Positions 1-64,000 of a stretch of 64,000 nucleotides of DNA are shown here, piece by piece. Each line of letters starts with the position of its first letter. Position 1 is the first letter of the stretch. A program made the translations under genes and the position numbers. Origin of the DNA: Bdellovibrionota bacterium (GTDB lineage: Bacteria > Bdellovibrionota_C > UBA2361 > OMII01). The notes below the pieces were generated by a model, which was given only the letters and a program-made list of their open reading frames with translations, was not told where the DNA came from and searched no databases. The stretch lies in the NCBI GenBank assembly GCA_044345405.1, contig JBIJBE010000009.1:1-64000 (forward strand), written 5' to 3'.

Positions 1-2
1 AG

Positions 3-22
3 CCTGTCCCGAGTCCGAGGGA
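3..22. repeat. Small palindromic repeat CCTGTCCCGAG-N-CGAGGGA
   Basis: cctgtcccgagtccgaggga; a related copy cctgtcccgagcaacgtcgaggga lies at about 13542-13565, also intergenic. Confidence 0.5.
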
Positions 23-343
23 TGATCTCGTAGATAGTATTGTCTGAGAAGGCGCGATTGTTTCGTGGCATAGCCACTTTTCGGAAAAGAACACCAAAAG
101 TTGTGGAGAAAAGTAGGGTGTTCCAGATGTCAGTCCAGGGTCAGGGCGGCGCTGCTGGCGGCGGATGGGGGAGCCTAATCTTGCGTTTTTGATATCTGGG
201 CCACCTCCACGGCAAGATACCCATTATTTCTGGGCACTTACAAATCCGTCTGACGAGAACGGCTCCTAAAGTATTACACTCAGCAGGTTCAACGACCCCA
301 CCCCTTTGTGCTACCCTTCCACCACCCTAACCTACAGGATTTA

Positions 344-1624
344 ATGATGAACATTCTTCTCATCGGAGCGAACTTCAAAAACAAGGGTGCCGAGGCCATG
401 GCACTCACCGCCATCCGCGAGTTCTCCGAACGTTTTCCCGACGCAACCTTCACCGTCGCGTCCTACGCCTCGCGCGAAGCGCTCCCCTACGGCGACCACA
501 CCATGACCATAAGAGAACGTGAGTGCTCCTTCAGCCTTATTCGAAACCAAAAGTCGCTCTCAACCGCTTTGAGGATCCTAGGCGCCGCAATCTCGCCCAC
601 AAAAGCTCTCAGAGCACGGGTCGCCCGCGGGAACACCTACCTCGAAGCGATCGCGACCGCTGACATCGTCATCGACATCAGTGGATTCGCCCTGACCGAT
701 AAGCGCCCCCTTCACAGACGGGTCGTGTTCGTTGCTGAGATCCTCACCGCCAAGATATTCCGAAAACCGTTCGTGGTATTTACGCAGGCCGTCGGTCCCT
801 TCAAGCAACTACCGACACGATTGCTCGGAAAGTTCGGACTCCCACTCGCGGATCTCGTATGCGCTCGTGGCGAAAGCACCGTTGAGCACCTTAAGGCGCT
901 CGGCATTGAAAAGAAAACTAAGGTCATTCGTTGCGCTGATAGCGCGTACCTCTTCTCGTGTGGAGGGCGCAGCTCCACTCCTGAGCTCATCGTGCGATCC
1001 TCACAGGACCAACCGATCATCGGCATCGTTCCCAACACGAACGTCTTCGACCGAGCTAAAACTATCGATGGCGTTAATTCGTATACCGCGCTTCTCGCCG
1101 CGACGATTGACCACGCGGTGGAAAAGCTTAACGCTCGTGTCGTGTTCATCTGCCATGAGCACTACGAAGGTCGCAAAGATGATAAGTGGCTCGCTCATGA
1201 GGCGGTTCGCCACGCAAACCACGGCGCGTCCGCTCAGATCATCTCTGGCAATCACACAGCCGCCGAGCTCAAGCGCGCTATCGGTAACGTGGACCTCCTT
1301 ATCGCGTCTCGCTTCCACAGCCTCGTTGCCGCCAACTCACTCGCGGTCCCCTCAATCGCGTTAGCGTGGGCTCACAAGTACCACGAGCTCTTCGCGGAAG
1401 CTGGAATTCCAGAGCTTGTCTTCGATGGTGAGGATCTTGTAGTTTCAGAGTTCATTCCGCACCTCGACCGCGCATGGAATCGCCGGACCGAGATAACGGA
1501 AACACTTCGAGGAAAGCAGGAGAGCTTACGATCTTCCGCTCGCCGAGCGTTCGACGCGGTCGCGGATATGATTCGAGGGAACACCGCGCCACGACGAGAT
1601 ACCGCTCACAAAAACGCCGCCTAA
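344..1624 (+). CDS. Polysaccharide pyruvyl transferase family protein (WcaK-like)
   Basis: NKGAEAM, D-x-x-IDISGF, QAVGPF, ARGEST, ADSAYL, SRFHSLV and AWAHKY motifs; ATG at 344 preferred. Confidence 0.85.
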   Translation: MMNILLIGANFKNKGAEAMALTAIREFSERFPDATFTVASYASREALPYGDHTMTIRERECSFSLIRNQKSLSTALRILGAAISPTKALRARVARGNTYLEAIATADIVIDISGFALTDKRPLHRRVVFVAEILTAKIFRKPFVVFTQAVGPFKQLPTRLLGKFGLPLADLVCARGESTVEHLKALGIEKKTKVIRCADSAYLFSCGGRSSTPELIVRSSQDQPIIGIVPNTNVFDRAKTIDGVNSYTALLAATIDHAVEKLNARVVFICHEHYEGRKDDKWLAHEAVRHANHGASAQIISGNHTAAELKRAIGNVDLLIASRFHSLVAANSLAVPSIALAWAHKYHELFAEAGIPELVFDGEDLVVSEFIPHLDRAWNRRTEITETLRGKQESLRSSARRAFDAVADMIRGNTAPRRDTAHKNAA

Positions 1625-1639
1625 GCTTACTACCACGTC

Positions 1640-3148
1640 ATGACGAAACGACCACGCTTCCTCATTGAGGTTCCAGAACAAGGACTATGTCACGGATGTG
1701 GGGGATGCGGTGGCGCGTGCCCGACGGACGCTATAACAATGCGCCCCACACCTGAAGGAACCCTCGCTCCCGATATCGAACTGGACAAGTGCACAAACTG
1801 TGGACTCTGCTTCAGCGTGTGTCCTGGACACTCCTTCGACATCCCGTACTTCCACAAGAAGATCTACGGTGGACCACCACTCCATCCAGAGGTTGGCCAC
1901 TACCGCGAGATGTACGCTGGCTACGCCTCAGATAAGGATATCCAGTGGGCCGGGCAAAGTGGCGGCGTTATCTCCGCGCTCCTGATCGATCTCCTAGAGC
2001 GAAAGGAGATCGATGGTGCCGTGGTAACGCGAGTGCCGGCGAATGCCCCAACAAAGGCTGAAACCTTCATCGCTCGCACACGGGAGGACATCCTCTCCTG
2101 CGTCGGCTCAAAGTACGGCCCCGTCTCCGCCGCCGAGGCGATCCGACTCGTTCGCAAAGAGAAGGGCAAATTCGTCTTCGTGGGCGTTAGCTGTCAAATC
2201 CACGCGTTCCGAAAGGCGAGTGAGTTCAGCAAGACCCTCGCTCCAAAGATCTATGCCTTCTTCGGACTCCACTGTAAGGGGATCTACTCAACCCATTTCT
2301 TCGATTTTCTCCTCGCGCGGCACGGACTCAAATCGAGTGACGTGAAGAGCTTTAATCTCCGAAGCAAGGAGTGGCGTGGATGGCCCGCGGACCTCAGAAT
2401 CGAGACCCACGACGGACGTACCATCGATCTTTCCGGCGGTCTCAGCCGCACCGGCCCTCGTGACTACTTCGCGCAGATGCGCTGCCTCACCTGCACCGAT
2501 AAACTCAACGAGTTCTCTGACGTCAGCTTCGGCGACTGCCGTGTTCCATGGGTCTACGACAAGCAAACCCTCGCGCAAGCGGAAGGAGGAGATAATCCAG
2601 GACAATCAGATATCGTAGCTCGTACTGAGCGAGGGAGCGCGCTTATTCAAAGCGCTATCGATCGAGGTATTCTCATTACCAAGAAGATGGACTGGACCGA
2701 TCTCGTAGTGAGCACCAAACCATCTGAAAAGAAGCTCGCGATCAGCAACCTCAAGATACTCGCGCCTATCCTTGGATTCTCAATTCCCGACTACGGTACG
2801 ACATTCCAACCAAAAGACCCTAAAGAGCGCCGAACCTTTAATCTGCTCCACATACCAACCTTGGTAAGCTCCGCGTTCTTCGTTATCTTTTGGAAGGTAG
2901 CCAAGTACCCATGGGTCCGAGCCCTGTACGACAAGCTCCCACTTCGCTACATCCACCTCGCTGGCGGACTCAGGCGACGACTCACCAACTATCGACGGGC
3001 GAACACCGTGGAGATCGAAGCGATCTACCGAGAGGCCGGAGAGATGAAGATCCTTCCCGGCACCTGCCACCCGCTCGCGGGAAAAAAGAAGAGCCGCTCA
3101 GAGACCGAGGCAAAGCAGCAGAGCTGCGTCGCGGCGTTCAACGAATAG
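1640..3148 (+). CDS. Coenzyme F420 hydrogenase/dehydrogenase beta-subunit family protein with 2x[4Fe-4S] N-terminus
   Basis: CHGCGGCGGACP and CTNCGLCFSVCPG ferredoxin motifs, SGGVISALL, GSKY, VGVSCQI, GLHC, RCLTCTD, SDVSFGD. Confidence 0.85.
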   Translation: MTKRPRFLIEVPEQGLCHGCGGCGGACPTDAITMRPTPEGTLAPDIELDKCTNCGLCFSVCPGHSFDIPYFHKKIYGGPPLHPEVGHYREMYAGYASDKDIQWAGQSGGVISALLIDLLERKEIDGAVVTRVPANAPTKAETFIARTREDILSCVGSKYGPVSAAEAIRLVRKEKGKFVFVGVSCQIHAFRKASEFSKTLAPKIYAFFGLHCKGIYSTHFFDFLLARHGLKSSDVKSFNLRSKEWRGWPADLRIETHDGRTIDLSGGLSRTGPRDYFAQMRCLTCTDKLNEFSDVSFGDCRVPWVYDKQTLAQAEGGDNPGQSDIVARTERGSALIQSAIDRGILITKKMDWTDLVVSTKPSEKKLAISNLKILAPILGFSIPDYGTTFQPKDPKERRTFNLLHIPTLVSSAFFVIFWKVAKYPWVRALYDKLPLRYIHLAGGLRRRLTNYRRANTVEIEAIYREAGEMKILPGTCHPLAGKKKSRSETEAKQQSCVAAFNE

Positions 3149-3156
3149 GAAAGCGA

Positions 3157-4182
3157 ATGACCACCGAAGAGACGCAGGAGACGCCCCGACCGCGACCTCG
3201 CTCCAAGGCGATTAAAGCTATCAAGGCAGTTCTTCTTGGCGCGTCGCTCGTCGCGGTTATATATGCCCTTGCACATGAGCGAGAGACCTTCCGCCAGGCG
3301 ATGCTCATCTCTCCCTCACGACTCGCGCTTATCATCGCGCTCCTCGTCGTCTACTTTCTGATCTACAGCTACCGGTTCGTTATCTTGATCGAAAAGCACT
3401 GCGATTGTCGGATCGGGCTCCTGCCGTGGCTACGGATGCTCGTCGTGGTTCGATTCATGAACAACACCGTCCCCCAAATGGGGACGGTCTATCGCGGAGT
3501 GCACCTCAAAAAAGATTTCGGCGTCTCGTACACCGATTACATCTCAGCCAACCTCTTCTTTGTGCTAACCGATACGGTCTTTAACTTCGCCATCGCGGCG
3601 GTTCTCCTTATCGCGACCGGCAACACACTCTCGTTTGGAGGTATCCACGCCTCGCTCTGGCTCTTCGCGGGGTTCATCGGACTCCTTACGCTTCCCTATG
3701 TTGTCTCCTACATCCTCTCGCACGTTCGGGCCGCGCAACAGAAACCCAATAAGATCATACGCGGACTCTCCGAGGTCGCTCATGAGATAACGGCGAGCGT
3801 CCGCGACCTACGGTACATGCTCATCTCTAATGTACTCGCGTTTGCCTCCTTCATGACGATGGCATGGGTCTTTCATCTTCTGCTACAGGCTGTCGAGGTT
3901 GACCTTCCCTTCGGAACCCTCGCCGTTTTCTACGCCCTCTATCGGCTCACCTTCCACATCAATATTACTCCGGGCAATATCGGAATCCGAGAGCTCGCGT
4001 ACGGACTTCTGTGCGCGCAGGCAGACGTGGGAATGTCTAAAGGAATACTCGTATCCGCGGAGCTACGGGTCCTCTCCATGGCGGTACTGCTTGTTCTCGG
4101 GGTCCTCTTAGCGTGGCGCGATCTCCGCGACGCATGGATAGCTATCCGGTCTCGCCGAGCTCCCGAGCAAACCTCCAACTAG
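3157..4182 (+). CDS. Lysylphosphatidylglycerol-synthase TM domain / flippase-like membrane protein (UPF0104-like)
   Basis: Multiple TM helices, FMNNTVP, ITPGNIGIRE motif; ATG at 3157 follows the upstream stop. Confidence 0.75.
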   Translation: MTTEETQETPRPRPRSKAIKAIKAVLLGASLVAVIYALAHERETFRQAMLISPSRLALIIALLVVYFLIYSYRFVILIEKHCDCRIGLLPWLRMLVVVRFMNNTVPQMGTVYRGVHLKKDFGVSYTDYISANLFFVLTDTVFNFAIAAVLLIATGNTLSFGGIHASLWLFAGFIGLLTLPYVVSYILSHVRAAQQKPNKIIRGLSEVAHEITASVRDLRYMLISNVLAFASFMTMAWVFHLLLQAVEVDLPFGTLAVFYALYRLTFHINITPGNIGIRELAYGLLCAQADVGMSKGILVSAELRVLSMAVLLVLGVLLAWRDLRDAWIAIRSRRAPEQTSN

Positions 4183-4267
4183 TCGACATCGCAGGGCATT
4201 TCAAGTCAGCTTCCCCCGTCTGCGTGTTGCCAATCCACACTCTCTTTGACACACTACCCCCCACGAC

Positions 4268-6376
4268 GTGCGACTACCCTTGCCCCCGGAACATGTGAAT
4301 CACACACCTCAATTTCGCCATCGCTCCGCACTTGAGGCGTACTTCTTCGCGCTCGTCGTGTGGGTCTCGCTCCTCTCCCTCACCTCAATCGCATTACTGA
4401 GCGTTTCGTCCTTCACGCCAGCCTTCGTTCTTATTGGAGCGATCGTCTCACTCGGTCCATCCCTAGTCTTCCTCAAGCGATATCCAGCGACACAAAAGCT
4501 CACACGAGCGGAATGGCTCGTCATCGCGCTCGTCGCTGTGGCGTTCGCTCTTCGATCGAACACCTCCGCGTACGTCTATGGAGGCCAAGACCCAGGGGTC
4601 TACACAAACGTCGCGAGCCACTTCGCTGAAAACGGGTCATGGATTATCAAGGACCACCTTCTCGACGAATTCGAGAGTCGTCCTGATCTGAGGGCCTACT
4701 ATGTAGCGAACTCCTTCCGCAGAGCCTCTCAAAACGCGGACGGAGGATGGATCGGAAACATGATCCCCGGAATCTACCTCAAAGACCTCGACAAAAATGA
4801 ATGGGTCTCACAGTTCTACCACGTCAATACAACGTGGCTGGCGATCGGGCAGTGGCTCTTTGGACGGGAATGGAAAGGACTCACGCTCGCGTTTCTCTCC
4901 TCCCTCTCACTTATCGCCGCCTACCTTATCACCGTGCGTGTATCTCATTCCGCCTTGGCGGGAATAACCGCCGCGTTCTTACTCGCTACAAACGCCGCCC
5001 ACTCCTACATCGGCACATTCCCGGTTTCAGAGGCCGTCGCCGGATTCTTTTTCCTCTCAGCGCTCTCGATGCTCACAGCTGGCGCTCAGATCTCCGCGCT
5101 CCTTCCATTCACAACCCTCTTTCTCACCCGCATCACTGGATTCCTCACCGCGCCACTCGTGCTCATCTCGTTAGGATGGATACTCGTCCGACGAAGAGAC
5201 ATGAAAGCACTATGCACCGGACTCGGAATTATCGGAGGGTACGCGCTGAGTGTCATGTGGGGGCTGCGTTTCTCCGCGCCCTACTCACGGGATATCTACC
5301 GTGGAAAGTTGGGCATCCCCTCCTCGCTCCTTGAACACGCTCCGATCGTGTTCCTCTCGTTAGCGGGCGCGTGGATCGTGGCGTGCCTCGTCGCAGTTCG
5401 GTATCACCACCTTTTTCAAAAACTCTGCAAGCCGGTGCTCCGATATAGAACGCACCTCACCGTCGCCGCTATCGCGCTTATCCTCGTTGCGATCGGCTTT
5501 CGCGGGTACCTTCTCGCCTTCACCGACCATTACGCGGCGCACCGATGGTTCGGAAAGCGGTGGAATATGGCCGCCCATGGGGTCGATTCACTCAAGTACC
5601 TCTCCTTCTACACCCTGAGCCTCATGCTCTCACCACTTGGGATAGTCGCGTTCCTCGTCGGTCTCGCGCAGGTCGGAAAGCTCGCCTTTCGCCGAGCGAC
5701 CGTAGCCCCGCTCGCGATATGCTCGTTGGGATTCTTCGCCGCGCTCACCATCAAACAACTCACCACCCCCTACCTCTACTATTTTGGGAGATACCTCGTG
5801 AGCGAGCTCCTCCCACTCGCCATCATCTGCGCCGCTATCGCCATCTACTCCCTCACACGACACCTCCCACGAGCGCGTTTCATAGCCGCGCCTCTCTACT
5901 GCGTGTGTGTCTTCGCGATTCTCTATCCAAGTCTCGACGCCCGACTTCGAATTCGAGAGGGACGACAATTCTATGAAGCGATGGCGTGTCTCGATGAGAT
6001 AACGCCGGGGCGAAGTGTCATCCTCGTCGACAAACGAAACTTCCCCGATGTTCCCGTTGTCACCGCGCTTCGATTCTCATTTCAGAAGCCGACCTTTACC
6101 CTGCGCGAGAGCGATTTCGGACAACCAGAGAAGCTCCAGGATCTCCTCAACCACTTCAAGGCAAAGGGATACAACGTTTACCTGGTAAGCTCGGACGACA
6201 ATTGGAACTCGAAAGGCGGCTTCACTAAGGTTCTTCGCATCCCCGCTATTATGAGAAGGGTCGGCGGCAAAGCCGAAGCGCCAACGAAGATGAGTACCCT
6301 CGCGCACCCGATCCGGGTTTACTCCCTTGAGCAATCAACCACCCTTCCAGAGATATGCAAAAAGGTGCAAAACTAG
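4268..6376 (+). CDS. Multi-pass membrane GT-C fold glycosyltransferase-like protein
   Basis: GGQDPGVY early loop, many TM helices, PVSE and GRYLV motifs, soluble C-terminal domain; glycan locus context. Confidence 0.6.
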   Translation: MRLPLPPEHVNHTPQFRHRSALEAYFFALVVWVSLLSLTSIALLSVSSFTPAFVLIGAIVSLGPSLVFLKRYPATQKLTRAEWLVIALVAVAFALRSNTSAYVYGGQDPGVYTNVASHFAENGSWIIKDHLLDEFESRPDLRAYYVANSFRRASQNADGGWIGNMIPGIYLKDLDKNEWVSQFYHVNTTWLAIGQWLFGREWKGLTLAFLSSLSLIAAYLITVRVSHSALAGITAAFLLATNAAHSYIGTFPVSEAVAGFFFLSALSMLTAGAQISALLPFTTLFLTRITGFLTAPLVLISLGWILVRRRDMKALCTGLGIIGGYALSVMWGLRFSAPYSRDIYRGKLGIPSSLLEHAPIVFLSLAGAWIVACLVAVRYHHLFQKLCKPVLRYRTHLTVAAIALILVAIGFRGYLLAFTDHYAAHRWFGKRWNMAAHGVDSLKYLSFYTLSLMLSPLGIVAFLVGLAQVGKLAFRRATVAPLAICSLGFFAALTIKQLTTPYLYYFGRYLVSELLPLAIICAAIAIYSLTRHLPRARFIAAPLYCVCVFAILYPSLDARLRIREGRQFYEAMACLDEITPGRSVILVDKRNFPDVPVVTALRFSFQKPTFTLRESDFGQPEKLQDLLNHFKAKGYNVYLVSSDDNWNSKGGFTKVLRIPAIMRRVGGKAEAPTKMSTLAHPIRVYSLEQSTTLPEICKKVQN

Positions 6377-6381
6377 CCGAG

Positions 6382-7497
6382 ATGAAGAAGCTCCTGGTCA
6401 TTCTCGATGAACTCTTCCCCGTGCGAGGGGCGCCGCAGGTGCGGATTCAAAACCTGCTAGCCTCACTCCCATCATGGGATAAACACGCCGTGGGGGGAAA
6501 GCTCGCTGAATGCTCTGCGCCAGAGGGACATACCCTTCTTGAACGACCATCGGAGCGTAAGCCCGTTTCCTTTATCCTCTTCCTCGCCCGCCTAGGGGCC
6601 ACGGCCAAAAAGGCCGCGAGAAAGATCCAACCTGACACGATCGTGCTCTCAGTACCCAAATACGAGATGCTTTTCTTCGCGCCAGCGCTGAGCAAGCTCA
6701 CCCCACGATTTGTTTTAGACTTCCGTGATTCGCTCGCCTTTCTCGATTACGGCGCATACCTTGCTCACTTCCTTCCAAAGAAGCTCGCGACTTTGGCTGG
6801 ATCTCTCATCTTGAAAGCCAATCGCTATCTCCAAGAGCGCGCGATACGATCCGCTACCATGATTACGGTGGCGAACGAGGGGATCAAAAGATCCATAAAC
6901 CATCCGAACGTTGTCGTGGTTCCAAACGGCGTCGACACCGACACTTTTATTCCACGCCACAAAGAGTGGTTCGACGGCACACGCCCCTTAAAGCTCGTCT
7001 ACCTGGGCAACTTCGCTGAGAAGGACCTCTTCGGATGGATCGCCGCCTTGAAGGGCATAGAAAATCTTGAGGTCCACCTCATAGGAGATGGACGCAATCG
7101 CGACAAGGTGCGGGAACAACTCCAAGGCATCCGTACCATCTTCCACGGGATAGTTCCTCATGACGACCTTCCATCCCTCCTTGCGCGGATGGACGTCGGG
7201 TTTATCTTTCGAAAGCCAGGCGTTGATCAATCAATCCCGGTGTGTCTCTTTGAGTACACCTCAATGAACATTCCATCTCTGTGCAACGACACCGGGATTA
7301 TGGCCGAATTCGTTCAGAACAAAGGGATCGGATTCGTCGTCAACGACGAGCACGACTTCAAGTCGACGGTCAGCCGGATTCTAGCCCAACCATCGGAGCT
7401 GAAGCGATTTGAGACGCTTCATGAATTTGCCGACCGAGAGTTTTCGCTTCGCGCGAGTCGAGAGAAGTTCGCGATGCTGTTTAACGAAACGATGTAG
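6382..7497 (+). CDS. Glycosyltransferase family 4
   Basis: VVPNGVDTDTF, LVYLGN, IGDGRNR, GIVPHDDLP, PVCLFEY motifs. Confidence 0.85.
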   Translation: MKKLLVILDELFPVRGAPQVRIQNLLASLPSWDKHAVGGKLAECSAPEGHTLLERPSERKPVSFILFLARLGATAKKAARKIQPDTIVLSVPKYEMLFFAPALSKLTPRFVLDFRDSLAFLDYGAYLAHFLPKKLATLAGSLILKANRYLQERAIRSATMITVANEGIKRSINHPNVVVVPNGVDTDTFIPRHKEWFDGTRPLKLVYLGNFAEKDLFGWIAALKGIENLEVHLIGDGRNRDKVREQLQGIRTIFHGIVPHDDLPSLLARMDVGFIFRKPGVDQSIPVCLFEYTSMNIPSLCNDTGIMAEFVQNKGIGFVVNDEHDFKSTVSRILAQPSELKRFETLHEFADREFSLRASREKFAMLFNETM

Positions 7498-7723
7498 TTC
7501 CTATCGAGCGGGACCAGCGCTCTCTCTCCTGGTACATACCAGCCGTACCCACGAAATGTACGTTCACCGCTCAGCCGACACAGGTCTGTCCATTCCTTGC
7601 GCCCCTGTAGCCCCTCACAAACAACCCATTACCGACTGGTACACGCTCTAAATCACTTTTGAAGCCGTTGAGTACCCCCGTGTCTCACGCAACACTTAGG
7701 TAGCTGCCAAAAGCCCCCCCTTT

Positions 7724-8461
7724 ATGAGCGCTACGAAACCTCAATCCATCTCTACCGGGAGTGTCCCATACGACACCATACTCCACGAGCTCGTTCAGCA
7801 CTTTAATTCCCAAGGGTACAAAACCCTTGCGAGTAAGAACGAGCACCACGCTCGCCGAACCGTGGTCGCTACCTTCAACGACGGGGCGCAACTTCACCTC
7901 ACCTACCCGGGACTCAAAGCAGGGCACACCAGAAAGATTCCACGCTATCAATACGACTTCCGAGTCGATTTTTCGTATCCCGAGGGTCCAACACGCACGA
8001 TCTCTCACGCAGAGATCGTGCTCGATCTCTATTCAAAGGTCACCCTCAAGCACATGACCTATGAGGAGGCGCGAAACCTTCTTCGAGACATAAGAGATGG
8101 ACGCACACCGCCGGACACGCACTACGCAAAACAAAGGATCCCGGCAGCCTATGTAGCCACCTGTCGACAGATACACGAGCAGATGGGCAAAAGCTTCCGT
8201 CCAACCTCACAACAGGCGCTCTCCCCATTTCAGCTCGCCGCTCTCCTCATCTTCATCCTTCTTCAGGAGGAGGCTAATTACCCCTCCTACATCCTCGGCA
8301 AACGCTCCCCTTTCAGCGGACGAACCTTGGCGCTTGACCGCTATATCGAAGCCATTTGGTCAGCGGCTCACGCCCCGCACCGCCTGAGCGAGGTCCTCTT
8401 GCGGACACTCCAAGAGCGGGGGCGCCCTAAACGATGGGAGGGGGTCTCGTATGACCTCTGA
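7724..8461 (+). CDS. Hypothetical protein
   Basis: 245-aa ORF in its own intergenic space; conserved-looking YDFRVD, SHAEIVLDLY and QEEANYP segments; no family recognised. Confidence 0.6.
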   Translation: MSATKPQSISTGSVPYDTILHELVQHFNSQGYKTLASKNEHHARRTVVATFNDGAQLHLTYPGLKAGHTRKIPRYQYDFRVDFSYPEGPTRTISHAEIVLDLYSKVTLKHMTYEEARNLLRDIRDGRTPPDTHYAKQRIPAAYVATCRQIHEQMGKSFRPTSQQALSPFQLAALLIFILLQEEANYPSYILGKRSPFSGRTLALDRYIEAIWSAAHAPHRLSEVLLRTLQERGRPKRWEGVSYDL

Positions 8462-8643
8462 TCTCCCCCTACTCCTACCTATCTTACTAACAGCCTGGGT
8501 GTTCCATCCCATGAAACACACCACCCCTTCCTCCCCTATGATCTGACATACTCGTCATCGCAGCTAAAAACCCCCTTCCCAAGAACCCTCGGAGATTCGT
8601 AGCGTAGAGACGTTCATCCCCGAGCCCCACGAGACCAACCGAT

Positions 8644-11600
8644 ATGAAACGATTCGGCGACACCGTTTTCTACACCGCGACAGACCTGTGCAATTTCAGT
8701 GATTGCCACTATCTCGTACTCAGGGACAAACGCTCCCTCTATGAAAAACTAGAAAAGACCACCGAGGACGAGCAAGCGATCCTCATCACCCGAAAAGGAA
8801 GGGAACACGAGCAGCGCTACCACTCGACACTTACCACGCAGGGCACCCCACCCTTTGAGCCCCTCTACTCAATCCCTCACGATCCGATACGCGAACGATC
8901 CGTCACCGAGAAGGCGCTCCATGAGGGGCACCCATACATCTACCAAGCGATGCTCGCCAAGGATAACCTCTGGGGGCTCTCCGATTTCCTCAAGCGTGTT
9001 GAAAAGCCGTCAAAGCTCGGTGCGTTCAGCTACGAGGTCGTTGACACGAAACTTGGAAAAAGTCACAAGGCGACCTACGCCCTTCAGCTCTGCTTTTACT
9101 CCGAGCTCCTCCAAGCGATCCAAGGCACACTCCCGGAATACGCCTACATCGTTGATGGAACCAGCACCCCTCGCCCCTACCGAATAGCTGACTACTACTC
9201 GTACTATCAGAACCTCAAAGAGGAGTTCCTCGCTACCATTTCCGCGACCGACGCAACCTCGGTCGCTCCCGAACCGTGCGCGCACTGCTCCATCTGCCAC
9301 TGGCGCACCCACTGCAAGAGCCACTGGGAGGAGACCGATCACCTTTCACGAGTCGCTCGAATCACCGGTCCTCAACGAAAGCGCCTCGTGAACATCGGGG
9401 TCTCCACCATGGCGCAACTCGCCTCGCACGAGGGGGAAGTGCCCGCCAAGCTAGCGCCACGCGTCTTCACCCGTCTCAAGGAACAGGCACGACTTCAGAT
9501 AGTAGGAAAAGAGAAGCCAAGCCTCTCCTTCGTTCACCCGGACGATGGTGGTATCGGATTTAAATCCCTCCCTCCTCAATCGGACGGCGACCTCTTCTAC
9601 GACATCGAGGCGGATCCCCTAATTAAAGCCGAGGCGCTTGAGAACGAGGATTTCAACCTCCGCGATGGACTCGAGTACCTCCACGGTTTCTCATTCAGAA
9701 ATCCCGACAAAACATTTGGCTTCACACACTTCCTCGCCTTCACCAAAGCCGAGGAGCGAGTAGCGTATGAAAGCCTCATGGATTTCATGATTGAGCGCGT
9801 GACAAAGTTTCCAGACGCGCACATCTACCACTATTCAGCCTACGAGATAGCAGCTCTTAAGCGCATGAGCGCGCAATATCCATCACGCACAGACGAACTC
9901 GATAGACTGCTCAAAGAGAAACGCTTCGTCGACCTCTACGAGGTCGTCCGTAACGCGATTCGGGTCTCTGAACCGAAATACTCCATTAAGAACCTTGAAC
10001 GATTCTACAGCGAGAAACGTGACCTCGACGTAAAAGGAGGTGGCGATAGCATCGTTGTATTTGAGCGCTACCTCGAAACGAAGGATCCCGAGGTCCTTCA
10101 AAAGATCATCGACTACAACCGCAAGGACTGCGACTCAACGATCGAACTCCTCGACTGGCTTCACGACCTCAAGGCTCAAGCCGCCAAAGAGTTCAAGGTC
10201 GATTGGTCAACCATCAATCCTCCCGCCCCTAAGAAGGAGAAGAAGCTTAAAGAGGATGAGGTTCCCAAGAGTGAGCTCGAGGCAGCCCGCCTTCAGCGTT
10301 ACCGCACCCTCTTTAATGCCGATGACCTCTTTGAGACCCCGCGCGAGGAGTACACAACGGGACAAAAGCTTCGTGAAAAACTCTTCTATCTCTCAGACTT
10401 CTATCGACGCGAGATGAAGCCGGCTTGGTGGAAGTTCTTCAGTCTTAAAGACTCCCCCGAGAAACAGGACTCGCATGTCGAGACCCTCACTAACGTGCGC
10501 GTTGACCCATCGATGCCCGAGGGACTTTCGGGCCGATCACGACTCCTCCACTACACCTTTCCACCTCGTGAGACCAAACTGGAGAAAGGGGATGGAGTTC
10601 ACGATGTGCGACACGATCAGGACTACGGCACCATCGAATCGATCGATCCCTACCAAGGAACGATCAGCATCAAACTACGGGGAGACGCCACGGTCTACGA
10701 TCATATCGACATCACCAAGAAGCCAGAGCAACTCACCGACTCCCTGCGAGAGGGGCTCGATCGCTTCCTTGACGCGGTGGGAGAGCTCGAACTTGAGAAC
10801 CTAAATAACCTCAAACGAAACCATCCCCACACGGCGCTTATCGATATCCTTCAGAGACGGGATCCCGTCTTTAAGGATGGAAAGCCACGACCCGTTATCG
10901 TGCCACACTCAGCGCAACATCCAGAGTTCGGCGCGGCGCTCTACGACGCGGCGATTAATCTCGATGGAAGCTACCTCTTCATTCAGGGGCCTCCTGGAAC
11001 CGGAAAGACATATCACGGAGCCCGCCTCGCCGCCGCGCTGATGAAAGCCGGCAAAACCGTCGGCGTTACCTCCAACTCACACAAAGCGGTCAATAATTTC
11101 TTGAGCGAGGTCGACAAGGTCGCGCACACAGAAAAGACTCCGTTCCGAGGGGTAAAGAAGTCGAATAAAGAGGGATCATCGCAGTGCTTCCAACCAGAGG
11201 GCGATACCTCCTACGTCGAGAACTGCTATAAGTCCGAAAGCTTCGATCCGGATAAGTACAACCTACTCGCCGGCACCGCCTGGGCCTTCGCGTATGAGCA
11301 CCTCTACGACAAGCTCGATTACCTCTTCGTTGATGAGGCTTCGCAGATGTCCATCGCCCACCTGATGGCGGCAGGCTCCTCCGCGAAGAATCTAATCCTG
11401 ATCGGAGATCCGTGCCAGCTCTCCCAACCGATTCAGGGTACCCACCCAGCGGATCTCCACCTCTCACCCCTCGAACTACTCTTGGGCGACAACAAAACTA
11501 TTCCTCCTCATCGCGGGGTATTTCTCGATAACTGTCGACGGATGCACGGTGAAATCTGTACCCTCCTTTCGAAGCACGTCTACGAAAACAGACTTATCGC

Positions 11601-12126
11601 GCACGGTGATAACGACCATCAAACGATCTCGAACCCCTCTCCTACCCGCGTAACCCAAGGCTCAGGAATCCTCTTCGTGCCAAGTGATCACAAAGAGGAC
11701 TCAACAACAAGCTCTGAGGACGAGGCACAACTCGTTGAGGAGTTGGTGAAGGAGCTCCTCTCCTGTTCCTTCACTGACAAACAGGGTACAACCCGAAAGC
11801 TCACCCTCGACGACATCATGATCATCGCTCCCTTTAACCTTCAGGTAAAAGAGATCTCCCGACGAATACCGAACGGACGGGTCGGAACCATCGACCTCTT
11901 TCAAGGGCAGGAGGCACCGGTCGCAATCGTCTCGATGACCTCGTCAAACATCAACGAGACCCCACGAGGACTCGACTTCCTCTTTAGTACCCAACGGATC
12001 AACGTAGCGTTATCACGAGCCAAAGCGCTCGCGATAATCGTGGGCTCGCCCCTTCTGCTCAAGACCCGCTGCAAGACACCTGAACAGATGCAGCTGGTAA
12101 ATTTCTTTTGCGCGTTGGGGAGGTAA
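8644..12126 (+). CDS. TM0106 family RecB-like nuclease fused to RNase H-like domain and SF1 (DNA2/NAM7-like) helicase
   Basis: DFL...YEVVDTK nuclease core, CAHCSICHWRTHC, YDIE...YSIKNLE...YNRKDC, Walker A GPPGTGKT, DEASQ, GDPCQL, FQGQE, RINVALSRAK. Confidence 0.9.
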   Translation: MKRFGDTVFYTATDLCNFSDCHYLVLRDKRSLYEKLEKTTEDEQAILITRKGREHEQRYHSTLTTQGTPPFEPLYSIPHDPIRERSVTEKALHEGHPYIYQAMLAKDNLWGLSDFLKRVEKPSKLGAFSYEVVDTKLGKSHKATYALQLCFYSELLQAIQGTLPEYAYIVDGTSTPRPYRIADYYSYYQNLKEEFLATISATDATSVAPEPCAHCSICHWRTHCKSHWEETDHLSRVARITGPQRKRLVNIGVSTMAQLASHEGEVPAKLAPRVFTRLKEQARLQIVGKEKPSLSFVHPDDGGIGFKSLPPQSDGDLFYDIEADPLIKAEALENEDFNLRDGLEYLHGFSFRNPDKTFGFTHFLAFTKAEERVAYESLMDFMIERVTKFPDAHIYHYSAYEIAALKRMSAQYPSRTDELDRLLKEKRFVDLYEVVRNAIRVSEPKYSIKNLERFYSEKRDLDVKGGGDSIVVFERYLETKDPEVLQKIIDYNRKDCDSTIELLDWLHDLKAQAAKEFKVDWSTINPPAPKKEKKLKEDEVPKSELEAARLQRYRTLFNADDLFETPREEYTTGQKLREKLFYLSDFYRREMKPAWWKFFSLKDSPEKQDSHVETLTNVRVDPSMPEGLSGRSRLLHYTFPPRETKLEKGDGVHDVRHDQDYGTIESIDPYQGTISIKLRGDATVYDHIDITKKPEQLTDSLREGLDRFLDAVGELELENLNNLKRNHPHTALIDILQRRDPVFKDGKPRPVIVPHSAQHPEFGAALYDAAINLDGSYLFIQGPPGTGKTYHGARLAAALMKAGKTVGVTSNSHKAVNNFLSEVDKVAHTEKTPFRGVKKSNKEGSSQCFQPEGDTSYVENCYKSESFDPDKYNLLAGTAWAFAYEHLYDKLDYLFVDEASQMSIAHLMAAGSSAKNLILIGDPCQLSQPIQGTHPADLHLSPLELLLGDNKTIPPHRGVFLDNCRRMHGEICTLLSKHVYENRLIAHGDNDHQTISNPSPTRVTQGSGILFVPSDHKEDSTTSSEDEAQLVEELVKELLSCSFTDKQGTTRKLTLDDIMIIAPFNLQVKEISRRIPNGRVGTIDLFQGQEAPVAIVSMTSSNINETPRGLDFLFSTQRINVALSRAKALAIIVGSPLLLKTRCKTPEQMQLVNFFCALGR

Positions 12127-12161
12127 CACCAACGCGGTGGCGCGTTACGCGGTAGAGGAGC

Positions 12162-12473
12162 TTAGGCGGCCAACTTTTTGGTGGTGATTGTATATTTGTA
12201 TCCCAAACAGTTGAGAACCCTCAGAAGGATATCGAAACTCATCTTATGCATCTTTATTCCAGCCTCGATCTGAGCGATGCGGGACCGAGATACACCTACA
12301 ACGCGGGCGAGCTCTTCTTGACTCAACCCACGGGCTGCACGCACCTTCACGATCATCTCCCTCAATTTTAGCTTTTGGTCGATCTCATTGATATCGACCC
12401 CAAGATCATCCGCCAATCGAGAGAGATTAACCTTACGCCACCTCATGAGCCCCCCTGCTTCGATTAAGTTCAC
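12162..12473 (-). CDS. XRE-family HTH antitoxin (HigA-like)
   Basis: RGLSQEELARVVGVSRSRIAQIEAG HTH, downstream of and overlapping a RelE-like toxin; true start may be slightly downstream. Confidence 0.8.
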   Translation of the reverse strand: MNLIEAGGLMRWRKVNLSRLADDLGVDINEIDQKLKLREMIVKVRAARGLSQEELARVVGVSRSRIAQIEAGIKMHKMSFDILLRVLNCLGYKYTITTKKLAA

Positions 12474-12798
12474 GAATTCTATGAAGAATGAGCTTTCTAT
12501 CTTTCGGCGATATCACCCTCGTCTTCTTGCGAGCCGCGTGAACAAAATAAATCACACCTGAAATCTTCGTATAGTAGAACAATCGAAAGTGCCCCTGAGC
12601 ATCTCGAATCCGGAGCTCCCACAACCCGTGCGCGATAGACCCGAGACTCCGAGCAAGCGGCATAGAGATTTTCTCTCCGCTTTCCATACGCCTCAAAAGG
12701 GTAATCGCCTCATAGCGTCCCTCTTCGGACATCTCAGCGAGAAATTCCCGAACCGGATCCCTCCCACTGGCAGTAATGTAATTCCGAATACCTACCAT
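12433..12798 (-). CDS. RelE/ParE family toxin (HigB / phage Gp49-like)
   Basis: SGRDPVREFL, GLWELRI, RLFY, HAARKKT; toxin-first order. Confidence 0.8.
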   Translation of the reverse strand: MVGIRNYITASGRDPVREFLAEMSEEGRYEAITLLRRMESGEKISMPLARSLGSIAHGLWELRIRDAQGHFRLFYYTKISGVIYFVHAARKKTRVISPKDRKLILHRIRELNRSRGAHEVA

Positions 12799-12802
12799 AT
12801 AT

Positions 12803-12818
12803 GTTAGCTCCAGCTAAC
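12803..12818. promoter_or_regulatory. Putative TA autorepression operator
   Basis: Inverted repeat GTTAGCT-cc-AGCTAAC 5 nt upstream of the toxin ATG. Confidence 0.55.
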
Positions 12819-13013
12819 TCCCAAGGTCAACACGCAAATCCAACAGACTCATACATTCAAAATTATATCGGAGAGACGTGTAAAAGGTTTCGTACTCACC
12901 CCCTGCGACACAAACCCAGCGCCGACTTCACGGGAGCGGTAAATACCTGGGTACAAGCCGCAACAGCCATGCTATGCAGAGGAAACCGCTTGTCGCTGAG
13001 CCCGGAAGGACCT

Positions 13014-13412
13014 ATGGAAAACAAGATCGCCCACCTCAAAATGATTATCGACCTCCTCGACATGGTCAATCGAAGCGACGTCTACGCCAAACGGTGGGCC
13101 GTCAGCTTCACCGCGGTCTTTATCGCCCTAGGAACACAGCAGCAAGGCTTCCACGTCGCGTATCTCGCCATCGTCCCGATGCTCCTTCTCTGGTTCATCG
13201 ACGCCCAGAACTACCGACGCGAGTTCCTCCTTCGCAAGCTTTACGATCGGGTTAGAACATCCCCCGAGGACCAGGTAGATTTCTCGATTGATATAGAAGC
13301 TCTCCCCGAAGCCCGCCACGGAGCGCTCAGGTGGATGTTCTCGTCGAACGCGCTCACCTTTTATGGAGCCATGATCGCTGGCGTGATAATCGTCGACGCA
13401 TTTGTGCTGTAA
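13014..13412 (+). CDS. Small multi-TM membrane protein
   Basis: ATG after AGGA RBS; MENKIAHLKMI...KRWAV...LWFIDA...LRKLYDRVR...DFSID with three hydrophobic segments. Confidence 0.7.
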   Translation: MENKIAHLKMIIDLLDMVNRSDVYAKRWAVSFTAVFIALGTQQQGFHVAYLAIVPMLLLWFIDAQNYRREFLLRKLYDRVRTSPEDQVDFSIDIEALPEARHGALRWMFSSNALTFYGAMIAGVIIVDAFVL

Positions 13413-13437
13413 GCAGAAGCCGGCTCTATCCCATTCC

Positions 13438-13492
13438 GGGAGGGCGGTCAGCTCGTCCCTCGTAGCCTAGCGAAGTGGGATCCTGACCGCCG
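13438..13492 (+). repeat. REP-like hairpin (GGGAGGGCGGTCA...TCCTGACCGCCG) with 30-nt loop insertion
   Basis: Arms are the reverse complement of the repeat found at 51111 and elsewhere; 13451-13480 replaces a single T. Confidence 0.75.
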
Positions 13493-13594
13493 CGTCACCT
13501 GAGGCGAAATCCGTATGTGATACGCAACCGTTCGACGACCGACCTGTCCCGAGCAACGTCGAGGGAGCAACGGTCGCCCTCCCCACACCTCATC

Positions 13595-14086
13595 CTACGG
13601 CCACAAAGGCAGTAGCGGCTGAATCGGATTACCCAACGCATCATTCGGCACAACCCGTGTAGTAGTCTCAGTCACCGTCTTACTTCCTCCAAGCGCCGCC
13701 CCAAACGGATCCGGCCGCTCGTACGTAGAGGTCACGGCGCTATAGCCAGTCGTCCACCCCGCGCTATTCGGTTCCTCAAAGGCTCGGAAACCTCCCCTCA
13801 TTGGACGCCCTACAGCGTCGTTCGGCACCACATTCGTCACCGTCTCAACAACCGTATCGCTTCCACCCAACGCTCGTCCCAACGGATTCGCCCGCTCGTG
13901 GGTTGAGGTCACAACCGAGTAGCCGGTTCCCCATCCAGCCGAGTTGCGCTCACCCACGCCACCAACAGGCGGAAGTACCGCAATCTGATTCGTACCTTGG
14001 TAGACGATGGTGCGGTCCGAGACCGGAAAGCCCTGCGCCGTAGCGCTCAGCGGTAGAGAAAGGATAAAGAGAAGAACGAGTCTCAT
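13595..14086 (-). CDS. Secreted protein with two internal ~50-aa repeats
   Basis: Signal peptide (SATA-Q); NSAGW..GYS.VTST.ER..P.G.ALGGS.TV.ET.T.VVPNDA.G.P occurs twice. Confidence 0.7.
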   Translation of the reverse strand: MRLVLLFILSLPLSATAQGFPVSDRTIVYQGTNQIAVLPPVGGVGERNSAGWGTGYSVVTSTHERANPLGRALGGSDTVVETVTNVVPNDAVGRPMRGGFRAFEEPNSAGWTTGYSAVTSTYERPDPFGAALGGSKTVTETTTRVVPNDALGNPIQPLLPLWP

Positions 14087-14306
14087 GGAGCACCTCACAT
14101 ACGCCCTTTAAGGTTATAATGAGTACTCTACCACGTTGGTGTATCAGGAAACGCACGTGTGTCATGAGATGAAACAGGCGACCCGCCCTGAACGGGGAAC
14201 GCACCTAACGAGTGCACGCTGCCGATACGGCCCCTCACTTGAAGGCTCAGGCACCCTAAGGGACTCTTGCCCATCAAATCACACAAACATGCCGGCGTTA
14301 TGGGTC

Positions 14307-15752
14307 TCACCGCTCCATAGGGGGTTCATCTATACCCACAAACGGTTTCAATCTCTCCAGTAGGTCAGGACGCGCCCGCAACTTACGCATCGCCTCAGCC
14401 GCAATCTGCCGAATCCGCTCTCTACACACGCCCAAGGAAGCCCCGATTTCACGCAAGGTATCCCCACCCTGCCGTTTCACAAGCACCTCATACTCTCGGT
14501 CTGTCAATGACGCCGAAGCCAACACCTCCTTCATAACGACGTGAAGGGTAGCCAAGTGGTCCGCTTGGCAGAGCTCCTCCATACCGTTCTCACGCTCATC
14601 TTTGAGGAAATCAATGAGCTTGGATTCATGACGTCCAGTCGCTGGCGCGAACAGGGAACAATGACGATCGGTTGCCTCAAGCGCGGCGATCGTTTCTTTC
14701 TTGAGATGGGTAGCCTCCGCAACCTCCTCAAGGTTCGGGTCTCGACCCAACGATTGAGTAAGCGCCGTGCGCGTCTCTCTTACATATTGTCGCCTCTCAT
14801 GCGCGTTAGCGGGAAGTCTAACCGAGGCACTACGGGTCGAAATCGCGCGCATCATTCCCTGACGAATCCACCAGGTTGCGTATGTGCTAAACTTAAAGCC
14901 CCGATCCGCATCGAACTTCTCAACGGCGTGAATCAAGGTGATGTTCCCCTCTTGAATCAATTCAATCATAGGAAGACCCCGATGTTGAAAGACCTTGGCG
15001 TTCGATACCACCAGTCGAAGATTCCCCTCCGCCATCTTATTTTGGTACTTCACCAACTCATCGAGGTGCGCCTCGGCCACAGCGATCCGCTTCTGCGCTC
15101 GACGCAAAGGCTCGCCCAGACGCTGCACCGCGAGTGAGGGATGTGCCTCAAGCTCTTTTACCTCCTCCTTAAAACGTTCAAAGACAGGCTGAACGGCTTT
15201 AACGCGCGAAAACCGACAATCCTCTAGAAGTAACGCTATCTTCCTTCGTTGCGCTATGAGCTCGCGTTGAGCCTCCTCGCGCTGAGATATACGTGCCCTT
15301 TGTCGATGAGCGGTCGCCACGAACGTATCGTTTTCTTTTAAGAGACATTTCGCCGTGCGGACGTTGGATTGAACGCGCGCTGCCCACCGATCGGCAGCCG
15401 CTTTCTTAAGATCAGGAGGGGCTAGAATTCGGTCGGTCCTTCGACCAGCCTCGAATTCATCAGTGAACACCTTAATAACTTCCCGCGCCACGAAGTCGCT
15501 CTTAAAGACGGTGCGATAGAAGTCAGCTCTCGCTTTTCGAAATCCGTGCGCGATAGCCAGCTCCTCTTTGCGAGAAAGGAGAGGAAAACGCCCACAATCA
15601 TTGAGGTACACCCGAACAGGGTCGCTCATGTCGCTACTATGTGATGTCGGTTTCACCGCAACTTTCGGCTCAGGAGCGGTCGGAGCCTTAAAAGGCGCTT
15701 CCCAAGAGCCGCGGTTACGCGGGAACAAACTCTTTGTGTTTATGCGATCCAT
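14307..15752 (-). CDS. RNA polymerase sigma70 factor, RpoD/RpoS-like, lacking region 1.1
   Basis: DPVRVYL (1.2), [34 protein letters not shown] (2.x), [19 protein letters not shown] (4.2); start uncertain (15752 or 15815). Confidence 0.9.
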
Positions 15753-16015
15753 GCGACTATCCCTGTACAACGACCGGAGGCCGCAGATACTACTGCGGTT
15801 TACAGCGATTTTCACCCACAGTTTTTCACCGTCGTAGTGGCACAGTACGAATCTGATCTCAGGGGATTATTTGCGTTCAAAAATACACGCCGTAGGACGC
15901 GCCGTACCCGTTGTTTTACACTAAAAGTGGAATTTTGAACTCAGCGTACGTTGCTTACTGAGGGGCAGGCGGTTTACACGCGGATAGATCGGTCACTCTA
16001 GAGAGGACCGGATAG

Positions 16016-16047
16016 AAAAGAGGCATGCTCACGGGTAGCATGCCTCT
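16016..16047 (-). terminator. Rho-independent terminator
   Basis: AGAGGCATGCT/AGCATGCCTCT stem with adjacent A-run (U-tail on minus strand), downstream of the SHOCT gene. Confidence 0.6.
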
Positions 16048-16091
16048 CATAAAGTGTTGAAGGCGGCGGGCTATCCCGCTCCACGACCGAA

Positions 16092-16679
16092 CTACAATTG
16101 ATTTACAAGCTCAGACCTCTTCTTTTGATACTCCTCCTCCGTGAGCACACCCTCCTCTTTCAGTTTCTTGAGACGCTCAAGTCGCTTTTCCAAAGAGGAC
16201 GACTCTTTTACCGCAGGCGCCTTATCTTTTACGTTGTAGGAGACCGGACGAAGCGCCTTCCCGGCGGCGAGTCCATTAACCGCACCAAGTGCGGCTGGTA
16301 CCAGATTGACTGTCATCACCTCTGGGTACTTGTTGTCGGCGCCAACCGCCGAGTCGACGCCCCACCCGATTAAACCGCCTAGTACAATATTGCCGAAGGT
16401 AGCCCCCTCAGTACCGGATTCGCCAAATCCCTTCGCGTCAGTAAAGCCATCCTTGCGGCACACCACATCGATATCGTGCTTCGTTTTTTTCAGAGTAATC
16501 GCGCCAGGCGTATTCTCTACCGTACCGATGACTCGTCCCTCGCGAAGCAGCTCACATCGAGCCCCTGGTGGATTGGTGGCAACGGTAACGGTTTGGCTGC
16601 TGCCGGCTAAAATAGTTGCGCATCCCGTCGCACTACACACAACAAAGGAGACAATAAACAATCGAAGTATATGCATCAT
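16092..16679 (-). CDS. Lipoprotein with PEGA-like domain and C-terminal SHOCT domain
   Basis: ATGCATI lipobox, QTVTVATNPPGARC, GNIVLGGLIGWGVD, LERLKKLKEEGVLTEEEYQKKRSEL. Confidence 0.8.
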   Translation of the reverse strand: MMHILRLFIVSFVVCSATGCATILAGSSQTVTVATNPPGARCELLREGRVIGTVENTPGAITLKKTKHDIDVVCRKDGFTDAKGFGESGTEGATFGNIVLGGLIGWGVDSAVGADNKYPEVMTVNLVPAALGAVNGLAAGKALRPVSYNVKDKAPAVKESSSLEKRLERLKKLKEEGVLTEEEYQKKRSELVNQL

Positions 16680-16947
16680 GAGGTTCTCCAGACGTACCAA
16701 AGTCAACGAAGCAAGTATTCGCGGGACATTTCACAAGACGAACTATCGCTCCGAGAGCGTTACCCATAATTGGAAGGGACCCGCGACGACTTGCGTCAAA
16801 GGGAACGCTCAGGATCGTACGCCTGTGCCTTCACCTTTTGTCGCCGCAGCGTCGCACGAGATCACGCGTGATGAATATCAGGTGTACCACTGGATGAGAC
16901 GGCTTGAGGACTACGTCGCTAAGCGAACCAGCCTTGGCGATTCGAAG

Positions 16948-17580
16948 CTACTTTTGTAGCCATCCTCGGTCTTGTATCAGCTTAGCCGATAGGTCACGAA
17001 GCGCTGCATCGGTAACCTGTCGCACAAGATCGGGATAGTAGTCACCGTGACTGAAGAAGTAATGCTCCGACTCACCGGAGGCGTACCCCGTATAGTGGCG
17101 CTGACTTCCATCGGGCTTCTCAACCGTTAATCGAATTTCGGTGGTGTAGTCGGCGTAAATCGGGATAACCGGTGAGAGGATGAAAAAGCTAGCGCCTATG
17201 AAGAATCCTTTAATAGCGCCGAGCACATTGTTGTAATCCATCCGCTCTGCGGTGGCGACCGAGAGTAGAATCTTTTGCCGCTCGGGTAGCGCCTGGTCAT
17301 CTCCGTACACACTCGTAAAACTGTGAGAGGTGCGTAACTGCTCAAGGAGGCGATCCTTAAATAACGACGTCATCATAGCCGGCTTTCCATCCATCGTCGC
17401 CGACGAATACATCAGGACAGCCGAATATTTAGCCGTCCCCGGAGTGACCTCCGAGCTTGCGGTCTCAGGAAACGGCGGCTTGAAGGTCACCTTCATCCCG
17501 CAGCCACTAGCGGCGAGGACTACAAAAGCAAAAATGGCGATTAGCCGAAACGAACGGATATGTGCAGTAACGATGTCCAT
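16948..17580 (-). CDS. Putative lipoprotein
   Basis: LAASGC lipobox; internal hydrophobic segment. Confidence 0.65.
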   Translation of the reverse strand: MDIVTAHIRSFRLIAIFAFVVLAASGCGMKVTFKPPFPETASSEVTPGTAKYSAVLMYSSATMDGKPAMMTSLFKDRLLEQLRTSHSFTSVYGDDQALPERQKILLSVATAERMDYNNVLGAIKGFFIGASFFILSPVIPIYADYTTEIRLTVEKPDGSQRHYTGYASGESEHYFFSHGDYYPDLVRQVTDAALRDLSAKLIQDRGWLQK

Positions 17581-17673
17581 AGAGCTCCTTGAGATGTTGT
17601 ATGGAACGCGCCGTTTATGACGCCGGTCCGCTTAAGAAGGTAGGCGTTGGAAGGGTGGCATTCGATGAGGAGT

Positions 17674-18177
17674 TTACCGCGCCAACCGTATGGCATTCGC
17701 CACATACGTATACGTACAGCCTCCTCTCACGGTTAACGAGATACCGCTACCAGCCGAGCTCCCGTTTCTCGCAAGACTTTGGTAGACGACTACCAATGCC
17801 GCCTGACGACCATTTACAGATGTTCCTTTTACGAACTCCCATCGACGACCCCTATCACGTGACCGACCCGTAAAATCACCGGCATGATTTGTCGCCAAAT
17901 ACCCGGAGGATCCGCGGCTTGATAGAACGTGACGAAAATTGATTGAGGTAATGGACGTTCCGCACGTACTTGCGCCTGGGTAAAAAATGTATCGACCACC
18001 CCATAGTCCCTGGAAGTCAGTGTTTCTCTTCGCAGACAACTCAGGGGATGGCTCACCGCGAACAACACTTCGAGCCGCTCTAAGCGCTCGCACCCGAAGC
18101 GCCGCGTCACTAGCGAACACCTCCCCAGGTATATTCATCGCAAGTATGGCGGCGCAGAGTAGGTACTTTTTCTTCAT
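17674..18177 (-). CDS. Secreted hypothetical protein
   Basis: MKKKYLLCAAILA...VFA signal peptide; beta-rich body with two Cys. Confidence 0.65.
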   Translation of the reverse strand: MKKKYLLCAAILAMNIPGEVFASDAALRVRALRAARSVVRGEPSPELSAKRNTDFQGLWGGRYIFYPGASTCGTSITSINFRHVLSSRGSSGYLATNHAGDFTGRSRDRGRRWEFVKGTSVNGRQAALVVVYQSLARNGSSAGSGISLTVRGGCTYTYVANAIRLAR

Positions 18178-18343
18178 GATGCACGGCTTCCTAACCTAAA
18201 GAGCTATCCGAAAAGGCGTGGAGCTACCCTTTCGAATAGCCGCTCCCTTATCATGACTGTAAGAGCCGCTGTATATCAAACACGTGTATCAACCACTGAC
18301 ACACCTGTTTCACGTTCCCTCCTAGCGCGTCTATCCTGATCTC

Positions 18344-19411
18344 ATGCGCTCCCCTTCCCTCACTCTGGCTCTCCTCATATCTCTCCTCCTCCACCTTACC
18401 TCTCCCTATAAAGCACGGGCCGAAGAGGTATCCCCGAAACTCCTCGGCGGCATCTACGCTCCAAAGGCGGCGGGAGCGCGTGTAGCCCTCATCTTTACGT
18501 CGCAATCGGTGTGCAGCGGCACCCTTGTCGGCAAAAACCTCGTTCTCACCGCCGCTCACTGCGTGTACAACGACGGCGATCCCGCGAACTACACCGTCGT
18601 AGTCGGTGGTTCGAGTCACTCCGTGGAGAGCGCCTGGTACGATTCTGGATTTGACATGAATCGCCCGATTCCCGAGGTACGACCCTACGACATTGGGATG
18701 ATAGTCCTGGCGGAGCCCGTTACCACCAAAGCCCCCATCCCGATCCTCGTGGGACGCCGACCACGGGCGCGCCAACGCCTCTTCATCGCGGGCTACGGAC
18801 TCAATGAGCGAGACCCTGCTACGGCTAAGAGTTACAAGAGCCTTTTCAAGATCGGAGAGGTACGACTTGATGGAACGGATGGCGAGGTACTCTACAGCTC
18901 GCATAAGGCAACGCGTTCGTCGATCTGCGCCGGAGACTCCGGTGGACCCGCTATCCAATGGTACGGTGACTATGTTGCGCTCGTCGGAGTGGCGTCTTCG
19001 GGCACCAACACCGAACGCAAAGGACGGTGCGTCCTGGCATACGGCGGACAATCCGCGCACGTTGACCTTCAGTCATCGAACTCCCTTCATTTTCTCTCCT
19101 ACTTCGAAGGCGTCGAATACGCGACGTGGGGGAACATGACGCTCGCCAAGGTCGTTGATGAGATCAGGCCAAAACTCGCGAAAGGACTTCGGGCTCGTTC
19201 CCTCTCTCATCTCCGAAATATCGCTACACAAAGCCTACAGGCGCTCAGAAGAGCGGGACGGCGAACGACAGAGGATCGTCAGGCACTCATCGCTCAAGCG
19301 ATCACCGCGCTGACCGATGTGAAGTCCGCGACATCTCTCGCCACCGCTAAGGCGTCAGCGAAACAGGCTCAGACACGGATCGGGCAGATCGCAAAGATGG
19401 GGATCACGTAG
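18344..19411 (+). CDS. Secreted trypsin-like (S1) serine protease with helical C-terminal extension
   Basis: Signal peptide, CSGTL, TAAHC, DIG, ICAGDSGGP catalytic triad motifs. Confidence 0.9.
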   Translation: MRSPSLTLALLISLLLHLTSPYKARAEEVSPKLLGGIYAPKAAGARVALIFTSQSVCSGTLVGKNLVLTAAHCVYNDGDPANYTVVVGGSSHSVESAWYDSGFDMNRPIPEVRPYDIGMIVLAEPVTTKAPIPILVGRRPRARQRLFIAGYGLNERDPATAKSYKSLFKIGEVRLDGTDGEVLYSSHKATRSSICAGDSGGPAIQWYGDYVALVGVASSGTNTERKGRCVLAYGGQSAHVDLQSSNSLHFLSYFEGVEYATWGNMTLAKVVDEIRPKLAKGLRARSLSHLRNIATQSLQALRRAGRRTTEDRQALIAQAITALTDVKSATSLATAKASAKQAQTRIGQIAKMGIT

Positions 19412-19443
19412 CTCCCCATCGATGCACCCACCATAGGCTTCCT

Positions 19444-20133
19444 CTAGCACACCGCCCCGGCGCTTTCGACGATCTCACTTTTACTCTGGGCGTCCCTCTT
19501 GTGAAGATAGAACGGGTGAAATATCGAATGAGGTGAGTTCTCTTTCTCGGGGTCTTTTTGCATCGACGCATGCAGCGTAAAGCACTCGTTCAGGTCGATG
19601 CCCTCTTCATCGAGGTCGTCCTGATAATCCTCAGGATCGTAGTCTCGACTATCGATGTGGTGAGCCTCAATCGTTCCTCCCTTGCTCAAGGCGAAGGATA
19701 CCATAAGAGGGATAGCGGCTCGGCGCGGTCCGATAAGCCCCATAAGAGCGTAGGTCTCCTTAAATCCCATCCCCTGCATCCACTCCTTGTACTGATCATC
19801 GAGCATCTCGAAATCGATGCCGCTCCTCGTCCATCCCGTAATAAAGGAATCAAAACGAATCAGATCGGGAAACGCCGCGATCAGATCATTTCGAGAAATG
19901 AAGGTCACGCACACCTCCTTACCTTCCTCTGTATCAAAGTACAGCGCGACCGCCTCCGGGTTGAACGTTCCGTCATCGTTGATCGCGGTGCCCATCCCCA
20001 TTCGGTACCCCTTCTGCATAAACCAGACATCAAAGAGCTCGTCAAACGACGCAGCCCGCTCGATCCCCTCCAACAATTCCTTTCGCGTCTCTGGGGTTGT
20101 CTCTGGGGCGAATGTATATTCCTGTATCTTCAT
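19444..20133 (-). CDS. Hypothetical acidic protein
   Basis: 229-aa ORF with AGGA RBS; no family recognised. Confidence 0.6.
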   Translation of the reverse strand: MKIQEYTFAPETTPETRKELLEGIERAASFDELFDVWFMQKGYRMGMGTAINDDGTFNPEAVALYFDTEEGKEVCVTFISRNDLIAAFPDLIRFDSFITGWTRSGIDFEMLDDQYKEWMQGMGFKETYALMGLIGPRRAAIPLMVSFALSKGGTIEAHHIDSRDYDPEDYQDDLDEEGIDLNECFTLHASMQKDPEKENSPHSIFHPFYLHKRDAQSKSEIVESAGAVC

Positions 20134-20518
20134 AGTGGTCCTTGCCTCCGTATGTTGAATGCGACTACCTACCTATCGAGGCGCGGCGGGAAAAGTTGCG
20201 TCCGTTCGTCCTTTTTTGACGGACTCCGTGCGCTACATGAGAGACCGCGGTGCGGAGGACTCAACAGCCTTTGGCATTACCAAGGAGAGCTCTCCCAAAC
20301 GTCGGCCAATGGAATTGAGGTCGAGATCCGAGACATCCGTAAATAGGTGTTCCAAATCATCGAGATCCTGGAAAAGATCCGGCTAATTGGCGACCGACTG
20401 GCACTTAGCGAGAATCAGATCCTCGGGCTTAACAACCGGCAACATACGCGGAGACTATTCCCGATCTGCGCGGGGCGAGCACCGCAACCTCAACCACAGA
20501 GGGCAAACAGCCCGCCCA

Positions 20519-20815
20519 CTACCTCAAAACATCGATCCCCTTCGAATCGATAATGTTAAGAAGTCGCAGCGCCGCGTTCTGCGGCTTGACCTTCCCCTGC
20601 TCCCACTTCTGAACCGTTGAAGGATTAACGTTCAAGAGCGCGGCGAACACTCCCTGACTCACACGCACCCTATTCCGAAGCTCCCGTATCTGCCGGGCAG
20701 TTAAATCCTTTACCGCCGGAATATCAAGCTCTTCAAGTTGAGCTACGGTCGCCTTGGAAAATCCGAGATCCTTGGCGGCGTCAATCAAGGTTTGGGAGAG
20801 TGATTTCCTTTTCAT
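20519..20815 (-). CDS. HTH antitoxin (HigA-2/YiaG-like)
   Basis: IRELRNRVRVSQGVFAALLNVNPSTVQKWEQGKVKP. Confidence 0.85.
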   Translation of the reverse strand: MKRKSLSQTLIDAAKDLGFSKATVAQLEELDIPAVKDLTARQIRELRNRVRVSQGVFAALLNVNPSTVQKWEQGKVKPQNAALRLLNIIDSKGIDVLR

Positions 20816-20819
20816 AGAC

Positions 20820-21212
20820 CTAACCTTCTAGAGCGATAAGCTTTCCTTCAGCCCGTAGTATCGTTCTCTCCGCGCGGCTTAAAACTAAAAATTGTTGCGC
20901 GAATAGCCGTAGCTGGCTCACCTCATTTTCGGAGATCTCGTCGTTTTCATTCTTAAGGTAGCCGTGCAAAAAGAGAGCGACATCCTCAGATCGATACAGG
21001 AGAACCGCACGACCACCTCCTCTTTTCCCGCGACCATCGACCCCCAGCCGCTTCTTGTAGACATGAGCTCCCAAGCGATCCCCGAGCAGCCCTCTATCCA
21101 TCTCCAAGACAGTATCAAGAAGCGCTCTGTCAGAGATTCCAACCTTCTTTGCCCACTTGGCGAAATCCCTTATTTTATAAAGCTCTTGGCATCTTCGAAT
21201 TGCTTTTGTCAC
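20820..21212 (-). CDS. RelE/ParE family toxin (DUF1044-like)
   Basis: FAKWAKK.GISD..L, LGAHVYKKR, GRGKRGGGR, YLKNE..EIS; start uncertain (GTG 21212 or TTG 21242). Confidence 0.8.
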   Translation of the reverse strand: MTKAIRRCQELYKIRDFAKWAKKVGISDRALLDTVLEMDRGLLGDRLGAHVYKKRLGVDGRGKRGGGRAVLLYRSEDVALFLHGYLKNENDEISENEVSQLRLFAQQFLVLSRAERTILRAEGKLIALEG

Positions 21213-21245
21213 ACACCGCACCCGATTTGGGCGCTGTAGCAACTA

Positions 21246-21280
21246 TTACTATAGTAACTATTACCACAAGCGCCTGTCAA
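21246..21280 (-). promoter_or_regulatory. Sigma70 promoter with overlapping operator for the TA locus
   Basis: Minus strand TTGACA (21280-21275), 18-nt spacer, TACTAT; perfect palindrome TTACTATAGTAA at 21246-21257 covers the -10. Confidence 0.65.
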
Positions 21281-21590
21281 CTCATCGTTACTGTGATGCT
21301 TGCACTTGGCTCACCAGCAGAGGGAGCGCTCTTGCCTCTCTTCCATCCAACGAGCCCTCCCACCAGAAAACGACCCTTGGTGTATCGACCGTTATATCGC
21401 AAAGTTGCGTGGACACCGCCTGGATCGGAAAGCCTTACATTCCCATCAGGTCGATGGCTTCGGAAGGACGCGTAACGAACTTCCACTGACGATCCTCCAG
21501 AGGATAACGCCTGGGAAGAAGCAGCAGAGCCGATACACTAAGCAGCACGTTTACCGGAATTTCTCTTTGAGGTCCTACGCCCCCGAATTC

Positions 21591-22115
21591 TCACGCATCC
21601 CCATACCTATGCGTCAGCGCTCGCCTCCACGCGTCGCTAAGAACATCCGCGCGCTGCAATCCCTCATGGGTCCAAAACACATTATTGCGAAGAATCTCTG
21701 AGTCTCCCCACTCCCCAGCCCCTAAGTTCATCGCCTCCCACCGTTCGGGAAAGAGCGCGAAGAGCATCCCTTCGATATGGATCCCAACCAACAACCACTC
21801 CATAGAGTTGATGCCGCTGTCTCGTGGTACTCCTTGCATATACGTATGATCAAGCTCGCCCACGATCTGACGGAGCGCGTCACGTACCGTCGGCAACTGC
21901 TCCCGTAGCTGACACAGCACCTCATCATCGCGACTACCGCTTAGAAATGAATGCAGAACCGGAACAAGGAGCTCCGCCTTCTGAACAAATTCGGATCCAA
22001 CATCTTGAGAAAGGGTTGCATGAGGAAGGTTTCGAGCGAAGCTCGATATCGCCGCGAGGTGGTGGTCATTATCGACACTGGCGGAATCCCTATCGAGAGA
22101 GCGATATGTGCCCAT
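21591..22115 (-). CDS. Hypothetical protein
   Basis: Helical-looking ORF in otherwise unoccupied space; competing ORFs on both strands. Confidence 0.4.
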   Translation of the reverse strand: MGTYRSLDRDSASVDNDHHLAAISSFARNLPHATLSQDVGSEFVQKAELLVPVLHSFLSGSRDDEVLCQLREQLPTVRDALRQIVGELDHTYMQGVPRDSGINSMEWLLVGIHIEGMLFALFPERWEAMNLGAGEWGDSEILRNNVFWTHEGLQRADVLSDAWRRALTHRYGDA

Positions 22116-22477
22116 GGGAGAGCTCCTGTAAAAAAATAGGGCGCATCCGGGGGAAACAACTCTTCCGGGCACCGTTCCAGATCTCCATGACGTGGTCGCA
22201 CTGTACTATACGGCGATCCGGCACGGAAGCTGAGAGTGTGCGCCCTATCTTGTCGCCTGGTATAAACTACATTTTCAGCTACCCCATCCACTGGCACTAC
22301 CGAGCCGCGCTCTCGCTCCCTGATATCCACCTCGTCATCTTCGAGGAACACCACCTAAACCACCCAGATAGCAGGAGATTACTATACACACCCCTCGTCC
22401 TCTAACTTTTCTGTGGAACTGACCGCCAACGTGCGATAGGGTCTGTCAGCAATCGGTCCATACTCTTCGTGAGGCGC

Positions 22478-23989
22478 ATGCGACTCTGCCTTCAGTTCAA
22501 AATACAAGGCTCCAGCTGTTACCTCGATAGAACATTTTTTTCTCATCCCCTTCTTGAAAAACCGCTAGAGGCTCAGCGTGGCACGACCACTCCAAAAGGT
22601 ATCGGAACCTTTGCATGGTCGCGTGCGGTGCAGGCTCTCTCGCTGCTCTGTGTGCAAAGTGTCATGTCCGACGTTGCAGGAGCTCCCCAGAACTCGTTGA
22701 TGGGCGATGCGGGAACTCTCGCCGCGTCCCTTGATTCAGCAATCAGCAAGCAACCAACCTGGGTCTATCAGATATTTGGCTCTGACACCGAAGGAACCTC
22801 GGTTCTCCGTCGTCTCGTATCTCGTGTGAATCCCGAGAGAAAAAGACCAGGTGCGGTCGAGATATCTCTCAAAACGGAACTTACCAGGGCTACGGAGATA
22901 GTTGTAAACGGCACAGTATGTAACGATCTCGAGAAGCTTAAACTCCTTGCTGGGCTTCTGCTCGATGAGAGCCCTGCGGAGGTGCTTACGTTTTCTCCTG
23001 CGCTTTCAGCTCCCCCTCTACGTGCCCACCAGTGGCTGTTGGAGGAGATACGTCGAGAGGTTCATGTTGGACTGAATGATACAGCTACATTTTCCGCCGC
23101 GGGCACAAAACACTTACTCAGCGATCTTTCCACGTATAGACCCTTTCAAACGATGGGCGGGCAGGCCTCTCACCTTGTAGGGGAACTCGATCTTCAGTTA
23201 TCCGATAGCGCGCGACTCGGACTTGGCGTGCAAGACACCTGGATGTCCAAACAACTATCGAGCCCCAGACCTATTCGATTACTCTGCGGCGTAGGAGCGG
23301 TCACCTCTCTGTGCATCTTCCGCTACCTCACAACAGTGAAGGGCTACAACCTTGAGATCTCTCACAACTTCAGCTCAAGTCAGGACATCGTTCACACACT
23401 TCGCGTTCACGGAGAGGACGAACCGGTTGACGGCGTAATTATGGCGCTCTGTTGCAGTGTTCGACTATGTCAGGGACGAAGTAGCTTCTCTCCTTTGGCG
23501 ATGATGCCTGTGACAACTCACGCGCGGCTCTCGCGAGGAGGAGAGGTTGAGCGATATCTCTTTCTAACCGATGTAGTTACCGGATCGCATTTTCATCTTG
23601 AGGACGACCTCCCGTCATTGAAGCACCGCCCCAAGGTTGAGCCCCTCGCCTTTGCGGGTCTGGTAGATGAATTGGCGAACCGTGGCGACGCGCGAACTAT
23701 CCTATTCTGGCCCTACTACCTTTTCGCCGAGAACCGAAACGATTGGGTCATTGATCCAACTTTTCGAAGGGTACCCGCATATGAGCTTGTTACCCTCTGC
23801 GTTGGAAAACGAATCTCTCGAGATCCCAAACTATCACTCGCCTTGAATGTCGCGATTAGAGACGCATGGCTAACGCTTCGAACGGATACAGAGATGCGAG
23901 AGCGCATGATTCAAGGACTCATCAGAGATGATCGCTTCGTGAGCGCGTTCTCAAGGCTCGGACCACAACCTATGAGACACGCGATCTGA
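22478..23989 (+). CDS. Unrecognised N-terminal domain (copy 1) fused to putative PBP2/substrate-binding-like C-terminal domain
   Basis: TFAWSRAV...TLAASLDSAISKQPTW...FG...NPERKRPG shared with three other ORFs here; C-terminal half has an alpha/beta pattern reminiscent of SsuA/NMT1-type folds. Confidence 0.75.
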   Translation: MRLCLQFKIQGSSCYLDRTFFSHPLLEKPLEAQRGTTTPKGIGTFAWSRAVQALSLLCVQSVMSDVAGAPQNSLMGDAGTLAASLDSAISKQPTWVYQIFGSDTEGTSVLRRLVSRVNPERKRPGAVEISLKTELTRATEIVVNGTVCNDLEKLKLLAGLLLDESPAEVLTFSPALSAPPLRAHQWLLEEIRREVHVGLNDTATFSAAGTKHLLSDLSTYRPFQTMGGQASHLVGELDLQLSDSARLGLGVQDTWMSKQLSSPRPIRLLCGVGAVTSLCIFRYLTTVKGYNLEISHNFSSSQDIVHTLRVHGEDEPVDGVIMALCCSVRLCQGRSSFSPLAMMPVTTHARLSRGGEVERYLFLTDVVTGSHFHLEDDLPSLKHRPKVEPLAFAGLVDELANRGDARTILFWPYYLFAENRNDWVIDPTFRRVPAYELVTLCVGKRISRDPKLSLALNVAIRDAWLTLRTDTEMRERMIQGLIRDDRFVSAFSRLGPQPMRHAI

Positions 23990-24010
23990 TCCTACTACGC
24001 GCTTAGTGCA

Positions 24011-24796
24011 TCAATTCTGAGCATCCGGCGTAGGCTCAAGCCTAAACAAGATGAAGAGAGGGAATCGGGAGCGAATCTCCCAAAATTGGGGGTCAAGCGT
24101 CTGAGCTTCCACTACCGGCGCGGGCTCGGTGCAATCGACGACGGTGAGCCCCGCATCCCGAAACTCCTTAAGCATTCCCGAAAACGACTTATGGTAGAAG
24201 GAAGCCTCAAAGGCTCCTCCGAATTTAGCGGTTATCGGACGCTCGTGGAGATAGTCCCCGAAGAGAGACACCGTACCACTCGCCTTGTCCACTTCGAATC
24301 CTAGAATTTGCCGTTTCTTCGCGTTGTCCTCCTCTTTGAGAGCTGACCACGCAGCGGGATGGTGCGTTGAAATAACGATAGCACCATCGGGGGCTAGAGC
24401 GTCTCTCATCCCCGTGAGGGTCGCGTTCCATGACGGCACATAGTGGAGCGCGAGGCTTGAGAAAATAATATCAAAAGAACCTGGCTTAAAAGCTATGTGC
24501 TCCATGTCCATCTCGTGGAATTCAAGATTGGGAAAGTTGCTCTTAGCTTGTTGAATGTTCCCAGGAGATAGATCTATCCCCACGACATGCGCGGCTCCGA
24601 GAGCGGAGATACGCGCACATTCTTCACCGAAACCACAACCAACGCACAACACGCGCTTCCCCTCAACGTTCGGTAGGAGCCCATAGATGGCGGGCTTCTC
24701 GAGAAGTTCGTGCCCACTTCCCCGAATACGGTGCCATGTCTCTCCTGCTGAGTCGTACTGAGCGGCAACGACTGCCTTTTCGCTTTTTGGTTCCAT
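24011..24796 (-). CDS. Class I SAM-dependent methyltransferase
   Basis: RVLCVGCGFG motif I, GIDLS, FDIIFSSLALHY, STHHP. Confidence 0.9.
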   Translation of the reverse strand: MEPKSEKAVVAAQYDSAGETWHRIRGSGHELLEKPAIYGLLPNVEGKRVLCVGCGFGEECARISALGAAHVVGIDLSPGNIQQAKSNFPNLEFHEMDMEHIAFKPGSFDIIFSSLALHYVPSWNATLTGMRDALAPDGAIVISTHHPAAWSALKEEDNAKKRQILGFEVDKASGTVSLFGDYLHERPITAKFGGAFEASFYHKSFSGMLKEFRDAGLTVVDCTEPAPVVEAQTLDPQFWEIRSRFPLFILFRLEPTPDAQN

Positions 24797-25112
24797 GCTC
24801 TCCGCGATGGGTTACTGAGTTGACAGCTAAACGTAGAATCGTTCGTTCGGTTATTCAACCAAATAATACCAAACCGTCCTCTGAAGATATCCCGTTCAAG
24901 ACGAACGACTTAACAACCTGAACTTATTGAAAGCATTTTAAGCACTTTTGGTGGTGCCTGAATCCAGGAGCAATCCGCCACAAATTCCGAAAACGAATCC
25001 TCCACCAGAACGGTCACCCTGTGGATAGAGTCCCCCGTGCCATAACCGTGCAACAGGAATGCTGCGGATCGCGCATGTTCTGGGTGCATGAAACCTTAGG
25101 GGGACTTTGTCT

Positions 25113-25697
25113 ATGTTTAGAATAAAACTGACGTTCTGCTCCGGAGATACGATCGAGCTTCTTAGAGTTGATTGCCTTAGCAACGGTTCGGCCCCCCTCA
25201 CCACGGTCCGTGGAAAGACCAATGGAGCCTATAGAGGCGGGGGATCTTTCCAGTGGTCATCCGCGGTTCGCGCTATGACGTGCGTATTCCTTTCAGCGAA
25301 ACTTTTTGAGGACCTTGATCCAGGGGAACCGATGCTGACAGGCGAGGCTAAGTCGCTAGCCGCCTCTCTTGATTATGCCATCACAAAACAACCAGTATGG
25401 ATTCTCGACATGTTTGGTGTTTCAAGTACAGGCCGAACGCTCGCGAAAAGATTATTTCGTGTCACAAATTCCCATCGAAAGCGAGGTGGGCCGGTCGCGC
25501 TATCGCTCAATCTCCATACGTGCCCGCCTCACTGCATAGAGATAGTCCTCGACGGTCAACCGGTTCAGTCGCCTGAGATTCTCCGCGCAATGCTCACATC
25601 AATTAGGACCTATACACCTAGAAAGCACGAGGTGAAGGAGGACGGATGTGTGCTATCTCCAAAGCAGGAGCCTCAGCCGGCTTTGTGCAACTGGTAA
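25113..25697 (+). CDS. Stand-alone unrecognised domain (copy 2)
   Basis: RGKTNGAYRGGGSFQWSSAV...SLAASLDYAITKQPVWILDMFG...NSHRKRGGPV; closely similar to 44720-45334. Confidence 0.8.
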   Translation: MFRIKLTFCSGDTIELLRVDCLSNGSAPLTTVRGKTNGAYRGGGSFQWSSAVRAMTCVFLSAKLFEDLDPGEPMLTGEAKSLAASLDYAITKQPVWILDMFGVSSTGRTLAKRLFRVTNSHRKRGGPVALSLNLHTCPPHCIEIVLDGQPVQSPEILRAMLTSIRTYTPRKHEVKEDGCVLSPKQEPQPALCNW

Positions 25698-25814
25698 AGA
25701 ATCACGATCCGAAACGTGGCGTCCACCGGTGCATACTGGAAACGCCCCCAGGGTCAGACCTAATCGACAGGGCTCATTTTGAGGATGCGCCAGGCGCACC
25801 TGCTTCGAGGGCTC

Positions 25815-26399
25815 TCACTCCCCAACTTCCGCATACCCATTATCCCGCTCAGAAAGCCGCGCCCGTACCTGCTCTATCGTCGGTCGAACCACACGACGCC
25901 CGTATTCGGTGCGCCACTTGCGTACCCGGATCTCCTCCTCTTTCCCCCGATACATCAACCGCCCCCCGAACGCGTCAAAGATCCACTTCATCGCGACACT
26001 CCGATCCGGGCTGAGGGCACGCTCCCGTACCCAGAACTCAGCCGGATGCGAAATGGGTCCAAGGGGCTCTTGTGGCGTATCCCCCTTCTTACGAGAGAGC
26101 CGAGGATCAACCTCCCCCTCTCTCAACGCACGGGGAGGAACCTCAAGGTGTAACAACTCATGGATCAAGAGATGCCGGATCACAGGCTCCGGAGTATCCG
26201 GGTGATTGAACAGGGAATGGAGCGAGATGACGTGTCGGTTCTCCCCTACCCGCTGAACAAATCCAAGGGTGGGAATGCGCCCGTAGTGGCAGGTGACATG
26301 AGAGGTAACGGTCGGAAAGAGGGAACGCTGAATCTCCCTGAGCAACCCGTTCGTATCAAAACGAACGAGCTCTAACTCCCCTTGTGAGATAGCCTCCAT
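25815..26399 (-). CDS. YgjP/SprT-like zinc metallopeptidase-domain protein
   Basis: VIRHLLIHELLHL (HExxH) and downstream HPAEFW. Confidence 0.7.
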   Translation of the reverse strand: MEAISQGELELVRFDTNGLLREIQRSLFPTVTSHVTCHYGRIPTLGFVQRVGENRHVISLHSLFNHPDTPEPVIRHLLIHELLHLEVPPRALREGEVDPRLSRKKGDTPQEPLGPISHPAEFWVRERALSPDRSVAMKWIFDAFGGRLMYRGKEEEIRVRKWRTEYGRRVVRPTIEQVRARLSERDNGYAEVGE

Positions 26400-26489
26400 C
26401 GTGTCCTCCGTGTGGGGAGGAGATTAGCCACCCCAGCCGCGGCGGTCAATCACGCTGCACGCTACCGAGCGCCACCTCACCCTAGTGAG

Positions 26490-26876
26490 TCACTTGAGTC
26501 GCCTACACTTACTTCCACAAGCTTTATAGAGCTTTTTGATGAGTTTATCCCGCGTTCCAGCGTAGGCGATCCACTCCTGGCGATTCTGCTCGGTTGAGGC
26601 GACGAGCGCAGTAGCGGTATCCCGCTGAGTAGCAACCGCGGCGAGGGTGTTTATGCACGCCGCGCTCGTGGATTCGATTGAATTCACATAGTCACACATG
26701 GAGTTTATGTAGTAACCAAAATTGTACGAGGTCATATTCACCTGGTCGCAGTCACTCGAGTAAAAGTAGCCGAAGTAACAGCTCGTGCCATAGGTGGTTA
26801 CAAAACACCCCGTTGGTACCGCGTACGCCGTACGTGAAAGGGACACAAGCAACAGCGTCAGCACTATCTTCTTCAT
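26490..26876 (-). CDS. Secreted Cys-rich protein with coiled-coil tail
   Basis: MKKIVLTLLLV...AYA signal peptide after GGAGG RBS; several Cys. Confidence 0.7.
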   Translation of the reverse strand: MKKIVLTLLLVSLSRTAYAVPTGCFVTTYGTSCYFGYFYSSDCDQVNMTSYNFGYYINSMCDYVNSIESTSAACINTLAAVATQRDTATALVASTEQNRQEWIAYAGTRDKLIKKLYKACGSKCRRLK

Positions 26877-27056
26877 AAACTCCTCCCACAGGAATGCCCA
26901 CAACCGCGCCACCGTACCAGCCGTTCAAGAGCTACTCAAAAACCTGTATCACGGGGTGAATCATGTGCTCCGTCAGTACAGGGGAAAGCCCCGCCATCAA
27001 TCTCAAACCCTAGAGGAACTCCTCTCCCATTCCCCGAATTCCCCTATCACCTCTCA

Positions 27057-27341
27057 CAGGCGGAAGCAGCGCTCCAACAAAAGGAGCTCACCCTCGCCCC
27101 AGAAGATCCGATCCTCATCTACAACATGGACTGCGCTCAAACGCGTGAGGAAAAAGCGAAGGAGCCGCTCGCCTCTCCTGAAAACGTGTTTACGTTGCGG
27201 CCCGCACTCACCGAGATAGCCGGAGAGGATTCCGATCTCTCATCACTCTATGAGTTACCTGAGTTTAAGGCGCTGCTTGTGAAGCAATATGTGTCGCTAC
27301 GGCCGGTGGAGGTTCGGGAGAATATGGTTCGGGTGAATTAG
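27057..27341 (+). pseudogene. Remnant of a TPR protein C-terminus
   Basis: In-frame QAEAALQQKELTLAPEDPILIYNMDCA...EDSDLSSLYELPEFKALL resembles a degenerate TPR plus end-of-group motif; no proper start. Confidence 0.5.
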
Positions 27342-27411
27342 GTCCCAAACTTTTGCGAGACTCGCAAACCCGACTTGGGGCTGTCGTGGCAGGAAATTTA
27401 CATCTACTATA

Positions 27412-29124
27412 TTACCCAGTAGCTCTCGGGTGCGGCATCAATAAGGACACCGGCGCCTTATACCCACTAAGCGCCTCTCTCAGAATTGTTCGAATAATGT
27501 CGTGCCGATCTTTAACCTGATGGTGCCAAATTTCAATTAAAGTGATGCCTGCCTGGGCGCACGCGGCCCGCTTCTCGGCATCCATCTGCCGCCGAAGCTC
27601 GAGATCGGCCATAGCCGTCCCTGCCTTTCCCCTCGGCGTATCGTGATATTCACCCTGATACTCAATCGCCAGCATCCTTTCGGGAAACCACATATCAAGT
27701 TCCATTTTCCTACCACTTCGCATGAATCTTAGATCTGGATGCAAATAATTGAAAAGGGCCTCGCCCTCCCCTATCTCATCTCGAACAATTCTTTGCATAA
27801 GCTTTTCGATCTTTCCTAGCTTCTTGAAGAGAGCGGGATTCCAATTCGTCCGGGGATAAATAGCGCAACAGATCCTATGAATTGACTGGTTGTATCGATT
27901 CAGTAAGGAATGCCCCCGCAGCTCCGGGTTACGCAGCATAGCACCTGTGACCAAATACCACTCTGACGGATGACCAATACCCAACTTGGCTTCCAGCCAG
28001 CGTACGAAACGACGTTGATTGCGGATGTCTGCCCAAAAGTTTTCCGGAACTCGGTCGAAAAGCCATTCTTTCCCTCTCAAGGAAGGATGCAATTCACACG
28101 CGGCATCGACGGTACTTCCACGAGGGTAATATCGAAGAAGGGCTACGACGCCATGCTCATTAAAATCCTGATGGGTTGCGGCATACCATTGCTCCGGGTT
28201 CGTCCACTGTTTCTTTTCCTGGAGCCATCTGAGACATTTCAACCGATTTGCCTTCGAACGCCAAAATCCATCTGGAACCCCACCGGCTCGTAATGTCCAT
28301 TCGTTCCAAGTTCTGTCTGGATATGCTTCCCGAAGCCAATCAATAAGAGGCCGGTTCCGGAAGGGGCGATATGCGAGGCGCCGGATGATTCGATTTGCCG
28401 GCTCGCGTTCCCAGTCTGAGACCGATTCAAGATAGGTCTTGGTATACCAATGAATGAACCCGACTCGATTTGCCTTCTTACCCCAGTAATTTCCATAAAC
28501 TTTCAAATTGCTAAATAGCCAGGGGCACCATTCAACCGAGGGGTGCATCTCTTTCAGCAAGGAGAGATAACGGGATGGCCCCGTGTAGCAAGCTTTTAGC
28601 ATTGCCTTAACTTCGGGCCTCACAAATGTTTGAAAATCAACTCCGTACCAAGCTTCTGGTGAGGACCGAGAAAGACCCAAGTCCTTCTTCAACCATTCAA
28701 AAAAACAAGTTCGATTCTCGGCGGCCTGCCAAAACTTCGAGGGGGTTTTCCCAAATAACCAAGGATGCCATCCCGCCGAATTAGAAATAAGATCAGATAC
28801 AAAAGCGATGACCGATCCCCCGTAAAACGTCCGAAGCATCAGCTCCCCGCGAAATTTTCGAATATCCGATCTTCTTAGGGAATACCAATCTGCCAAACGG
28901 GTGAATTTCATCTGCTCGCCGAGATAATCGGCAAAAGCAAGCCGATTTGTCCTATCCGCATAGAACTCATCGGGCACATATCGGTGCGTCACTCGGAGTT
29001 GATGGATAAATCTTCTTACTTGGCGAGTGGCCTTGCGAGGCTTCCAAACAGCGGATTGGGCTCGCCTGGCAACCGACGATTGGACTTTTCTTCTCGCTCG
29101 AACGCGAGCTCCGGCGCGCTTCAT
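27412..29124 (-). CDS. Trp-rich tandem-repeat protein with C-terminal PD-(D/E)xK (Vsr/DUF559-like) endonuclease domain
   Basis: Five ~75-aa repeats (P-x-x-FW-x4-N...WL...WY...YP...W-x-PW), then MELDMWFPERMLAIEYQGEYH...DAEKRAAC...GITLIEIW. Confidence 0.75.
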   Translation of the reverse strand: MKRAGARVRARRKVQSSVARRAQSAVWKPRKATRQVRRFIHQLRVTHRYVPDEFYADRTNRLAFADYLGEQMKFTRLADWYSLRRSDIRKFRGELMLRTFYGGSVIAFVSDLISNSAGWHPWLFGKTPSKFWQAAENRTCFFEWLKKDLGLSRSSPEAWYGVDFQTFVRPEVKAMLKACYTGPSRYLSLLKEMHPSVEWCPWLFSNLKVYGNYWGKKANRVGFIHWYTKTYLESVSDWEREPANRIIRRLAYRPFRNRPLIDWLREAYPDRTWNEWTLRAGGVPDGFWRSKANRLKCLRWLQEKKQWTNPEQWYAATHQDFNEHGVVALLRYYPRGSTVDAACELHPSLRGKEWLFDRVPENFWADIRNQRRFVRWLEAKLGIGHPSEWYLVTGAMLRNPELRGHSLLNRYNQSIHRICCAIYPRTNWNPALFKKLGKIEKLMQRIVRDEIGEGEALFNYLHPDLRFMRSGRKMELDMWFPERMLAIEYQGEYHDTPRGKAGTAMADLELRRQMDAEKRAACAQAGITLIEIWHHQVKDRHDIIRTILREALSGYKAPVSLLMPHPRATG

Positions 29125-29233
29125 TGTGAACTCGTATCTCCAGGCGATCTTCGACTTAGCTTAAAATGTCACCAATCGGAAACCGGACACTGTCCAAACC
29201 AAGTCTCTCGATGCATTTGTTACACCGCCTGGC

Positions 29234-29367
29234 CTATTGGTACAACCTACCTCAGGAGACTCCCGCCCCAGCGCATCAGCAAGGGACCCGAGGTTGGAGC
29301 TAGTTTCAGGAGCCCTGCGTTAATCCAGAACTTTCGCTGACACAAAAAACATCGGGCACCAGACCCA
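29234..29367 (+). repeat. Diverged direct repeat, copy 1
   Basis: TAGTTTCAGG-x-GC-x-CTGCGTTAATCCAGA...CGCTGACA core and colinear flanks match 41610-41745. Confidence 0.7.
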
Positions 29368-29433
29368 AGGGGCCGCGAATGGGAGGCCGCTCTCAAATGG
29401 CCTGAGTACTCACTTTCCTTACTTCAAATTTAA

Positions 29434-30864
29434 TTATCCAAGCAGTGCTTTCAGCGCCTTCATTTGACCAGTCGCAACGTCCAGCGCCTTCAGAATTTCC
29501 TCGGTGTAATAGTCGGGGGACTTTAATTCCTCTGCGTCAGCTGGATTCAACCAAGTAATATCCAAATTATCATTACGGCCTGTGATCTCTTGTCTGGAGA
29601 AGCACCGGAAACGTCCGGCGATTCCTTGGTCAATGCGCGTAGATGTTCCCGCAGGACTGTCGCCGAAGCAGCTCTCAAATGCGGCAAAATCACGGTCGGA
29701 TGCTGGATTTCTTTTGCCGAACGCGGGTAAGTTCGTTCGCATGTCATATATCCAGACGCTCTTGGTATTACCTTCATCGGTATGACCGCGGCTGAAAAAG
29801 AGAACATTGATCTTCACTCCTTTTCCTGGGTAAAGACCTTCAGGCAACCTCAGGATCGTATGAAGATTACATTTGTTCATCAGCTCCTGTCGGATCTGGT
29901 GACCATTATTCCGATCCTCGAACAGAACATTATCGGGAAGAATCACAGCAGCTCGGCCACCGGGTTTGAGCGACCGGTAAAAGTGTTGGAGAAAGCAGAG
30001 GTGCCTCATATTCGAGGAGTAATTTAAGTCGTCTCTGGTAACCTTTTCACCCCTCTTAAATTTTGCGTAAGGCGGATTGCAGAGAATGACATCTGCTTGG
30101 GAGAGCCCCTTACCAAAACTACTCAGCGAATCCTCGAATAGAATGGAATTCTCAATTCCATTTATCAGGCAATTAAGCACCAGGAGAGGATACTTGTCGG
30201 GACTTATTTCGACACCTGTAAACGCATGTAGCTTTTGAAACTCTTGAATCTTGGAGGGCACGCTGAAAAGCCCCTCAGTGTCGTGATGAATCTGTTTCGC
30301 AGCCTCGACCAGAAATCCGCCCACGCCACAAGCAGGATCTTGAATTCGCTCGCCTGGCTGAGGTTTGATAATCCTCAGGATACTTCGAATGAGTACTCGA
30401 GGGGTAAAAAAGTCTTGCGCATCAGTGCTTCGCTCGTTCTCACTCTCCTCGAGGAGTGCTTCGAAGAAACATCTGAACTCGGGGTCATCCTTCAACTCGA
30501 ACCAATCGCAGTGATCGAGCACGGTAACGAGTTTTGTAAGATACTTGGGCTGCTCAATCCTAGATCCCGCCTTTTGAAAAAAGCTTCTCACTGCGATGGA
30601 GGAGCAATTATTTGGAGCCCCACCCTCCGGCGTTCTTTTAAGTTCCGTAAGTAGCTTTAGATACAGGTCAAGCTGTGCGGTGCCGTCAAGCTTTGTCAGG
30701 TCCGACCAGCGAAATTCCTCGGGGACCTCCTGCTTATCGCGACCAGTATCATGGAGAAATTTCAGGAAGAGCAGGTATGCGAACTCGCTTGCAAACTGAA
30801 CTGCGCCCACTCCTTGGCTTGAAAGCCTCTCCTTTACGCTCGTGATTTGCTCACTAAAACTCAA
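29434..30864 (-). CDS. hsdM: Type I R-M methyltransferase subunit, second copy (NPPY)
   Basis: FFTPR, DPACGVGGFL, CNPPY, GRAAVILPDNVLF, LHTILRLP; TTG start after GAGGTGG RBS. Confidence 0.85.
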   Translation of the reverse strand: MSFSEQITSVKERLSSQGVGAVQFASEFAYLLFLKFLHDTGRDKQEVPEEFRWSDLTKLDGTAQLDLYLKLLTELKRTPEGGAPNNCSSIAVRSFFQKAGSRIEQPKYLTKLVTVLDHCDWFELKDDPEFRCFFEALLEESENERSTDAQDFFTPRVLIRSILRIIKPQPGERIQDPACGVGGFLVEAAKQIHHDTEGLFSVPSKIQEFQKLHAFTGVEISPDKYPLLVLNCLINGIENSILFEDSLSSFGKGLSQADVILCNPPYAKFKRGEKVTRDDLNYSSNMRHLCFLQHFYRSLKPGGRAAVILPDNVLFEDRNNGHQIRQELMNKCNLHTILRLPEGLYPGKGVKINVLFFSRGHTDEGNTKSVWIYDMRTNLPAFGKRNPASDRDFAAFESCFGDSPAGTSTRIDQGIAGRFRCFSRQEITGRNDNLDITWLNPADAEELKSPDYYTEEILKALDVATGQMKALKALLG

Positions 30865-31298
30865 ACGTCCACCTCAGAGAATTAAACTCTATTTGGCTGA
30901 TATTGAGGGCTCGAAAATTGCTAAAGATAAGCTCGCCACCTTGGTTCCCGGGTGTATCGGAGTCCGCCCTCGCCCCAACCCTAATTATAGAGAGACATGT
31001 CAATCTTGTCCCTTATAATGTTATGTAACCTGACAGAGGTTCCGGCCCGCTCAAGGAGGTGACTATTTCACTCGCTTTCACAGAATAGACTTGTCAGGGC
31101 TGGCGATGTGATTATCCAAATCAATGCTATCAGTGAATAGAAGCCCTAGCGAAGATCAAGCAACACAAGCAACTTGAGACATCCTGCTTTAAGGGTCAAG
31201 CTGATCGCTACCGGCGAATGAGGTAGCGGGAACCAGAACTAGTGGCATATAGCCTTATTACGGGGTGCCTGGAAATACCAGGAAGCAGTCCAAGCGAG

Positions 31299-31994
31299 CT
31301 ACGAAAAGGGAGCAAGTGACATGCCTATATCTTTAACGCCGTGAAAGGCATCCTTTAATAATTGTATGGCAGACCCGTCAATCCCGTCGAACTGGAAGTC
31401 AACCCAAGTAGTCCTTGAGACCCTAAGCTTGGGGTCAGGGCTTGGCATTTGAGTTAAAGGATTGATGGGGACTCCCCCAATAAACACGCCGCTTCCAAAG
31501 GTAACACTCGCGGGATCCCAGGAAACACAGCCCCCGTCAGCCATGTGCGCCTCCACTCTTGATCCCACCTCCTCACAAGTTTGAGGAACGAGAGATCCGT
31601 GTTTATTGGTGTTGTTAACTTTGTTAAATTTTCCAAGCCACTCATAACCCGGCTGGTAGGGCTGGCATTTTTCTAGTTCTTGCCAAGCCATGGGTGCTGT
31701 CTCCCTGAGGCCCGGGAACCATTTCGTCGTTTTCGACTTAAACTCAGCAGCATTTGGAAAGATTGGAAAGTAGAACTTTGCTTTTGGGTCGGCCGAGGGA
31801 CAATTTTTCTCTCTTATCCCACACGCCAGATAATCTAGCACCGACCGCAGGTTCTCATAGTAATTCTTGATGTCGACACGAAGGGGAGCGACAATTTGCC
31901 TCTCTTGAAGAGACGCCTCGTATTCTTTGAGAATTTCTCGGAGCTGCTGCGCAGCCTTTGCAAGGAGCGCTGCAATATCCTCTTTGCGAGTCAT
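31299..31994 (-). CDS. Hypothetical protein inside the R-M cluster (possible HEPN-like)
   Basis: ENLRSVLDYLA, FYFPI, NNTNKH; starts 9 nt after the hsdS stop. Confidence 0.65.
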   Translation of the reverse strand: MTRKEDIAALLAKAAQQLREILKEYEASLQERQIVAPLRVDIKNYYENLRSVLDYLACGIREKNCPSADPKAKFYFPIFPNAAEFKSKTTKWFPGLRETAPMAWQELEKCQPYQPGYEWLGKFNKVNNTNKHGSLVPQTCEEVGSRVEAHMADGGCVSWDPASVTFGSGVFIGGVPINPLTQMPSPDPKLRVSRTTWVDFQFDGIDGSAIQLLKDAFHGVKDIGMSLAPFS

Positions 31995-32003
31995 GGTTTG
32001 TCG

Positions 32004-33536
32004 TCAGGCCTCAACGCTTTTTGTCTTCTGAAGCTTTCCTTTGGTTGTTTTTTTCGCAGGCGCTCCCTGTTCCTTCTCTGCCTTTATCCTCCCCAACAGC
32101 ACAGACGCAGGTTCCTCACTTGGATCCTGGGGAACAAGCTCTCCGCGAAAGGCTTTGGCGAGAATGGACTGGTCTAGGGAATCAATTTGAAGCAGCCTCT
32201 CTCCGACAACAGTAGAAATGTTAGCGCAAGTGGAAAGAGTCCGTTCAAGTTTAGCCACTACCTGTTCCTGCTCTTCGATAGAACATAGGGGGATCATGAC
32301 ATTCGCTATAAGGTCCGTATTTAGATTTGGTTGTGCCGCACCTTGATTGATTGCACGAAGGCTCCTCGTTTTGCTCATCCAAAAATAGCAATGATACTTC
32401 AAGTCTGTCTCTGCAAGCCCTAGGAACGCAGCCACCCCATCATTAAACGTTGTGCCAAAAGTGCAGATCTTGGGAACTCCGAGTGTCGCACCACTATTAG
32501 AAAGCATTAGAGTAGAAGGGGCGACCCAGCGGGTTCTTGATAGGCCGGCCTGCTTGATAGAGGACTTCGCCTCATCAACATAAATCCCCTGCGAGTTTGT
32601 CAAATCTGCAACCTTCAGAAAGGGAATTGGCCCATCGTAATAACGACAATCTCCCGCAGGTCGCGGAGAACCTCCCCTAACGACATCGCATAGCTGCCCG
32701 ATAGGTAGCCAACACCACCCCTCCGGAAGCTCCGGCAGCCCCTCCGTATCAACAGCCTCCGGCTCCGTATATTTCCTCTTCCACGAATCATCCTTCGGTG
32801 GCTTTCCAGCGGCCTGAAACTTTCTGAGCTGCTCCTCTTCCCACTTCTTGCGTCGTTCAACACGGATGCGCTTCAGAAGCTCACTCGCTGGCTCAATCTT
32901 ATCCTTATTCTTCTCTCGCCACTCCTTGGTGAGGTCCCCTCGAAACGCAGCAGCCAAGACAGACTGACGGAACTTCTCAATAAGAGCAGGAACGGACTCG
33001 AGCGCTTCACGTGCGCGCTTGGAGCGGGATTGGAGGTCTTCTATCTTTCTTACGATGCGCTTTTGTTCGGGAAGAGGAGGAAGCGGAAGACAAACACCGG
33101 CTAGCTTTTGCGCGTTAACGTTCTGCATACCGCTGCCAGCTGCTGCGGCACCAATCTGCTGAAGATAACTCCGACTCTTTAAGAAGTGAGCTATGAGCTT
33201 GCTGAGCGGCTTAAATATAGGACGCCCGCGAATCAGATAGGACGCGAAAACAGCATTCGGCGGTTCAAGGACCCTCCATGCTTTTTCGATTGAGCCAGAC
33301 CGCGCAAATACGATGTCATCTTCGGCCAGAAGATACTTCTGTAGGTCCTCATTTGAAATAGTGCAGGTAGGGACTTTATCCCATTCAACTCCAGCTTCCC
33401 CAAGATCCGTTATTCGGAGAAATCGTGGTCCTGCTGCATTGGGTTCTGCCTTGGCGGTATATCCATACTGCAATCGATCCAACAGTTCTCCAAGCGTAGC
33501 TAATGCCCAACCTGCTGGTAGCTTATCTTCACTCAT
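32004..33536 (-). CDS. hsdS: Type I R-M specificity subunit
   Basis: LPAGW / LPEGW TRD starts, PLPPLPEQKRIV, QSVLAAAFRGDL, SILAKAFRGELV; overlaps the hsdM stop. Confidence 0.92.
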   Translation of the reverse strand: MSEDKLPAGWALATLGELLDRLQYGYTAKAEPNAAGPRFLRITDLGEAGVEWDKVPTCTISNEDLQKYLLAEDDIVFARSGSIEKAWRVLEPPNAVFASYLIRGRPIFKPLSKLIAHFLKSRSYLQQIGAAAAGSGMQNVNAQKLAGVCLPLPPLPEQKRIVRKIEDLQSRSKRAREALESVPALIEKFRQSVLAAAFRGDLTKEWREKNKDKIEPASELLKRIRVERRKKWEEEQLRKFQAAGKPPKDDSWKRKYTEPEAVDTEGLPELPEGWCWLPIGQLCDVVRGGSPRPAGDCRYYDGPIPFLKVADLTNSQGIYVDEAKSSIKQAGLSRTRWVAPSTLMLSNSGATLGVPKICTFGTTFNDGVAAFLGLAETDLKYHCYFWMSKTRSLRAINQGAAQPNLNTDLIANVMIPLCSIEEQEQVVAKLERTLSTCANISTVVGERLLQIDSLDQSILAKAFRGELVPQDPSEEPASVLLGRIKAEKEQGAPAKKTTKGKLQKTKSVEA

Positions 33537-34999
33537 GCCGCCTCTTCCGCAACCTGCTCATTAACCTCTAAGAGCGAAGTCAGCTCCTCCATCTCCTCAA
33601 GCGCTGTCTTGAGCGCTAGCGTAATCTCCGCGGCGACCACCTCCGGCTCCGGCAAATCCTCAACTCGCGAAACACTCTCATCATGAAGCCAGCTAATATC
33701 AAGATTATCCCCACGCTTCGTTATCTCATCACGGGAGAAGACCCGGAACCTTCCTTCCTCACCCTGGTCGACACGCTTCGATTGGCCATTAGGATCGTCA
33801 CCGAAACATTTTTCAAAGTCGACGAACGCAGCGCGGGTAAACGGAGTACGCTTGCCATAAGCAGGCATATTCGTTCGCATATCATAGACCCACACTTCTT
33901 TGGTGTTGCCGTTGTCGGATTGTCCTCGGGTGAAGAACAGAACGTTTGTCTTAACCCCCTGAGCATAGAAAATGCCAGTGGGGAGTCTCAGGATTGTGTG
34001 GAGGTTACACTTGTCCATGAGGTCGCGGCGAATATCGCGGCCGGTATTGTCTTCAAACAATACGTTATCCGGCAAGACTACGGCCGCCCGACCGTTAGGC
34101 TTTAGCCCTCGATAGATGTGTTGGAGGAATGCGAGCTGTTTATTGCTCGTGGGATACGTAAAATCACTTCGCGTTGGCTGTTCACCACCCTTCTTCGTTC
34201 CGAACGGGGGATTCGCAAGAATCACATCAGCTTTGGGAAGGTTCGTTCCAAACGGAGAGAGCGCGTCCTCGTAATAGATGGGGCTCTCAATTCCGTGCAG
34301 CATCGCATTCATGAGCGCTAAGCGGTGCACATCTTGCCCCAGCTCTACTCCGATGAAGGCCTGCGTTCTCTGAAACACCTGCTTCGCCTCGGGCAGATCA
34401 AAGAGATCGTCGGTGTGTTTCTTGATGTACCGATCTGCGGAAATCAAAAATCCTGCAGTTCCAAGCGCGGGGTCTTGTACGATCTCGCCGGCTTGAGGCT
34501 TCACGAGCTCGACCATTGAATCGATCAGAGGGCGCGGAGTGAAGTACTGTCCTGCCCCGCTTTTCTTCTCGCTCGCATTCTTCTCAAGTAAACCCTCATA
34601 GAGGTCACCGAGACCTTCGGACTTGGCGGAGTACCAGTCCAGTTTGTCGATCTCTGACACCAACTTGGCAAGGTTCTTGGGGTGTTTTAGAGCGGTCGAG
34701 GAATCCGCAAAGATCTGCCGAATACGCGCTGGGATGAATATCTTTCCTGTAGTGTCTTCTGTGCCAAGGGTAAGGAGAAGCTTCTTGTAATGAGTAAGCT
34801 GCTCAGTTCCGTCCCGAGAGGTTAGATCTTTCCAGCGGTAGCCTTCAGGAAGCTGCCCCTCCTCCCGCCCGGTTTCCTGCAGCATCTTAAGGAACAAGAG
34901 ATAGGTGAGCTCAGTCACATATTCGTGGTACGTGACACCATCATCCCGAAGAACATGACAAAGATTCCAAAGCTTTTGAACGATATCTAAGGTCGACAT
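33533..34999 (-). CDS. hsdM: Type I R-M methyltransferase subunit (NPPF)
   Basis: IVQKLWNLCHVLRDDG, GAGQYFTPR, DPALGTAGFL, ANPPFG, EcoKI-like. Confidence 0.95.
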   Translation of the reverse strand: MSTLDIVQKLWNLCHVLRDDGVTYHEYVTELTYLLFLKMLQETGREEGQLPEGYRWKDLTSRDGTEQLTHYKKLLLTLGTEDTTGKIFIPARIRQIFADSSTALKHPKNLAKLVSEIDKLDWYSAKSEGLGDLYEGLLEKNASEKKSGAGQYFTPRPLIDSMVELVKPQAGEIVQDPALGTAGFLISADRYIKKHTDDLFDLPEAKQVFQRTQAFIGVELGQDVHRLALMNAMLHGIESPIYYEDALSPFGTNLPKADVILANPPFGTKKGGEQPTRSDFTYPTSNKQLAFLQHIYRGLKPNGRAAVVLPDNVLFEDNTGRDIRRDLMDKCNLHTILRLPTGIFYAQGVKTNVLFFTRGQSDNGNTKEVWVYDMRTNMPAYGKRTPFTRAAFVDFEKCFGDDPNGQSKRVDQGEEGRFRVFSRDEITKRGDNLDISWLHDESVSRVEDLPEPEVVAAEITLALKTALEEMEELTSLLEVNEQVAEEAA

Positions 35000-37900
35000 T
35001 TACGCTACATCCTTCCAAATCTCGTCGTGTATCTCACTAAGGACCTGCTCTGCTTGGCCGGCAAAGATCTTATTTATCCGCGCAAAGCCACCCTCGGTCT
35101 GAAACTGTCCACCGTTGAGCGCCTCTCCGTCCAAGATAACCTCTAATCGGAGCTGCTTTTCGAAACGCTTGAGCCAACCCAGCTGGGCACCGGTCCAAGC
35201 CCGAGAACTATAGATCTTTTGCATGGCTCTGGCGACCCTTTGCTCGTACGGAATAAGGGGCGAGCCAAGCGCGGCGCAGCGAATGTAACCAATAATCGAA
35301 GCTGCCGTTTGGTGGGCGGTTTCTTGGTATGCAGAGTCCAGGGATTTTTCGGGGAATCCGGCTCGGTCTAGTATAAATTTAAGTTCTCGGAGGTCTTTCC
35401 GAGTGAGCTTGCTGGGCCTTGTGGTAACTACCATGAGAGCCGAAATCTTATTCTTGTTCTCATTCAGATAGTTCTTGAATGCCGTAAGGTAGTCCTCCGG
35501 CCTGTCGAAATCCCCGTATCCCCGCTCGATCCCGATAAATACATCCGGATGGTGCGAGACTAGGCGGGGCTTACCGTCTGACTCCTCACGGCTATCCAGA
35601 ATACTCGCGACTCTCGCCCCCTTGTCTTTGAAGTAATCTTTGGTGGCTTGAGGGCCCAACGTACGCACGTGAGCTGCCAGGTCCTTAACGGAGACACCAG
35701 TCACTGCCTCAAGTTCACCGGCGCGCTCGGGAGAGATGCGCTTCAAGCGACGGTTTAGCTTGGCTACTAACTGTTCGTAGACCTCCTGGCGCTCTTCTGC
35801 AGTTCCGACGTGATCAAGCTCCCCAAGAAGGGTTTCAAATGAAATCTTTGGCTGCGCTACTACGGGACGCATCGTATTCCACTCTTGAATTGCGGAATAT
35901 AAATCCACAGCGTCAAATATCTTAAACGCATCCTTATCCTGTCCAGAACCGAAGAGATCGGGGCGCTTACGCGTGGCCCGGCCTAGCATCTGCTCGTAGA
36001 GGATACGGCTGCGCACCCGTCGTATGAATACCAGGTTCACTATTGCCGGAACGTCAACGCCCGTCGTCAGGTAGTCGACTGTTACAGCAACTGAAGGGAA
36101 CTTGTCGTTCTTATATTTCTTTAAAAGCTCTTTGGGACGGTCAGTCTTGGGTTCCCCGGTTATCTTAACAACAGCATTATCCTGAATTTCGCCGTACACC
36201 TCTTGAAAGGTCTCTTTGAGAAGCCGAACAACCATGTCCGCGTGGAGGTCATCTACACAATATATAAGAGTCTTTCCCGGGCTGAGGGGATCAATCTCCG
36301 TCGCCAGCGCTGAGCAAACGGCTCGATTAAAGGACTCAGTAATGACGCTTCGATTGAAGTCCTCGATCTCTAGATTTATCTCGTCAGGGGTATCAAAGAG
36401 ATCAATCTCACCAGTCCTAGGCTGATACACCTCGATTCGCTCCCCTACCTGCCAAGTAATACCGTCTTCTCCGAGCTGCGTGAGAATTCGGTAGGGCGGA
36501 AGGTGATCCACTAAGATATCGTCAATAACAGCTTCACGGTACGAGTAGACATGGACTGGAGCTCCAAAGATCTGCTTGGTGTGAGGAGCGGGTGTTGCGG
36601 TTACCCCGACTTTTACGGCGTCAAAATACTCGACGACCCGCCGATACTTAGAGAGGTACTCCTCTTCGCTGCGGAAATTAAGCTCATTGTCACTGAGGTC
36701 CTTGTCCAGCGTATACCCTCGATGACACTCGTCAATCACGATGAGGTCGTAGGTGTCCACCGACGGCGGAGGGGCATCATCGTTCGGATACAGGACTCGC
36801 TTCATCATCCCCTGAACGGTCGAGACGTGGAGTTTAGTATCTGTCTCCGGCCGAATGTCTTTAAGCTCTTTGACCTCATAGATGTCAGCGAACGATCTGC
36901 CTCCCTCAAGCTTAATATGCTTAAAGTTCTCATCAAGCGCTTGATCCCCAAGCGCTGTTCGATCGACCAAAAAGAGCACCCTCCGGAACTTCTTTGCCTT
37001 TAGAAGGCGATAGATAAGACACACGCATACGCGGGTTTTGCCGGTACCAGTAGCCATAGCCACCAGCGCTGTTCGACGTCCCGAGGCTATCGCGTCCTCT
37101 ACTTTTAAAACCGCCTCTCGCTGATAGGAATGAAGTGGAAGATAGTCCAACGACTCTGCCTTCAGAGCAGCCTGGGCACGGTCTTCGTCCTGTTTGAGCA
37201 GATGCTTGAGTCCCTCTGGGGAATACCAAGAGGAGAGCGGGCGAGAAAGATTCACGGGACGTCGTGCATCGCGAAACCAAATACCACTCTCCTCTCTGAT
37301 TTGCTCCAGGTAGGGTCGTCCATTGGCTGAGAAAAGAAAGGGCACTCGGAAACCGCCCCAATCACTTTCATGTGAATGCGCTGCGCCCTCCCTCAGAAAC
37401 CCCTGGCTGTATCTGGTTGCCTGGGTTCCGATATACGAGGAGACATTCCTATTCCTTCGCTTAGCCTCAACCACTGCCAGCGGCAGGAGGCCGTCAAAAA
37501 GAACATAATCCGCGGGGCCCGATTCTGTGGGCCACTCCGCAATTGCCAAGAACTTACCTTTTTGTGGCCGGGCGCCCTTTCGGTAATCCAGCCGTTGAGT
37601 ATCAGCCTCCCAACCTGCGTCGCGCAGCTGTTTATCGATGATCTTTCTGGTGTCTGCTTCGGAGAGATCTAACTCGCGGGAGGCTTTCTCTGCCCGCTGG
37701 ATGAGAGTAACAATCTCTTCGTCTGTCTTCTCGTCCGTCGCATTCTTTAATTCGGAGAGACGCTGATTGAGAGCCTCCTTCTCTTCCCGATCCCTGGTAG
37801 CTCGAGATTCTGCCTCCTCGGCAAGGGATAGTAGGGCTTCGTTATCCGCGTATGCCTTGAGAGCCTTTTCTTCGTAGTCTTTCGCTATGAGCTTAGCCGC

Positions 37901-38410
37901 CTCTAGCTCGGCGAGCTTCTCGTGCATCTCCCGCCTAACGGCTTCTAGCTCCGTAGTCAGGTCAGCGGTCGCATCCTTGGGCGCCTGAGGAGGAACGAAG
38001 GGCCCTGGCTTAAAGCCAGGATCGCGACCAAAGGAACGGTGAAACCAGACGGCAAGCGAGCGACTATATTTCAGCGCAGTGAGAGCCTCAGCTTGGGAGA
38101 ATTGCCTTTCGTTATGGGCGGCAGCATTGGCATCCTTTCGAATGGTGTGCCAAAGGTCTGCCAGGTCTTGAGCTATGACTCCTTCACTCCGGAACGTGCT
38201 GATAAGCTCGGCCAAAGTAGTTCCTTCGTAGTTCGGTATCCCGGTATAGGTGGCGGTGAGGTTAGCTATGCCTTCAATCAGTTGCCGAATCTTAATAAGC
38301 GCGGTGTCTGGATCCTCAAACACGAATCGCTCGGCCAAGGCGCCGTAACGAGCGAGTAGAGGTTCGCGCTTCTGCAGAAATCCAAAGTTGATTGATACAA
38401 GAGTTTTCAT
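35000..38410 (-). CDS. hsdR: Type I R-M restriction subunit, EcoKI-like
   Basis: ADYVLF...VVEAK nuclease, MATGTGKT, DECHRGY, TATP, LTTGVDVP, QMLGRATR. Confidence 0.95.
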   Translation of the reverse strand: MKTLVSINFGFLQKREPLLARYGALAERFVFEDPDTALIKIRQLIEGIANLTATYTGIPNYEGTTLAELISTFRSEGVIAQDLADLWHTIRKDANAAAHNERQFSQAEALTALKYSRSLAVWFHRSFGRDPGFKPGPFVPPQAPKDATADLTTELEAVRREMHEKLAELEAAKLIAKDYEEKALKAYADNEALLSLAEEAESRATRDREEKEALNQRLSELKNATDEKTDEEIVTLIQRAEKASRELDLSEADTRKIIDKQLRDAGWEADTQRLDYRKGARPQKGKFLAIAEWPTESGPADYVLFDGLLPLAVVEAKRRNRNVSSYIGTQATRYSQGFLREGAAHSHESDWGGFRVPFLFSANGRPYLEQIREESGIWFRDARRPVNLSRPLSSWYSPEGLKHLLKQDEDRAQAALKAESLDYLPLHSYQREAVLKVEDAIASGRRTALVAMATGTGKTRVCVCLIYRLLKAKKFRRVLFLVDRTALGDQALDENFKHIKLEGGRSFADIYEVKELKDIRPETDTKLHVSTVQGMMKRVLYPNDDAPPPSVDTYDLIVIDECHRGYTLDKDLSDNELNFRSEEEYLSKYRRVVEYFDAVKVGVTATPAPHTKQIFGAPVHVYSYREAVIDDILVDHLPPYRILTQLGEDGITWQVGERIEVYQPRTGEIDLFDTPDEINLEIEDFNRSVITESFNRAVCSALATEIDPLSPGKTLIYCVDDLHADMVVRLLKETFQEVYGEIQDNAVVKITGEPKTDRPKELLKKYKNDKFPSVAVTVDYLTTGVDVPAIVNLVFIRRVRSRILYEQMLGRATRKRPDLFGSGQDKDAFKIFDAVDLYSAIQEWNTMRPVVAQPKISFETLLGELDHVGTAEERQEVYEQLVAKLNRRLKRISPERAGELEAVTGVSVKDLAAHVRTLGPQATKDYFKDKGARVASILDSREESDGKPRLVSHHPDVFIGIERGYGDFDRPEDYLTAFKNYLNENKNKISALMVVTTRPSKLTRKDLRELKFILDRAGFPEKSLDSAYQETAHQTAASIIGYIRCAALGSPLIPYEQRVARAMQKIYSSRAWTGAQLGWLKRFEKQLRLEVILDGEALNGGQFQTEGGFARINKIFAGQAEQVLSEIHDEIWKDVA

Positions 38411-38643
38411 GGTGTATTCCCACGCCCCTTTATTGGACTCTAAACGCCGTTCTCTGAATATACCCAGGCGAGCTCTTCACCGGCAAGGTCTTTAGGGGCC
38501 GTCGGACCCATGTTGATGCAGACTCCTGTGTGAAGTGGGGTATCCCGTGCAGGACCCAAAACCCGCACTGGCGCTTGAATAAGCAGGCGGTCAGTTTTTT
38601 TTTAGCGTTCATAAAATCGATCCTGAGTAACTTAAAGTATCTA

Positions 38644-40380
38644 CTAACTCCATAGCGCCTGTTGTCTTTCAGCGATGTCAGCGCGAAGCTGCTCTATTCG
38701 CTCTTGGATTTCGAAAATATCGCGATGCACTTGGGTTACTCTTTCTGTTTCATCAACATCAGGCACAGGGATCGGCAGTGACTTCAAATCCTGTGCCGAA
38801 AGAGTTTGCATCGCTCCTTGTATTTGTTTGCTCTTTATCAAGCTCTGTCCAACCCTCGATCTCAGGAACTGGGTGACAAATTGGGGTGAGAGTTGGGACG
38901 AACCTAACTTTGGACGCAAGGTAACGAAAACCTGCCCAGCAAACCAAATGCCCTCGTGCTCTGGCACAATCGCAACATGGCCAACGCTACCTTTTACCGA
39001 TAGGAGGACATCTCCAGGCATCAAGGCCAGCTTGCCTATTTTTTTCATCAGGTCAAATCCGACCTTGCGTCGTTTTTGGGGAGTTCTTATGTCCCCGATC
39101 TCTGTAATATCCGAGATTGAGACCTCGTAAATATCTTCGCCACCCCCTGCGCTATCGGACAAAGCAGGCGCACGTTGGATCTCTATGAGTTCATCCAACT
39201 CCGCACATTTTCTATCGGAAAAAAATTCCTCTACCTCCTTGTTGGTTTCCGTAGAAACATACCTTGAGGGATCCATGTTATAGAGGTTTCGCTCAATCTC
39301 GCTCGGCTCAACGATTTTAAACAGATCCCCATTTTGCCTTTTCTGATAGGCCTCTAGAATTCTTCGCAGCCCCTCTCGTTCACCATATTTCTTAAAAACC
39401 TCAGCCGCGTCAGCCATGAAAACGCCCTCGGTTGGATTGAACGCGCTACCCCTCAGAACGACGATCGCTGCTGGAATACGAGTCTGCGATAAGCTGCCAA
39501 CTGGAAGTTTGATGATAGCTTCGATTGCCCGCTCGCCCAGCAACAGCCGTTTGAATTCTCTCTCCTCCGTGGTAGTGCGTGAGAGACTAGCTGCTGGCAG
39601 CACAATTACAGCCCGTCTCTTGGCTCTCTCCCGCGCGTCCAATATTGCTATGTTTTCAAAGAATCGACCCCGATAAGGGTACTTATCACTCAGCTTGCGG
39701 GCACTCTCAGGCCTAATCTTGAAGCCCACCGGAGGTGCCGAAAACACCACATCGTAAATCTTCCCGTGTTCCTGCTCTAAGACCTCTTCTGCATGGAGGG
39801 TTGAGATATCAACCTGCATATCAAAGAGCCAGCTATAAAGGGTTGCAAGGAAAGCGTTGTCACTTTCCTCAACGGTCACAGACACGCGCTTATCCTCGAG
39901 ACTCTCAACCAAGTCAAAGGCCGCGGTGAACATACAGCCCGCAGCATCTCCCATTTTCAGCTCGCCCAATCGAACACAAAGTTCGCTGGCAATCGGATTA
40001 ATATACCGAGAGAACTTATCTGATCGATTGGTCTTGCGCGCCTCGTCCCAAAGGAAACGGAGGTTAGAGACATTCGTAGCTAGCTCTTGGGCGAGTTCAA
40101 GCGCCATTCCGAGATGGTACTCACTCAGGTACTGATAGACACTGAAGACATTAACGAACTTCGAGGAGACCTTATCCTTTACAGAGCCGGCATATTCAAA
40201 AGCGGATGTGGTTCCCCGGGAAAAAGGAGGAACAGCGGCCTTTCGAAAGGTAGCACACAAAACAAGTAGAAAGAGATGAGAGTCATGGAGCGTTACCTTA
40301 TCTCTCAACTCATCTAAGACGCGAAACACTCGTCGCTGATTTGATTCATCGAGGGATTTTTTTGTTGGTAGATCATTCAT
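38644..40380 (-). CDS. N6-methyltransferase-like domain fused to a single HsdS-like TRD, with degenerate motifs
   Basis: YDVVFSAPPVG, RAVIVLP, IEAIIKLP, then PGDVLLSVKGSVGHVA, FLRSRVGQ, DLKSLPIPVP; ATG 40380 after GGAG. Confidence 0.7.
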   Translation of the reverse strand: MNDLPTKKSLDESNQRRVFRVLDELRDKVTLHDSHLFLLVLCATFRKAAVPPFSRGTTSAFEYAGSVKDKVSSKFVNVFSVYQYLSEYHLGMALELAQELATNVSNLRFLWDEARKTNRSDKFSRYINPIASELCVRLGELKMGDAAGCMFTAAFDLVESLEDKRVSVTVEESDNAFLATLYSWLFDMQVDISTLHAEEVLEQEHGKIYDVVFSAPPVGFKIRPESARKLSDKYPYRGRFFENIAILDARERAKRRAVIVLPAASLSRTTTEEREFKRLLLGERAIEAIIKLPVGSLSQTRIPAAIVVLRGSAFNPTEGVFMADAAEVFKKYGEREGLRRILEAYQKRQNGDLFKIVEPSEIERNLYNMDPSRYVSTETNKEVEEFFSDRKCAELDELIEIQRAPALSDSAGGGEDIYEVSISDITEIGDIRTPQKRRKVGFDLMKKIGKLALMPGDVLLSVKGSVGHVAIVPEHEGIWFAGQVFVTLRPKLGSSQLSPQFVTQFLRSRVGQSLIKSKQIQGAMQTLSAQDLKSLPIPVPDVDETERVTQVHRDIFEIQERIEQLRADIAERQQALWS

Positions 40381-40393
40381 AGGATTCTCCGAA

Positions 40394-40645
40394 CTAATTG
40401 AAAAGCTTATACGTTGTGATCTCAGTATTTCCACTTGTGACAACCACGAGCCCACCACTTTGAGTGGCCTTGAGAGCAATTCTCTTTAACTTCTCGGCCA
40501 TCTCAACAAGACCGAGCGCCGCTTTGCGAGTCAGAATGCACCTGTTGTCATGACTAGGCTCCCCGTACTGCATAACCAACCGGACCATCTCTTCACTAAT
40601 AGCCCGTTGGCTCATCCGCGCTTTCATGTGGTTTGTCTTGCTCAT
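40394..40645 (-). CDS. DUF4258-like small protein
   Basis: TNHMKARMSQRAIS...YGE...LVVV...ITTY; GGAGG RBS. Confidence 0.65.
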   Translation of the reverse strand: MSKTNHMKARMSQRAISEEMVRLVMQYGEPSHDNRCILTRKAALGLVEMAEKLKRIALKATQSGGLVVVTSGNTEITTYKLFN

Positions 40646-41065
40646 AGAGTCCTCCAATCTCAGAACTCGACAAAGGTACACCACACAACACCCATTGTAA
40701 ATGCCGTACTTTCGCTTCAATGCGCTTACTGAAAGCCCTCAGGAAGGGAGTAAAGAGACATTTAGCATTTATTTTTAGTAGGTTACGAATCTAAGGTTGG
40801 TAGTTAAGGGGGGGGGATAAAAAATTTTACCTCTATCCCTCTAGCAGTGTTCCCGCGCGTTTCAACGGTGAGAAACGTTCGCCAGGTACCAGATTGTCGA
40901 GCATCTCGGCGGTACAGACATCGCTTAACAGATGCACCGGCATCCCCCGAATCCTGCCCGCCTTGCCTCCATTCCTCGTCTAACAACGCTTACATAGGAG
41001 AACATTTTTGAGGGAACCTATTTGGACAATATCGAAAACTCACCGACTAAATAGAGGCACGTTGA

Positions 41066-41593
41066 ATGACGCAACACCCCTTTGGGACCACGGAACAGCG
41101 AGAAGCAAAAGAAATAGTTCTGTTTATAAGGGAGTACAACCTCATTGAACCAGGCGCTCCATGGACCGCTTCTACACATCGAGATCGCCCCGATTTTATC
41201 ATAACCAGCGAAAGCAATTTTGAAGAGCGAGCAGTCGAGCTGACTTCAGTCTACCTCGACGATAAGAGCGTGGCACGAGATCATGTTCGACGGTTGAGAG
41301 GCCCGATACCGATACCTTACGACGCTCGCAAAGTGGAAAGATATAAGGCACGGATCATTCGCGCAGTAGAGAAGAAGTGTCGTTCTTTCGCTGATGGATT
41401 CGGAGGACGAACCGCCGTCCTATCTGTTTATTTGAACGAATATATCGCAATCCATATGAGCCAAGAGGACTTATTTGAACTCTTACTCATTCATCTTCCG
41501 CGGGTCGCTGGAAGAGTCCCTTTCAATCAGATCTTACTGTGGGGAGGCTGTCCGGATACGCCCGCTGTCTACTCCCGTGACCAATGCACGTAG
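41066..41593 (+). CDS. Hypothetical protein, possible PD-(D/E)xK fold
   Basis: DRPDFII...AVELT motif; GAGG RBS. Confidence 0.55.
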   Translation: MTQHPFGTTEQREAKEIVLFIREYNLIEPGAPWTASTHRDRPDFIITSESNFEERAVELTSVYLDDKSVARDHVRRLRGPIPIPYDARKVERYKARIIRAVEKKCRSFADGFGGRTAVLSVYLNEYIAIHMSQEDLFELLLIHLPRVAGRVPFNQILLWGGCPDTPAVYSRDQCT

Positions 41594-41609
41594 TAGCTAT
41601 CGCCCCAAG

Positions 41610-41745
41610 CTATTAATACAACCCACCTCAACAACCATTCTCCCGAGCGTATCAGCCATGGGCCCAAAATCGGATATAGTTTCAGGTGCTCTGCGTTAAT
41701 CCAGAGCTTCCGCTGACATAGCAAAGCACCCCGTACCAGAGCCCA
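41610..41745 (+). repeat. Diverged direct repeat, copy 2
   Basis: Colinear with 29234-29367. Confidence 0.7.
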
Positions 41746-41951
41746 GTCACTCCTGAAGAGTTGGAGAGACTTTTACCAAAGAGCGCTCAAGTATGCAGGC
41801 CCTTGGTCCGGCCGAGGTCCAGCAGTAGATTCAAGCCAGCAATGAGCTGTCCGCTGGGGTCCTCTAGATTCCCCCCTTCCATTTGGCAAGTTGGTTCGTC
41901 CGATACCTCGTGAGTTCAAGGGGCTCCCCTTAGGGAAAGGTCAGGCGCAAA

Positions 41952-42584
41952 TCAGCTGTCCGCCGGCTCCTCAAATTGCTCCCCCTCCATTCGGCGTCTG
42001 CGTTCGTCCAACAGCTCCCCTTCGAACATCCAGTAAGCGGACCCACTGGCTGCGATTGTGCTGTAACCGAGCTGGTGCAATGTTTTCAACGCTGCTGCTG
42101 ATGGACTCAAGACCTCACCGTTAAGGAGAACTTTCCCCTCTGGCAGTACCTCGGCCGTTATCGCCTCATCGCGCGAAAAAGTCAGCAAAGCCCCGGGATG
42201 GATCCCCAGCGCGCTCAATTTGATATTTGGCCGACGCGCTCTGACCTTTTCTAAGGCTTTGCGTTCCTCAATGTCGATTTCCAGGCTGCCCGGTGTGACC
42301 TCCCGGAAATCACCGATGCTGAGCGCCAGCACCACCTTCTCGGGATCCAACCTAAAGAACTCCCGCTTGGGGTTGATTCGATGCTCGGCAAAGAGCTGGT
42401 GCAAAATCTTCTCGATCCGACTGCTATCTGAAACCTCCGCGGCAAAGTAGCACTCGAACGGGAGTGGAACGCCCGAATGAGCACTTAGCTGTGCAACCCG
42501 TGACTCTACACTATCGGTGGTGAGCCCAACTTTCACCAGGCCCGGCATCGCTTCATTTGTAAGGACGTACACTATCTCTGCCAT
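41952..42584 (-). CDS. GIY-YIG/T5orf172 nuclease with RAMA-like C-terminal domain
   Basis: IVYVLTNEAMPGLVKVGLT, GVPLPF, EKILH, REFF; C-terminal LGIHPG...NGEVLSPSAAA...SGSAYW. Confidence 0.75.
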   Translation of the reverse strand: MAEIVYVLTNEAMPGLVKVGLTTDSVESRVAQLSAHSGVPLPFECYFAAEVSDSSRIEKILHQLFAEHRINPKREFFRLDPEKVVLALSIGDFREVTPGSLEIDIEERKALEKVRARRPNIKLSALGIHPGALLTFSRDEAITAEVLPEGKVLLNGEVLSPSAAALKTLHQLGYSTIAASGSAYWMFEGELLDERRRRMEGEQFEEPADS

Positions 42585-42791
42585 TTTCCTCCGAGCCTAC
42601 AGTCCGGCCAATTCGTGAAAAACAATAGTCGTGGGACGATTTGAAAGCAATTTCCTGGCGCTCCTGCCCCCGATTATCAAGTTCATTCTACCCGACTATG
42701 GGCTCCACACCTACCGTTGATACCAGCTAGAAGAAACTCTCAAACCAGACGCTCCACCGTTTTGAGGAGCGATGAACCTCCATCCCCTAAA

Positions 42792-43490
42792 CTACTCAAT
42801 ATTATCCCTCTTCTCCAAATTATGCCGGGCGCACAGCAACTGAATGTTTTCAGCGCGAAGCGAAGTCCCCCCTTTCGAGAAAGGGACGATATGGTCGAAA
42901 TGCAGTTCATCGGTCGCTCCACAGGTGACACACCGTCCGCCGTCGCGGCGCCATACCTCTAACTTGACCGGGGTTGGAATAATTCGGCTTCGTTGCGCCT
43001 GATAGTGTGGCGGCTCTTCAGCTGCAAACTCATTCGAGACCTGCTCGATCGCTACAAGTTTAAACTTAAAGACGTTACGAGCTCCGTCGTGCTCAATCCA
43101 CGAATCCACGAGGTGAAAGAAGCCGTTATCGATCCAGATTCCTTTGTGAATCTTCTCGTATACCTGAACGATATCAGCGCCCTTCGTTCCGGCTTTGAAC
43201 TCCTGAGCGGCGTGGTGGAATTTTCCGTTCTCGGTTAGGCCCCCACGAGGTTGTCGCTCAGGTTGATCGAGCGCTTTAGGATCGGGGCCGCCGCGACGCG
43301 CTGGCTCGTCATGCCCCTCGTAGATCAAAACGGCCCCGTCCTCTTCAACTCGGTCCTGATATGGCGAGTTGGTCCTCACAGACATTAGGATGACAGAGTG
43401 TCTCCCCCGTAAGCGAAAATTCATGCCACGCTGAAGGGCGGCGCCCTCCTTTTGGCACATGTCGTAGTATGGGATTACGGTTCCTCGCAC
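42792..43490 (-). CDS. HNH endonuclease with SRA/YDG-like N-terminal domain
   Basis: YQDR...LIYEGHD...NGKF...VYEKI..GIW..NG.F...FKFKL, then VWRRDGGRCVTC...FDHIVPFSKGG...NIQLLCARHN. Confidence 0.8.
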   Translation of the reverse strand: MRGTVIPYYDMCQKEGAALQRGMNFRLRGRHSVILMSVRTNSPYQDRVEEDGAVLIYEGHDEPARRGGPDPKALDQPERQPRGGLTENGKFHHAAQEFKAGTKGADIVQVYEKIHKGIWIDNGFFHLVDSWIEHDGARNVFKFKLVAIEQVSNEFAAEEPPHYQAQRSRIIPTPVKLEVWRRDGGRCVTCGATDELHFDHIVPFSKGGTSLRAENIQLLCARHNLEKRDNIE

Positions 43491-43651
43491 AGTGGACCTC
43501 TACAGCAACCCCTCGCGCACCGGGATGCGGGGGGCTCTTATACCGGGCAAAAGAGTACCGCATGGACTCCCGCGACTCAATCAGGGCACGGCACCGCTAA
43601 AACGCTCGTCTTTCGAGAGAGCCCAAGCGGTGAACCTTGGGATCAGCTCCC

Positions 43652-44446
43652 CTAATTCAACGCCGCATCCGGAGCATTCGCTAAGATAAACGCCATAGCC
43701 AGGTCGGTTTGCGTTGGTGACACTACGGCGACAGCACCCGGTGCGATCGGTATACACTGACGAGTCTCTGATACGGCAAAAGAGAAGCTCGTGACCGCGA
43801 TAATGCCCCACTGCCCCTGATTGTTCTTTGCCAGGATAGGTCCGCCCGAATCGCCTTTACAGGTATTCCCCTTCCCGTCAGTTACGGCTTCGTAGAAGTA
43901 TCCATTCGTGGCACTCGCGAAGGTGAGATAGGTTGCCTTGAGCGGTGTCTCTCCTGCCTCTGCTCGGTCAAGCGCTCCACGTCCGTTTTCATCAACTCCG
44001 TAGCCGTAGGCGACAAGCTCCGCACCGGGACTTGGAGCGCCCGAGGATACGAGCAAGGAAGCCGGCGATACCGGCATTGGCTCTGCGACCTTTATTATCG
44101 CTAGATCAAATGAACGTAAGGTCCCGCGAAATTGAGGATGGATGGAATAGCTAGAGGCGATGCGGCCAAACTGGGGGGTGGCGACCTCTATCTGAGAGGG
44201 ACGGTCAGCAACACAGTGCGCCGCCGTGAGAATAGCAGTCTGGGATATCGCGGTGCCCGTGCAGAAGGACGTCGCACCTCCTTTATGCATTGCGAGCAAC
44301 ACAACGGGCGATGCACCTGACTCACACGACTCACCACCATTCACTTTTAGGGTCGAGCATGCGCTGGAACCGCCCCCTCCTCCACCCCCACAACCGAACA
44401 AAAGAACGCTCGTGAATAAAATGAGAAATGTATTTGCCGTCTTCAT
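43652..44446 (-). CDS. Trypsin-like (S1) serine protease lipoprotein
   Basis: LLFGC lipobox plus Gly linker, FCTGT, TAAHC, DLAI, CKGDSGGP. Confidence 0.9.
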   Translation of the reverse strand: MKTANTFLILFTSVLLFGCGGGGGGGSSACSTLKVNGGESCESGASPVVLLAMHKGGATSFCTGTAISQTAILTAAHCVADRPSQIEVATPQFGRIASSYSIHPQFRGTLRSFDLAIIKVAEPMPVSPASLLVSSGAPSPGAELVAYGYGVDENGRGALDRAEAGETPLKATYLTFASATNGYFYEAVTDGKGNTCKGDSGGPILAKNNQGQWGIIAVTSFSFAVSETRQCIPIAPGAVAVVSPTQTDLAMAFILANAPDAALN

Positions 44447-44719
44447 AGGGGAGCCTTTGTATCCTTTCTGGATGTGTCGCACACGGCGAACCATCTTCAT
44501 CATTTGACGCGCCGGAGCGAGTCCTCGTGGTTGAGGACTTTAGTCATGGAGGAAGGGGGAAGCCATCGGGTGTACCAGGTGATGAGTCACCTTAGTGGAG
44601 TCCCACGACGATGAGTCCTCCAAACATTTCCGATTCCAGTCCGACATCAATTCTGCATGTCACGACGAAAGATGAGTGTTACTTCTCTGACTCGCCTACC
44701 AAACAAGGAGCTCTGACAT

Positions 44720-45334
44720 ATGTTCCGAATAAAACTTCTGTTCTTCTCCGGGGCGAGCATCGAACTTATCCGTGTTGACTTCGCTCATGGCTCACACCCG
44801 GTCATTACCTCCATACGGGGCAAGACTGACGGGGCATATCGTGGGGCTGGTACGTTTCAATGGTCGTCGGCCGTTCGCGCGGTAGCTTCCATATTCCTAA
44901 AAGCAAAGCTCATAGAGGACCTCGTGCCTGGCGAGCCGATGTTGACTGGGGAGGAACGCTCCCTTGCGGCATCTTTGGACTACGCTCTTACGAAGAGACC
45001 GAATTGGTTGCTGGATATGTTTGGGGTATCGGCCAACGGAACATCCACAGCCAGGCGGCTATTCAAAGTTTCAAACTCACATCGAAAGCGAGGTGGTGCC
45101 GTGTCGTTATCACTCAATCTATACGCATGCCCCCCTCACTGCGTAGAGATCTTTCTTGATGGAAAGGAGGTACAAAGGCCGGAAGTGTTTCGACAGATGC
45201 TTGCGAACATAGAATCCTATCGTCCAGGACATCGGTCCTCGGAAGGCGTCAGAGAGAGTAGATCCTCCAAAACGCGATGTCGGGAACTCGACAAAACGGA
45301 CGAGGAGCCAGTGCTTGCAATCGGCTCGTGGTAG
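44720..45334 (+). CDS. Stand-alone unrecognised domain (copy 3)
   Basis: AAGGAG RBS; RGKTDGAYRGAGTFQWSSAV...SLAASLDYALTKRPNWLLDMFG...NSHRKRGGAV. Confidence 0.85.
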   Translation: MFRIKLLFFSGASIELIRVDFAHGSHPVITSIRGKTDGAYRGAGTFQWSSAVRAVASIFLKAKLIEDLVPGEPMLTGEERSLAASLDYALTKRPNWLLDMFGVSANGTSTARRLFKVSNSHRKRGGAVSLSLNLYACPPHCVEIFLDGKEVQRPEVFRQMLANIESYRPGHRSSEGVRESRSSKTRCRELDKTDEEPVLAIGSW

Positions 45335-45600
45335 ACGGGTATCGTGGAATATCAGACCGTTACACCAAATGGGGCGAATGACCTCTATAGCGGTGCGCGG
45401 TCACTTTTTCCCTTAGAAACTATACCGGTCTGCGGTATAGTTTCGCTCACCTCACAAGCCGCCCCTTCCTCTTCAACCGCATGTGTCCGGGCAGCCTCGT
45501 CATTCCGCTTGCAGGGGGTTATCTCTCTTTCTCATTTGATCTCGTGGAAAGAGAACTACCGAAAAGACTTCGGAATCAACGTGCGAACGGAACTCTTTCC

Positions 45601-45628
45601 TTGACGTCAGATAAGCATTCGGTACCAT
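45601..45628 (+). promoter_or_regulatory. Possible sigma70 promoter
   Basis: TTGACG-16 nt-TACCAT about 30 nt upstream of the ATG at 45658. Confidence 0.35.
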
Positions 45629-45657
45629 CTCCAGCACAACGCCTAGAGGTGGGTACC

Positions 45658-46827
45658 ATGACTCAAATTGACCTCTATTTTCGAAGCTGTGATGACTCGC
45701 TACCTGCGTTGGTCGAAGTAGCCTTTCGACGAAATGGCGATTCTCCAGTTCTTCGAACCGTTCGCGGCAAGTTTTGTTATATCGTTCCCGCGGGTGGAAG
45801 TTTTCAGTGGACCCGTGCGGTCAAGGCACTCACGGTGCTTCTCCTTCGGACCGCCCTGCACGGCAACAGCGCGGTAATTCAGGGAGAAGCTGGAAGCTTA
45901 GCGGCATCACTCGATTACGCGCTGTCCAAAGAGCCGACATGGCTCTCCGAAATGTTTGGAGCCGACGCTCAAGGGAGAGCTTTTGCGAGACGCCTGTTCT
46001 ATCGAACTAATCCTGAGAGAAAGCGTTCAGGCCCCGTCATTATTAACCTCAATCCAGCCATCGTGAAGGCACCACAAATTCAGATATATGTGGACGGTAC
46101 TAAGATGCCGCCGTCTCCAAACCTTGAGATGATTCTCAAGCGATTCGAATCAGTGGAAAAAATTGAGGGAAAAAGTGAGCTCCGTAGCCGAGAGGCGGGG
46201 AACAGCTCGCTGGAGGGGGAAACGTCAGACCGAGTGCTCGTGGGAATTGCGGACCTCCTTGAACGAACGAGTTCCTCAAGGAATCTCTCGCTCAAGGTGA
46301 CCGAGGACGGACTTGTCACATCCTTCGCCTCACTAGCTGAGGCCGATACCGTTCTTCCGTCTCTGATGGATATGTGTACCGGCGAGTCAAAGGGCTCGAC
46401 GATGTATTGGTATTTAAACCACGCTTGGTGGCCCTTGATATCACCACTCTACTGTTTTCGACACACCGAAGCCTCACGATCGGTACATACAAATGTGAGC
46501 TATGTTTCCCCCTCGTCGGGCGCAACCGATCGATATGTTTCAAATTTCTACGCCAACTCCGGAATTCCAAGCCGATTGGGAGCTTCCTCCTTCTTAGAGC
46601 ACGACACCTGGCTGTTCAACGATTACGTTATTGAGCAGGTCTTTCCCGCGGAACTTCGAAAGGAGATCGATGCATTCCTCAGCCAAACTCAAAAGCTTGA
46701 GGCGTTCAACCCAGTTTCCTTTATCCGTAACTTTTTAGAGGCTGACGCAAAGATCGAACTGAGAGTAAGAAAAATGTCAGACGCCGCCCCCCTGCGGGCG
46801 GCGTTTGAACAAGCGATGAGGTGGTAA
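45658..46827 (+). CDS. Unrecognised N-terminal domain (copy 4) fused to a different C-terminal domain
   Basis: GAGGTGG RBS; GGSFQWTRAV...SLAASLDYALSKEPTWLSEMFG...NPERKRSGPV; C-terminal HAWWPL...DRYVSNFY...WLFNDYVIEQVFP. Confidence 0.8.
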   Translation: MTQIDLYFRSCDDSLPALVEVAFRRNGDSPVLRTVRGKFCYIVPAGGSFQWTRAVKALTVLLLRTALHGNSAVIQGEAGSLAASLDYALSKEPTWLSEMFGADAQGRAFARRLFYRTNPERKRSGPVIINLNPAIVKAPQIQIYVDGTKMPPSPNLEMILKRFESVEKIEGKSELRSREAGNSSLEGETSDRVLVGIADLLERTSSSRNLSLKVTEDGLVTSFASLAEADTVLPSLMDMCTGESKGSTMYWYLNHAWWPLISPLYCFRHTEASRSVHTNVSYVSPSSGATDRYVSNFYANSGIPSRLGASSFLEHDTWLFNDYVIEQVFPAELRKEIDAFLSQTQKLEAFNPVSFIRNFLEADAKIELRVRKMSDAAPLRAAFEQAMRW

Positions 46828-46828
46828 C

Positions 46829-47503
46829 ATGATCGAATCAAAGCAAGGGAGTCCTTTTTTTATGAGCGAAAGAACCGAGCATGCAACGATGCCGCCACGA
46901 GAACCGGACGCGGCCTGCCCCTTCGGACCGGGACTTCAAAAGTACTGGGACCTTCTCTCCCCAGAGGAGAAGAGGATGCAAATGGATATCCCCGGGCTCT
47001 ACTCAATCACGGTGCGCGAACTAGCTCTTCAAATCGCGACGACGTTACATGGGGATTCGGTTTTCGACGCTTTTTGTGGACTTGGAGGCAACGCGATCGC
47101 TTTTGCGTTAGCGGGCAAGAGGGTCATCGCGAGCGAGCTAGACGAAGGGAGACTGGAGATGGCAAAGGCAAACGCCGCGCTCGCGGGCGTTTCAGACCGA
47201 ATCACCTTTGTGCAAGGTGACACACTCTCTCAACTTGGTCGAACTGCATGCGACGCAATATTTCTCGATCCTCCTTGGGGTGGTCCCCAGTACTCAAAGA
47301 TCGAAAAATTCAAGCTGAGCTTTTTCTCTCCGGATGGAGAGGGCCTTTTGGAGTCTGCGATTCGAAACTATGCGGGAGTTGCATTTAAGTTGCCAGGCAA
47401 TTTCGATTTTAGCGAACTAGACCGTTTCGGAGCTGGTCAGTGGCAGGTGCAGGAGAATCGCTTGAATGGAAAGTTGCTACACTATACTGCGTATCGGCAG
47501 TAG
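46829..47503 (+). CDS. Tgs1-like (RNA cap guanine-N2 methyltransferase family) SAM-dependent methyltransferase
   Basis: KYW...GLYSIT, DAFCGLGGNAIAFA, DAIFLDPPWGGPQY, FKLPGNFD; starts 1 nt after the upstream stop. Confidence 0.75.
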   Translation: MIESKQGSPFFMSERTEHATMPPREPDAACPFGPGLQKYWDLLSPEEKRMQMDIPGLYSITVRELALQIATTLHGDSVFDAFCGLGGNAIAFALAGKRVIASELDEGRLEMAKANAALAGVSDRITFVQGDTLSQLGRTACDAIFLDPPWGGPQYSKIEKFKLSFFSPDGEGLLESAIRNYAGVAFKLPGNFDFSELDRFGAGQWQVQENRLNGKLLHYTAYRQ

Positions 47504-47704
47504 CGGGCGCCGACTCAAAGCCGCTCTAGGAGTTCAACGTCCCTGAACCAACCGCGCCGGGGAACTGATTAGCGTTACGGGTATCTCCTTCCCTACTCGC
47601 ACGGTTGCCCGAAACCTTACCGCACCCTTATCGCAACTTCCCTGGCGGTTCCACGATAACCCCCTACGCTCTAATCACCCCTTATAATTCTCTCGATTAA
47701 TTAT

Positions 47705-47714
47705 CGTATATACG
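47705..47714. promoter_or_regulatory. Putative brnTA operator
   Basis: Palindrome CGTATATACG just before brnT; TGTATATACA at 50804-50813 precedes the second brnT. Confidence 0.55.
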
Positions 47715-47719
47715 TTATT

Positions 47720-48001
47720 ATGTTCTCATGGGACCCGGCTAAAGCGGCCGTTAACTACCTGAAGCACAAAGTGTCTTTTCATGAAGCGATGTCAGTCTTC
47801 GCGGATTCACGAGCGTTAGAGAGTCCTGACGTAAAGCATTCTCACCATGAGGCACGGCGCTTTATCGTAGGCGCTTCGGATCAGGACCGGGTACTCGTAG
47901 TGATCTTCACAATACGGAGGCATCGCAGTGGTAACAAAACGCTCAGAATCATCAGCGCGAGGCAAGCGTCCCGCAAAGAGAGGTCGGCATATGCCAGATA
48001 G
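47720..48001 (+). CDS. brnT: BrnT family toxin
   Basis: FSWDPAKA..NYLKHKVSF.EA..VF.D, EARRFIVG, RIISARQASRKER. Confidence 0.9.
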   Translation: MFSWDPAKAAVNYLKHKVSFHEAMSVFADSRALESPDVKHSHHEARRFIVGASDQDRVLVVIFTIRRHRSGNKTLRIISARQASRKERSAYAR

Positions 48002-48218
48002 CAAGATCGATTTCTCGGATGTTCCAGAGCTTAGCGATCGCCAGCTCAAGACCGCTCGCCGAGTCGGGCGTCCTCGAACTGGGAACGCGAAGCAACTGAT
48101 CGCCCTACGGATTGCCCCTTCCCTACTTGCCACACTGAGGAGAATAGCGAAGAAGCGGGGGATGCCGTACCAGACGTTGATGCATGAGATTTTGGAGAGC
48201 GCGGCGAAGAAAGGGTAA
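47991..48218 (+). CDS. brnA: BrnA/CopG-like antitoxin
   Basis: IDFSDVPEL, RVGRP, KQLIALRI, GMPYQTLM. Confidence 0.85.
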   Translation: MPDSKIDFSDVPELSDRQLKTARRVGRPRTGNAKQLIALRIAPSLLATLRRIAKKRGMPYQTLMHEILESAAKKG

Positions 48219-48391
48219 TCCAGGTATCTTCCTTATTCGCACCCGTTCTAAACAGATGCAATCGACCTTGAGGCGACCTCCCCCGGCTCCCCTACATCGC
48301 ATCCTTCTGAATCCTCGTCATACCGGTACTATGTTTTCGTACTGAATCACGTTGAATCCGGTGATATACTTGAGGCTCTTTCGGAGGACCT

Positions 48392-49429
48392 ATGAAATTC
48401 GCCTCACTCCCTAAACTTCAACCTGGAGACTCGGTCGGCATCGTATCTCCTTCGTTCGTCGCTCCCGCGATATTTCCTATGGAATACGATCTGGGACTCT
48501 CGCGATTACGGGAGCGCTTTGGGCTTAATCCGGTTGAGATGCCGAACGTAAAGAATAGGGACGCGACACCTGAGGACAAGATGAATGACCTGATTCAGGC
48601 GTTCTCGGATCCAAAGATAAAGGCGGTTATCACTACGATTGGTGGCGATCACCAGATTGAGTACGTGCATAAGCTTCCCTCAGAACCGTTTCGGAATAGT
48701 CCCAAGCCGTTCTTTGGCTATAGCGACAATACGCACCTCAGTAATTTTCTCTTTCTGCAGGGAATACCCTCCTACTATGGGGGATGTATCTACACAGAAT
48801 ACGCCATGCACGGCGCCATGCATCCCCTCACCGAGCGGTATACGCGAACAGCGCTCTTCTTCGGCGGGGAGCAAACGCTTGAGGCGAGCCAGGACTTCAA
48901 CGATGAGGACCTGATGTGGGGTCTTCCGGAGAACCACGCCCGTCACCGACGCCATCAACCAAACGAGGGGTGGCAGTGGAATGGCGCGCGAGACGGACGG
49001 GGAGTCCTGTGGGGAGGATGCGTAGAATCCGTCGATGAGATCCTTCGCCATGGACGCGCAATTCCAACGCTCTCTGACTTCGAGAAGATCGTTCTCTTCT
49101 TTGAGACATCGGAGGAGATGCCCTCTGCCACGTATGTAGGGCGAGTGCTCCGTGCGTTCGGTGAACGAGATATCCTTTCGCGTGTACAGGGTGTGCTGGT
49201 AGGACGTCCCAAGGCGTGGAACTTTGAGAAGAGGTCCTCAGATGAGGAAAAGGTAGCGTACAAAGAAGCGCAACGGCACACGGTCTTGCAAACTATCCGC
49301 ACGTACAATCCAACGGTGCCAGTAGTACAGAATATGGACTTCGGACATACGTCACCAACGTTGTGCCTTCCGTATGGTGGAGAGGTACATATTCAGTCGG
49401 CGCCGCGTGCCGTGAGAGCTTGGTATTAG
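48392..49429 (+). CDS. S66 family LD-carboxypeptidase (MccF-like)
   Basis: LQPGD.VGIVSPS, TIGGD, FFGYSDNT, FFETSE, MDFGHT. Confidence 0.9.
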   Translation: MKFASLPKLQPGDSVGIVSPSFVAPAIFPMEYDLGLSRLRERFGLNPVEMPNVKNRDATPEDKMNDLIQAFSDPKIKAVITTIGGDHQIEYVHKLPSEPFRNSPKPFFGYSDNTHLSNFLFLQGIPSYYGGCIYTEYAMHGAMHPLTERYTRTALFFGGEQTLEASQDFNDEDLMWGLPENHARHRRHQPNEGWQWNGARDGRGVLWGGCVESVDEILRHGRAIPTLSDFEKIVLFFETSEEMPSATYVGRVLRAFGERDILSRVQGVLVGRPKAWNFEKRSSDEEKVAYKEAQRHTVLQTIRTYNPTVPVVQNMDFGHTSPTLCLPYGGEVHIQSAPRAVRAWY

Positions 49430-49484
49430 CCGAAGGGGAGAATGGCTTAGGCGCTACCTGCGCCACTACACTGGAGTTTAATCG

Positions 49485-50213
49485 ATGCCCTCTAAGAAGT
49501 CCTATCAAGTGTTCGCTCGATACTATGACGCGGTCATGGGGGATCGAAAACGTGACATCGCTCGGGTGAAGCTCTGGATCCGAGAGCGTGTTCCCCATGC
49601 AAAGAGATTGGTAGAGCTAGGGTGCGGCACTGGCGCGGTACTTCAGGGCTTCGCCGGACGGTATGCTGTGACTGGGGTCGATCTCTCAGGCGAAATGTTA
49701 CGCGTCGCGAAAAAGCGACTGCCCCACGCCACGTTGCGAAAAGGTGACATGTCACGCTATCGCTCAAGCGAGAAAGTCGATGTGGTCCTCTGCCTCTTTG
49801 ATACGATCAATCATCTCGTCTCGTTTCGGGATTGGACCCGTCTCTTCGCGAACGCTCGCTCCATGCTCGCATCGGATAGCGTTTTTATCTTCGACATCAA
49901 TACGATCGAACGGCTTCAGGCATTATCCACCTTTGGGCCGATGGTCTCCTACTTCTCAGATGAGGATTTTGTGCTCATGCGAGTCTCCAAGGGAAGCGCG
50001 AACCGTTTCTCGTGGGATGTTCGGATCTTTGAGCGTTCGCGCCCTACCCGTTATAGGAGTCATCGAGAGGTAATTCAGGAAGCCTCGTTCCCTATCGATC
50101 GTATCACCTCTTCATTGACTCGCTGGTTTTCACGAATTGAGCTTTTCAATGCTGAAGGAGAACCTGTCTCCGCCAACGCGCAGGGGCGGGTGTTCTTTGT
50201 GTGTCGACCGTAA
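49485..50213 (+). CDS. Class I SAM-dependent methyltransferase
   Basis: FARYYD, ELGCGTG, GVDLSGEML, CLFDTINHL, FIFDINT. Confidence 0.9.
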   Translation: MPSKKSYQVFARYYDAVMGDRKRDIARVKLWIRERVPHAKRLVELGCGTGAVLQGFAGRYAVTGVDLSGEMLRVAKKRLPHATLRKGDMSRYRSSEKVDVVLCLFDTINHLVSFRDWTRLFANARSMLASDSVFIFDINTIERLQALSTFGPMVSYFSDEDFVLMRVSKGSANRFSWDVRIFERSRPTRYRSHREVIQEASFPIDRITSSLTRWFSRIELFNAEGEPVSANAQGRVFFVCRP

Positions 50214-50261
50214 CCATCGGTTCGCACCCAGTATCTTCAAACATACTTTCACACGGCTCTC

Positions 50262-50528
50262 TCAAGGGAGAGGTATCCCCTTCTTTTTCTTCGCCTCCAC
50301 ATACGACCGCAGCACCGCGTTCATCAGGGATTGATATCCCTTGCCGGTCGACCGAAACCATTCGAGAACGTCATGGTCGACACGCAACGAAATGGCTTCC
50401 TTAGGAAGAGGAAGTTCCACCCGCGCTCGTCGCCAGAAGGAGGCACCGAGCTCGGGGATATCCTCGTAGCTAATTGATTCGGCGGTAGATGAGGTTTTCT
50501 TTTTAGAGGAACGGCTTGATTTTGGCAT
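50262..50528 (-). CDS. brnA: BrnA antitoxin
   Basis: DIPELGASFW, KEAISLRVDHDVLEWFRSTGKGYQSLMNAVLRSYV. Confidence 0.9.
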   Translation of the reverse strand: MPKSSRSSKKKTSSTAESISYEDIPELGASFWRRARVELPLPKEAISLRVDHDVLEWFRSTGKGYQSLMNAVLRSYVEAKKKKGIPLP

Positions 50529-50786
50529 AGAATGTTTGACGCTCCTTTTTGTTAGCCCGACGAGCGGAGATTATTCGTATCTTTGAGCCCCGGCGAGTGT
50601 GCGCGATGACCAGTACGGTTCCTGAATGGTTTGAACCGATAGGAATCCATCGCTCTTCCCCATACGGAAACGTCGATCCGGAGCGGTCAACGAGACACGT
50701 TCGAAGACCTCGGTTGCCTCCGTGAAGGTCACGCCGTGCTTCTCTTTGTTAATTTCATCTTTAACGAGGTCCCATTCGAACCTCAC
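50503..50786 (-). pseudogene. brnT: Frameshifted BrnT toxin
   Basis: RFEWD..K..INKEKHGVTF.EA in one frame; YGEERWIPIG...IRIISARRANKKER in another; 1-nt shift near 50665-50670. Confidence 0.8.
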
Positions 50787-50942
50787 ACGTAGTCCATACA
50801 CTATGTATATACAGCTGAAAAGGCCTTGGTGCGCATGTCGAACCGGAGGAACCTTACGCCACATGAGGCGCGGTCCGCTGCCGACAGTTGGGACCGATGT
50901 ATCGAGAATATGAGAGAAAGGTTGTGCTCGCGTTATATGAGG

Positions 50943-51520
50943 CGGCGGTCAGGAGCTCACGTAGGTGCGCTACGAGGGACGAGCTGCCCGCCCTCCCGGA
51001 TCACGGGTCAACTCGGGCCGGAACTCGCGCGCGTAATGTTCGTGTGGCTTCCGGCCCGTCAGTAGACGGTTCCTCCGGGGGCGACGCCGCCATCTTTGCA
51101 TCGTGGGGCACGGCGGTCAGGAATGACCGCCCTCCCGATTTACGGGTCAAGACGGGCCTTCATATTTCACCGTCCTCGCATGAGACCGTTCCGGGGGCCC
51201 GTGTCCACACGGGCCGGAAGTCGAACGATAATTTCGGGGCGAGTTCCGGCCCGTCGGGAGACGGGCCCTCCGGGGGAAAACGTCGCCATCTTTGCGTCGT
51301 GGGGCACGGCGGTCAGGAATGACCGCCCTCCGGATTTACGGGTCGAGACGGGCCCTCCGGGGGAAAACGCCGCCATCTTTGCGTCGTGGGGCACGGCGGT
51401 CAGGAATGACCGCCCTCCGGATTTACGGGTCGAGACGGGCCCTCCGGGGGGAGAATGTCACCATTTTCATCTCCCGCAATGCGGCGGTCAGGAATGACCG
51501 CCCTCCGGGATCACGGGTCG
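50943..51520. repeat. BIME-like array of two REP-type hairpins
   Basis: CGGCGGTCAGGAATGACCGCCCTCC at 51111, 51307, 51394 and 51482 (87-88 nt period for the last three), interrupted copy at 50943; GGCCCGTC-N4-GACGGGCCCTCC at 51248 and degenerate at 51053. Confidence 0.9.
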
Positions 51521-51651
51521 TACTATCTGAAATCACCGGACCACTACGAAAAACCCGTAGCCACCAAAACACGCTCGAGGCTACAGGAATCCCCTGCTTT
51601 CCCATAACCATTACTGGGACATGCTCGTATTCGGGCATTGGGGGGGATTAT

Positions 51652-54600
51652 ATGAGTTCAATTTCAACGCACGCGACACCGCGTCCTGAAACCGTATCTA
51701 CTACCGACGTTGTTGAGGTATCGCGCGTTCAGAACGGCGACGACAAGCTCGCGCAGCCATCGGCGTCACGCGCGTCGAGTGCACAGCAGTCAGTAGCTCA
51801 GGAGCTCAGGGTATTTTTAGGTGCTCACTGGGAATCGCAGGCTGTAAAGGAACTCTACGAAGAGCTGAAAGCTGACCGCGTTACACCTGACAACATTCCG
51901 GCGACCTTCCTTGAGTCTCAACGGATCGTGAATCCCCTTTCACCTGAGGGTGTCACGTTCCAGAACTCGATGGAGCAGCTCACCAAACGGCTCCTTCCCG
52001 AGATCGATCAAAAAGCTCATCCAATCACATTCGTTATCGCCGACGCCCAGCAAGAAAACGCCTTCATTATCACAACCCCACAGCAGAGCCTCATTTGCTT
52101 CGACCGCAAACTTCTCGCGACCTTCGACAACCTCGACCAGCTCTCGTGGGTACTCCTCCACGAGCTTACCCATCTTCAATATAAGGACCTGTTTGGAGCG
52201 GTTCCCGCCTCTCAAACTGAGGAGGCAGCATGTGACCTCCGTCCCCTTATGAAGATGCACGACGCGGGACTCAATCCGGCGGAAGCTGAAGCATACGCGA
52301 TAAAGATGGCGAAGACCAAACAGCCGGCGTGGCTCTCAATGGTTGACGCTCACGGACTTCCTCCTTTTCGAGTAGACGCCATTCAGAAAGGACTCGCGGC
52401 GTTGCGACATTCTCGGGGTAAGCTTAAAGAGGGCACGGAGCCTCTTCCCGATCCCCTCCAAGTGGATGGCGGGTTACGGGGAGCTCGACACGAGTCATTT
52501 GTCGACCTGAAACTAAAAGCGACCCAGTATGCCGAGGGAACAACCCTTGAAAAGGTGAGGATACTTCACTCCATGCTTCCAGACCTGGAAGCGAGGTTTC
52601 ACCATCGCGCGGACGATATGGCAAAGCGGGTTCGAAAGCTCATCGTAGCCGAATCTGACAAAGAGACACGAGTGGTACTCGCTCAGCTGATGGACTCACT
52701 CCTCGACAATCCACCCGCATTTAACGCGCTTCACGTTCATCTTCGCTCCGCTCTGGACGGTGCGCATCCGAAAAAGATCCGCTACTACGCCCCTCGACTT
52801 CTGCAGGTAGCCAAAGCGGCGAAAGCTTTTATCGAAGCCGACGATGACACGACGGCACAGGAGAAGGCGGCGGCCGCTAGCCATCTCATCAAGACACTCG
52901 AAGACCTCCCCGCTTGGCAATCAATTAATTGGGGCACCGTGGATCTGCCACACTTTGCACTCCCCGATGAACGTGAGTATAAGCGAGCGATCAAGGAGGC
53001 GAAATCCTCAGGGGATGACGTCGTATTTCCATGGCACGAACTCGCCGAGGCCGCGAGCAGCGAGAATCAGATAGGGCGCGCGTTGCTCTGCCTTGGTACG
53101 TGGGATGACCGAATTCCTCTCAACGCCGGAAACGAGGACCTTACCTGGATGGATGCGCATTTGCGGCTTGCCAAGCAAAGCTCGGGCCATTCCCATCACT
53201 CGTATGAGTCAACTATTTCGACACCGCGAACGGACGAGGGAGAGAACTCCCGCTTTCAGCTAATAACGAATGGTGGTGGACTCATCAAAAAAGTAGACCC
53301 GCTGGCTACAGACCGAGACACCGTAAAACGGGATGTCGCGAACAGAATTACGGTCGAGCTCGAGCGAGCGAGACTTGAGGCGGAAACAAGTGTCGCTATC
53401 GCAACCGTCCCCTCTGAAGAATTACCGAGTTCAAGCCGGGAGCGGACCCTTTCATTCCTGAGCCTCCCGTATAGTGAATTCATGAAGGACCCGTACGCGC
53501 ACCTGCGGGTGAACGAGGTGTTGCTGTGTCCCCCATCGTACATTTCACCGAGCGGCTCCGCTGGACGATTACGGTCGCAGCTGCGGGACCTCATGGCACT
53601 TACGACAAACTCAGCGCGCTCACTTCTGCGCTACTTCGACGGCATGCTTGACGTTACCTCCGAACCCGAGCGGACGACGTATCGCGAGTTCGTGCGGGAC
53701 TTTTTCCTAAACGAGACGACTCCCTTTAACTTTCAAACCGTAGTGGAACGACAGTTTGAGGATAATAGCTACTCCAACATCTTCCAATATGTGCGATGGG
53801 CCGGTAACGATACGCACCAACTCTTTAGCCTTCAAGAAAAAGGACTCATCTTTTCCGAATATCACGAGGGGGGGGCCCTCACGCTGGGCCGCAACGCCGC
53901 TGGGATGCGCAAACCTGAGACGGTCGACGAGCTCCGCCATGCGCTCGACACCTATCTTGAGATGACGGGCTTGCATGACCACACGGAAAACTCCAAAGTC
54001 GATCTCTCTTTATTTACAAGTGAAGTTATCTCGGCTGAGGTTGCTGAGTTTCTCCGTGACCATCGAGACGCGGAGGGACTCCATCGACTTCTGAGCTCGC
54101 ATGGCCACTGGCTCCGCGACGTCTATCGGGAGGCCTCCTTTGACCAGATATTCGTCGAGTACTTCAAGCATGAAAAATCGTGGCCAACCGACGCGATGAC
54201 ACTTGGAGCGATATATCGCGCAATCGAGGGACTTGGCATCTTCCCCAACGAGTTATGGCGAGCCTCATTCGCGGTTCGGGTATTGGAGAGCGTAGACGCC
54301 ACAACCGATCTCCAAACACGAGTCGATGCCCTTGAGAATCTCCTCTTAGGAACGCCACCAAAAGATGTGGACATCCGCGAAGGGGCGATCGCCCGGTGGG
54401 TCACCTCGATGGCGACGATGTACGGCGATGACCACACAGCTTCATGGAACTCCTCGGACTGTCCATATCTCGCGACGATTCAACCGGTCTTGGACCGAGT
54501 TGCAGGGGAGGCGCATTCATCCATACGGGGAGAGATGCTCGACGCCTTGGGCAATCGGATACTGGCGCAACGCCAGGTGAGTCACGCGATTGAGCGGGCG

Positions 54601-56604
54601 ATCCTTGGACCGATCGACAATGCCGCCACACAAAGCACGGGAGCCGCGTACGGAGGGCTTCAAGCGGGCTTTATGATTATTGGCGAAGCGAAGGAGAACC
54701 GCTTTAAAACGATTCATTTCCTTACGCGCCCCTTGACGGACAAACGTATCAAGGCGTTCTCAAAATTGGTTATCAACGAGGGGATGGCAACCTCACAGAT
54801 GCTCGATGCTGATGACCTGTCAGGTATCGACTCCCCTCGAAACCGACGTCGTATACAGCTCGAATGCAAGCGTATTCATGAGAACTTCTGGCGGGCTCCG
54901 ATAGGGTATCGCGCGGCTTTTCTGGAAGAGCTCATGATGCCCGCCGCGGCGCGTTTACGGGACCTTCAAGCTGGAACTCAGAAAACCTTCACCAACGCCT
55001 GCGATTTCGTTATATCCGAGCTTCTTCCACTTAAGGACAGGCACGACCGGCCGATCAAATACGCGCCCGAGGCCCAACGGATCTTGAGGGCGTTTCTTGC
55101 CGATGGGGTCCTTGACCACCGACAGCAGCCGATCTTTCTCTCAGCGTTGATGGCCGCCGCGCAACGTTCCAACGAGGAGCGAGGTCGCTTAAGCGTCGGG
55201 CAGATCCTCGCCTCTATCTTCGACAACATGGGTCCAGCATGGCGTAAATTTGGACAGGCGATCGCCAATCACCCAAGCACTCCCCTCGATATCGCTCGCG
55301 ATATGGAGCCACTCAAAGGGAAGCAATCTGTTACTCGCGCTCAAGCGTGGGCACTCTACGAACATACGGTGCCGGAAGATATCCGTATACAGAACCCACG
55401 ACTTGGACCGGTGCTTGAATCCGCGTCCTTCTTCACCGCTGTTGATGCCGGGAACGAGGTGTTTACGTTCCTGACGCCGAAAGCTCTCGTACGAGCGGAG
55501 GATGGATTCTCCATTATGGAGAGCTTTGTCGCGGAGCTTCGGAAAGCGGAGGATTCGCTCTCACAGGTCGCACCCGCGGTCGCGGAGATGGTGTCCAGCG
55601 CGCGAACGAGCGCTATCCTGGAGACGAATGGACGGGTTGGTGCCGCTCAGGCTGATGCGATGCGAGCCCGCTATAATGAACTCACCGTTACGATCGGGAA
55701 TATGAAGTTCCCCTTCTCTACCGCCGCGTGGAGTGATCACGGTCCGGAGTTTCGTCGCATGCAGAAGATGAAAGGTCCGACCTTTAACGACGTTCCATCC
55801 ACAACACCAGAGGAGATCGAGCATAAACGGCACGTCGCGAAAACTATCGTGTACGTTGAGCTGCGAAATATCCTCTCTGGAAACGCGTTCTGCGTCGACC
55901 GACACGGTCGTAACATTCGGGTCGATGGAAACTCGGTTGGACATTTTGACCACGGAGCGGTTCACGCCGTTGTGCGGGATAAGAAGGGCAAGGAGGTACA
56001 CCCACTTGAGGCGGAGCCAGCCCTCGTTGGCGGTGGAACGGTTGAGATTCCGGGTGCGAGCGGGACGGAGAAGCTGCAACTCGCGGAGGCGTTGTACAGC
56101 GCGTACACGCAGCTTAATGGCGGGCAGCCCCTCGCTGTTGTTATGCACAACGAGATTGAGAAGGCTCGCGCCGCTACCGGCGCGACGCCCGAGTACCTTA
56201 TCCGGGTGGAGCGAGCGTTGTTGGCACTCAACGATTGTTTCAAGTGTCTCAACGGGCAGGACATGAAGGATATACTCGGAAGCCTCTACCTGAACGGGGA
56301 TATCGACAAAACCATAACGACAACCCTAGAGAGCAAGATTAAGAGCGAGAAGATCGGCGGCTTCGCTGGACTCTTCGTAAACGCGTCTAAGGTTATTCGC
56401 GGTGAGATCGAGAAGTCGGTCGTTGAGCGAATGACGGTTTCTCAGGGCTCTCAGAACCAGGGAGCTCGCTCTCAGTGGCACGACAACGCGATGAATCGTC
56501 AGGACGTGCCGTCGTTGCTTACGACGAGGGATTTCCGGCAGAAGAAGAAGGAAGAATCTGGCAGGGCGCGGAAGCGGAGCTTGACGGTGCCTACGTTGGA
56601 GTAA
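51652..56604 (+). CDS. 1650-aa protein: N-terminal M48-like zinc peptidase, long helical middle, C-terminal ABC1/UbiB-like atypical kinase
   Basis: ENAF...VLLHELTH...EEAACD; MGPAWRKFGQ, SAS, DRHGRN, FDHG; ATG at 51652 chosen because the upstream ORF extension runs through REP repeats. Confidence 0.75.
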   Translation: MSSISTHATPRPETVSTTDVVEVSRVQNGDDKLAQPSASRASSAQQSVAQELRVFLGAHWESQAVKELYEELKADRVTPDNIPATFLESQRIVNPLSPEGVTFQNSMEQLTKRLLPEIDQKAHPITFVIADAQQENAFIITTPQQSLICFDRKLLATFDNLDQLSWVLLHELTHLQYKDLFGAVPASQTEEAACDLRPLMKMHDAGLNPAEAEAYAIKMAKTKQPAWLSMVDAHGLPPFRVDAIQKGLAALRHSRGKLKEGTEPLPDPLQVDGGLRGARHESFVDLKLKATQYAEGTTLEKVRILHSMLPDLEARFHHRADDMAKRVRKLIVAESDKETRVVLAQLMDSLLDNPPAFNALHVHLRSALDGAHPKKIRYYAPRLLQVAKAAKAFIEADDDTTAQEKAAAASHLIKTLEDLPAWQSINWGTVDLPHFALPDEREYKRAIKEAKSSGDDVVFPWHELAEAASSENQIGRALLCLGTWDDRIPLNAGNEDLTWMDAHLRLAKQSSGHSHHSYESTISTPRTDEGENSRFQLITNGGGLIKKVDPLATDRDTVKRDVANRITVELERARLEAETSVAIATVPSEELPSSSRERTLSFLSLPYSEFMKDPYAHLRVNEVLLCPPSYISPSGSAGRLRSQLRDLMALTTNSARSLLRYFDGMLDVTSEPERTTYREFVRDFFLNETTPFNFQTVVERQFEDNSYSNIFQYVRWAGNDTHQLFSLQEKGLIFSEYHEGGALTLGRNAAGMRKPETVDELRHALDTYLEMTGLHDHTENSKVDLSLFTSEVISAEVAEFLRDHRDAEGLHRLLSSHGHWLRDVYREASFDQIFVEYFKHEKSWPTDAMTLGAIYRAIEGLGIFPNELWRASFAVRVLESVDATTDLQTRVDALENLLLGTPPKDVDIREGAIARWVTSMATMYGDDHTASWNSSDCPYLATIQPVLDRVAGEAHSSIRGEMLDALGNRILAQRQVSHAIERAILGPIDNAATQSTGAAYGGLQAGFMIIGEAKENRFKTIHFLTRPLTDKRIKAFSKLVINEGMATSQMLDADDLSGIDSPRNRRRIQLECKRIHENFWRAPIGYRAAFLEELMMPAAARLRDLQAGTQKTFTNACDFVISELLPLKDRHDRPIKYAPEAQRILRAFLADGVLDHRQQPIFLSALMAAAQRSNEERGRLSVGQILASIFDNMGPAWRKFGQAIANHPSTPLDIARDMEPLKGKQSVTRAQAWALYEHTVPEDIRIQNPRLGPVLESASFFTAVDAGNEVFTFLTPKALVRAEDGFSIMESFVAELRKAEDSLSQVAPAVAEMVSSARTSAILETNGRVGAAQADAMRARYNELTVTIGNMKFPFSTAAWSDHGPEFRRMQKMKGPTFNDVPSTTPEEIEHKRHVAKTIVYVELRNILSGNAFCVDRHGRNIRVDGNSVGHFDHGAVHAVVRDKKGKEVHPLEAEPALVGGGTVEIPGASGTEKLQLAEALYSAYTQLNGGQPLAVVMHNEIEKARAATGATPEYLIRVERALLALNDCFKCLNGQDMKDILGSLYLNGDIDKTITTTLESKIKSEKIGGFAGLFVNASKVIRGEIEKSVVERMTVSQGSQNQGARSQWHDNAMNRQDVPSLLTTRDFRQKKKEESGRARKRSLTVPTLE

Positions 56605-56747
56605 TCCGGAACTCACGCACGTCATTTTCGTACGGCTTCCGGCCCGTCGGGAGACGGGCCCTCCCCACCAGCATCAGTGCGTCACGCAACACGGCGGTCA
56701 GGAATGACCGCCCTCCCGCACCATGGGTCGATACGGGCCCTCCGGGG
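56605..56747. repeat. BIME-like REP unit
   Basis: Type-2 hairpin at 56641-56664 and type-1 at 56692-56716; leading segment resembles 51018-51068. Confidence 0.85.
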
Positions 56748-56861
56748 TGCAAACGCCAACATCTTGCCCTCACAACTTTTCACCCCCACCTCCGAAATGT
56801 AGCTACCGACACCCATGCTCTGCAGCTTACTCAAATTTTCTTGCCTCTATTATTATCATAT

Positions 56862-57209
56862 ATGATACTTATTAAATATCAGATCCTTGAATACGTATCA
56901 TCGCGGGGAACAAATCCATTTCGAGACTGGCTTGAAACCCTTCCTCGAATGATAGCGGCAAGGGTCCAAGCACGGTTATATGCGGCAGAGCTTGGCAATT
57001 TGGGAGACTATAAGGGAGTTGGGGATGGGTTGTTTGAGCTACGCCTCCATATAGGCCCGGGCTATCGCATCTACTTTGGTAGGGAGTCCCGAACCGTTCT
57101 CATCCTACTTGGAGGAGGAACTAAGGGCACCCAGACACGAGATATCGCAAGGGCTCGGCGGAACTTTACAATGTATCGAGGAACCAACCATGTCACGACG
57201 AAGCGCTGA
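56862..57209 (+). CDS. RelE/ParE family addiction-module killer toxin
   Basis: GTNPFRDWL, LGNLGDYKGVGDGLFELRLHIGPGYRIYFG, LLGGGTKGTQ.RDI; palindrome ATCATATATGAT at 56855-56866 overlaps the start. Confidence 0.88.
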   Translation: MILIKYQILEYVSSRGTNPFRDWLETLPRMIAARVQARLYAAELGNLGDYKGVGDGLFELRLHIGPGYRIYFGRESRTVLILLGGGTKGTQTRDIARARRNFTMYRGTNHVTTKR

Positions 57210-57501
57210 TTGGAACGCAGGTTTGGCTCAGGACCTCCGAGAGAAGGGCTTTGCGCAGGAATTTATTCAAGGCTGCCTTGAAGAAGGTCTTTCTCTACAG
57301 GAAGCGCTCGCGAAGGTCGTGCGCGCATATGGCGTGAAGGAATTCGCTATTCGAGCCAAGCTACCGAGCTCAAACGTACTGCGAGCGATTAGCCCAGGAC
57401 ACAATCCTACCAGTGAAACGTTGAACGCGATCCTAAAGCCATTTGATTTGTGCCTGTCGGTGGCACCTCGGCGGAAGGTGCGGGGAGCGGGGTCGCGGTA
57501 A
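57190..57501 (+). CDS. Addiction-module antidote (HTH antitoxin)
   Basis: ALAKVVRAYGVKEFA...NVLRAIS..HNPT.ETL..IL; overlaps the toxin stop. Confidence 0.8.
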   Translation: MSRRSADWNAGLAQDLREKGFAQEFIQGCLEEGLSLQEALAKVVRAYGVKEFAIRAKLPSSNVLRAISPGHNPTSETLNAILKPFDLCLSVAPRRKVRGAGSR

Positions 57502-57519
57502 TAACCCCATGCGAGGGAT

Positions 57520-57782
57520 CCGGAGGACCCGTCTCCTGGTGCCCTGTAGCTCTAGCGAAGGGGGGCTGACGGATCCTCCGGGGTACAAATGCCAACATCG
57601 GTGCGTCACGCAACACGGCGGTCAGGAATGACCGCCCTCCCTTATCACGGGCCGGCACAACGGGAGGGCGACCGTTTCCCCGCCGCGAAAGCTTTGGGGA
57701 ACAGGTCGCGGTCGCCGAAAAATCACGCATCGCTACAATATTTCGCTTCACGCAACACGGCGGTCAGGAATGACCGCCCTCC
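57520..57782. repeat. REP cluster
   Basis: Type-1 copies at 57616-57640 and 57758-57782; type-2-like hairpin at 57520-57581 with 30-nt loop insert. Confidence 0.85.
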
Positions 57783-57870
57783 GGGGTCATGGGGCGCAAT
57801 ATCGACATGGGGAATAAAAAAAGGGGGCCAAATATCAAAGATATTCGCCCCCCGTGTTGTTCGATGTTCT

Positions 57871-59055
57871 TTAACCTTTCGCGCGTAACTTACTCGGAGT
57901 CGTAACCCAGAGTACGGTAGCGCCCATAATGAGCAATACCAAGTTAACGCTAAACATCGTCGTGCGTCCGAGATGATCGATTCCGAGCCACCACGGCACC
58001 ATTACGGCGACGTAGAGAAATACTCGAAGCGCGTTGCGTACGGAGAGAGCCGTCACTCGCACCGCCTCCGGGATCGCTTCATTAATAGTGCTACTAAAGA
58101 GCGCTCCCGATATCGATCGAACCATCTGCTGCGGCAAGATAAGAAGCCACGCAAGGCCTCCCACCATTGTGACCAGTCCGACAGTCGAACCGGCTAAAGC
58201 GCAAGTCAGTATGAAAAAAATTCGCACTGACCTCCGTGTGTCGGTTACCTTTCGAATGGTGAGCGCCGTAGCGCCGGCCACCAGATTAAATAACGCGAAC
58301 ACGTAGCCCGACTCTCCCCGACCAATGCCGCACTCAGCCAAGTACTCTGGATACATCCAGAGGAACGTTTGGTTGAGCCCCGCTACGAATCCCGGCGCGA
58401 TCGCCATCCAACGGATATGCGACGAACTGAGAACGATAGCGGCGACAGCCTCTCGCAGTGTTCCATTCGTGGTTACCGGACCTTTCGGAGGGGTAACCAG
58501 AGCGAAACACAGCACGAGCCCCAAAACCTCAATACCAGCGCAAAACAGGTAAGGAGCCCCGAGGTCGAACTCGCTCAGATGAGCGCCAACGACCGCGAAG
58601 AGCGCAGCCGCGACAAACGTAGCGCCGATACCGAAGGTCCACCATCTCTGGTGCACCTCTTTGTCGCAACCAAGCGCCGCGTTACTCCGGAACATCAGAG
58701 ATTCATCCGTTCCGGAGATAAGCGCGATTCCTAGCGCGGCCAACACTTCGCCGGCAAGGAAGCCACCGAATCCGGTCGCCTCCGCGTACGTCAACGATCC
58801 GAGCGTAAGAGCGATGAAGCCTAACTTCATCGTCGTAACCTCTCCGAAGCGATCCGCGAATCGCCCCGTTGCGACCTCAAGGACAAGGAGCGCGATAGCG
58901 AAGAGGATCTCTAAGAGATAGAAATCACCCGTGCTAAGCCCCCTGTCGTGCCAGAGTGCCGTAATACCTGGGGTACCCGCCGCAAACCCGACGCTGAAGC
59001 ATCGAGCCGCGACGATAAGCCCCCTATTCATGGATAACCGATTGTTTGTAGTCAT
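57871..59055 (-). CDS. MFS transporter
   Basis: LEVATGRFADRFG motif A, ISGTDESL, about 12 hydrophobic segments. Confidence 0.85.
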   Translation of the reverse strand: MTTNNRLSMNRGLIVAARCFSVGFAAGTPGITALWHDRGLSTGDFYLLEILFAIALLVLEVATGRFADRFGEVTTMKLGFIALTLGSLTYAEATGFGGFLAGEVLAALGIALISGTDESLMFRSNAALGCDKEVHQRWWTFGIGATFVAAALFAVVGAHLSEFDLGAPYLFCAGIEVLGLVLCFALVTPPKGPVTTNGTLREAVAAIVLSSSHIRWMAIAPGFVAGLNQTFLWMYPEYLAECGIGRGESGYVFALFNLVAGATALTIRKVTDTRRSVRIFFILTCALAGSTVGLVTMVGGLAWLLILPQQMVRSISGALFSSTINEAIPEAVRVTALSVRNALRVFLYVAVMVPWWLGIDHLGRTTMFSVNLVLLIMGATVLWVTTPSKLRAKG

Positions 59056-59639
59056 AGCTGTGAGCCTTTCTGTTGTTTCATGTGTGAACCTTTAGAACCT
59101 GCGGAACATCACCCGCCGACGGCGCGGCGGGGCCCTTGCGCTCTCATCGAGCGAAGCGACAAAGGAGCTGTGAGCGCGCGAAGACAGCGCTAGCTGAAAG
59201 CTCTGGAGGGTAATGATTGGTGGGGATTACAGGGAGAGGAGAGCGAGCGAGGAGTGTGCTACACCCTCGGCGAGCGAGTTACCGATTGATTATACTTCTA
59301 CCCTTATGAACGTGTGTGGTGTGCGTGGTTTGAGCCGCTTGGCGACCACTGGCATAGAGATGGGAGTGAACCCATACCCACATGATTTCGCGGCCCGACC
59401 ACATGAGTCGGTGGTGGCTCCAATCTGGAGATCCCACGTTCCAAGGATGTGCTGATCACGAAATAGACAGTTCATAAAAGCTCTCGAATAACTCAGCCGA
59501 AAATCAGATGATTAACGACGTTGAAAACCAATGATACCACGAATAAAGCTGGTAGGGTAAAAAATCTTTAGGATGTGTGACGGATCTGAATCCTTCGCGG
59601 TGTTTGAGAGAAAAACCACCCACTCAATCGACGCTTCAC

Positions 59640-59677
59640 AAAAAAAAACGGCTGAGTGAGAGATACTCACTCAGCCG
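59640..59677 (-). terminator. Rho-independent terminator
   Basis: CGGCTGAGTGAG/CTCACTCAGCCG 12-bp stem followed by a U-run on the minus strand, downstream of the collagen-like gene. Confidence 0.85.
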
Positions 59678-59695
59678 CTCCTGATTGCACGTGTT

Positions 59696-60589
59696 TTACT
59701 TCTTCACGATCTTAATCGCCACGTTCCATCCGGGCGTGGTGCGCAGCGTCATCTTGCTCGTGTCACGATACGCTTCATTCGTCGCCGTACCGAGCTGGGC
59801 GGGCGCTACGTAACTCGTTGGACAGTAGGTCTTATGGTTTTGGAACGCCGCAACATTGTGAGGAACAAAGAAATAGCTAGTAGCGCCAGCTCTTCCGACG
59901 AATCCCTCACCGTAGCTGCCCCCCGATGGAGCGAAGAAGGTGATGTACCGACTAACAGAATTTCCTTGGAGCTGCGGGGACTGCATTACCACGTTAACAT
60001 GGTGGCCGATAACGCGTGTTGTGTTCGTGCTGAAGAAGGTCATGTGGATCTCACATCCAGGCCCTGGATCCTCTCCGCACAACGTTCCAAGGTCGATTGT
60101 TTCGCACGATGACTCAGCTACGAAGTACCGAGCCGATGGCATTTCGCCGGTGGGTCCAGCTGGACCACGAGCGCCCGCCGCGCCTGCGGCACCTGGCGCT
60201 CCGGGGAGCCCCTGCTCACCACGTTCACCCTTGTCGCCACGATCGCCCTTGTCTCCTTTCTCTCCTCTATCGCCTCTGTCGCCCTTGAGACCCTGAGCAC
60301 CGACGTCTCCCTTCTCACCCTTACCAGTTGCGATCAGTCCTGGAATTACGACAACGCCAGTCGTTGTTGAGGAGCCTCCGAGGCTCTTCGCGATCACCGC
60401 TGTTGACTGTTTGAGGATACGAATTGAATTGAGAACGCTCGAGTGTTTCTTTTTATTCGCAGCGTCTTGTTGGCGGTCATAGACCGAGGAGCGATTGACT
60501 TGTGTTTGAGCGTGCGCTGTCAGGGTAAAGAGAGACGCGAGCGCTACGGTTGTCGTGAATACAAGACGGGAACAACGGATACGTGACAT
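59696..60589 (-). CDS. Secreted collagen-like (Gly-X-Y) protein
   Basis: AHA-Q signal peptide, about 20 Gly-X-Y triplets, Cys-containing globular C-terminus; GGAGG RBS. Confidence 0.85.
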   Translation of the reverse strand: MSRIRCSRLVFTTTVALASLFTLTAHAQTQVNRSSVYDRQQDAANKKKHSSVLNSIRILKQSTAVIAKSLGGSSTTTGVVVIPGLIATGKGEKGDVGAQGLKGDRGDRGEKGDKGDRGDKGERGEQGLPGAPGAAGAAGARGPAGPTGEMPSARYFVAESSCETIDLGTLCGEDPGPGCEIHMTFFSTNTTRVIGHHVNVVMQSPQLQGNSVSRYITFFAPSGGSYGEGFVGRAGATSYFFVPHNVAAFQNHKTYCPTSYVAPAQLGTATNEAYRDTSKMTLRTTPGWNVAIKIVKK

Positions 60590-60902
60590 AGGTTAAAACC
60601 TCCAATTAAAAACCATCGGCCCAACCCAAGGGCCGCTACCTTTTGTTGTGATATGGTCCAATTCGGGCTCTAGGTGACGCGGGAATGCTATTTTTTTCAG
60701 CCAAGGGGGATAATCGACAGAAGGCGGCTAGAAGATCCTCGTAGAGGATAGAGCCGATCTATACCACCATGTAGCGCGGCGAAGCGGCCCTGGAGATAAC
60801 GAAAGCGTAACATCACCTCAAGTGGGTCGAATCTCTCTCATTCTAACGTCACACCTGAGATCGGCTCACCCATAATCATCCTAGTGTTTAAGCGGTTGTT
60901 AC

Positions 60903-61859
60903 ATGAGCCGTTTTATTTTTGGGGTTTGTATGAGTCTACGTTCAGTTTCAGCTATTCTTCTGTCCTCTATCGCTTTCATCTCCACATCCAACCTGACCCA
61001 CGCTCAGTCCGCCTCGCCGGCGGAGCTCCTCGCGGCCATGAAGCAGGGGAATATCAATATCGAAAATGATGTCAAAAACATTCAGACCCGCTGCGCTAAT
61101 CAACAAAAACGAAAAGAGCTTCTTGAGCAGGAGATCCTGAAACGCAAGCCTGAATTGACCTCGCTCTCCGCTTCCAAGACAGCGCTCACAGAGCTGCTCA
61201 AGCAGAAGGACGCGACGCTCCAAGGAAGAAGCAAGACGCTCGCTGCGCTTCGAGCATCCATCACCGATCTTCAGGATGCGATTAAAAACGCCAACACCTC
61301 GACAACCACTCGACTTGCCACCCTTAGAACGGAGCGGGACGCCGCTAAAAAAGTCGTCCAGGAAACCACCAAAAATATCAACTCGCTTGACGATGTATTC
61401 GAGAAGTGGAAGGACGAGGGAAGCAACGAGTTTACCCTCTATCGAGCGCAGTTTAAGGATGAGAACAACAAGCTTCTCCCTCCTGAGAAGCGCGTTGAGT
61501 TAACCCAACAGGAGAAGAGCGCGCTTGATTATCTAAAGTCATATGACTCTATGCGCTCCACCCTTACTCAAACTAAAACAACTAATGAGGCGACCATTAT
61601 CCAAAAGGATAAAGCGATCACTGACCTGACGGCCGGACGAAAAGAGACGGTTCAGGAGCTGCAACGTAAGCTTGCGGAGAAGCAGGCCGCTGTGCCGGCT
61701 ACGATAGCCTCCGTAACCGCGGCTCAAGTGGACTTTAACCGCGCCCAAGGTGATCTGAGATTCGTGACCGCTCGTATCGCGACGCTCTCAAGCATCGTGA
61801 TCCCGAACATCCCGACGGTGTGCACCTTTATCAATCAGATGTCCACACCGAGAGCCTAA
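60903..61859 (+). CDS. Secreted long coiled-coil protein
   Basis: THA-Q signal peptide, heptad-like helical sequence, one Cys near each end; start may be 60930. Confidence 0.7.
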   Translation: MSRFIFGVCMSLRSVSAILLSSIAFISTSNLTHAQSASPAELLAAMKQGNINIENDVKNIQTRCANQQKRKELLEQEILKRKPELTSLSASKTALTELLKQKDATLQGRSKTLAALRASITDLQDAIKNANTSTTTRLATLRTERDAAKKVVQETTKNINSLDDVFEKWKDEGSNEFTLYRAQFKDENNKLLPPEKRVELTQQEKSALDYLKSYDSMRSTLTQTKTTNEATIIQKDKAITDLTAGRKETVQELQRKLAEKQAAVPATIASVTAAQVDFNRAQGDLRFVTARIATLSSIVIPNIPTVCTFINQMSTPRA

Positions 61860-61886
61860 CCACTCAGCTACTTCGTAGTGTACATC

Positions 61887-61924
61887 GCCGGCGAGCTCTC
61901 ATGTGGGAGCTCGCCGGCTTTTTT
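61887..61924 (+). terminator. Rho-independent terminator
   Basis: GCCGGCGAGCTC/GAGCTCGCCGGC stem followed by TTTTTT, between convergent genes. Confidence 0.85.
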
Positions 61925-61930
61925 GTGGCG

Positions 61931-63742
61931 TTAGTCGCAACGACTTACCGTTCGAGGCAACTTGGAGATCTCCGCTCGAAGCTGCTCGAGGTAATGAATC
62001 GTTTGTGGCCGAGTGTCGGGCTTCGCTCCCGGCTTGTGTCCGCACGCCGCTAGAGCGCGCAGCTTAGCTCGCTTAGCGCTTCCGAACAGGCTCTGCGCCA
62101 AGATGTTGAGAGCCGCCTTGTCGCTCGCCAGAGACACGCTCGGGCACACGCTCGCGGAGCATCGTAGCTCTGAATTTTTAAACGCTGAGGCCAAGCGGCG
62201 TTCAAACGTTCTTCGATTGGCGATCGCGCCCTGCTCAAGTGACGTTGGATACGCCCCTCCACACGCCGCGGCTCGCTTCCCGAAACGAGGGACTCTCGCG
62301 AAGAGCGAGTTGAGACGCCGAGTAACCGCCGCTTTCTTTCTCGTGAGTTCTACCGAACCGCACGGAGGGGAGGTAGTAGCTCCTACGTACGATAGATTCA
62401 ACTTGTCACGATCCTGCATATCATCAAACGCGTCATCGATGCCGTTTTGATTTGTGTCGAATCCAGAAGGAGTAACGTCAGCTACGTCATCTCCATTGAG
62501 ATCAAACGCCTCAGTTATGTCTCCGGTGCCATCATTATCAGAGTCGGTATCCGCGGCGTCCGGAGTTCCATCGCCATCGCTATCGGTCAATGGATTACCG
62601 GTCTCAGACGAGAGTCCATCATCAACACCATCGGTGTTCCCATCAACGCCGGACGGGGTTGGCTCAGGACCCGTTGGATTACGCTCGATCGCGTCCCCTA
62701 CTCCATCGCCATCCGAATCCCGATCGAGGAAATTGGGATCGCCATCGCCATCAAGATCTCCCGTACCTTCAACACCGTCAGTTATCGTGTCGCCATCACT
62801 GTCTTGATCGAGATAGTTCGACGAGCCGTCACCATCAAAGTCCTCTGCGCCCTCGGTGTTGTCCGGTATGGTGTCACCATCGGTGTCACCGGAGCCAAGC
62901 GGAGTTGGGGTCGGAGTTGGGGTCGCGGCTGGATCGGGCGTGGGAGTTCCACTCACGTAGGCGGACTGACACGCCCCGATAAGGATGTGATACGAGGGAG
63001 CTCCGGTTTGAACGAACGATTGATACTCGAAGGTAATCTCACTAAGCGAAACGTTAGGTTGAAACCATATAGCTCCCGCTTCGGTATCACCGGAGGAGGT
63101 GTCGATCGTCGTGTGCCAGGTAGAGGCCGTACTCTCCGATCCAACCACCGCCACCTCAGCGGGATCCCAGAAAGGTATATTGAGTCCATCAACGGTAGGG
63201 CTTGCGTCGAAGGTTTGAATGAACCAGCTCGCCATCGTCGCGAGCGGTACACTAGCTCCAGTCGCGTCCTTCGCGCGAAACCGCGTCTGATCGACATCCA
63301 TATCCACAAGCGAGAATCCCCAACCGGATGGTGGCGTTGGTTGGTTGAAGCGGATTGTAACGGTGACCTTTTTCGTGATTGGCCTTCCTGGGAGAATACT
63401 ATTGGTCTTCGTACGGATGTTAAGGTTAGTGGCGTTCTTCGCGCTTCCGTAGACACCCACCATGGAGTTGCCTCCCCCGAACGGTTCATCGGTGCCAACG
63501 TTAATGTATTGAATGGTGCCTGAACCTTCCCACGTAAAATCGGGCAGAACAGATACCCGGCCGGCGGGGAGGGCAAACGATCCAGAACCTGAGGTCGCGG
63601 TTGCTTGCGAGAAGGTCGCGTAGACGCCAGAGAGGCCCTCGCTACAGGTTTGTGGGGCGGCGTACACTGTAGCCGGCGAGATAAAAAGAGCGGTCGTAAG
63701 CGCGATAAGCGCCGGCACTCGTCGAATCATGGGTATCCTCAC
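61931..63742 (-). CDS. Secreted protein with Pro/Thr linker and thrombospondin type-3-like DxDxDG calcium-binding repeats
   Basis: VYA-A signal peptide, PTPTPTP linker, many DSDGDG repeats, basic Cys-containing helical C-terminal domain. Confidence 0.8.
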   Translation of the reverse strand: MRIPMIRRVPALIALTTALFISPATVYAAPQTCSEGLSGVYATFSQATATSGSGSFALPAGRVSVLPDFTWEGSGTIQYINVGTDEPFGGGNSMVGVYGSAKNATNLNIRTKTNSILPGRPITKKVTVTIRFNQPTPPSGWGFSLVDMDVDQTRFRAKDATGASVPLATMASWFIQTFDASPTVDGLNIPFWDPAEVAVVGSESTASTWHTTIDTSSGDTEAGAIWFQPNVSLSEITFEYQSFVQTGAPSYHILIGACQSAYVSGTPTPDPAATPTPTPTPLGSGDTDGDTIPDNTEGAEDFDGDGSSNYLDQDSDGDTITDGVEGTGDLDGDGDPNFLDRDSDGDGVGDAIERNPTGPEPTPSGVDGNTDGVDDGLSSETGNPLTDSDGDGTPDAADTDSDNDGTGDITEAFDLNGDDVADVTPSGFDTNQNGIDDAFDDMQDRDKLNLSYVGATTSPPCGSVELTRKKAAVTRRLNSLFARVPRFGKRAAACGGAYPTSLEQGAIANRRTFERRLASAFKNSELRCSASVCPSVSLASDKAALNILAQSLFGSAKRAKLRALAACGHKPGAKPDTRPQTIHYLEQLRAEISKLPRTVSRCD

Positions 63743-64000
63743 AGAAGGGAGATGCCCTCAAAGGCTAGCCTCCGCGTTCGAGCGCTGTCTATACGAAAAA
63801 GCGAACGAGAGCCGGCAGAACTTAGGCGAGGCGCCCTCTCCTGGTTTCTCGTATTCCACGTATCACCATCTCCTACGTGCGTGATTTCGCACTACCGTCC
63901 CTTTAGGATGGCCCTCCTCCGTCCGAACACTCCTTAGAGGGGAACGCTATGATCAACCACTATCTTCGACGCTCCATTAGGGTACTGATACCGGTAGCTC

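What the first reader, a model, noticed from the sequence alone, without database searches (positions are those of the whole stretch)
46829..47503. Bacterial Tgs1-like methyltransferase translationally coupled to the novel-domain gene
Seen: KYW, G-x-YS-x-T, DAFCGxGGN and FLDPPWGG-x-x-Y motifs, with the ATG 1 nt after the upstream stop. Known: this motif set typifies trimethylguanosine synthase Tgs1, which N2-methylates m7G caps in eukaryotes and some giant viruses; bacteria lack m7G caps. Inference: it methylates a guanine nucleotide, a non-canonical cap or a small molecule, or acts on RNA of a eukaryotic host or prey.
Basis: partly seen in the sequence, partly recalled or inferred. Interest (0 to 1): 0.7.

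Follow-up and report, generated by a model that had tools for sequence, protein, structure and literature searches.

The report
Bacterial Tgs-type guanine-N2 methyltransferase with partner
A lake-water predatory-type bacterium carries a real relative of the eukaryotic enzyme that hypermethylates RNA caps, tightly joined to an uncharacterised partner gene, so it is a good candidate for testing whether bacteria modify m7G-type nucleotides or cap-like RNA ends.

Summary
ORF 46829..47503 (+, 224 aa) carries all four motifs, and its ATG lies 1 nt after the upstream TAA.

It belongs to the Tgs family, not to RsmD:
- Pfam PF09445 scores 88.4 bits against 26.0 bits for the RsmD family.
- Human TGS1 (3gdh) matches at E 9e-34 over residues 34-222.
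- A careful tree separates it from the genome's own RsmD.
- Residues that hold m7G and SAM in human TGS1 are kept across 74 prokaryotic relatives: the stacking Trp in 74 of 74 and DPPW-type Asp in 73 of 74.

It resembles the single-methylating Giardia Tgs2 type (DPPW).

The gene is accessory, found in 9 of 124 genomes of the phylum, and lies in a defence-gene-rich stretch.

In this lineage it is linked to the upstream protein. The stop-1 nt-ATG junction is conserved in L001. One relative has a domain fusion, and another has a C-domain-only neighbour. The partner has an N-domain with no solved-structure match and a PLD/TrmB-like C-domain without an HKD motif.

The substrate is untested. My best guess is an N7-methylated guanosine polyphosphate moiety, either a free nucleotide or a cap-like RNA end. 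Prokaryotic Tgs-like proteins were already noted in print as uncharacterised.

The parts
46829..47503 (+). Tgs-family (PF09445) SAM-dependent guanine-N2 methyltransferase, 224 aa. An alternative start is the ATG at 46862.
   Evidence: ORF listed. Pfam 88.4 bits, E 5.2e-25. Human TGS1 3gdh_A E 9.3e-34 over residues 34-222. Residue census. Trees.
46818..46831 (+). Gene junction: SD-like GAGGTGG (46818-46824), TAA stop (46825-46827), one base, then ATG (46829-46831).
   Evidence: Sequence. The same ATGAGGTGGTAA-t-ATG junction occurs in L001 at 2080-2095.
45658..46827 (+). Upstream partner gene, probably 389 aa from the ATG at 45658 (the mechanical ORF starts at 45481). The N-domain spans about residues 1-170 and the PLD/TrmB-like C-domain about residues 188-390.
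   Evidence: P0114 (389 aa, 87% identical) aligns from its residue 1 to query residue 2. A promoter-like site lies at 45601-45628. No Pfam or NCBIfam family was found. AlphaFold2 model with pLDDT 90.1. C-domain fold matches.
44720..45334 (+). Short paralogue (204 aa) made of the partner's N-domain alone, immediately upstream.
   Evidence: BLASTP against the 448-aa ORF: 36% identity, E 2.7e-28. The same order (short paralogue, partner, methyltransferase) is found in L001. Model pLDDT 89.9.
49485..50213 (+). Class I SAM methyltransferase (Methyltransf_25/11), 2 kb downstream. Whether it belongs to the module is uncertain.
   Evidence: Pfam. It shows only weak similarity (27%, E 3e-6) to the Methyltransf_11 gene that heads the L002 operon.

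Best explanation
ORF 46829..47503 encodes an active SAM-dependent guanine-N2 methyltransferase of the Tgs family, from a prokaryotic branch that resembles the Giardia Tgs2 / mimivirus 'DPPW' type.

Inferred mechanism: SAM sits on the D80-x-F-x-G-x-G-G-N motif and on E103. A guanine base stacks on W150 with S59 on the other face, which in human TGS1 selects the cationic N7-methylated guanine. The 5' phosphates are held by K38, Y155 and probably the family-specific basic residue K187. One methyl group is then transferred to N2.

The likeliest acceptor is an m7G 5'-(poly)phosphate moiety, either a free m7G nucleotide or dinucleoside polyphosphate or a cap-like RNA 5' end such as m7Gp4N.

The gene is an accessory gene. 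In this Bdellovibrionota lineage it is co-expressed with the upstream two-domain protein and probably works with it. That protein has an N-domain with no solved-structure match plus a non-catalytic PLD/TrmB-like domain, and I take it to be a targeting or regulatory subunit.

Shown: family membership, conservation of the binding residues, and the genetic linkage. Inferred: the substrate, single methylation, and the partner's role.
For: Family membership:
- PF09445 scores 88.4 bits; the next best families are UPF0020 at 30.6 and the RsmD family PF03602 at 26.0.
- No NCBIfam model reaches its cut-off. RsmD TIGR00095 scores 14.9 bits against a cut-off of 117.5.
- Human TGS1 catalytic domain matches at E 9.3e-34 and includes the N-terminal extension. 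The next solved chain scores 6.4e-7.
- A profile of 29 prokaryotic relatives scores eight eukaryotic Tgs1 proteins at 125-209 bits but the genome's own RsmD at 18.5 bits.
- The genome has a separate canonical RsmD (139.2 bits, contig C22).
- In the careful tree the three outgroup methyltransferases split from all Tgs-like rows with support 100/99.

Active site, mapped through the alignment onto residues named in PMC2709555: K646=K38, Y647=Y39, W648=W40, S671=S59, T673=T61, D696=D80, N704=N88, D719=E103, N731=N115, S763=D147, W766=W150, Y771=Y155, P806=P189, N808=N191.

Census over 74 sequences, the window protein plus P0001-P0073:
- W 74 of 74
- D 73 of 74
- Y155 73 of 74
- S59 72 of 74
- N115 74 of 74
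- D80 74 of 74

Giardia Tgs2 also has DPPWGG..Y and a Glu at the end of strand 2, and adds only one methyl (PMC1865056).

Linkage to the partner:
- The partner is present with the same junction in L001 (82% identical).
- L002 has an operon of Methyltransf_11, a 496-aa partner homologue and two Tgs-like genes.
- L083 has a single 390-aa ORF joining the N-domain to a Tgs-like domain.
- L084 has a C-domain-only ORF ending 5 nt before the methyltransferase ORF.

A possible substrate pool: m7G-bearing non-canonical caps exist in E. coli and their methyltransferases are unknown (PMC7044304).
Against: - Nothing here shows activity or substrate.
- R807 of human TGS1, which contacts the alpha and beta phosphates, is G190 here and is R or K in only 26 of 74 relatives. 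F804 is K187 here. E667 is P55. Giardia R186A keeps 73% activity, which softens the R807 point, but the phosphate pocket may differ.
- The genome has no canonical cap guanylyltransferase and no cap N7-methyltransferase: PF01331 and PF03291 gave 0 matches in a genome that is 99.4% complete. An m7G-polyphosphate acceptor must therefore come from some other, unidentified route.
- Across the wider family there is no conserved neighbour. Of 83 flanking ORFs scanned, no Pfam family occurs in more than 3. The partner is therefore lineage-specific and says little about the family's general substrate.
- The fused copy in L083 has a degenerate motif (APCW, with no GGPxY), so the link could be to binding rather than to catalysis.
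- The start could be M12, which would leave a 34-nt gap instead of 1 nt.
Confidence: 0.55

Rival explanations
1. It is a housekeeping-type rRNA or tRNA m2G methyltransferase that acts on an internal, unmethylated guanosine, as RsmD, RsmC or Trm11 do. Its Tgs likeness would then reflect only shared ancestry.
For: - Weak hits to RsmD-type and other RNA methyltransferase families (PF03602 at 26.0 bits, UPF0020 at 30.6 bits).
- NCBI labels several relatives 'RsmD family RNA methyltransferase'.
- Retention of the family in small-genome CPR bacteria and DPANN-type archaea would suit an RNA-modification role.
Against: - RsmD TIGR00095 scores 14.9 bits against a cut-off of 117.5.
- The genome has its own RsmD.
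- The gene is present in only 9 of 124 genomes of the phylum, so it is not housekeeping here.
- The N-terminal extension residues that bind cap phosphates (K-Y-W, Y-S-x-T) are conserved.
- The tree split from the outgroup has support 100/99.
Confidence: 0.15
2. The three genes (short N-domain paralogue, partner, methyltransferase) form a conflict module, either an anti-phage defence system or a toxin-antitoxin-like system. The methyltransferase would modify a guanine nucleotide signal or phage or host RNA.
For: - It lies among a Type I restriction-modification system (29434-40479), a PDC-S57 T5orf172 protein (228.5 bits), an HNH protein, a trypsin-like protease and two BrnT/BrnA pairs.
- In L001 an AbiEi/AbiEii pair lies 3 kb downstream.
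- Its distribution is sporadic, and two copies look decayed: a frameshift in L084 and an in-frame TAA in G079.
- A Fic-Tgs-like fusion, P0072, exists.
Against: - The only PADLOC hit of the methyltransferase is the generic Rossmann part of mad2 (residues 61-161). The partner and the paralogue have no PADLOC hits.
- tblastn found no match in 50,697 phage records or 72,556 plasmid records.
- Other copies of the N-domain in the same genome lie beside ordinary genes (CorA, an aminotransferase, a sigma factor).
- Most family members elsewhere show no defence context.
Confidence: 0.15
3. It methylates a small molecule, either a guanine-derived metabolite or a natural product, rather than RNA.
For: - Some long members of the N-domain family carry GTP cyclohydrolase II, with or without a HAD hydrolase (2 of 10 scanned: P0154 and P0166).
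- An HD_4 (RelA/SpoT-type HD) gene follows the methyltransferase in L001 and L012.
- Eukaryotic Tgs enzymes accept free m7GTP and m7GDP.
Against: - There is no biosynthetic cluster around the gene.
- HD_4 occurs in only 2 of 83 flanking ORFs.
- The GTP cyclohydrolase fusions involve the N-domain, not the methyltransferase.
Confidence: 0.1
4. It is an effector that hypermethylates m7G caps of a eukaryotic host or prey.
For: The active-site residues match cap-specific eukaryotic enzymes. IMG/VR relatives are mostly on contigs whose names carry the tag GVMAG.
Against: - The viral relatives are at most 33% identical.
- The family occurs in records titled as cultured strains of Methylocystis and actinomycetes, and in CPR bacteria and DPANN-type archaea.
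- By eye there is no signal-like N-terminus.
- Nothing in the window points to a eukaryotic host.
Confidence: 0.03

Closest known systems
Giardia lamblia Tgs2 / mimivirus Tgs (cap guanine-N2 monomethyltransferases; PF09445)
   Same: Both have a minimal domain of about 200-260 aa, the DPPWGG..Y motif with an essential Asp and Trp, a Glu at the end of strand 2, and an N-terminal extension that is needed for activity (PMC1865056; mapping).
   Different: This protein is bacterial, in a genome with no canonical capping genes detected. It has a basic residue at the position of human F804 and no Arg at the position of R807. It is coupled to a partner gene, and its activity is untested.
Human TGS1 catalytic domain (PDB 3gdh, 3egi)
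   Same: It aligns over residues 34-222 at E 9.3e-34. The stacking Trp, the Ser on the opposite face, the phosphate-binding Lys and Tyr, and the SAM-binding Asp and Asn are all conserved.
   Different: The human enzyme has SPPW and F804, which the authors link to the second methylation. Here these are DPPW and Lys. The human protein is a long multidomain nuclear protein.
Uncharacterised prokaryotic Tgs-like family (source labels 'RsmD family RNA methyltransferase' or 'trimethylguanosine synthase')
   Same: The window protein is a member. Relatives of 40-87% identity and about 200-250 aa occur in many phyla. The family's likeness to yeast Tgs1 was noted in PMC2588526.
   Different: My searches found no function in print. 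The Bdellovibrionota subgroup alone has the N-domain/PLD-like partner.
TrmB/TrmBL2-type regulators and non-catalytic PLD-fold domains (for the partner's C-domain)
   Same: The partner's C-domain (188-390) aligns to the TrmBL2 C-terminal domain (5box_A: Z 9.6, rmsd 3.9, 138 aligned) and to the PLD-fold nucleases NucT (Z 9.5), Zucchini (Z 9.1) and Nuc (Z 8.8). Longer homologues carry an insert of about 60 aa between the domains that looks by eye like a winged helix.
   Different: I saw no HxK(x)4D motif. The conserved motif is H-x-W-W-P. Sequence identity is 4-16%. The window's copy lacks the insert. The Z values are only modestly above the tool's stated background.

Membership tests
Tgs / RNA cap guanine-N2 methyltransferase (Pfam PF09445) | The family HMM is the best-scoring family and is above the gathering score. 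| tested here: met
   It scores 88.4 bits against a cut-off of 22, and the runner-up scores 30.6 bits. Note that the cut-off alone is unspecific: the family 'rings' in 11 of 14 control genomes.
Tgs / RNA cap guanine-N2 methyltransferase (Pfam PF09445) | Similarity to a solved Tgs catalytic domain, including the N-terminal extension that completes the cap pocket. | tested here: met
   3gdh_A matches at E 9.3e-34, query residues 34-222 to chain residues 30-229. K-Y-W and Y-S-x-T are present, and S59 is kept in 72 of 74 relatives.
Tgs / RNA cap guanine-N2 methyltransferase (Pfam PF09445) | Motif [S/D]-P-P-W with the stacking Trp, followed by G-G-x-x-Y. | tested here: met
   The window protein has D147-P-P-W150-G-G-P-Q-Y155. 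W is kept in 74 of 74, D in 73 of 74 and Y in 73 of 74.
Tgs / RNA cap guanine-N2 methyltransferase (Pfam PF09445) | SAM-binding Asp (motif I), an acidic residue at the end of strand 2, and the conserved Asn (human N731). | tested here: met
   D80 is kept in 74 of 74. Position E103 is E or D in 74 of 74. N115 is kept in 74 of 74.
Tgs / RNA cap guanine-N2 methyltransferase (Pfam PF09445) | Arg that contacts the cap alpha and beta phosphates (human R807), and Phe of the methyl pocket (F804). | tested here: not met
   These positions are G190 and K187 here. R or K occupies the R807 position in 26 of 74 relatives. This is not strictly defining, because Giardia R186A keeps 73% activity.
Tgs / RNA cap guanine-N2 methyltransferase (Pfam PF09445) | Groups with Tgs proteins and not with RsmD-type methyltransferases in a tree. 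| tested here: met
   In the careful tree of 69 rows, the outgroup (own RsmD plus two other own methyltransferases) splits off with support 100/99. The window protein lies in a 26-row prokaryotic clade with support 97/100. The AU test was not finished.
Tgs / RNA cap guanine-N2 methyltransferase (Pfam PF09445) | m7G-dependent methyl transfer to guanine N2. | not testable with these tools
   This needs an enzyme assay.
RsmD (16S rRNA m2G966 methyltransferase; TIGR00095 / PF03602) | The equivalog model is above its cut-off. | tested here: not met
   TIGR00095 scores 14.9 bits against 117.5. The genome's real RsmD scores 139.2 bits on PF03602 at C22, against 26.1 bits for this ORF.
PLD (HKD) superfamily, for the partner's C-domain | PLD-like fold. 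| tested here: inconclusive
   The top 50 rows are almost all PLD-fold proteins, with Z between 7.5 and 9.6. This was a second look at Foldseek's own matches, and Z is only a little above the stated background of 7-8.
PLD (HKD) superfamily, for the partner's C-domain | Catalytic HxK(x)4D motif. | tested here: not met
   I read the sequence and alignment A2 by eye. The conserved His is followed by x-W-W-P, with no Lys.
Known anti-phage defence systems (PADLOC-DB 2.0) | Specific model hits for the module's proteins. | tested here: not met
   The methyltransferase hits only the Rossmann part of mad2 (66.4 bits, residues 61-161). The partner and the short paralogue have 0 families.

The most novel reading that the evidence does not exclude
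Some bacteria make hypermethylated (m2,7G-type) cap-like 5' ends or dinucleoside polyphosphates. This Tgs2-like enzyme would be the missing second-step methyltransferase, acting on m7Gp(n)N. In Bdellovibrionota, a PLD/TrmB-like partner with an N-domain that has no solved-structure match would direct it to particular RNAs or couple it to a conflict system. That would be a prokaryotic counterpart, and perhaps a forerunner, of eukaryotic cap hypermethylation.
Probability: 0.12. Interest if true: 0.85.

Novelty: new variant of a known kind. Interest (0 to 1): 0.5.

Why it matters
Tgs enzymes are known for acting on eukaryotic and giant-virus m7G caps. A prokaryotic branch keeps the m7G-stacking Trp, the catalytic Asp and the phosphate-binding Lys and Tyr under clear conservation, yet it sits in a genome with no detected canonical capping genes. 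That implies an N7-methylated, or otherwise similar, guanine nucleotide acceptor that nobody has identified.

E. coli RNA carries m7Gp4Gm caps made by unknown methyltransferases (PMC7044304). This family therefore offers a concrete and easily expressed candidate for asking whether bacteria further methylate such ends.

The eukaryotic Tgs1 rows form one clade among prokaryotic rows, so the family also bears on where cap hypermethylation came from.

The partner gene adds a large protein family that is absent from Pfam-A and NCBIfam as searched here. Its N-domain gives a confident predicted model with no solved-structure match.

Tried and rejected
- **A false partner in Methylocystis.** I first read a 'conserved upstream partner and fusion' in the Methylocystis loci. 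The aligned translation (A4) has the R/D/H/A/G-rich make-up of a shadow ORF on the strand opposite a real gene in high-GC DNA. I withdraw it, and the 702-aa 'fusion' in L037 goes with it.
- **Complex prediction** of the partner (A2) with the methyltransferase (A1) gave no verdict: score 0.00 against a mark of 0.32. I do not use it either way.
- **The look-up of sequencing runs** listed no RNA holder. I ran no read laying, so there is no expression evidence.
- **Protein Atlas** gave no lead at 0.9 or above with a named family, for either the partner or the N-domain.
- **N-domain fold.** Foldseek against PDB gave no match at E <= 0.001. VIA-align against 48,161 chains gave a best Z of 3.7 (OmpR/PhoB-type DNA-binding domains) and 0 chains at Z >= 5. 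This is a lead only, and it does not prove that the fold is new.
- **A second, N7-type methyltransferase as a fixed partner.** Only L002 (operon) and L043 (a Methyltransf_25-Tgs fusion) show this. The class I methyltransferases involved are only 24-33% alike over short stretches. I rejected this as a general rule.
- **HD_4 as a conserved neighbour.** It occurs in 2 of 83 flanking ORFs, which is too few.
- **Neighbours of the other N-domain copies in the genome** show no common theme.
- **The 'longer' homologue search** returned 13 proteins. The five that carry a source name are eukaryotic, and three of those are labelled trimethylguanosine synthase.
- **The AU test** of a window-plus-outgroup clade did not finish within the time limit.
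- **Supplements** of papers were not opened.
Full report
**Observation.** The ORF 46829..47503 (+) is real and encodes 224 aa.
- KYW at residues 38-40
- G-L-Y-S-I-T at 56-61
- DAFCGLGGN at 80-88
- FLDPPWGGPQY at 145-155

The upstream ORF ends with TAA at 46825-46827. One base follows, and the ATG is at 46829. GAGGTGG at 46818-46824 lies inside the last codons of the upstream gene. The closest genomic relative, L001 (titled a Bdellovibrionota MAG, 78% identical), has the same ATGAGGTGGTAA-t-ATG junction. A later ATG (M12) is a possible alternative start and is the start of the 213-aa cluster representative P0001. Four close relatives are 224 aa long with a similar N-terminus.

**Family.**
- Pfam's PF09445 (RNA cap guanine-N2 methyltransferase) scores 88.4 bits, E 5.2e-25. 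The next families are generic or RNA methyltransferase domains at 30.6 bits or less, and the RsmD family PF03602 scores 26.0 bits.
- No NCBIfam model comes near its cut-off. RsmD TIGR00095 scores 14.9 bits against 117.5.
- Among solved structures, the catalytic domain of human TGS1 matches at E 9.3e-34 across residues 34-222, including the N-terminal extension. The next chain scores 6.4e-7.
- The genome (3.59 Mb, 85 contigs, 99.4% complete) has its own canonical RsmD on contig C22 (139.2 bits) and a TrmB-type m7G46 methyltransferase on C13.
- A profile built from 29 prokaryotic relatives scores eight eukaryotic Tgs1 proteins at 125-209 bits and the genome's own RsmD at 18.5 bits.
- I built a careful IQ-TREE tree of 69 rows. 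I left out L057, L053 and P0093 as fragmentary or very long-branched. The three outgroup methyltransferases split from all Tgs-like rows with support 100/99. The eight eukaryotic rows form one clade (100/99). The window protein sits in a 26-row prokaryotic clade (97/100) (the quick tree is).

**Active site.** I used the alignment and the residues described for human TGS1 in PMC2709555 (passages read) to map the window protein onto the human enzyme.

| Human TGS1 | Role given in PMC2709555 | Window protein |
|---|---|---|
| W766 | stacks on m7G | W150 |
| S671 | limits the opposite face of the pocket | S59 |
| K646 | binds phosphate | K38 |
| Y771 | binds phosphate | Y155 |
| D696 | contacts SAM | D80 |
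| N704 | contacts SAM | N88 |
| D719 | contacts SAM | E103 |
| N731 | mutated to Ala in Hausmann et al. as predicted important for activity | N115 |
| S763 (motif SPPW) | motif IV | D147 (motif DPPW) |

Census over 74 sequences, the window protein plus P0001-P0073:
- W150: 74 of 74
- D147: 73 of 74
- Y155: 73 of 74
- S59: 72 of 74
- N115: 74 of 74
- D80: 74 of 74
- K38: 51 of 74, plus 4 with Arg

Two positions differ from the human enzyme. R807 is G190 here, and R or K occupies that position in only 26 of 74 relatives. F804, which the human-structure paper links to holding the first methyl for the second methylation, is K187 here and is R or K in 62 of 74.

Giardia Tgs2 has DPPWGGVDY and a Glu at strand 2, adds a single methyl, and keeps 73% activity as R186A (PMC1865056, passages read). 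The window enzyme therefore looks like a Tgs2-type enzyme that probably adds one methyl. Single methylation is an inference.

**Distribution.**
- One peptide-pattern scan of one genome per GTDB species gave 58 loci (75 pattern matches, 58 confirmed).
- By their titles the loci include 3 Bdellovibrionota, 12 Methylocystis/Methylocystaceae, 6 candidate-phyla (CPR) bacteria, 3 archaea, 3 actinomycetes and 5 Myxococcota or Polyangia. Verrucomicrobiota, Dadabacteria, Planctomycetes and others are also present.
- In the window's own phylum a profile search found the gene in 9 of 124 genomes including G000. Among good-quality genomes the figure is 6 of 73, and among other genomes of the same genus it is 4 of 34.
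- Two of these copies look damaged: a frameshift in L084 and an in-frame TAA in G079.
- tblastn found nothing in 50,697 phage records or 72,556 plasmid records.
- The IMG/VR scan gave 62 confirmed loci at no more than 33% identity, mostly on contigs whose names carry the tag GVMAG.

The gene is thus a sporadic accessory gene of a widespread prokaryotic Tgs-like family.

**Neighbourhood.** The window around the gene holds:
- a Type I restriction-modification system (29434-40479)
- a T5orf172 protein matching the candidate defence family PDC-S57
- an HNH protein
- a trypsin-like protease
- two BrnT/BrnA pairs
- an LD-carboxypeptidase
- a class I methyltransferase

The methyltransferase's only PADLOC hit is the Rossmann part of mad2, and its partner has none. 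No tRNA gene lies in the window.

**The partner.** The upstream gene most likely starts at ATG 45658 and encodes 389 aa. The evidence is P0114, which is 389 aa and 87% identical, and a promoter-like site at 45601-45628. It has no Pfam or NCBIfam family.

*N-domain.*
- Its N-terminal part of about 170 aa is also the whole of the preceding gene, 44720..45334 (36% identity).
- The domain occurs 9 times in this genome.
- A full HMMER scan found 904 cluster representatives at E <= 0.001 and 743 at E <= 1e-10. They come in short forms of about 180 aa and long forms of 460-730 aa.
- Of 10 long forms scanned against Pfam, 2 carry GTP cyclohydrolase II (one of them with a HAD hydrolase), 1 carries TPR repeats, 1 has a sub-threshold LigT match and 6 have no family.
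- A model of the short paralogue has pLDDT 89.9. It has no Foldseek PDB match at E <= 0.001. Its best VIA-align Z is 3.7 among 48,161 chains, to OmpR/PhoB-type DNA-binding domains, and no chain reaches Z 5.

*C-domain.*
- The AlphaFold2 model of the whole partner has pLDDT 90.1.
- The C-domain (188-390) aligns to PLD-fold proteins: TrmBL2 5box_A (Z 9.6, rmsd 3.9, 138 residues), NucT (Z 9.5), Zucchini (Z 9.1) and Nuc (Z 8.8).
- By eye there is no HKD motif.
- Longer homologues carry an insert of about 60 residues between the domains that looks by eye like a winged helix. That would give a TrmB-like layout.

**Linkage between partner and methyltransferase.**
- Among the 58 loci, tblastn found the partner only in L001 and L002.
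- L001 keeps the same order: short paralogue, partner, methyltransferase.
- L002 has an operon of Methyltransf_11, a 496-aa partner homologue, and two Tgs-like genes.
- I fetched stretches from seven further genomes of the phylum:
  - L083 (same genus) has one 390-aa ORF in which the N-domain is fused in frame to a Tgs-like domain. Motif IV of that domain is degenerate (APCW).
  - L084 has a 210-aa C-domain-only ORF ending 5 nt before the methyltransferase ORF.
  - L079, L080 and L082 have the methyltransferase with no partner in the stretch fetched.
  - L085 is a short contig with a partial copy.
- G081's match sits at coordinates that fit L001, and I take them to be the same contig. I did not verify this. 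On that basis, a partner domain lies next to or fused with the methyltransferase in 5 of the 9 genomes.
- Outside this phylum there is no conserved neighbour. I scanned 83 of the 104 ORFs flanking the methyltransferase. I dropped the two known partner ORFs and the redundant Methylocystis loci, some of whose ORFs are shadow ORFs, along with the near-duplicate Myxococcota loci. No Pfam family occurs in more than 3 of the 83: NTP_transf_2 in 3, and HD_4 and class I methyltransferases in 2 each.
- One Methylobacter ORF (L043) fuses a class I methyltransferase to a Tgs-like domain. One metagenomic protein (P0072) fuses Fic to a Tgs-like domain.

**Mechanism.** These points are shown:
- The protein is a Tgs-family methyltransferase with the SAM site and the guanine-stacking site intact.
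- Those sites are under conservation in prokaryotes.
- The gene is genetically tied to the partner in this lineage.

These points are inferred:
- It methylates N2 of a guanine that stacks on W150. By analogy with human TGS1 and Giardia Tgs2, that guanine is N7-methylated and carries 5' phosphates.
- It adds one methyl.
- The partner targets or regulates it.

The genome has no detectable cap guanylyltransferase or cap N7-methyltransferase. The acceptor therefore cannot be a canonical cap made by the cell. Candidates are m7G nucleotides released from tRNA or rRNA turnover, dinucleoside polyphosphates, or non-canonical m7Gp(n)N caps of the kind found on E. coli small RNA, whose methyltransferases are unknown (PMC7044304, passages read). 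I put about 0.55 on this overall reading. The rivals are listed separately.

**What is known.**
- A 2015 review states that caps are absent from bacterial and archaeal transcripts (PMC4615557, one passage).
- Sources already label relatives 'trimethylguanosine synthase' or 'RsmD family RNA methyltransferase'.
- My full-text searches for a characterised prokaryotic Tgs found none. These searches cover only the open-access library, and supplements were closed.

**Verdict.** The enzyme belongs to a known but uncharacterised prokaryotic branch of the Tgs family. What is new here is the documented conservation of the m7G-type pocket across that branch and the lineage-specific coupling to a two-domain partner. 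Interest is moderate at 0.5. It would rise sharply if m7G-dependent activity on bacterial cap-like ends were shown.

Noticed in passing
window 44720-45334, 45658-46170, 22469-22990, 25107-25697; G000 contigs C15, C33, C70, C60:65794-66333: A domain of about 170 aa with no Pfam or NCBIfam model is present 9 times in this genome. It has 904 cluster representatives at E <= 0.001 in the public protein set. Its model is confident (pLDDT 89.9), yet the best structural match is only Z 3.7. Short and long forms exist, and some long forms carry GTP cyclohydrolase II.
   Followed up: partly
window 22469-25697: This is a second locus with the same domain. A 506-aa protein shares only the N-domain with the partner. 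A class I methyltransferase lies on the opposite strand (24011-24796), and a short paralogue lies at 25107-25697.
   Followed up: partly
L083 8020-9192 (-): In a genome of the same genus, one 390-aa ORF fuses the N-domain to a Tgs-like domain. Motif IV of that domain reads APCW and the GGPxY stretch is lost. It may be an inactive, binding-only copy.
   Followed up: partly
L002 2875-6603: In another Bdellovibrionota MAG there is an operon of four genes: Methyltransf_11, a 496-aa partner homologue, and two tandem Tgs-like methyltransferases.
   Followed up: partly
L043 4161-5603; P0072: Two single ORFs fuse another domain to a Tgs-like domain. One (Methylobacter MAG) fuses a class I methyltransferase, and the other (metagenomic protein) fuses a Fic domain.
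   Followed up: no
L001 2992-3756; L012 6765-7328: An HD_4 (RelA/SpoT-type HD) gene lies directly downstream of the Tgs-like gene in a Bdellovibrionota MAG and in an Iainarchaeum MAG. This is only 2 of 83 flanking ORFs.
   Followed up: partly
window 51258-51520: A tandem repeat of 87 bp, 3.0 copies and 89% matches lies inside the 5' part of the mechanical 1770-aa ORF 51292..56604. That ORF has only a weak Peptidase_M48 match.
   Followed up: no
window 29434-44503 and 47720-50864: This stretch is rich in defence genes: a Type I restriction-modification system, a PDC-S57 T5orf172 protein, an HNH protein, a trypsin-like protease, and two BrnT/BrnA pairs, one of which has overlapping ORFs at 47720-48218.
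   Followed up: partly
window 45600-47600: All 24 listed public runs that hold this stretch are labelled lake water metagenome. 21 of them hold half or more of the sampled words, and 7 may be the source sample.
   Followed up: no
L029, L030, L031, L037, L038, L044 (Methylocystis loci): Long ORFs of 430-700 aa on the + strand upstream of the Tgs-like gene have a shadow-ORF amino-acid make-up. They are probably not genes. This is a trap for naive ORF calling in high-GC DNA.
   Followed up: yes
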